A stretch of 20,000 nt of DNA from contig QPGO01000291.1 of NCBI GenBank assembly GCA_008632985.1, positions 50,265 through 70,264 on the forward strand, in the 5' to 3' direction. Position 1 is the stretch's first letter. Every line of letters starts with the position of its first letter. A program made the translations under genes and the position numbers. The notes under the pieces are model-generated. The model did not search any database. It was not told the DNA's origin and saw nothing but the letters and a program-made list of their open reading frames with translations. This document shows, piece after piece, positions 1 through 20,000 of this stretch. The stretch is from Psammoneis japonica. Its lineage: Eukaryota.

Positions 1-699
1 ATCTCACACCCATCTTGTTTGCAGCTGGGAGCTGCAAAAAGCACAATGAGACTGCATTGTGTCATGCTGTGCCCAGCATGCCCAGCTGAGAAATGTTGCA
101 AAATGTCACACTGCCCTCTGCTCTTGAGAGAATTGTGGTTGTCTGTCTGTCCATCAGCAACAGCACTCCCTGCAGCTGGTCTTTCTTGTGCATTGGATGG
201 TGTCAAGTGCTGTCATGGTGGGATTGTTCTTTTTGACACACTCAGATTTGATCACAATTTTTCTACTTTGCAATCATGACAACAATGTTGGCCATTTTTG
301 AGGCTGTTTCTAAACCCGTTTTGTCTGCTTTGAGGCAAAACTGGCTGAGTTTGCTTGCCTTGTCAGAGCTGAGACATGTGGTGTGATTGAGTGGGTCAGA
401 AAGTTGTCCACCATTTGCAATGGCCAAACAATCTCAAGAGAATGCAAGTGCAATGTCAAGGGCATTGGGTGGCAGAAATCTGAACACTGAAATGTTTGTG
501 CAACATGGACTTGTGTTGTGGAGACCTCCAGTGCACGCACTTGCATGAGAACATTTGTTCTCTGTGCACAGACAGGTGCCAAGCAGTGCATGGGACCATG
601 TCCCAAGCAGCTGTTGTTCTTCAGACAAAACAGCTCAGGGTCCAATCAGCCCATGTTGCTGGTCAGTTTCCTGTCCTGTTGTTGCAACATCCCTTCTGT

Positions 700-2632
700 G
701 TGCCACTCATGCAACAAATTTTGCAACAATGATTTTTTTCTAACACATTTTTGACAAATTTCCATCCAACAGGGTCTTCATGCATTGAGAGCACACTGCA
801 TTGTACCCCAACAGAATGGGAAGAACAAAATGTGGTGCACTGATTGCCGTGCTTGTTGGCAACACAAAACCCTGCTTGTTGGTGACACTTGGAACAACCC
901 TGCAAACACATTGACCTCAGTTTTGAATTTTGAATCTTAAACACAGTTGAGCAAAATGAGTTGAAGATGATTCATTCATTGGCTTCTGGTGTGAGACAAG
1001 CACAAATGTCTGAGTCATGCAATGAAAGAGCCAAATCAAATGCTGTTCAACAGAGTGAAGTGTTGAACATGAATTGGAGCAGGTCTCTCTGACAAAGATG
1101 TTGGTGAGTTGAAAGCACAAGAGCTCAAGAGTGGCAGACATTAAAAGATCATGACAGAAGAGCAGAGGCAAGGAAATGGAACACAGGCCTCAAAACTGCA
1201 CAGCTCATTGCGGTGTGCAAACAACCTCAGCAGAGCCCTTGTCAAGACATTTGAGGGACAATCACTTGGACTCACATGGGCCAAGATTGAAAGGGGCGTG
1301 GTGTGCTCCTGACACACGTTCATTTCAAAGGTGAGTCAAATTGATCCTTGGGGCAACATTTGCTCAAATGTTTGCAGGCAGGGCAAGTTTGTGAAGTTCT
1401 GTCTGACAAGCCCTTGTTTGTGCAAGCTGGTCAGTCACTTGTTGATTTTGCAGATGATGGCCTGGGCTGATGGAGTGCTGAAATGCTTGGCAACTGATGA
1501 AGCAGGAGAGTTTGCTGGCAATGAAGCTGAGTTTGTCAAACATGCACAAAAAATGAAGATCCAACTGTGTGAAACAGAAGAAAGGAGAAAGAGTCAAAGT
1601 CACATGGCTGAGCAGAAAACCAGTTTCTTGGAAAAAAGGTTGAGACTCAGAATGGCCAAAAAGAAAGCAGCAAAATGTCTGTGGGATTTCAAACTTGTTT
1701 GCTGGGCAGCTGTTGTGCATGGCATGCAGAAAAGACCAATGAACTGGGTTTGAAGAAATCACTGGACAGATGCCTGAGATTGGCAAAGAACAACTGGATT
1801 GTGAATCTTGTGATTTCCTTTGGTGGTAAATTTGCCTTGACAAGCTGAGTGTTGCTGGTGATCTGAGGAGAAGGTCTGAGCATTGGCTTGGCACATTACG
1901 CAGGGTCTGTTGGCTCAGTTGTGCACAACTGGTTGACTGCTGAAAGTGGTCAGCTGGCATCCAAGACCTTGGTTGAACACATGGCATGTGAGGATTGCTT
2001 GAGGCAGTCTCAGTGATGACATCAAGAGAAGGGTTGATGGCCTCAATGGCAAACTTTAATCTTGGCTTGATGACATGAACAAGAACCCATTTGATCCAGT
2101 GGAAGATCACTTTGCTTTTGTGTTTGATGATGTTGTTCCAATGAAAAATCCAGAGCACCTTGCAAAACTGGAGTGACACATGCAGATCAGAAATGTGGCA
2201 ACATGTTGCCAGAAGAGAGACAAAAGACAAGCATTTGGGCACAGAACACAGAACTTGCTTTTGATGTGTGGAAAATGCTGAAAGGAAAGGGATTGCAACC
2301 ACATGTTCTTGTAGAATTGATGGGCAACCAGTTGGTCACATGCACACTTGAGCCCCATTTTTGACACCTGAGAGCACAAAGTCACCCACACAAATGGGTT
2401 GACAGATGAGTGTGCTGCAGGTGCAATTGCTGAAACCTCTTTGAGCAGGTTGACAGTGTTGGGCATCATTGCTCAATTTTGAACAAGATGCAAAATCATT
2501 GCAAGAGTCAGTCAGTGATGCTTGTCTCAGCAGTGGAAAGATGGCTCAACAGAATGAACTGAAGTCAAGGATTTGAAAGCATCTGACCTGACTGAAGTGG
2601 CTGAGCATGCAGCTGCAAATTGGATTGCTGAA
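700..2632 (+). mobile_element. Degenerate Ty1/copia retrotransposon fragment A (pre-integrase region, integrase core and post-integrase linker)
   Basis: Frameshifted motifs typical of diatom copia pol: ARKWNTGLKTA, PRLKGAWC, GNICSNVCRQGKF, LATDEAGEFAG...ETEERRKSQSHMAEQ...LWDFKLV, TGFEEITGQMPEI, WLTAESGQLASKTLVEH, QWKDGS...DLKASDLTEVAEHAAANWIAE. Similarity ends abruptly at about 2632. The left boundary is approximate. Confidence 0.85.
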
Positions 2633-2633
2633 A

Positions 2634-2877
2634 TGAACAAATTGCAATGCAGTCAGCAACAATGCTGCACCAACAGACAACAAGGATGGGTGAGACTGCA
2701 ACATCAACAACCTCTTGCATCTCAGAAGATTGCAAGCCTTTCATGCAAAGAAGCCTGCCTGCACACACCAATTGGAGCACTCACACCAAGGTTAGACTGC
2801 TGCATCAAGCTTGGCTTGGTCCCCATGAAACAGCTGTGCTGTCGCTAATTTGAGCACTTGCAACAACCTCTCTCTTT
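2634..2877 (-). repeat. Putative polypurine tract and 3' LTR of copia fragment B
   Basis: On the minus strand, downstream of the RNase H stop, AAAGAGAGAGG (2877-2867) is followed by TGTTG at 2865. The sequence runs to a CA near the junction with fragment A. There is no second LTR copy in the window to confirm it. Confidence 0.45.
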
Positions 2878-2987
2878 GGGAGAGGCAAAACACTGAACCC
2901 AGAAGTTGTGGCCACTGGCTGCCTGCACTGGCCTGGGAGGCCAGCCAACATGCATGAGCTGCAGGCATGCGGCCTTGGCTGTTGGGG

Positions 2988-4350
2988 TCACAACAAAACA
3001 TTTGCACACAAGTTCCAGTGCCATCTCCCAAAACAGCCAATGACCTTTGCAAGCAAGTCCGCCAAGTTTGCACCCACATGTCTTGTTTGGCCATTCAAAC
3101 AATTCCAGCCACAACTGCTCCCCTGGTCACATGACAATTGACCATGTTGTCATGCTTCTTGTGCAATGCTGACTCTGGCACACTGAGATTCTTCACAACA
3201 CCATGGTTGTCACAAAACACATTTGCCAGTCCTCAAATCAGAGCTTCCCCCAAGCATCTGCAAATTGCACACAAGACCAACAACAATGTCCCCAAACAAC
3301 TCACTCCCAAACATTGTCAACTCAACCCCATTCTGCCTGTCACCAAACCACATTGTCAGGGCATTTTTCACAAAGACAATGACGCCCAACCAAGTGCAAC
3401 CTGTCAACAACAAGAACATTCCCAGCATGATTTGTGTCAACAAAGGCATGAACAGTCACCAGATTTGCAGAATTGAAAATTGATTTGTCACAAGCTGGGT
3501 CCTTTGGATTGCAACCAAGCAGTTTTTCAATGTGTGCCCCCAAGTGTTCATTGCTTGGTTTTGCCCAACGCTGAGACAAGACAGAGACTTGTGAAAAAAA
3601 TCAATGCACCCCAACTCTGTTGCTGATCTGCAGATGCCAGTCAGCTGCAAATGCTGAGACAACAAATCCAGCCATGGCCCAGGCTTGTCAGACACACCCA
3701 GCTCTAACTCACATGCTTGGATGACAACACTCCTTTGATGTTGTTCTTGAACACTTCGTCATTGTCATCCTCTCCCAACAACCTTTCTGCCATTTTGAAA
3801 GCATTCTTGTTGACATGCAGCCTCAGAGAACTGGCCCAAATCATCCTGCCATCCTTGGTTTGTGTGTTTTCCATGTCAGCTTCCAGACACATGGCCAGCT
3901 CACCCTTGCTCCCTTGACAACAACCTTGTCCTGATGAGATGTGATCATCACGTTGAACATGCAAAACATGCAAATGGCACTTGTGCACATTGCTGCATGT
4001 TGTTGCTTGAGTGCCCATTTTGGGGTCAGCCCCAAACAGTTGGCTCAAAACACAAATCACAAAGAAGTGCAGCAAGTGCCAACCACTGCAACAATCCAGC
4101 ACTTTTGAGATCATGCAACACCCTTGCCACAACAAGTGCATGCCCTGTGCTTCACCACACTCCTGTCTGCCTTTGCACCAGATCTTTCCCTCACACAGTG
4201 CATTCAGACACACATTCTCCAAGTCAATGGTTGTGACATCTGCATGTTCAGAGTTGGCACCAATGCAAGCCAAGTGTCATGATGTCTTTCTTGATGCCAT
4301 GCTTGAGCAAGCAATGGATGCTGGTGCTTCAGCTGTGTTTCCACCCACCT
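2988..4350 (-). mobile_element. Degenerate Ty1/copia fragment B (reverse transcriptase and RNase H)
   Basis: RT motifs: GGNTAEAPASIACSSMASR and DLENVCLNALCEGKIWCKGRQECGE. RNase H motifs: VTVHAFVDTNHAGN, GVIVFVKNALTMWFGDRQNGVELTMFGSE, CDNQGVVKNLSVPESALHKKH, NLADLLAKVI. Many stops and frameshifts. Confidence 0.9.
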
Positions 4351-5349
4351 GCCACACTGCAGAGCAAGCAACAAATGTCAAAACCAATTGTTTTGACTGC
4401 AGACACCAGCACAAATTCTGTGAGAGCAAGCAAAAAATCTTCAAAGATGGAGACATTGAGAGTCTTGAACTCTGCAAAAGTGCATCAAGTTTAAAAGTCA
4501 GTTTTTGGCAATGGCACATTTTTGACACAGCAAGCCCCTTGCAGAGATCCAATTGTCAGGTTTTCAACATCACCAAACAAACCACATGTTTTTGCTTGTC
4601 TGCATGTGTTCAACTTTGCAGCCACCAACTCATTTTTGGCACTGCAGAGAAGTTGCTTTGTTGTGGAAAAGACAAAAAACAATGATGTACAGCACATTGT
4701 TTGACTCATTTAAACCCTTGTTGGAGATGGATTAATGATCTGCCTGTTGGTGACACCATTGCATTGCCTTTCATTCCGGTGGTCTAGTGCACTGCAGCCA
4801 CCGTGAACATTTTGTCTTTTGACATTGTGTTGCCCCCAAAGTCTTGCACATGTCAACATCAATGGCACAAATGGTGGCACAGGCAAGACATGTCAGACAG
4901 CAACCACTGCATTTCATGGAGCTCTCCACTGCCTTGCAAGCATTGTAAAGACAAGCCCATTTGTTGCCATTGCAGTGTGCAGCTGCTGTGCTGCATGGCT
5001 GTGTGAAAGAAACAACACTGAACAATCATGACAGGTTGAGGTGCATCATTTTTTGATTGATCAGCAACCTTCTTACATCGAAGAATCAAGGCACCATCTA
5101 AATTTTGTGACACGAGTTTTAGAAGCAGCTTGCAGTGCAACTGCTTTGTTTGTTGGAAATCATCTTTTGAGGTCGTGACACTTGTTTTGTTGCACAGCCA
5201 CACAAGAGACATCATGATGTCACATGAGCTTCAGCAACCCAAACAAGCAGTCTTTTCACTTCAAAAGGCTTGGCACTGTGCTTGACAGAAATTTGACCTT
5301 GTGGCTTTGTTGGCAATGATTGCATGTTTTGCCCATCAACTGCCATTTG

Positions 5350-5555
5350 AATGCTGCTGATGCCATTGTTCTTCTTTACAGATTGCTGGCATCAGGACAA
5401 TCTGATGACATCTGGGACAGCAGATGGCAATTGTGTGCCAGAGAAGAAAGAAAGTGAGCAAAGGAGAGATCAGCAGATCTCTCCACTCTGTCCATGCCAG
5501 TCTGTCTGACACAAGGGAGTGTGCTCCCTGTCTTGGATGTCTGTCACCCTCCCCT
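5350..5555 (-). repeat. Putative polypurine tract and 3' LTR of copia fragment C
   Basis: On the minus strand, AGGGGAGGG (5555-5547) is immediately followed by TG at 5546, about 140 nt after the RNase H end and a T-rich 3' UTR. The distal LTR end is uncertain. Confidence 0.6.
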
Positions 5556-5687
5556 GATGAGCAGTGCAAGGCTCGCCAATGAAAAAGAAAGAGAACATCA
5601 AAAAAAAAAGAGAGAACCAGAACAGCAGAACAAAAAACAGGACCAAGAAAAAAATGCCCAAGACTTGATCCACAAACACCACAACAA

Positions 5688-6460
5688 TCAACAGCGATGT
5701 CCCGCCATCAAGTGGTGAGCATGGTGGGAATGGAGCATCCAACCCACAGCCTTGGTCAGCACTTCAGCAGGGTCAATGACACCCAGAACATGTGGAGTGA
5801 CAATTTCACCTGCCTCCTGCCAGCAGTCTTGGACAGCAAAATGTTGAATGTCAATGTGGCGGGAATGCTTCGTGGGCACCTTGTCATTGACCATCTGGAC
5901 AGCAGAGGAGTTGTCAATGTGCAAGGGAGTGGAGTCACATTGGAGAAATCCCAGCTCTTCAAGTGCCATCTGGAGGTGCAATGTCTGCTTCACAGCAGTG
6001 GCACTGGCCAAGAATTTGGCTTCTGCAGAGCTGGCAGCTGCAATTGTCTGGGTCCAGCATTGACAGCCAATTGCAGCACCAGCAAATGAGAGCATGCATG
6101 TGTCCAGTGGCAGAATGGCACTGCCAAAGTTCACTGGCATGTGCTGCATCAATGAAGCCAAGGAGCTGGAAACAATCTTTGGCATGGGGGAATTCAGGCA
6201 AAGAAGGATCAGGTTTCAGCTGTTCAAAGGACCAAGGAGGGAGACCTGGATCATGTGCAGTCTTCTCATGCATCAACCCCCAATGTTTGGTGCGTGCAAA
6301 CACTTTGCCATTTGCTTGAGAGAAGTGCAGTGAATCTCATTGGAGTTCTTGGAGAACTTCAACAAGGTCACAATGGGACAACCAACATCCAATCAACAAC
6401 AAGTGTGCACAAAAAAAATAAATTCACCCAGAACAGGCCCATGGGAGAAACCCTGGGAAG
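5688..6460 (-). mobile_element. Degenerate Ty1/copia fragment C (RT C-terminus and RNase H)
   Basis: Motifs GFSHGPVLGEL, DVGCPIVTLLKFS, RTKHWG, LLGFIDAAHASELWQCHSATGH, TQTIAAASSAEAKFLA, HIDNSSAVQMVN, SRHIDIQHFAVQD and VLTKAVGWMLH match Ty1/copia RNase H. Confidence 0.92.
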
Positions 6461-9400
6461 CCACTCACAAACATTCCTTCCAGCAATGCCATTGGACTGG
6501 CTGGCTCATCTTTGTCCAGCCATTCTCTGGTCAGTTTCCCATTGCAGACCATGCGTCCCTTGATCTGACTGTCTCATTTTTCCATTGAGGAACATTGAGG
6601 CACACATGGCATTGGTCCTCTCACTTGGAGTTGTGTCTTTGACAGATTTTGGTGCAAAGCACACTCTGTCATGGAGTTGTTTCATCTCCTTCTTGAAGGC
6701 ATCATGCCCCTCCTGTCTGAATGCTTTCAGGCTTTTGTGCAGTGGGCACTGTTGGGCAAACAAAATGCCCTTTCTGGAAGAATGGAATCTGTCATTCTTT
6801 TTCAGACATAAACTGTGCCAGTGCCATTGCCAATTTAGAATTGTGCTCAATGTCTTGTTCTGGGGTTTGGACTTGCATTTGTTTGCAAGTGATGGCAGTG
6901 CTCAAGTTTGACAACATTTTCCTGCTCTTCTTTGGCACTGGTTGCTCCTGTGAACCTTGCTGTCTTCTCATGTTTCTTGTGCCTTTGTGCAAAAGACTTC
7001 CCAGACCTTGCAGTCCTGCCAGTTGCATCATTGGCTTCTTCTTCTTCTGTTCTTTCTTCAGGTCCCATGCTGTTTTTGTGGGATTTGTCATCATCTTGTG
7101 TGTCATCAGCATTTTTGCAGCCATCTTCTTTGTGATGGTTAAGATTCTCATCATCAGACTCTGTTTCTTTGTCATGCTGGTCAGGATTCTCATCTTTGAA
7201 CTCTGTTTCTTTGTCATGCTGGTCAGGACTGGACTTTTTGCCAGCTGGGATGTCATTGGCTTCTTTGCATTCTTTGTCTGAGTCCACTTCATTGCAGTCT
7301 ACATCATTGTTGTCTTTGCTTTCTTTGTCATTGCATTTGTTGTCTCTGTCATTGTTGTGGTCTTGTTCCACTCCTGCAGTCCAACCAGCATCCAAAAAAT
7401 TGTCTCTTCATTTTCCTGTGAATTTAAAATCTTTAACACCCTGGGCCAATGCCATTTTCAATGGCTCTGACATGGGTGTTGGTGAGGGGTGCAGAGGTGC
7501 ACTTGTGGGGGCAAAGAAGTTTCCCAGTGTGCAAGTTCCTCCCTTTGGATGGTCAAAATGTGGGTGCTGCAGATGCATGCTGTCAAGGCCCCACATTTCC
7601 ATTGTGTTTGTGGGATTGTTCTCAACATGAGACAAAAAAATTCCCCAAATCAAAGCTCAAAATGTTCAGCACAGTCAAGAACCCGGCACTCCACAATGGT
7701 GGACTGCAGGTGTCCAAGATGCCTTCCTTCTCTGCAGGCACATGTTTGCCATGATGGTGCCCTTGACAACTGCATGCTCACACACAAGCCTGGGCACAGC
7801 CTTGAAATGCAGGTGATGTGAGGTGGCCCAAGTTCTCTCCTTGATGGTTTCAATGCTGTGCTCAACCTCTGGTGCATGATCACTGGTGTTCATGGGCATG
7901 AGTTCAAGGTTCATCCCATCAGCCACTTCAGCAAGCATGGCCTTGAATTTGGGGTTGCATTCAATGAAGTTGATCTTGAACAAGGCTTTGTCACATTGAC
8001 ACATCACCATGTCCAATGACTCACACACATCTGTGTGTCGCTTGGATTTAAGCTTCATGCTTGAATGATGCTTGATCGTCTTGTCAACAGCGCATGGCAG
8101 TTGAATGCTGCACACCTCACTCAATGATGTTGATGCACAGGGTCACACCTTCCCTCTGTTTTTCACAGATCTCAGGTGGTGTCGCAATTGTGTCACACTC
8201 ACATGAGGTCAGTGTGTGCATTTGGTCTTGCCTCTCAGAAAATTGACAGGTGGTCCCCAGATGTCCACTGTTCTGTCCATGTCCTGCAGCAGGTTGGACA
8301 AGTTCTTCACCAGATTAGATTGCAGGAATCACTTGAAATCCCTGACACTGGGTGTTTCAGTCTTGTGATGCAGGCCCATGGTGTCATGTTTCACAGTCAG
8401 GACAACAGCTCCTGATGCACTCTTGTGCTTCTTGTTTGTTTTCATGGCGTGCTTCTTGGCTGTCATGCTGACTTGTGACTCTGCTCTTTGTGCAGGTCCT
8501 TGACATGATCAAAGAACTTCTGGCTTGGTGCAAATGTGTGCAGCCCAATGTCATTTGCTTTGAATGCTGCAACTTGGTTGCCAGTCTTCTTGTCCAGCAG
8601 CCAGAACTCATCTGCCACCACTTGATTGTTGTGCATCATGTGGCACTTGGCCTTGAGACCACATCCTGCAAGCTCAGGATGTTTGCCATTGTGTGCTTCA
8701 ATCCCAACTTCATGTCACCCCATCCTGGCATGGTGCAATCCTTGTCTGGGGTGTCCACTCCTGCATTTGTGGACAGGTCAGGTCTGGCTCATGCTCATCT
8801 CTGGTTGCTCCTTGACCAGTTACAACCCATGCCATGCAGCTCCCCTGCTCCAGCTCAAAACAGTTTAATCTTGTTGATCTGGTGGTGTTGACACTCACAT
8901 TGCTGTCCACCAAAGAGAGGTCTGCATCACCTCTCTCATTTGCACATGGCTCTGTCCCATTGTGCCCACTTTCTTTCTGGTCGCTCTTCTTGAACCAGTC
9001 TTTTGCTGCCACCTTGTCCTTGTGTTTGCACCCCCCAGGAATTTGTGGTCTTCTTTGCCACAACAGTGGCATGTTGTCTTCTTGCCTTGTTGTGTGCCAC
9101 CCATCTGGGTGTGGGTCTAGTTCCTGGTTGCATTGCCATTCTTGTCCTTCCCATTGCAATTGTCTTGATGGTCAGAATTCTTCCTTCTCAGTTTGTCATC
9201 CCACTCATGATTCAGCAGGGCATCCATTGCTCTGTTCAGGTTTTTTGGGTGAGTGTTGTTTCCCAGAATGCAGTTCCTCACAAAACTTTTCTTTGGCAAC
9301 TTACAGCAATGGTCATCCCTGTTCTCAATGAACAGATGAGCAGACCAGGCCTCAAATGCCAGCTTCTTCAGCTCTTCTTGTTTGTGATTGGGACTTTCCT

Positions 9401-10168
9401 TGTGCTCCTTGGTGTTCTCAATGAACCCATTTAGCATCTCACTGCCCAGACCATCTCTGGGCTGGTGGAGTCTCGCTGGTTCTTGAATCTTGACAGGTGA
9501 CAACAACAGACTCATTTTCTTGTTGTTTCACTTGCAGCACATTCTTGAGCAACTTTGTCAGCATGTGGAACAGACAACGACCCCTGGCAGTGTTGAATGT
9601 CAGGGAATGCATTGGTTTCAACAATTTGATTGGGTCATCCCTGATCTTTTTGCAGCTTGGATCACCCAGAACCCTGGTCCTCACATGGTTTGCACAGCAG
9701 CAGTCATCCAGGATTAAGGTGAATGCCTTTGATTTGTTCTCCTTGAAGTGCTTCAGTTTTGTGCAAAAATTCTTGCACATGGATTGGCACTTGCATTCCA
9801 ACTGCTTGTTGTTGTGCTCCTTCTGTCTCACATCATCATCACATGCACTTGAGTCTTTCTTGAGTTCAATTGCCAACTGTTTGAGTTTTGGCTTTTTTCT
9901 TCTTGAAGTCAAGGTGCTTCACATCCTCCAAGGACCTTGCTGTGCATTTGCCCTGCTTGAAATCCTTCTCTGTGTGTCTGCAGAGCTTCCTCTTGATGTC
10001 TTCATTTGTTGCACTGTGTGTGTTGCTGTTCAGGGTTGAAGGGTGGAACTTCATCTTGGGTTGAAAGGACTTCTTTTTCTTGGTGTGGCTTTCATTACCT
10101 CTGCCACCACCATGACCCTTGTGTTGGTCACGGCCTCTTCCATGCCTTCCAGGTCCTCTGCCACACAT
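6461..10168 (-). mobile_element. Degenerate Ty1/copia fragment D (gag, zinc knuckle, protease region, integrase, acidic linker, start of RT)
   Basis: The domain order fits copia. Gly/Arg-rich gag start (ATG about 10168); gag KIRDDPIKLLK and AFEAWSAHLFIEN...GNNTHPK; knuckle CHCCGKEDH (about 9075-9045); STNAG...MANILSL; WGPPVNFLRGKT; integrase DHAPEVEHSIETIKER; RT start KKEMKQLHDRVCF...IKGRMVCNGK...ASP. Truncated at about 6460. Confidence 0.92.
7110..7228 (-). repeat. 42-bp tandem repeat (2-3 units) in the acidic integrase-RT linker
   Basis: gattctcatc at 7143 and 7185, and ctctgtttctttgtcatgctggtcagga twice. Encodes PDQHDKETEFKDEN-PDQHDKETESDDEN. Confidence 0.9.
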
Positions 10169-10899
10169 GGTGCAGAAATCAATGATCATGTGGTCTTCTG
10201 ATGAGATGGCAAGCACTCAGCATGTGCAAATGTGACTCTTTGGAGTGAGTGTTGAACCAATGAGTCAATGTCACCAAAAGGGAATCCTGCGAGGCTTCCT
10301 GCGCCACTCGTTGCACTTTCCCTGGTCTCTGTGTTTGCCATGGTTTGCCTCACATCTAATGCAGAATGTGTGCCAATGGATTGTTGGATGTCAACAGACA
10401 CCACTTGTTGCTCTCAACAGTTTGGATGACAATCCAATGACAATCCAAATGATTCACTCCAAAGAGTGAGCATAAAAAGTTGGTGAGATTGAGATTGATG
10501 ACAGAGAAAATCCTCCAAAGAACAGTCATCAGCCCACCACATCAGGATTCAAAAGATGCAACTTCATTTCCAGGTCACTCTGTGCCCTCAAGCTAGATGC
10601 TCTGACATCAAGTGCCCTGACAAGTTCCTTCAAATCAATCAAAACAGTGGGTGCAGGTCAAGCACTGGATGCATGCTTTGGAAAATGTGGTGCACCAGAG
10701 AATTCACTCCAATTGCAAAAGGGATGTTTCATTTGTGGATCAAAGTGTGTGGGCAATTAACTCCAATCACAATCACCACCTTTGTGCAGTGTGGTTGAAG
10801 AGCAAGTTGAATTTTGCAATCCAACATTTGACAAGGCAAATGAGGACACAAATCATCAATGTCTGCCAAAGCTCATGCCTTGAGCACAGAGCTTTCTTG

Positions 10900-11410
10900 T
10901 CAAGTGATGCAACTGTGGAACATTGGAAGGGTCAACAGCAGTTGCCAGCAGAACAAGCTTGTTGACAAGAGAATGTGACTCTGGAACAATGCACAAACAT
11001 CATCCTTGGATTGAGCATGTTTTGGGTCATCAAAGAACTGATCCAGATCAAATGTTGCATGGCCACAAGTGTCGTTGTGTTGGTGAACAGTGCATCATTG
11101 AAACACAAGCTGCATCTTGGCAAGGGCATCAAAGATGCTCTTTGCTGTCTTGGGGTTCACCACAGTTGAAGTGCTCAATGTTTTTGGTCATGAACACACG
11201 GAAGTGTGGCACACTTCAGTGGGAAATTGTGCACAAATGACAACACTTTCAGGATAAAAAAATGCAATGGACTTGCTCAGCTCACAAAACCCAAGTGAAT
11301 CAAGGGAGGAGTTGAGGCACAGCAGATGCGTGTGCTGCAACAAGGCCACAACCTGATGGAATGGCAACAGCAAGAGTGTCAAGTGCAGGGAACCTCTCTG
11401 CAAACCAGTG
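10900..11410 (+). mobile_element. Possible degenerate DNA-transposase C-terminus (piggyBac-like)
   Basis: Across frames: DQML, KMLFAVLGFTTVEVLNVF, then RCVCCNKATT*W...KCREPLC, which resembles a terminal Cys-rich domain. The evidence is weak because Cys is inflated by the local composition. Confidence 0.25.
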
Positions 11411-12129
11411 ACAGAGACAACACATGCACCAGCAAGAGCAAGTGACAAACAGATCTCAGAGAGACATGTGCTCATCTGTCTGAGCCTGATGCCTGACCAT
11501 CATCTGCCCAAAGTCCAGCCACACACACCAGGGCAGATCAACTGACACTTGTGGCAAGTTCTGGACAAATCCAAAGAAAACTAAAGAAAACCCTGCATCT
11601 TGCCAGTGCCTTCAGAGAAATGAAACAGACAATTCTTTTTTAATGATGACATGGATTTTGCTGCATTTTCACAAATGTTGCATTTAAATTTGTTTGTTCT
11701 CAACAGATTGGGGGGAGTGGAAACCTTTGCACAGAAAGCCAAGACTCTTTGCAGTGCCAAGTGTTGGGCAGACTTGCTTGGGTTGGCAAGCACAGCACCA
11801 GAGAGAGGCAAACTGGAGGATGATGAGGAGGAGCAAAAGGAAATGAGAGTCAACTTAAGAGCATGGAGCATTCATCATGGAAATCTGCAATCTGCCACTT
11901 TTGGAAAGTCCAGGAACAACCAGCAAACCAGGTTGCTCTTGTCTCCAAACATTTGAGTGACTGCTTGGGTTGCTGATTGCAGAGGCACCCAGACAAATTC
12001 TTTCCACAAAGAGATGTTCACGTGGCTTGGGATCCTCTTCTTCACCTCTGAACATCAAGACGACCAATGAGAGCCAAGGGGTTGCTCCCTGGTGAGGTGT
12101 TGACATTGCACTTCCAAGGAAGGGAGTGT

Positions 12130-13014
12130 TCTTCAATGCCGCAGCCCCAAAATCTCAGTTGCAACAGGGCTCAGCTGCCCTTGAAAGGCAGTGTGTGTGG
12201 GTTGACTGCTGCCGCTGCAACTGCTGCTGCCACTGTCATTGTGAATGCCACCATCACAACTGCTTGCCATTGCAGCTGCTGTTGTTGTTGCAGCTGCTGC
12301 TGTTTTGACCACTGACATTGTGCAGCTGCTGCTGCAGTTTGCAGCTGGCACACACACCATTGCAACAGCTGCTGTCATTTTCACTGCTGCACTGTGGCTT
12401 CTGCCATTGCAACCACTGCCATTGCAGCTGCCATTTTTGTGACTGCCGCCATTGCGACTGCTGTCATTGCGACCACTCTTGCAAAGAGATGGCACTCAGT
12501 GGAGCAGGGATTGCAAAGGCAGTCAATCACAGCCAACTGCTTCTGTTGCAAGGACTGCCATTTCTGCTGCTGCTGCTGCTGTTGTGACCACTCCTGCCAT
12601 TGTTGTGACCACTCCTGCCATTGTGACTGCTGCCATTGCAGCTGCCACTGCTCAGATTGCTGCTGCTGAAGCTTGGCTGTGCTTTTGCTTTTTGCATCAA
12701 TTGGTGGCAAAATTCTCTCCACATCTTGCTCATTCTTGAAATCCCATTTTGCCTGCCTGCACCCTTCCTCTGTGTCTGGCACCCTCACGCAAGTGCTCCT
12801 TTGCTTGTTTGCTGTGGCACTCAATTCTGCCACCCTCTCCTTGAGCATGGCAAGCCTCCTGCCTGGGGCATCCAAAAGGTGGGCGCATTTTGCTTTCGTG
12901 CCAACTCTTCTTCTTTAGCATCACACTTAGCCCCAAACAGGGCTTCTTGTCCTTTGGCATGGGTGACTCTTCTGTCAGAGCCCTTTCCACTGCCAACGCT
13001 GCCGGTTCCGCCAC
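12130..13014 (-). pseudogene. Probable degenerate coding sequence with a Ser/Gly/Asn-rich low-complexity tract; origin (host gene or TE) unknown
   Basis: Protein-like, frameshifted segments AEPAALAVERALTEESPMPKDKKP, LKERVAELSATANKQR and DFKNEQDVERILPPID, followed by repeated S(C/H/R)NG units. Confidence 0.4.
12200..12670. repeat. Low-complexity triplet-based repeat (GCT/GCA runs, CTGCCATTG units)
   Basis: Multiple ctgccattg(c) copies, a (tgc)n run at about 12565-12580, and ttgtgaccactcctgccattg twice at about 12582-12623. Confidence 0.85.
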
Positions 13015-13019
13015 GGTGA

Positions 13020-13135
13020 TTGGTGCTTCACATCCGGCCTACTTTGGCGTGTTGGAGTCGAGTTAATCAAATGACGGCTGGCGACGGGCGGAGCGCGGTG
13101 CCGTCCGGCCGGTAATACAAAGTAAGGTTTTAGCG
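13020..13135. promoter_or_regulatory. CpG-rich segment at the domain boundary, upstream of VTA1 (candidate promoter or boundary element)
   Basis: 13 CG in 120 bp (gcgacgggcggagcgcggtgccgtccggccgg), directly adjacent to the CpG-free domain. The function is inferred only from position. Confidence 0.35.
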
Positions 13136-13432
13136 ATAAAACACAGAGCCTGAGAAGGGTAGTCGAACTCATTGTTGCTTGTTCGAAGTTGGCTAGAGAC
13201 GCTTTGGAGCCCATTCACTCGCTAAATTGTACGTTCCATCTTCTGATTCTCGCGGGTCAACTACTTACCTGGGTCAAACTGATGCAGGAGTGCGTCGCGC
13301 TGTTTTTTCCTCGATGTTCGAGAATTTCTGAATCGTGTTTTCGTCTCGTTGATTTGTTCCGCAACAAAAGCTCTCTCACTCTGCATCTGTTCATATCAGC
13401 ATATAGATTGAATACAAGTTTTCATTGCAATC

Positions 13433-14454
13433 ATGCCTCTTTCTATTCCACTAGAATTGAAAAAGATCACTCCCTTTGTGAAACGAGCCGAAGAGTTGGA
13501 TCGTGACAAGGCCAATCCCGAGTCCCGTCTCGTTGCCTATTATTGTCGTCAATACGCGGTCCATGTCGGAATTCCCCTGGCCTCGTCGTCGCCGGCTGGA
13601 AAGACGTGTTTAGGAACTCTCTTGGGAGAATTGGAAAAAGAAAAGGAGGCCATGAGCAATTTTACCCGTGACGAATCCAAGTATTTGTGCCGTACCTTTG
13701 CCGACAAGGTGTTTGACAAGGCGGACGCGGAGGACCGAGCGGGTGCCGCGACAAAGGCCACGGCGAAAACCTTTTATGCGGCAGCAACCTTTTTTGAAAT
13801 TTTGCAACAATTCTATAAAGAAGGAGAAGAACCAACGGCGGATCAAGAAGAGGAGCGAAACAAGACGGTGTATTCCAAGTGGAAAGCGACAGAAATTCTG
13901 AAGGCAATCAAGGAAGGGAGACAGCCGACTCCTGGTGGGTACAATGAAGAAAAGGACGCAGAGGAGGAAGAGGAAGTTGTGGAGGAGGAACAGCAAGGAG
14001 ACGATAAGGAAGAAGAAGGACCTTCAGAGGAGGACGAACCCGTGGAGGAAATGGATGAGGCGCCGCCCGAGGAGCAGCCTGAGGATGAGGATGAAGGTAC
14101 TGAAGTTGAGCTTCTTGGCCCGCCTCCTGAATACCCTGGTGGGACTGAATCATCACCTCCAGAAGTCTTTGTGGATGATCGACCGCCGATTGCCCCTCCA
14201 ATGGCTCCTCCGGAACCTCCGTCGTTTCCTGTTGCCCCAGTTGAGCCAGCGGCACCACCACCGGCCGCAAGTCGTCAAACAAGTGGTTTGGACCCAAGAA
14301 GAAGAACAAGGCTGCACCACCCGGTCGTGTATCGAATGACGCAATAGAGGATGCCAAGGAGCTGACCAAGTTTGCCTTGTCGGCGCTGGAAAGCAAGGAC
14401 GTGGAGCTTGCGAGTTCACGACTGCAACAAGCATTGGAAGCTTTGGGTCGGTAG
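13433..14454 (+). CDS. VTA1: Vacuolar protein sorting-associated protein VTA1/LIP5 (Vps4 cofactor), with an apparent -1 frameshift near 14245-14285
   Basis: N-terminal tandem MIT region (ITPFVKRAEELD...VAYYCRQYAV...FADKVFDKADAEDRAG...TAKTFYAAATFFEIL...YSKWKATEILKAIKEGRQPTPG) and an acidic/Pro-rich linker. The C-terminal VSL domain (AIEDAKELTKFALSALESKDVELASSRLQQALEAL) lies in the -1 frame and ends at TAG 14452-14454. Confidence 0.93.
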
Positions 14455-14616
14455 ATACCTGTTGGAATCCTTTTGTGGTTCTTTGCCTCGTATCATTGTG
14501 GAGTTCGACATGAAACTCGTCAATAGACGAATGAATGCTAGAGTGTTATCTACTGTACTCTAGAGAACACACGGTCTGGAATCCTTTACCTAATTTTCTT
14601 CTCTAATTTTCTCACG

Positions 14617-16311
14617 TCAGATGCTTGCTTCATCGGGCGTCTGCGTTTGCGACTGCTTCAGAATCGAAATCTTTCTAGTGCGAAAGTAGTTTGCTTCCAA
14701 CAGCTGAATGACTGAAGTTGTTGACATGTCCTCGACACTTATATCCTCAATGGCCACAATGACATCACCACTGTGGATGCCTTGTGAGTTCCAAATCGAT
14801 CCGTCCTTTATGTTTGTTACAACCAACTTGTATCCGTCAGACTTTATGGACAAGCCAATCTCTCCGGGTGGGATTTCAACGTGGTGTAGTTGTTGCTGTA
14901 TTTCTTCAGTCGCACGATATCCATAGCAATGAAACTCATCACTGGGACAACTAGACTGCGACGAAACTGACATTGTGCTGACACTGTCGCCATCATGCAT
15001 CTCTTGTGCATGTACCCAGAAGGATCCTTCTGTACCAGCACTACTCTGTGATAGTGACATCTCATCCGCATCGAAGTTAATGATTATGTTGCCGGCATGG
15101 CATGGCTGTTCATCCACAAAGTACTCATTAAATGGTGTATGTTGGGTCTCGCCTCTTGATACGGATGGCTGTTCATCAACAAAGAATTCATCCAATGGCG
15201 TATATTGAGTCTCGCCTCTTGATACGGATGTGGTTTGTTCAATCGGTAAATGAACTGTTGACTCTGAAGCTTTTTGCCAAGGCTGGTGCCGAGAAATATT
15301 TGTTGCATTTCTATCAGAGTGCGTCAATCTTGGGCTGACCTCTGCGTCGGTGTTACGCCGGCTTACACTGAAAATGTCGTGGGAGTAGATTTATTGGCAG
15401 AGCTGTTTCTATTTCCACTTGATTCTGTGCTCCGACCTACTATACGATTGCTTACTGGCCTTGTTGGAAGGTACAGCTCTGTTGTTTCCAGCCTCCGGTA
15501 CCCTGTTTCCGCTCCACGCGATCTAAATCAACAAGAATACAGCAACAGGTAAGATGCACGGGATGGGCACAAGAAGCGCCAGCCAGATTATTTCGTTTAC
15601 CGACCTTCTTCGCTTGTGAAGAAACCCTCGACGACTTTGTTCAAAATGTATCAAGAGACCAACACTCACACCACCAAGGAAACAAACCAGCAGGATTGGT
15701 GGGCGGTCTCGTGCAGAATCAACCTCGGAAGCCTTGGTGAGCGACCGCGATATCAACTCGACATGACTTGTATTTTCAAAGTAAGATAAGCCAGTATCGT
15801 GTAAGTATCCAACAAAGTGGTCGCCCGACAAGTTGAACATTTTCGTAATCTTGTTTCGAATCTTCTTCTTGCCTGAAACGTCTTTGACGGACATCTCCTC
15901 AAGTGAGACCTCCGTTTTCACTCGAATCCAAGATAGCGCTCTGTTGTTCCGCAAGTTGCTACTCTCAAATCCTTTGTTCTTCTCAAGCCTCTGATCCACG
16001 AGACTGACGCGAAGGCTGCTAACGTTGTTCAATTCATCAAGGACGTAGTCTTGTAGGAAACGTTCACACGCTCGAGAAAAATGCTTTTCTTGTTCATCAT
16101 TCATCTCGTGTTGAACAGCATCGAGCAGCAAAACCATGGTGGACGAGACTGAAGATGAGCCTTCATTATCTTTGGTACGAGAAACTGAGTTTGAGTCCAT
16201 TGTTCTATTTACAAAGTTGGGACCTCTAATGTTGGACTTGGTTTCCAATCTTTTGCCTAGACAGGAAAAGACGAAACAAAGTAAAACTGAAGAGAACAGC
16301 CGCGCCTTCAT
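14617..16311 (-). CDS. Predicted single-pass membrane protein with a C-terminal PDZ domain (joins ORFs 16353-15523 and 15327-14617)
   Basis: Signal-like N-terminus MKARLFSSVLLCFVFSCLG, then TM ILLVCFLGGVSVGLLI followed by basic residues. Plausible 82-nt intron 15604-15523 (GTCGGT...CTTAC...TTTAG). PDZ: IPPGEIGLSI...VVTNIKDGS...IHSGDVIVAIEDISV. The join near 15370-15310 needs a second intron or a 1-nt indel. The PDZ call is firmer than the join. Confidence 0.7.
15102..15230 (-). repeat. 63-bp in-frame tandem duplication inside the PDZ gene
   Basis: Encodes SVSRGETQYTPLDEFFVDEQP and SVSRGETQHTPFNEYFVDEQP; atggctgttcatc occurs at 15102 and 15165. Confidence 0.92.
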
Positions 16312-17033
16312 GGGTTGCACTTGTATTACTCTTCCTTGTCTATAGACTGTCATTGCGTGTTATGTTTTGCTTCCTCTCGCCTCGAAAATAAACAAGATGG
16401 CGAATCTTTGCTTCCTTTCGGTTGGGCACCCCATTTTGTGAGCGTTGGAGACGATTTTTCAAAGTCAATGCGGAGCTACAGTACCGTGTCGTAGGGCCCT
16501 ACGTGGACTGTACGTACAGAGGGTTCGTACGAGATACACAGCACAGTTTGTTCAATATTAAACATATAACATATTATGGGTAATCATTCTTTAATAAAGC
16601 TTTGTGCATTTAATTTCAAAAACAGCTCCGATGATACATGCATCGGTCGCCACGTCCGTAAGATTTGTCGAAGTATCCAATGAATATAAATATTTCAAAT
16701 TTTTGTCGAATTTAAATCTTGACTACGAATAAATTTTCCATAAATAAAGGAATATTCAGACTCTTGCACATCATAAATGTCTTTAGAGTAATACAGACAC
16801 GAGGACAATCAATCATCCGTTGGTTTGCAAGTTTTCCCGCGCAAAGCATTCACCGCCACAACAAGACTCGCCTCATTTTTTTTTGCCTCGTGGTCGTGGT
16901 GTGATGCACACAAAAAGATTGGTTGACCACGACTCTGTTAAATGTTATCCCTCACTGTTGCGGCATCAAGTGATTGCTAAAATATTTGCAAAGTTGTCGA
17001 GAGGGTGACGAGTCACGTCTCAAGTTCCAGATC

Positions 17034-17828
17034 ATGTCGCACCATAGTGGTCATGTCAAGAGAAATGCTTCAGGCTCACGAAGTGGGTCAAACGAGGATG
17101 AGAATCCTTTAGCAATCCCGGACGCTGGCGTCCAGTACAATTTCCAAGGGCACTCTGGTTCTTCCCAGAATACCGGACTGCAGAGGGCGGAGGCAATGTT
17201 TGACACCGTTTTTGGTCCTTGTACCGGCGGATTTCGAGCAGTGACATCATATTTTTCTGAAAGGCGAGCACAATCGCATGACCATCCCGAGACACTGTCC
17301 CAGCTTTTGCGTAAACAATCAGGAGGCAAGAAACCGGTGCAAGCGAATCAAAGACCAGGCCTTCAAAACCGAACAGTGGATGTCCCAATCCACTGGGGAC
17401 AAAAGGACAAGTCATTGCATGATGGGGCCGGAGCTGTCAGGTGCGACGATTCCGCGATATCAGCGATATCAGCGTGCACCCTAGATGAGATGGCGCAACA
17501 TCACCATCCAAAAGTGATGCCACCACGCACAATACGTGAGAGACCGCCTCCAGTAACAACTTCTTTCCTCAAGAGTCGAAGCAACGCTTCACGTGGATCT
17601 TACCGCAGCAGTGAACAACCATCTTTGGCCGCGACTGCGTCAGGATCCTCGGGCGCAACAGATAACGATAGATTCAGCTGTGCTGTGCCGGCTATATCCA
17701 ACGAAATTGCTTGGGTTGACTCTTCCGGGAATGTAGACAGCATTCGCAATGAAGAAATAGCGATTGAAGTGATGCGGGAGCATGATATAATCATGTCCGA
17801 GTTAGCCGCCGGGGAAGCTGAGATATAA
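17034..17828 (+). CDS. Hypothetical protein (264 aa), Ser-rich and probably largely disordered
   Basis: Long open frame from ATG 17034 with normal composition and AT-rich flanks. No recognisable domain. Confidence 0.75.
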   Translation: MSHHSGHVKRNASGSRSGSNEDENPLAIPDAGVQYNFQGHSGSSQNTGLQRAEAMFDTVFGPCTGGFRAVTSYFSERRAQSHDHPETLSQLLRKQSGGKKPVQANQRPGLQNRTVDVPIHWGQKDKSLHDGAGAVRCDDSAISAISACTLDEMAQHHHPKVMPPRTIRERPPPVTTSFLKSRSNASRGSYRSSEQPSLAATASGSSGATDNDRFSCAVPAISNEIAWVDSSGNVDSIRNEEIAIEVMREHDIIMSELAAGEAEI

Positions 17829-18231
17829 AACAGGACGTGCTATATTGGAACAAGTTCCTACAGTATAAAATAACGATATTTTATTAACTACCAAACTCAT
17901 TGCAAGATGCATAAGCGCTTCCTCTGTCCTATCTGTACTCGTATGGACTGCCACACCACTGGTAACAAAGCAAGACACGCGACGTCGAGGTGCAACAGAT
18001 AGAGAAACACTTTGTAGCCTCTCTAGAGTAGAGGGGAGTTTACATTATAAGCAACCAAATTTGCAAAGATTTTTGAAAAACACAACTATCAATGTTCAAG
18101 CTAATATCTTTTTTAAGATTCTAAAGAGGACCTGCGCTTACTACTCACGCAGGCGACCACAACATTACCACTAAACACAAAAGAACTTGTCATGCGAGCA
18201 ACGTATCCAGGTGGTGGAAACAAAGCAGCAA

Positions 18232-19186
18232 TCAGATGAATGGCGGTGCGGGCGGTGGACCAGATGACACGCTTGAGCGTGGTTTGATCAAAGGACTACC
18301 ACCGACACTTCTTGCTGACGTGCTTCGCGACGCACCCAAGCAGTGGGGACTGTTCGGCAGGCTTGACACCGCGCCAGGGAGCTTGTACTCATAGACAATT
18401 GGCTCATTCCGTGGAGAATGAGGTACCCCCGAATCGCTTCCCCAACTCATTGATCGTCGCCTCCATTTATCTGGCCGCTCGCCGGCCGGGTGACTCACGT
18501 CGTAATAGTCACTCTCTTCCAAATGTAGGTTGATTTTCTCAATGATGAACTTGCCCTCCTTGTACTTCTGACTAGACTCGTATGCCTTTGCATACGTCCA
18601 CCCCACCATTCCCTTGCACCGCTTGCAGAATATATCACAGACGCTGTGCAGGCCTGTGATGAGCAGTCGATCCTCTGCCGGACCAATTGTAATGTTCACG
18701 CACTGGTCGAATAGGTAAGCGCGACCTGACAATTGAAACATACAGCAGACTAGCGTGAGAACCAGCGTCTAACTCATCGAATAATAAAGTACTGGGACCA
18801 GCTCGGAATCAAGACTCACCATGGCGCCCGTGAAAGCTCTTGGAAATGATATCGTCGTGGCTCGTAAGGTGCGTACGGCACTGGCCACAGGTATATATTT
18901 GAGGTCCGTCAAGATATACCATTGAATCATTTTCTTTTCGCGCATTTTCTCCTCTGGCTTTGGCCAAAGCCTCAGACGCATCGCTAATGGACTTTTTGCT
19001 CCCCGGAGAAGATACAAAGCGAGGAGATGACATTGAAGAGCTTTTTCTTCTAGTGGCAGCGGGTGATCTTGGTGAAAACTTGAAAGCACCTTCTGTGTCG
19101 CGAGATCTTGATCGAGAACGAGATCCAGGCACTGGCGATATCAGCGATACCTCCGTAGGAGGTCTCACTGCGGTATGGCTGCTCAT
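18232..19186 (-). CDS. YPEL: Yippee/YPEL-family zinc-binding protein, 2 exons (19186-18820 and 18725-18232), 286 aa
   Basis: [31 protein letters not shown]...[44 protein letters not shown] 94-nt intron 18819-18726 (GTGAGT...TGTCAG) joins the exons in frame (861 nt). Confidence 0.96.
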
Positions 19187-20000
19187 GACGGGAGAAGATG
19201 AGTGATGTCTCGTGCGGTGCTGCCGAGCGATCGAAGGAGACTGATCGTCAACACGAACGATGTTGGCAACCCAAACAGATGGCTAACTGGTGCGGATGTA
19301 GTCCCGGTGCGTGGCGAGGCTTGCGTTGCACGGGACGAGCTTCGATTGACTGAACTTTGTGTGTGCCCTAATCGATGGCGCGTGTGAGCAAGAAACCATT
19401 AGTGAGAACGTGGAAGGCTCGAGCTCAAGCAAGGTGCCAGAATATGTTGCAACAAAAACAGACTCACCGTCCCTGTATGCCATAATCAAAGTGCGCTTTC
19501 AAAGAATGCGATGCCACTTTTCGAAAGCAAATCAAACAAGTCGTTATGCTTATCAAAACTGGACAAGAGCAAGAAGCAGGGAGGAAAGTAGATTTCTTCG
19601 TCGCAGATAAGAATGGTGTTTCTTCTTTCTTCCCGTAACGAAAATCGGGGCAGGAGAACTTAACAAGAAGAAGCAAGTAAGCAGGAGATGGAAAGACAAG
19701 TGAAGTTAGTTACACGTTGAGACTAAATATGCAGGAAAAGTTCTGTTCATGACGTACGGGAATTGCGGAGCACCGGGGGAGAGGAATTCGCACCACGAAG
19801 ATAACGTGATAGTTCTTCAAGGTCTGCAATTCTTATTCACCCCACTTCTGAGTTCCAAAAGATTGAGAATAGAGGAAATGATGTTGTCCTGGATCTGTCA
19901 AAATAGGAAGCGAATGAGATAGAGAATGAAGTGTGAGCGAAGAGACAACACACTGTGATTTTTTGTTTTGATGGGAAGGAAGAAAAGAGAGGAACACGAA

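What the first reader, a model, noticed from the sequence alone, without database searches (positions are those of the whole stretch)
1..13000. Candidate repeat-targeted hypermutation that erases TpA as well as CpG (an anti-RIP signature)
Seen: both palindromic YpR dinucleotides, CG and TA, are nearly absent over 13 kb on both strands and across several distinct elements in both orientations. TG/CA is in large excess, and the neighbouring genes are normal. Known: deamination of 5mCpG (diatom TEs carry CG methylation, attributed to DNMT5) gives CG->TG/CA. Fungal RIP converts CA->TA and so creates TpA. Neither process removes TpA. Inference: a second, regional process converts TpA to TpG/CpA (A->G 3' of T). 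Candidates are a TadA/ADAT-like DNA adenine deaminase (TadA-derived editors prefer TA), deamination of a modified adenine, or error-prone patch repair of G:T mismatches by a pol-eta-like polymerase (TA hot spots, as in somatic hypermutation). I do not know of a described genome-defence pathway with this signature, but cannot exclude that it has been reported.
Basis: partly seen in the sequence, partly recalled or inferred. Interest (0 to 1): 0.92.

Follow-up and report, generated by a model that had tools for sequence, protein, structure and literature searches.

The report
Transposon relics stripped of TpA, CpG
A 13-kb stretch of dead transposons in a diatom genome has lost nearly every CG and every TA dinucleotide by mutation to TG/CA. 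The CG loss is the familiar decay of methylated DNA, but the equally strong TA loss points to a second DNA-marking or DNA-editing process that I could not find described.

Summary
In window 1-12880, CG O/E is 0.07 and TA O/E is 0.05, and TG/CA is doubled. The block ends within about 120 nt, just upstream of normal diatom genes. An independent re-assembly of a public run reproduces the sequence across that edge.

The TA loss is mutational, not native. In the one recognisable Ty1/copia RT-RNase H relic, 0 of 10 conserved Tyr codons survive and 8 are now His or Cys. Eighty environmental relatives have ordinary TA content.

The same process shows up elsewhere. In metagenomic copia relatives, polarised substitutions show TA transitions at 3.5-8 times background, and 33 times in one copy. 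One environmental contig and several public ORFs carry the same signature, some with CG still largely intact.

The events are strand-symmetric, independent of flanking bases and not clustered. This argues against RNA or cDNA editing, RIP-like processive bursts and pol-eta-type repair.

Most likely this is slow, in-situ, domain-limited decay at TpA, separate from CpG decay. I favour the mutational footprint of a symmetric base modification on TpA, but this is inferred and untested. Eight literature searches on TpA loss, RIP, hypermutation and base modification in diatom or transposon DNA found no prior description.

The parts
1..12880 (.). Converted block, which continues beyond the left end of the window. 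CG and TA are almost absent and TG/CA is doubled, on both strands.
   Evidence: 98 of 3125 YpR steps are CG/TA. The 50 CG and 48 TA that remain are scattered.
12881..13000 (.). Edge of the block, where composition changes to normal.
   Evidence: change point at 12880/12884, and CG is dense from 12997 onwards. One contig of run X1 spans 12069-19243.
5691..6584 (-). Relic of the C-terminal RT/RNase H part of a Ty1/copia polyprotein, frameshifted and 5'-truncated.
   Evidence: 5882 homologues with E<=1e-3, best 2.4e-33; 6 of 6 full-length hits carry RVT_2; tblastn places it at 5697-6584; a profile of 18 pols hits only the ORFs at 5691-6392.
1313..1750 (+). ORF resembling an integrase core of a diatom retroelement (weak evidence).
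   Evidence: nearest Atlas clusters score 0.92-0.93 and are diatom hypothetical proteins; one rve-bearing cluster scores 0.90. No Pfam hit and no PDB hit.
7678..8142 (-). ORF resembling an integrase core of a diatom retroelement (weak evidence).
   Evidence: nearest clusters score 0.96 and are diatom hypothetical proteins; the nearest cluster with a Pfam family is rve at 0.91. No Pfam hit and no PDB hit.
12180..12700 (.). CTG/CAG-rich low-complexity tract inside the converted block.
   Evidence: repeat families D1, D2.
13433..14347 (+). Vta1 gene, the first unconverted neighbour, used as an internal control.
   Evidence: PF04652, E 8.6e-38; 492 homologues, and the named ones are diatoms.
14617..15390 (-). 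PDZ-domain ORF with normal composition.
   Evidence: PF00595, E 8.8e-8.
18232..18768 (-). Yippee/Mis18-like exon with normal composition.
   Evidence: PF03226, E 4e-6; a contig of run X2 skips 18724-18817, which looks like an intron.

Best explanation
Shown:
- The block is a stretch of degenerate retroelement DNA in a diatom chromosome.
- In it, both self-complementary YpR dinucleotides have been driven almost to extinction by transitions (CG->TG/CA and TA->TG/CA).
- The changes are strand-symmetric, independent from site to site and independent of flanking bases. They stop sharply about 300-400 nt upstream of an ordinary gene.
- The TA loss is a mutation of pre-existing TA. It also occurs in related copia elements from unrelated environmental assemblies.
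- It is separable from CG loss.

Inferred:
- The changes accumulate in place on chromosomal DNA of a silenced chromatin domain, at roughly 30 times the background transition rate for each of the two dinucleotides.
- The CG half is ordinary deamination of 5-methyl-CpG.

Committed mechanism for the TA half (about 40% in total). TpA carries a symmetric, chromatin-targeted base modification, and its occasional mispairing or decay gives T:A->C:G. By analogy, CpG decay is the footprint of 5mC. I favour an oxidised thymine (5hmU/5fU-type, made by a TET/JBP-like dioxygenase) at about 25%. An N6-adenine mark is less likely, at about 10-15%.
For: Simple conversion model. Turning every CG/TA of the flank into TG or CA at random gives CA 1.88, TG 1.93 and 45.8% GC. 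The block shows 1.90, 1.88 and 46.7%. The same holds against 51 copia loci.

Polarity in the window. Of 142 conserved columns of the copia relic, Tyr is kept in 0 of 10; 4 are now His and 4 Cys. Arg is kept in 2 of 11, and 7 are CGN->CAN/TGN. Other residues are kept in 82 of 121. Of the 58 changes, 31 are explained by a single CG/TA conversion.

Polarity at the DNA level in relatives. In the L008 family, TA transitions run at 0.070 per base-lineage, against 0.0085 at other sites and 0.060 at CG. Across 21 lineages the figures are TA 45/634, CG 36/335, TG/CA 106/5011 and other 163/8098. In L008 alone the ratio is 33-fold.

Nature of the events:
- Symmetry: TA>TG 19 against TA>CA 16 relative to the pol sense strand.
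- Flanking bases make little difference: 0.041-0.086 per context.
- No clustering: runs z = +0.91. Blocks of 3 or more same-strand conversions would give z <= -4.7.
- TG/CA transitions are not raised (0.021 against 0.020), so the target is TpA and not T before any purine.

Separability from CG loss:
- L008 has 10 TA and 4 CG transitions, L019 has 0 and 9 (p = 0.0016).
- Public ORF P0088 has 10 of 11 Tyr columns as His/Cys, but Arg kept at 6 of 13. P0102 has 6 of 7 as His/Cys and Arg kept at 8 of 11.

Action in place. In contig L008 a fairly young copia end (91-92% identical to five other loci, TA partly lost) abuts a flank with CG 0.18-0.28 and TA 0.08-0.15.

Equilibrium estimate: k/mu is about 30 for CG and 31.5 for TA.

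Precedent for a thymine mark on transposons in another SAR lineage. 5hmU made by a TET/JBP homologue marks and silences dinoflagellate TEs (PMC11572971, passages). A 1980s report of 5hmU in TA and TC contexts is quoted in PMC11071213 (passage). Diatom methylation is mainly CpG on repeats (PMC5124317, passages).
Against: No modification was observed, and no native-DNA data or gene repertoire could be examined because no genome is held.

Against the specific marks:
- The base-resolution 5hmU map of Breviolum shows no sequence motif (PMC11071213).
- By the listing and abstract start of bioRxiv 10.1101/2024.10.28.620566, known eukaryotic 6mA is tied to transcription. That it sits at ApT is my recall.
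- That 5fU mispairs with G, and that 6mA is not notably mutagenic, are also recalled, not tested.

Limits of the evidence:
- The DNA-level polarised evidence comes from metagenomic relatives of unknown species, not from this genome.
- In the window itself the polarity rests on about 0.9 kb of one relic. There, 27 of 58 changes are unexplained, and some of them will be natural family differences.
- Transposon origin is firm for under 1 kb of the 12.9 kb. The rest rests on weak ORF resemblance and on raised read depth in some bins.
- CG and TA O/E co-vary across the 80 loci (Spearman 0.45), and both are about equally complete in the window. A shared or coupled process would also fit these two facts.
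- The 30-fold estimate assumes equilibrium.
- A distributive deaminase working slowly in heterochromatin would leave the same pattern.
Confidence: 0.4

Rival explanations
1. A dedicated enzymatic genome defence. A DNA adenine deaminase of TadA/ADAT2 type, which prefers A after T, or another base-flipping deaminase, acts on repeated or silenced chromosomal DNA. It may work together with a RID/DNMT4-like cytosine deaminating activity.
For: The loss is confined to transposon-derived DNA and is nearly complete. It is heterogeneous between copies of one family (L008 against L019, p = 0.0016). It can be complete in ORFs that are otherwise little diverged (P0088, P0102), which could mean bursts. Diatoms carry DNMT4 enzymes related to fungal RID, of unknown function (PMC9998398, passages). 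The TA preference of TadA-type deaminases is recalled.
Against: There is no clustering or strand runs (z = +0.91, where blocks of 3 or more would give <= -4.7). There is no flanking-base preference, whereas TadA-type enzymes are recalled to read a loop context. No natural deaminase of adenine in double-stranded chromosomal DNA is known to me. Duplication dependence was not testable. A slow, distributive version cannot be told apart from the best explanation with these data.
Confidence: 0.25
2. Repair-linked mutagenesis. G:T mismatches from 5mC deamination recruit error-prone patch repair by a pol-eta-like polymerase, which mutates nearby A:T pairs at TA hot spots as in somatic hypermutation.
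For: CG and TA depletion co-vary across the 80 loci (Spearman 0.45). They coexist in the window.
Against: AA/TT is not depleted (1.19, against 1.08 expected), although WA is the recalled pol-eta motif. TA transversions are rare: 1 against 23 transitions, and 11 against 45. TA loss occurs with CG largely intact (P0088, P0102; L008).
Confidence: 0.08
3. Editing of retroelement RNA or cDNA during retrotransposition (ADAR/ADAT-like A-to-I, APOBEC-like C-to-U), fixed on integration.
For: The firmly identified element is a retrotransposon. APOBEC editing of LTR retrotransposons is known in vertebrates (PMC4866542, search listing only).
Against: The events are strand-symmetric relative to the pol sense strand (19 against 16 for TA, 15 against 14 for CG; Tyr to Cys 4 and to His 4). 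The block is uniform across relics in both orientations and between them. About 92% conversion would destroy any element before it could integrate again. In L008 the flank is more converted than the element.
Confidence: 0.03
4. Native composition or selection. These elements were always poor in CG and TA, for example through avoidance of RNA-level sensors as in RNA viruses.
For: TA is mildly under-represented everywhere (flank 0.57, copia loci mean 0.63).
Against: Conserved Tyr codons are replaced by His/Cys (0 of 10 kept). Whole-locus TA O/E in the relatives is 0.24-0.92. The relic is frameshifted and truncated, so nothing selects its codons.
Confidence: 0.02
5. Sequencing, conversion-chemistry or assembly artefact.
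For: Run X1 may be the same sample as the assembly, so it is not independent for chemistry. Its library type is not on record.
Against: One contig joins the converted block to normal genes (12069-19243). The same signature appears in an unrelated metagenome contig (L008). It also appears in Tyr-less ORFs from ENA and JGI assemblies. No single conversion chemistry known to me turns both 5mC and A-after-T into the observed letters.
Confidence: 0.02

Closest known systems
CpG decay of methylated repeats (deamination of 5-methylcytosine; diatom repeats are CpG-methylated, PMC5124317 passages, PMC9998398 passages)
   Same: CG->TG/CA transitions, strand-symmetric, site by site, confined to silenced repeat DNA with normal genes next door. 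The CG half of the block fits this fully.
   Different: It does not touch TpA. The depletion here (O/E 0.07) is deeper than the roughly 0.2 I recall for vertebrates.
Fungal repeat-induced point mutation (RIP; RID/DNMT4-like enzyme), including the CpG-directed RIP-like hypermutation of basidiomycetes (Microbotryum, PMC5381629, search listing only)
   Same: Transitions that inactivate transposon copies, leave neighbouring genes alone and shift dinucleotide ratios strongly.
   Different: Neurospora RIP turns CpA into TpA and so creates TpA (recalled), whereas here TpA is destroyed. RIP is only C->T, needs duplication and a sexual phase, and gives strand-runs (recalled). Here A:T pairs mutate and there are no runs.
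5-hydroxymethyluracil made by TET/JBP homologues on dinoflagellate transposons (PMC11572971, passages); base J of kinetoplastids (recalled)
   Same: A post-replicative thymine modification that marks repeat DNA in a related (SAR) lineage. An old report places it in TA and TC contexts (quoted in PMC11071213).
   Different: No mutational footprint is described there, and no motif is found in Breviolum. Nothing is known in diatoms, and no modification was observed here.
TadA/ADAT2-ADAT3 adenine deaminases and fungal sexual-stage A-to-I mRNA editing (recalled, no call)
   Same: A->G outcome with a preference for A preceded by T/U.
   Different: They act on RNA or single strands in a loop context. 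Here both strands of chromosomal DNA are changed, with no flank preference.
Phase 2 of somatic hypermutation (pol eta, WA/TW hot spots; recalled)
   Same: Mutation at A:T pairs secondary to cytosine deamination, with TA as a hot spot.
   Different: AA is also a target, and transversions are common. Neither is seen here.

Membership tests
CpG decay through 5mC deamination | CG lost specifically to TG/CA, on both strands | tested here: met
   CG O/E 0.07 with TG/CA doubled. Seven of 11 conserved Arg are CGN->CAN/TGN. CG transitions are 5-7 times background in relatives.
CpG decay through 5mC deamination | The region is CpG-methylated | not testable with these tools
   No bisulfite or native-read data. 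Diatom repeats are CpG-methylated according to PMC5124317.
Fungal RIP | The product dinucleotide TpA is enriched (CpA->TpA) | tested here: not met
   TA O/E is 0.05 and CA is 1.90.
Fungal RIP | Only C:G pairs mutate | tested here: not met
   Tyr TAY became CAY/TGY at 8 of 10 columns. TA transitions are 45 of 634 in relatives.
Fungal RIP | Clustered, strand-specific tracts of mutation | tested here: not met
   Runs z = +0.91, with demonstrated power.
Fungal RIP | Dependence on sequence duplication and on a RID-type enzyme | not testable with these tools
   No genome is held. Diatom DNMT4 is related to RID, function unknown (PMC9998398).
RNA/cDNA editing of retroelements (ADAR, ADAT, APOBEC type) | Changes confined to one strand relative to the transcript | tested here: not met
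   TA>TG 19 against TA>CA 16, and CG>TG 15 against CG>CA 14. Tyr to Cys 4 and to His 4.
Pol-eta-type A:T mutagenesis | WA motif (AA as well as TA), with frequent transversions | tested here: not met
   AA/TT is 1.19, against 1.08 expected. TA transversions are 1 against 23 transitions and 11 against 45.
Ty1/copia LTR retrotransposon (for the relic at 5691-6584) | Homology to the RVT_2-type polyprotein, RT/RNase H end | tested here: met
   Best hit E 2.4e-33. Six of 6 full-length hits carry RVT_2 and SH3_retrovirus. Profile E 2.4e-48.
Ty1/copia LTR retrotransposon (for the relic at 5691-6584) | LTR pair, gag, protease and integrase of the same element | tested here: not met
   Only profile positions 1019-1246 of 1255 are present. 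No LTR pair is found even after collapsing YpR steps. It is a fragment.
Symmetric DNA modification at TpA (proposed) | A modified T or A present at TpA in silenced DNA | not testable with these tools
   Needs native-DNA reads or mass spectrometry.

The most novel reading that the evidence does not exclude
At least one diatom lineage lays a heritable, symmetric chemical mark on TpA in silenced transposon chromatin, as a second DNA mark alongside 5-methyl-CpG. The mark would be either an oxidised or hypermodified thymine or an N6-adenine mark. Its mutational footprint, the extinction of TpA, can be read directly from genome sequence and used to map the mark's past targets. Equally novel would be a natural enzyme that deaminates adenine after T in double-stranded chromosomal DNA.
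Probability: 0.4. Interest if true: 0.95.

Novelty: new variant of a known kind. Interest (0 to 1): 0.85.

Why it matters
Context-specific decay of silenced DNA is so far known only for cytosine (CpG decay, RIP). A TpA-specific transition rate about 30 times background would be a new mutational signature, and it needs a cause.

Whichever cause holds would be new for eukaryotic chromosomal DNA. A modified thymine or adenine would mean a second epigenetic mark in a major group of marine primary producers. A deaminase would be of direct interest as a natural A-to-G editor of double-stranded DNA.

There are practical consequences too:
- The process erases Tyr codons and TAA/TAG stops, and creates long spurious ORFs in all frames (61 stop-to-stop ORFs of 100 aa or more in 20 kb).
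- It hides transposons from Pfam (no family reached its curated cut-off in any of the 132 ORFs) and from word-based searches.
- Diatom repeat annotation and gene calling are therefore affected.
- The signature is simple to screen for in any genome or metagenome.

Tried and rejected
Genome and internal structure:
- No whole genome is held for the window. Genome-wide profiles, young same-genome copies and the enzyme repertoire could not be examined.
- Internal repeats or LTR pairs were not found. Only low-complexity families appeared, and still nothing after collapsing all YpR steps to one state.

Family, homology and structure searches:
- Twenty chosen ORFs gave only flank-gene hits.
- In all 132 ORFs of 60 aa or more in 1-13200, no family reached its curated cut-off. 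The best was E 0.0022 at 18 bits against a cut-off of 27.
- A word-based homologue search with the RNase H ORF (lengths 'longer') gave 0 of 819 candidates at E<=1e-3. The full HMMER scan then found 5882.
- Rfam had 0 matches in the window.
- The PDB sequence search for the two integrase-like ORFs gave 0 hits at E<=1.
- A profile of 18 full-length copia pols found nothing outside 5691-6392 below E 0.4.

Sequencing runs:
- No RNA holder is listed for the stretch. Run X3 laid nothing.

Earlier findings of this scan:
- There is nothing for this genome, for the sequence, or for three word sets. The listed phage cases of CA/TG bias do not bear on this.

Literature:
- Searches gave no paper that describes TpA loss in diatom or other transposons.
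- One search failed because a term was too short and was not repeated. One search failed on a bad term and was corrected.

Ideas rejected on data:
- T->C before any purine, with CpG decay recycling the TpG products. TG/CA transitions are not raised (0.021 against 0.020).
- GC-biased gene conversion. AA/TT and AT are not converted.
- UV dipyrimidine damage. TC and CC are not notably depleted.

Full report
OBSERVATION

The finding is correct as described.
- Over window 1-13000, CG O/E is 0.07 and TA O/E is 0.05, while TG and CA are 1.87 and 1.90 at 46.7% GC.
- Over 13001-20000 the values are 0.97, 0.57, 1.18 and 1.11 at 47.3% GC.
- All 13 of 13 one-kb bins on the left have CG <=0.16 and TA <=0.08. 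All 7 of 7 bins on the right have CG >=0.82 and TA >=0.45.
- Counted as pyrimidine-purine steps, 98 of 3125 are CG or TA in 1-12880, against 658 of 1655 in 13001-20000 (Fisher p = 4e-236).
- The change point lies at 12880/12884, and composition is normal from about 13000.
- The 50 CG and 48 TA that remain are scattered.
- TAA and TAG are nearly absent in all six frames (56 and 21, against 696 TGA). Tyr is 0.07% of six-frame residues, against 2.3% in the flank. This is why the block is full of long spurious ORFs.

IS THE SEQUENCE REAL?

No genome is held for the window. Contigs built independently from public run X1 reproduce it.
- One piece covers 1-5463 with 2 differing letters and 1 gap.
- Pieces with 0-1 differences cover most of 6380-12093.
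- One piece covers 12069-19243 and so joins the converted block to the normal genes.
- All 30 of 30 depth bins are covered.
- Depth is about 73-84 in the low-copy bins of the block and about 58 over the genes, so the block is roughly single-copy.
- Some bins are much deeper (5337-6003: 2633; 10006-10672: 478), which shows that these parts have relatives at 90% identity or more.

X1 may be the source sample, so this checks the assembly rather than the chemistry. The independent check on chemistry is that unrelated public assemblies show the same signature (see 'Does it happen elsewhere?').

WHAT IS IN THE WINDOW?

The right flank holds ordinary eukaryotic genes: Vta1 (E 8.6e-38), a PDZ protein and a Yippee-like protein. 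Among the 120 listed Vta1 homologues, the two whose source name shows an organism are diatoms (Asterionellopsis and Grammatophora, 56-57% identity).

Inside the block, no Pfam family reached its curated cut-off in any of the 132 stop-to-stop ORFs of 60 aa or more. A word-based homologue search also failed. A full HMMER scan with ORF 5691-6215(-) found 5882 homologues, the best at E 2.4e-33. All 6 of 6 full-length hits examined carry RVT_2 and SH3_retrovirus, and 5 of 6 carry gag_pre-integrs, so they are Ty1/copia polyproteins.

Only the last 230-300 residues or so of such a polyprotein are present, at 5691-6584 on the minus strand, and they are frameshifted. Two other ORFs, 1313-1750(+) and 7678-8142(-), resemble clusters of diatom hypothetical proteins. 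Their nearest clusters with a Pfam family carry rve, but Pfam and PDB give nothing, so I treat them as weak. No LTR pair is detectable, even after collapsing all YpR steps.

'Transposon graveyard' is therefore firm for under 1 kb and inferred for the rest.

IS THE TA LOSS A MUTATION?

Three tests say yes.

(1) A bare model reproduces the block. Turning every CG and TA of the flank into TG or CA at random gives CA 1.88, TG 1.93 and 45.8% GC, against 1.90, 1.88 and 46.7% observed. The total frequency of YpR steps is unchanged (0.243 against 0.237). Against 51 copia loci of 2 kb or more treated the same way, the other dinucleotides lie within about 2.5 sd.

(2) Polarity in the window itself. I examined 142 columns of the copia relic where at least half of 15 or more homologues agree.
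- Tyr is kept in 0 of 10 columns. Eight are now His (4) or Cys (4), which is TAY->CAY/TGY.
- Arg is kept in 2 of 11. Seven are CGN->CAN/TGN.
- All other residues are kept in 82 of 121 (Fisher p = 2.8e-5 for Tyr).
- Of the 58 changed columns, 31 are explained by one CG or TA conversion and 27 are not. Some of the 27 will be natural family differences.

(3) Relatives are not TA-poor. Eighty metagenomic loci that encode this RNase H have whole-locus CG O/E of 0.44-1.28 and TA O/E of 0.24-0.92. The 150 best public homologues have a median of 3.05% Tyr.

DOES IT HAPPEN ELSEWHERE?

Yes, and this gives DNA-level polarity.

- L008 family. In six copia lineages about 92% identical, with two outgroups, lineage-specific substitutions give transitions per base-lineage of 0.070 at TA, 0.060 at CG, 0.013 at TG/CA and 0.0085 elsewhere. 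TA transversions are 1 against 23 transitions.
- Pile-up over all loci. This stricter count required a unanimous state in at least 3 other lineages, and 21 lineages had 300 or more usable sites. It gives TA 45/634, CG 36/335, TG/CA 106/5011 and other 163/8098. TA against other has p = 1.6e-11.
- Uneven across copies. L008 has 10 TA and 4 CG transitions and L039 has 7 and 5, but L019 has 0 and 9 and L037 has 0 and 4. L008 against L019 gives p = 0.0016. In L008 the TA rate is 33 times the non-CG/TA transition rate.
- Same signature in an environmental contig. Contig L008 carries, next to its copia end, at least 1.4 kb with CG 0.18-0.28, TA 0.08-0.15 and TG/CA 1.6-2.0. Parts of L032 and L033 are strongly CG-depleted with a weaker TA loss.
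- Tyr-less public proteins. Of the 150 public homologues, 9 have under 0.6% Tyr. P0088 (333 aa) has His/Cys at 10 of 11 Tyr columns and no Tyr there, yet keeps Arg at 6 of 13 columns. P0102 has His/Cys at 6 of 7 Tyr columns and keeps Arg at 8 of 11. These proteins come from ENA and JGI assemblies.

TA loss can therefore be essentially complete while CG is largely intact. The two processes are separable, although across loci CG and TA O/E co-vary (Spearman 0.45).

SHAPE OF THE PROCESS

- Relative to the pol sense strand, events are symmetric: TA>TG 19, TA>CA 16, CG>TG 15 and CG>CA 14. Tyr went to Cys 4 times and to His 4 times.
- Neither the base before T nor the base after A matters much (0.041-0.086 per opportunity).
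- In the window, the order of TG and CA along the block is random (1539 runs against 1514 expected, z = +0.91). If conversions came in same-strand blocks of 3 or more sites, a 7-kb test sequence would already give z <= -4.7.
- TG/CA transitions are not raised, so the target is TpA itself.
- AA/TT is not depleted (1.19, against 1.08 expected).
- If the surviving CG and TA are at equilibrium between creation from TG/CA and loss, both dinucleotides mutate about 30 times faster than background transitions (30.3 and 31.5). This matches the 33-fold seen in L008.
- If the process has stopped instead, about 1.6% later transitions would explain the survivors. This is my estimate from the counts. The data do not decide between the two.

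MECHANISM

Shown: regional, dinucleotide-specific, strand-symmetric, unclustered transitions at both CG and TA. The TA part is a true mutation, it recurs in other assemblies, and it is separable from the CG part.

Inferred: it happens in place on chromosomal DNA of a silenced domain. The block is uniform across relics of both orientations. It has a sharp edge about 200-300 nt upstream of where the X2 contig covering the Vta1 gene begins (13199). In L008 the flank is more converted than the element.

The CG half fits 5mC deamination, since diatom repeats are CpG-methylated (PMC5124317, passages; PMC9998398, passages).

For the TA half I commit, at about 40%, to the footprint of a symmetric base modification on TpA. 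I prefer an oxidised thymine made by a TET/JBP-like enzyme.
- Such a mark silences transposons in dinoflagellates (PMC11572971, passages).
- An old report places it in TA and TC contexts (quoted in PMC11071213).
- 5-formyluracil is recalled to mispair with G.
- Against this, Breviolum shows no 5hmU motif, nothing is known in diatoms, and I saw no modification data.

An N6-adenine mark is less attractive. By the listing of bioRxiv 10.1101/2024.10.28.620566, eukaryotic 6mA goes with transcription. I also recall it as ApT-specific and not notably mutagenic.

RIVALS

- Dedicated adenine deaminase of TadA/ADAT type acting on silenced DNA (0.25). It fits the TA preference and the copy-to-copy heterogeneity. 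It is not favoured by the lack of tracts and of flank context, and a slow distributive enzyme cannot be excluded.
- Pol-eta-like patch repair (0.08). It is contradicted by intact AA, by the rarity of transversions and by TA loss without CG loss.
- RNA or cDNA editing (0.03). It is contradicted by the strand symmetry and by the uniform block.
- Native composition (0.02). It is contradicted by the Tyr columns and by the relatives.
- Artefact (0.02). It is contradicted by the bridging contig and by the independent assemblies.

COMPARISON WITH WHAT IS KNOWN, AND NOVELTY

The block works like CpG decay extended to the other self-complementary YpR step.

It is not RIP. TpA is destroyed rather than created, A:T pairs mutate, and there are no tracts. 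That is three defining features tested and not met.

Eight literature searches returned no description of TpA loss in diatom or other transposons. The library lacks most subscription journals, and I read no supplements, so a prior report cannot be excluded.

I rate this a new variant of a known kind: context-specific decay of silenced repeats, with a new target. The underlying agent could well be categorically new.

LIMITS

- DNA-level polarity comes from environmental relatives of unknown species.
- Within the window, polarity rests on one 0.9-kb relic.
- The transposon origin of most of the block, its chromatin state and any modification are all untested.
- The left end of the block lies outside the window.

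Noticed in passing
window 18724-18817 and 13199-14574: Run X2 is recorded as 'DNA?' but behaves like cDNA. One contig skips 94 nt (CT..AC, which is GT..AG on the minus strand) inside the Yippee-like gene, and another covers the Vta1 gene from 13199. X2 also gives low depth over 12007-13340, so part of the converted edge may be transcribed.
   Followed up: no
window 1-12880: The two purine-pyrimidine palindromes are also shifted. AT O/E is 0.83 (expected 1.00, z -2.5) and GC is 1.23 (expected 1.03, z +2.1) against 'converted' copia loci. The shift is modest and may only reflect different element families, but it could be a weaker A:T->G:C drift at ApT.
   Followed up: partly
window 12180-12700: There is a CTG/CAG-rich low-complexity tract with long ORFs on both strands, just inside the converted edge. 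Contigs of both runs join it to other CTG-rich loci that do contain CG.
   Followed up: no
window 10263-10470: A roughly 200-nt segment has raised depth (478). Several contigs run on into unlike flanks that contain CG. It also holds three of the block's rare CGs within 20 nt (10290, 10302, 10309). It may be a younger repeat unit or a less exposed patch.
   Followed up: partly
window 7124-7207: A 42-nt unit is duplicated in tandem (74% identity) inside a Lys/Met/Thr-rich low-complexity ORF region upstream of the copia relic.
   Followed up: no
L033:1201-2100 and L032:2401-3000: These environmental contigs have segments with CG almost absent (0-2 per 300 nt) but TA still present (7-24 per 300 nt). 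That is CG decay without TA decay, the reverse of P0088 and P0102.
   Followed up: partly
proteins P0088, P0102, P0056, P0074, P0132, P0130: These public copia ORFs of 127-333 aa have 0-1 Tyr but are still open. TA->TG/CA cannot create a new in-frame stop and removes TAA/TAG, so converted elements yield long false gene models in metagenome protein sets.
   Followed up: partly

Follow-up and report, generated by a model that had tools for sequence, protein, structure and literature searches.

The window analysed here, a stretch of 20,000 nucleotides, falls into two parts. The left part is a block that has lost almost all of its TA and CG while its CA and TG have doubled; within it lies the degenerate body of a copia-type LTR retrotransposon. 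The right part is a gene-bearing flank, where a Vta1 family gene is followed by PDZ and Yippee genes (Table 1).

Table 1. Features of the window. Profile positions are those of a profile built from 118 full-length relatives; the coordinates of the profile match are given in brackets.
Feature	Position	Strand	Profile positions	Basis
TA/CG-erased, CA/TG-doubled block	1..12950	.		dinucleotide counts; extends past the left end of the window
Fragment A of the initial annotation, possible integrase and RNase H remnants (putative)	1313..2850	+		TA observed/expected 0.052
Fragment B of the initial annotation, possible RT and RNase H remnants (putative)	3100..4276	-		TA observed/expected 0.012
Degenerate copia-type LTR-retrotransposon body	5691..10216	-		tblastn and phmmer of 271 relatives; profile
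RNase H region, with SATGH, DIQHF and HHAHH	5691..6336	-	1490-1581 (6215-5691)	relative P0071, E 1.6e-30; further search, E 1.2e-29
RT start, with MVCNGK	6427..6901	-	1070-1177 (6901-6427)	profile, E 1.4e-19 and 1.8e-10
Integrase region	6850..8328	-	603-1035 (8328-6850)	ORF 7678-8142, E 3.8e-23; 206 library proteins at E<=0.001
Protease	8788-8639	-	466-506 (8788-8639)	profile
gag region, with zinc-knuckle remnant CHCCG	8898..10216	-	2-379 (10216-8898)	three ORFs, E 1.2e-07 to 3.3e-18; knuckle ORF, E 0.0029
Sharp edge of the erased block	12916..13000	.		TA and CG positions
Normal flanking gene, Vta1 family	13412..14347	+		Vta1, E 8.6e-38; first gene of the unmutated flank

The element is colinear with 255 intact relatives; all of these with a named source are from diatoms, some of them Nitzschia sp. 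Nitz4 and Fragilaria crotonensis. Its order (gag, protease, integrase, RT start, RNase H) places the integrase before the RT, as in Ty1/copia. The element carries several frameshifts and its RT core is deleted, the profile skipping from position 1177 to 1490. The initial annotation had described four copia fragments, A to D. Fragments C and D are indeed copia, but form one minus-strand element instead of separate pieces. Fragments A and B found no significant match among the relatives, profiles, Pfam models or PDB chains; as weak leads, the nearest named Atlas cluster of A carries rve (score 0.90) and those of B carry RVT_2 (0.87-0.88). Neither blastn at word size 9 nor purine/pyrimidine coding detected a direct repeat that could be an LTR pair anywhere in the window, and the element ends are probably truncated. 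A Pfam scan of the window returned no transposon domain and no match to RVT_2 (PF07727). The RT start of the element aligns to relatives that carry RVT_2, which was found in 6 of the 15 relatives scanned (5 at or above the Pfam cut-off) and in all 120 of a further list. Both the copia type and the position of the integrase recall the diatom CoDi Ty1/copia-like elements (Maumus et al. 2009, PMC2806351), whose groups are defined on the very RT core that is deleted here; the available portion of that paper mentions neither dinucleotides nor hypermutation.

From position 1 to 12,950 the observed/expected ratio of both TA and CG is about 0.05, and that of CA/TG about 2.0. With the frequency in the flank as reference, 50 TA were counted where 514 are expected, and 52 CG where 701 are expected. 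CA and TG make up 0.235 of the dinucleotides in the block versus 0.142 in the flank, whereas the four pyrimidine-purine steps taken together (0.2425 versus 0.2361) and the GC content (0.467 versus 0.472) are unchanged, and the remaining dinucleotides are little changed. In the flank, whose genes have normal dinucleotide frequencies, the ratio is 0.82-1.13 for CG and 0.45-0.73 for TA, so that TA is mildly under-represented there too. The two losses share one edge: no TA occurs in 12001-12900, the first reappear at 12916 and 12928, and CG is dense from 12997 on, with 12 in 13001-13100. This edge lies about 0.45 kb upstream of the Vta1 gene and does not coincide with an end of the element. Apparently spliced contigs of run X2 lie almost exclusively on the flank genes, and the block therefore appears unexpressed. 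Transposon origin is demonstrated for 4.5 kb of the block. Counting contigs at least 80% alike, the bins at 1-2668 and 3336-5336 (about 4.7 kb) have a depth of 75-100, where the single-copy level of the window is 58-76, and the rest of the block ranges from 172 to about 3700, except for two bins near 87. Contig depth is a poor gauge of copy number, yet with some 4.7 kb near single-copy depth the block may consist of repeats only in part.

The initial annotation had read a replacement of conserved Tyr by His or Cys in the copia fragments. All the strings that it quoted are present: NVC (1367) and AEHA (2600) on the plus strand, and NVCLNA (4216), ACSS (4312), SATGH (6114), DIQHF (5852), MVCNGK (6552), QQC (6754), CHCCG (9071), AHLF (9341), HPK (9251), WQCHS (6126) and HHAHH (5726) on the minus strand. 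Six of the seven Tyr sites named in C and D go back to Tyr, which is found in 8 of 10 relatives at SATGH, 82 of 89 at HPK, 55 of 86 at AHLF, 63 of 83 at QQC, and 44 of the 49 that share the V..K neighbours of MVCNGK. At the zinc knuckle CHCCG, 79 of 89 relatives have Tyr where the window has His, and the Cys columns are Cys in 89 of 89. DIQHF was misjudged: where DIQYF had been assumed, 6 of 9 relatives carry His and 1 of 9 Tyr, and His is the native residue. The other four of the eleven sites lie in A and B, which have no significant homologue match, and the replacement is therefore supported in C and D, not across all four fragments as had been proposed.

A column count gave the same direction. 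It used the 255 intact relatives, with the 15 Tyr-poor ones among the 271 dropped and overlapping frames de-duplicated; a column counted as Tyr-consensus if at least 10 relatives covered it and at least 50% of them had Tyr. Tyr is kept in none of 27 such columns, which now hold His (9), Phe (7), Cys (4), Leu (2), and Pro, Ser, Trp, Gln and Gly (1 each). With a threshold of at least 70% Tyr, none of 11 is kept (His 6, Cys 4, Phe 1). Among 375 columns with other conserved residues (neither Tyr nor Arg), 229 still have the residue (Fisher p=3.7e-11 versus Tyr), and a first, smaller homologue set had given 0 of 20 for Tyr versus 252 of 387 for the others (p=1.8e-9). Because intact relatives have Tyr where the window has His or Cys, TA is the older state. 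Seven of the 27 columns are now Phe and seven hold other residues, so some of the losses are not simple TA transitions.

The decay of Arg fits a loss of CG, as had been proposed: 12 of the 27 Arg-consensus columns keep Arg, and 10 are now His, Gln, Cys, Trp or stop. For HHAHH an origin from Arg is supported by a small number of relatives, in which its five positions are Arg in 4/5, His in 4/5, variable, Arg in 5/5 and Arg in 5/5. For WQCHS, Arg is no more than the plurality in 3 of its 4 positions (n=11). At the codon level, the CG outcomes are more uneven than those of TA (CG>CA 17.0 versus CG>TG 6.5), in a class that is inflated by ordinary conservative replacements.

The two outcomes of TA loss are balanced between the strands. 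Tyr became His nine times and Cys four times (binomial p=0.27), codon-level inference gave 13.0 TA>CA versus 11.7 TA>TG, and the whole block holds 1492 CA and 1546 TG. His and Cys outcomes are interleaved along the element, and a runs test on the order of CA and TG across the block showed no strand patches (z=0.89). Observed/expected TA is 0.054 in the element, compared with 0.055 on its left side and 0.049 on the right, and the block also spans the plus-strand stretch called fragment A. Because the outcomes are balanced and interleaved, the change took place in genomic DNA after insertion, and the earlier proposal of a mutation of double-stranded DNA, with His and Cys as its symmetric outcomes, is supported.

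Similar losses occur in relatives of the element from other public assemblies. The 15 Tyr-poor proteins keep Tyr in 3 of 105 Tyr-consensus columns (Cys 37, His 22, Phe 21), whereas their Arg survives in 84 of 135 cases, much as other residues do (796 of 1266). In the DNA of one such family, three near-identical contigs (L001-L003), observed/expected TA is 0.13-0.20 and CG 0.70-0.74, and 3 of about 9 isolated differences between the contigs are TA versus CA/TG, a hint that the process may be running at a raised rate in living lines. Another relative, L004, has the reverse, with CG at 0.12 and TA at 0.75.

We found one literature precedent for a TA-restricted loss, a preprint of 2026 by Mettrop et al. 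(bioRxiv 10.64898/2026.01.13.699255), which deals with the alga Bigelowiella natans. According to its available text, two integrated viral regions gained 231 new mutations, 230 of them A>G or T>C and all of these at TpA, and adenine deamination in DNA, with inosine read as G, was proposed as the mechanism. In B. natans TA is the only target. Shared with our block are the change of TA into TG or CA on either strand, here polarised by the Tyr columns, and the restriction to foreign or mobile DNA with its neighbours spared, here seen in the edge and the normal flank genes. In B. natans, reverse-transcriptase and DDE domains are over-represented in clusters poor in TpA and rich in CpA and TpG. The differences are several: B. 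natans is a chlorarachniophyte (Rhizaria), whereas the named relatives of our element are diatoms; the depletion of its viral region is partial (Rho TpA 0.45), compared with about 0.05 here; its rate was measured, whereas here the end state alone is visible; and the available text mentions neither CpG nor diatoms, whereas CG is erased here too.

Since retroelements pass through RNA, the pattern might be sought in ADAR-like A-to-I editing of the transcript or in reverse-transcriptase error, fixed on copying into DNA; ADAR-type enzymes prefer U before the edited A, as cited in the Discussion of the preprint. Such changes would be biased to one strand and confined to the element. The similar, interleaved strand outcomes, the equal depletion of the DNA outside and of the opposite-strand stretch, and an edge that is no element end make this origin extremely improbable, and editing or copying error in a single element cannot explain a depletion that spreads beyond it. 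A sequencing or base-calling artefact, in which TA and CG of heavily modified DNA are misread, is also very improbable. All runs holding this stretch come from one sample, and run X1 shares its sample with the data from which the assembly was probably built; its agreement is therefore not independent proof. Nevertheless, X1 contigs (depth 58-76) match almost letter for letter: they differ at 2 positions in 1-5463 and nowhere in 7205-8527, 8751-9423, 9410-10478 and 10460-12093, and one contig spans the block edge (12069-19243). Furthermore, the amino-acid changes obey codon logic, and relatives poor in Tyr that show the same loss of TA come from other assemblies in three source collections.

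The nearly equal completeness of the two losses and their common edge would suit a single deaminase acting on C in CG and A in TA, all the more as ADAT2-type enzymes act on both bases in DNA (cited in the same preprint). Against it, TA was lost without CG in L001-L003 and CG without TA in L004, and Tyr-poor relatives retain Arg; we regard one common process as improbable and would attribute the erasure of TA and CG to two separate ones. Somewhat less improbable, though still unlikely, is a slow, passive decay of unexpressed DNA in the absence of any dedicated system, for example by a damage or repair bias at TA without transcription-coupled repair. Both the apparent silence of the block and the mildly low TA of the flank would agree with passive decay. 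It sits badly with a roughly tenfold loss bounded by a sharp edge while other dinucleotides are little changed, and with the situation in B. natans, where, as far as the preprint is available, TpA mutation exceeds the background rate about 1000-fold, in some lines only, which speaks for a regulated activity.

We consider it likely that the Tyr-to-His and Tyr-to-Cys changes are the protein-level trace of mutation acting on chromosomal DNA after insertion of the element, through two processes, CG decay and targeted TA hypermutation. Throughout at least 12.95 kb of gene-free sequence, almost every TA has become TG or CA, by an A:T-to-G:C transition of the adenine on one or the other strand, and almost every CG likewise TG or CA. 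In frame, TAY (Tyr) turns into CAY (His) or TGY (Cys), while Arg codons of the CGN type turn into CAN or TGN. The loss of CG probably reflects the decay of cytosines methylated in silenced transposons, and that of TA, by analogy with B. natans, a hypermutation directed at silent or foreign DNA, with chromatin state, not repeat homology, as its probable guide. By the genetic code, erasing TA makes no stop codon, whereas erasing CG turns CGA into TGA. TA erasure inactivates by missense and also removes TAA and TAG stops, and long Tyr-free reading frames persist as a result.

Methylation offers a ready parallel for the CG half of the pattern, and for that half only. CpG decay of methylated transposons likewise yields CG>TG/CA and turns Arg codons into His, Gln, Cys, Trp or stop. 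Diatom transposons are CG-methylated by DNMT5a (PMC9998398), in a paper whose available portion mentions neither deamination nor dinucleotides. APOBEC and ADAR editing in animals also inactivates retroelements by deaminase-type transitions (PMC4866542, PMC5224506); it acts in reverse transcription or on RNA, strand-specifically and within the element, unlike the changes seen here on both strands and in the surroundings. Block-wise transition hypermutation is shared with RIP in Neurospora and other fungi. Fungal RIP kills transposons and stops near genes. It changes C to T mainly at CpA, creating TpA and new stop codons (PMC2621366, PMC7296669, as far as available). RIP does not fit here, as TpA is at 0.05 of expectation, CpA at about 2.0 and GC unchanged. 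With regard to duplication, neither blastn (word size 9) nor a transition-blind purine/pyrimidine coding found internal duplicates in the window, and contig depth, as an imprecise gauge, is near single-copy in the two stretches given above and higher in most of the remaining block.

Tentatively, diatoms may possess an active, enzyme-driven defence that deaminates adenine at TA of silenced mobile DNA, the same system as in B. natans, old across the stramenopile, alveolate and rhizarian lineages, and separate from cytosine methylation. Such a defence would be a "reverse RIP", in which genes are disabled by missense and no stops are made. For annotation, erased blocks such as this one escape Pfam-level detection, and yield long Tyr-free frames that gene finders deposit as proteins, as in the 15 relatives above. 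Polarisation at the protein level against intact relatives is a simple test, applicable to any genome. If our reading is true, TA-erasing hypermutation is not peculiar to one alga, and has come near completion in a genome with diatom-type mobile elements. It would represent a chemistry new to eukaryotic genome defence, A:T to G:C at TA, that could be tested in transformable organisms, and its candidate enzyme class would be the one used in adenine base editors.

From base 1 to approximately 12,950, the dinucleotide observed/expected ratio is about 0.05 for TA and for CG and about 2.0 for CA and for TG, and from 13,000 on the values are ordinary (TA 0.45-0.73, CG 0.82-1.13). With the frequencies of this flank as the expectation, the erased block has 50 TA steps versus 514 expected, and 52 CG steps versus 701 expected. 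Neither the sum of the four pyrimidine-purine steps (0.2425 in the block, 0.2361 in the flank) nor the GC content (0.467 and 0.472) changes, and therefore TA and CG have been converted to CA and TG. The signature extends well beyond the copia fragments to which the initial annotation had tied it. Its edge is sharp, with no TA in 12,001-12,900, the first TA again at 12,916 and CG dense from 12,997, and on the far side lie Vta1 (E 8.6e-38), PDZ and Yippee genes. Summed over both strands, the block holds 697 TGA, 58 TAA and 23 TAG trinucleotides. By the genetic code, a stop codon cannot arise by a change from TA to TG or CA, and erasure of TA removes TAA and TAG.

The surviving TA steps are non-random in their context. 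TAA/TTA make up 58% of their contexts versus 22% in the flank, and TAT/ATA 4% versus 32% (both strand-symmetrised), while TTAA accounts for 16 of the 50. Such a skew points to a mutator with preferences for certain flanking bases, or to TA steps that have re-formed recently. Directly inside the edge, the DNA is GCT/GCA-rich and of low complexity; either strand has long frames rich in Ala, Cys and Gln, and there are weak repeats within the stretch.

Features of the window and their positions
Feature	Position	Strand	Remarks
Fragment A	1313-2850	plus	
Fragment B	3100-4276	minus	
Short, very high-copy pieces	5473-5560; 10261-10262		summed contig depth about 3,400-20,000
Copia-type element body	10,216 to 5,691	minus	colinear with relatives: gag, protease, integrase, RT start, RNase H
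Low-complexity stretch	12100-12700		
Weak repeats in this stretch	12257-12313/12534-12592; 12398-12433/12612-12647		
Tandem duplication in PDZ-domain gene	15102-15230		63-66 bases, 88% identity, repeating a ~21-residue peptide
Probable intron, Yippee gene region	18724-18817	minus	between frames 18232-18768 and 18809-19282

Pfam domain models do not recognize the transposon remains. With 1-13,001 translated straight through in six frames and X in place of stops, no transposon domain reached E≤0.05, and the same held for 150 of the 154 stop-to-stop frames that span 55 aa or more (the other four lie at 12733-13214). A word-indexed search of the RNase H frame against longer proteins gave no match. 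A HMMER search of 1.84 billion proteins with the minus-strand frame 5962-8142, again with X at stops, returned 206 proteins at E≤0.001, and a profile built from 14 of these added 118 further full-length polyproteins (median length 1638 aa, median Tyr 3.9%, RVT_2 in all). Where the record of a relative names an organism, it is Nitzschia sp. Nitz4 or Fragilaria crotonensis. Because the relatives map along one colinear body, fragments C and D, described separately in the initial annotation, are one element; their copia-type nature holds, and the element reaches past 9400, where the annotated region had ended. Within the RT core, the element lacks approximately 300 positions of the profile. Neither blastn nor purine/pyrimidine coding revealed an LTR pair or hidden duplicates. 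At 5529-5530 and 10261-10262, within the high-copy pieces, the window reads TG and 24-32 other contigs read CA, a double difference expected if a former TA or CG was turned into TG in some copies and into CA in others.

The fate of conserved codons was followed by aligning the relatives to the window by tblastn, leaving out the 15 of the 271 that are themselves Tyr-poor. Columns doubled by overlapping frames were removed (1943 to 1440), and a column was counted if it had a majority residue and was covered by 10 or more relatives. Tyr is kept in none of the 27 Tyr-consensus columns, which instead hold His (9), Phe (7), Cys (4), Leu (2) and one each of Pro, Ser, Trp, Gln and Gly, whereas for the other residues, Arg excluded, the consensus is retained in 229 of 375 columns (Fisher p=3.7e-11). 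The Phe outcomes fall in columns where Phe is also frequent among the relatives. His- and Cys-consensus columns are kept in 10 of 11 and 9 of 9 cases. Stricter cut-offs give 0/11 at ≥70% Tyr (His 6, Cys 4, Phe 1) and 0/7 at ≥80% Tyr with n≥30 (His 4, Cys 3), and a first, smaller set of relatives had the same outcome (Tyr 0/20, others 252/387; p=1.8e-9). Arg is kept in 12 of 27 Arg-consensus columns, the others including His (3), Gln (2), Cys (2), Trp (2) and a stop (1), which are the products predicted for CGN decay. Among the kept Arg codons of the smaller set, 6/9 are AGR and 3/9 CGC.

The initial annotation had compared individual motifs with a copia consensus, and all the strings it quoted are present where it placed them. 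The relatives indeed carry Tyr at the changed residue of SATGH (8/10), CHCCG (79/89), HPK at 9251 (82/89), AHLF (55/86) and QQC (63/83). For MVCNGK, Tyr occurs in 44 of the 49 relatives sharing the V..K neighbours, and a second subfamily has Ala. The His of DIQHF, on the other hand, is native (His 6/9, Tyr 1/9 among relatives) and was wrongly read as a lost Tyr. As for the proposed Arg runs, HHAHH corresponds to R, H, variable, R, R in 4-5 of 5 relatives, few as these sequences are, and WQCHS is a weak case, with Arg a mere plurality at 3/4 positions (n=11).

Fragments A and B could not be placed in the same way. Neither matched significantly any relative (tblastn, E≤5; phmmer with filters off), the 7-sequence RT profile, the 118-sequence full-length profile, any Pfam model or any PDB chain. 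The fragment B frame had no match in a word-indexed search against proteins of similar length, and Smith-Waterman comparison with 8 relatives, using 200 shuffles each, gave a best z of 3.4, a score reached by 2/200 shuffles. Protein-atlas look-alikes, which serve as leads only, point to rve for A (0.90) and RVT_2 for B (0.87-0.88). The four sites named in these fragments are putative copia sites. TA is as low in both (observed/expected 0.052 in A, 0.012 in B) as in the rest of the block. Taken as a whole, the initial observation is partly confirmed.

When and where the changes arose can be read from their strand balance. Tyr to His (a coding-strand T to C) and Tyr to Cys (A to G) stand at 9:4 (binomial p=0.27), and the two outcomes alternate along the element, in line with the symmetry that had been proposed. 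Codon inference from single-step changes at all mismatching conserved columns gave 13.0 TA>CA and 11.7 TA>TG, next to 17.0 CG>CA and 6.5 CG>TG; the remaining 24.3 other transitions, 51.5 transversions and 64 columns with at least two changes are mostly family divergence. In the whole block, CA (1492) and TG (1546) follow each other in random order (runs-test z=0.89). TA depletion is equal inside the element (0.054) and on its left (0.055) and right (0.049) sides. Balanced and interleaved strand outcomes, together with equal TA loss outside the element, indicate that the changes took place in chromosomal DNA after insertion, which bears out the earlier proposal of mutation in double-stranded genomic DNA. 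The same three features speak against RNA editing or reverse-transcriptase error as the source.

The same tyrosine erasure is present beyond the Psammoneis japonica assembly. The 15 Tyr-poor relatives (P0039, P0041, P0055, P0068, P0085, P0087, P0089, P0124, P0125, P0130, P0137, P0139, P0141, P0152 and P0153), which group into 13 clusters and stem from assemblies of ENA, JGI and Logan, keep Tyr in only 3 of 105 Tyr-consensus columns (Cys 37, His 22, Phe 21). Arg is kept in 84/135 columns, close to the other residues (796/1266). These Tyr-free or Tyr-poor "proteins" of public collections are hypermutated copia frames. A metagenome scan with the single protein P0153 found three contigs of one family (L001-L003) with TA at 0.13-0.20 and CG at 0.70-0.74 of expectation, and a more distant relative (L004) with the reverse, CG 0.12 and TA 0.75. 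The losses are thus independent, which argues for two processes. L001 codes a Tyr-free 535-aa frame without a stop. The near-identical L001-L003 have approximately nine isolated differences, three of them TA versus CA/TG and two CG versus CA.

Contigs from sequencing run X1 (depth 58-76) differ from the window at 2 places in 1-5463 and agree with it fully in four pieces between 7205 and 12,093, and one spans the block edge (12,069-19,243; 13 differences and 6 gaps). This agreement is not independent, since the runs containing the stretch derive from one sample, probably the source sample. Contigs of a second run, X2, are almost confined to the genes of the flank. In one, 94 bases with GT..AG ends on the minus strand, probably an intron, are skipped. 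This contig looks like spliced RNA, although the run's record does not describe it as such and none of the data sets listed as containing the stretch is labelled RNA. Over approximately 4.7 kb (bins 1-2668 and 3336-5336), summed contig depth at ≥80% likeness is 75-100, compared to a single-copy level of 58-76, and TA and CG are erased as fully as in the repeated parts. Either these bins are ancient remnants of which no other copies survive, or the reach of the process is not limited to repeats.

The A:T-to-G:C change at TA affects both strands, runs through the whole block and ends near an expressed gene. TA loss would be caused by a targeted activity on silent DNA, and the common sharp edge and the near-single-copy bins suggest targeting by chromatin state rather than homology. 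A UV photoproduct at TA in unrepaired silent DNA, an idea from general chemistry, is not favoured, as TC and CC are about as frequent as in the flank. The simplest chemistry may be adenine deamination in DNA, as proposed for Bigelowiella natans (Mettrop et al., bioRxiv 10.64898/2026.01.13.699255), the only description of TA-restricted hypermutation found in a full-text literature search of sources outside subscription journals. The available text of that preprint mentions neither diatoms nor CpG, whereas here CG is erased too. CG loss could be a separate process in which methylated CG decays; CG methylation is described for the transposons of diatoms (PMC9998398). Dinucleotides and hypermutation are absent from the available text of the CoDi-defining paper (PMC2806351) and of a 2025 diatom-transposon preprint. 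The initial interpretation is supported: the fate of tyrosine reflects, at the coding level, a hypermutation that erases TA and that in the literature searched is otherwise known from a single preprint on an unrelated alga.
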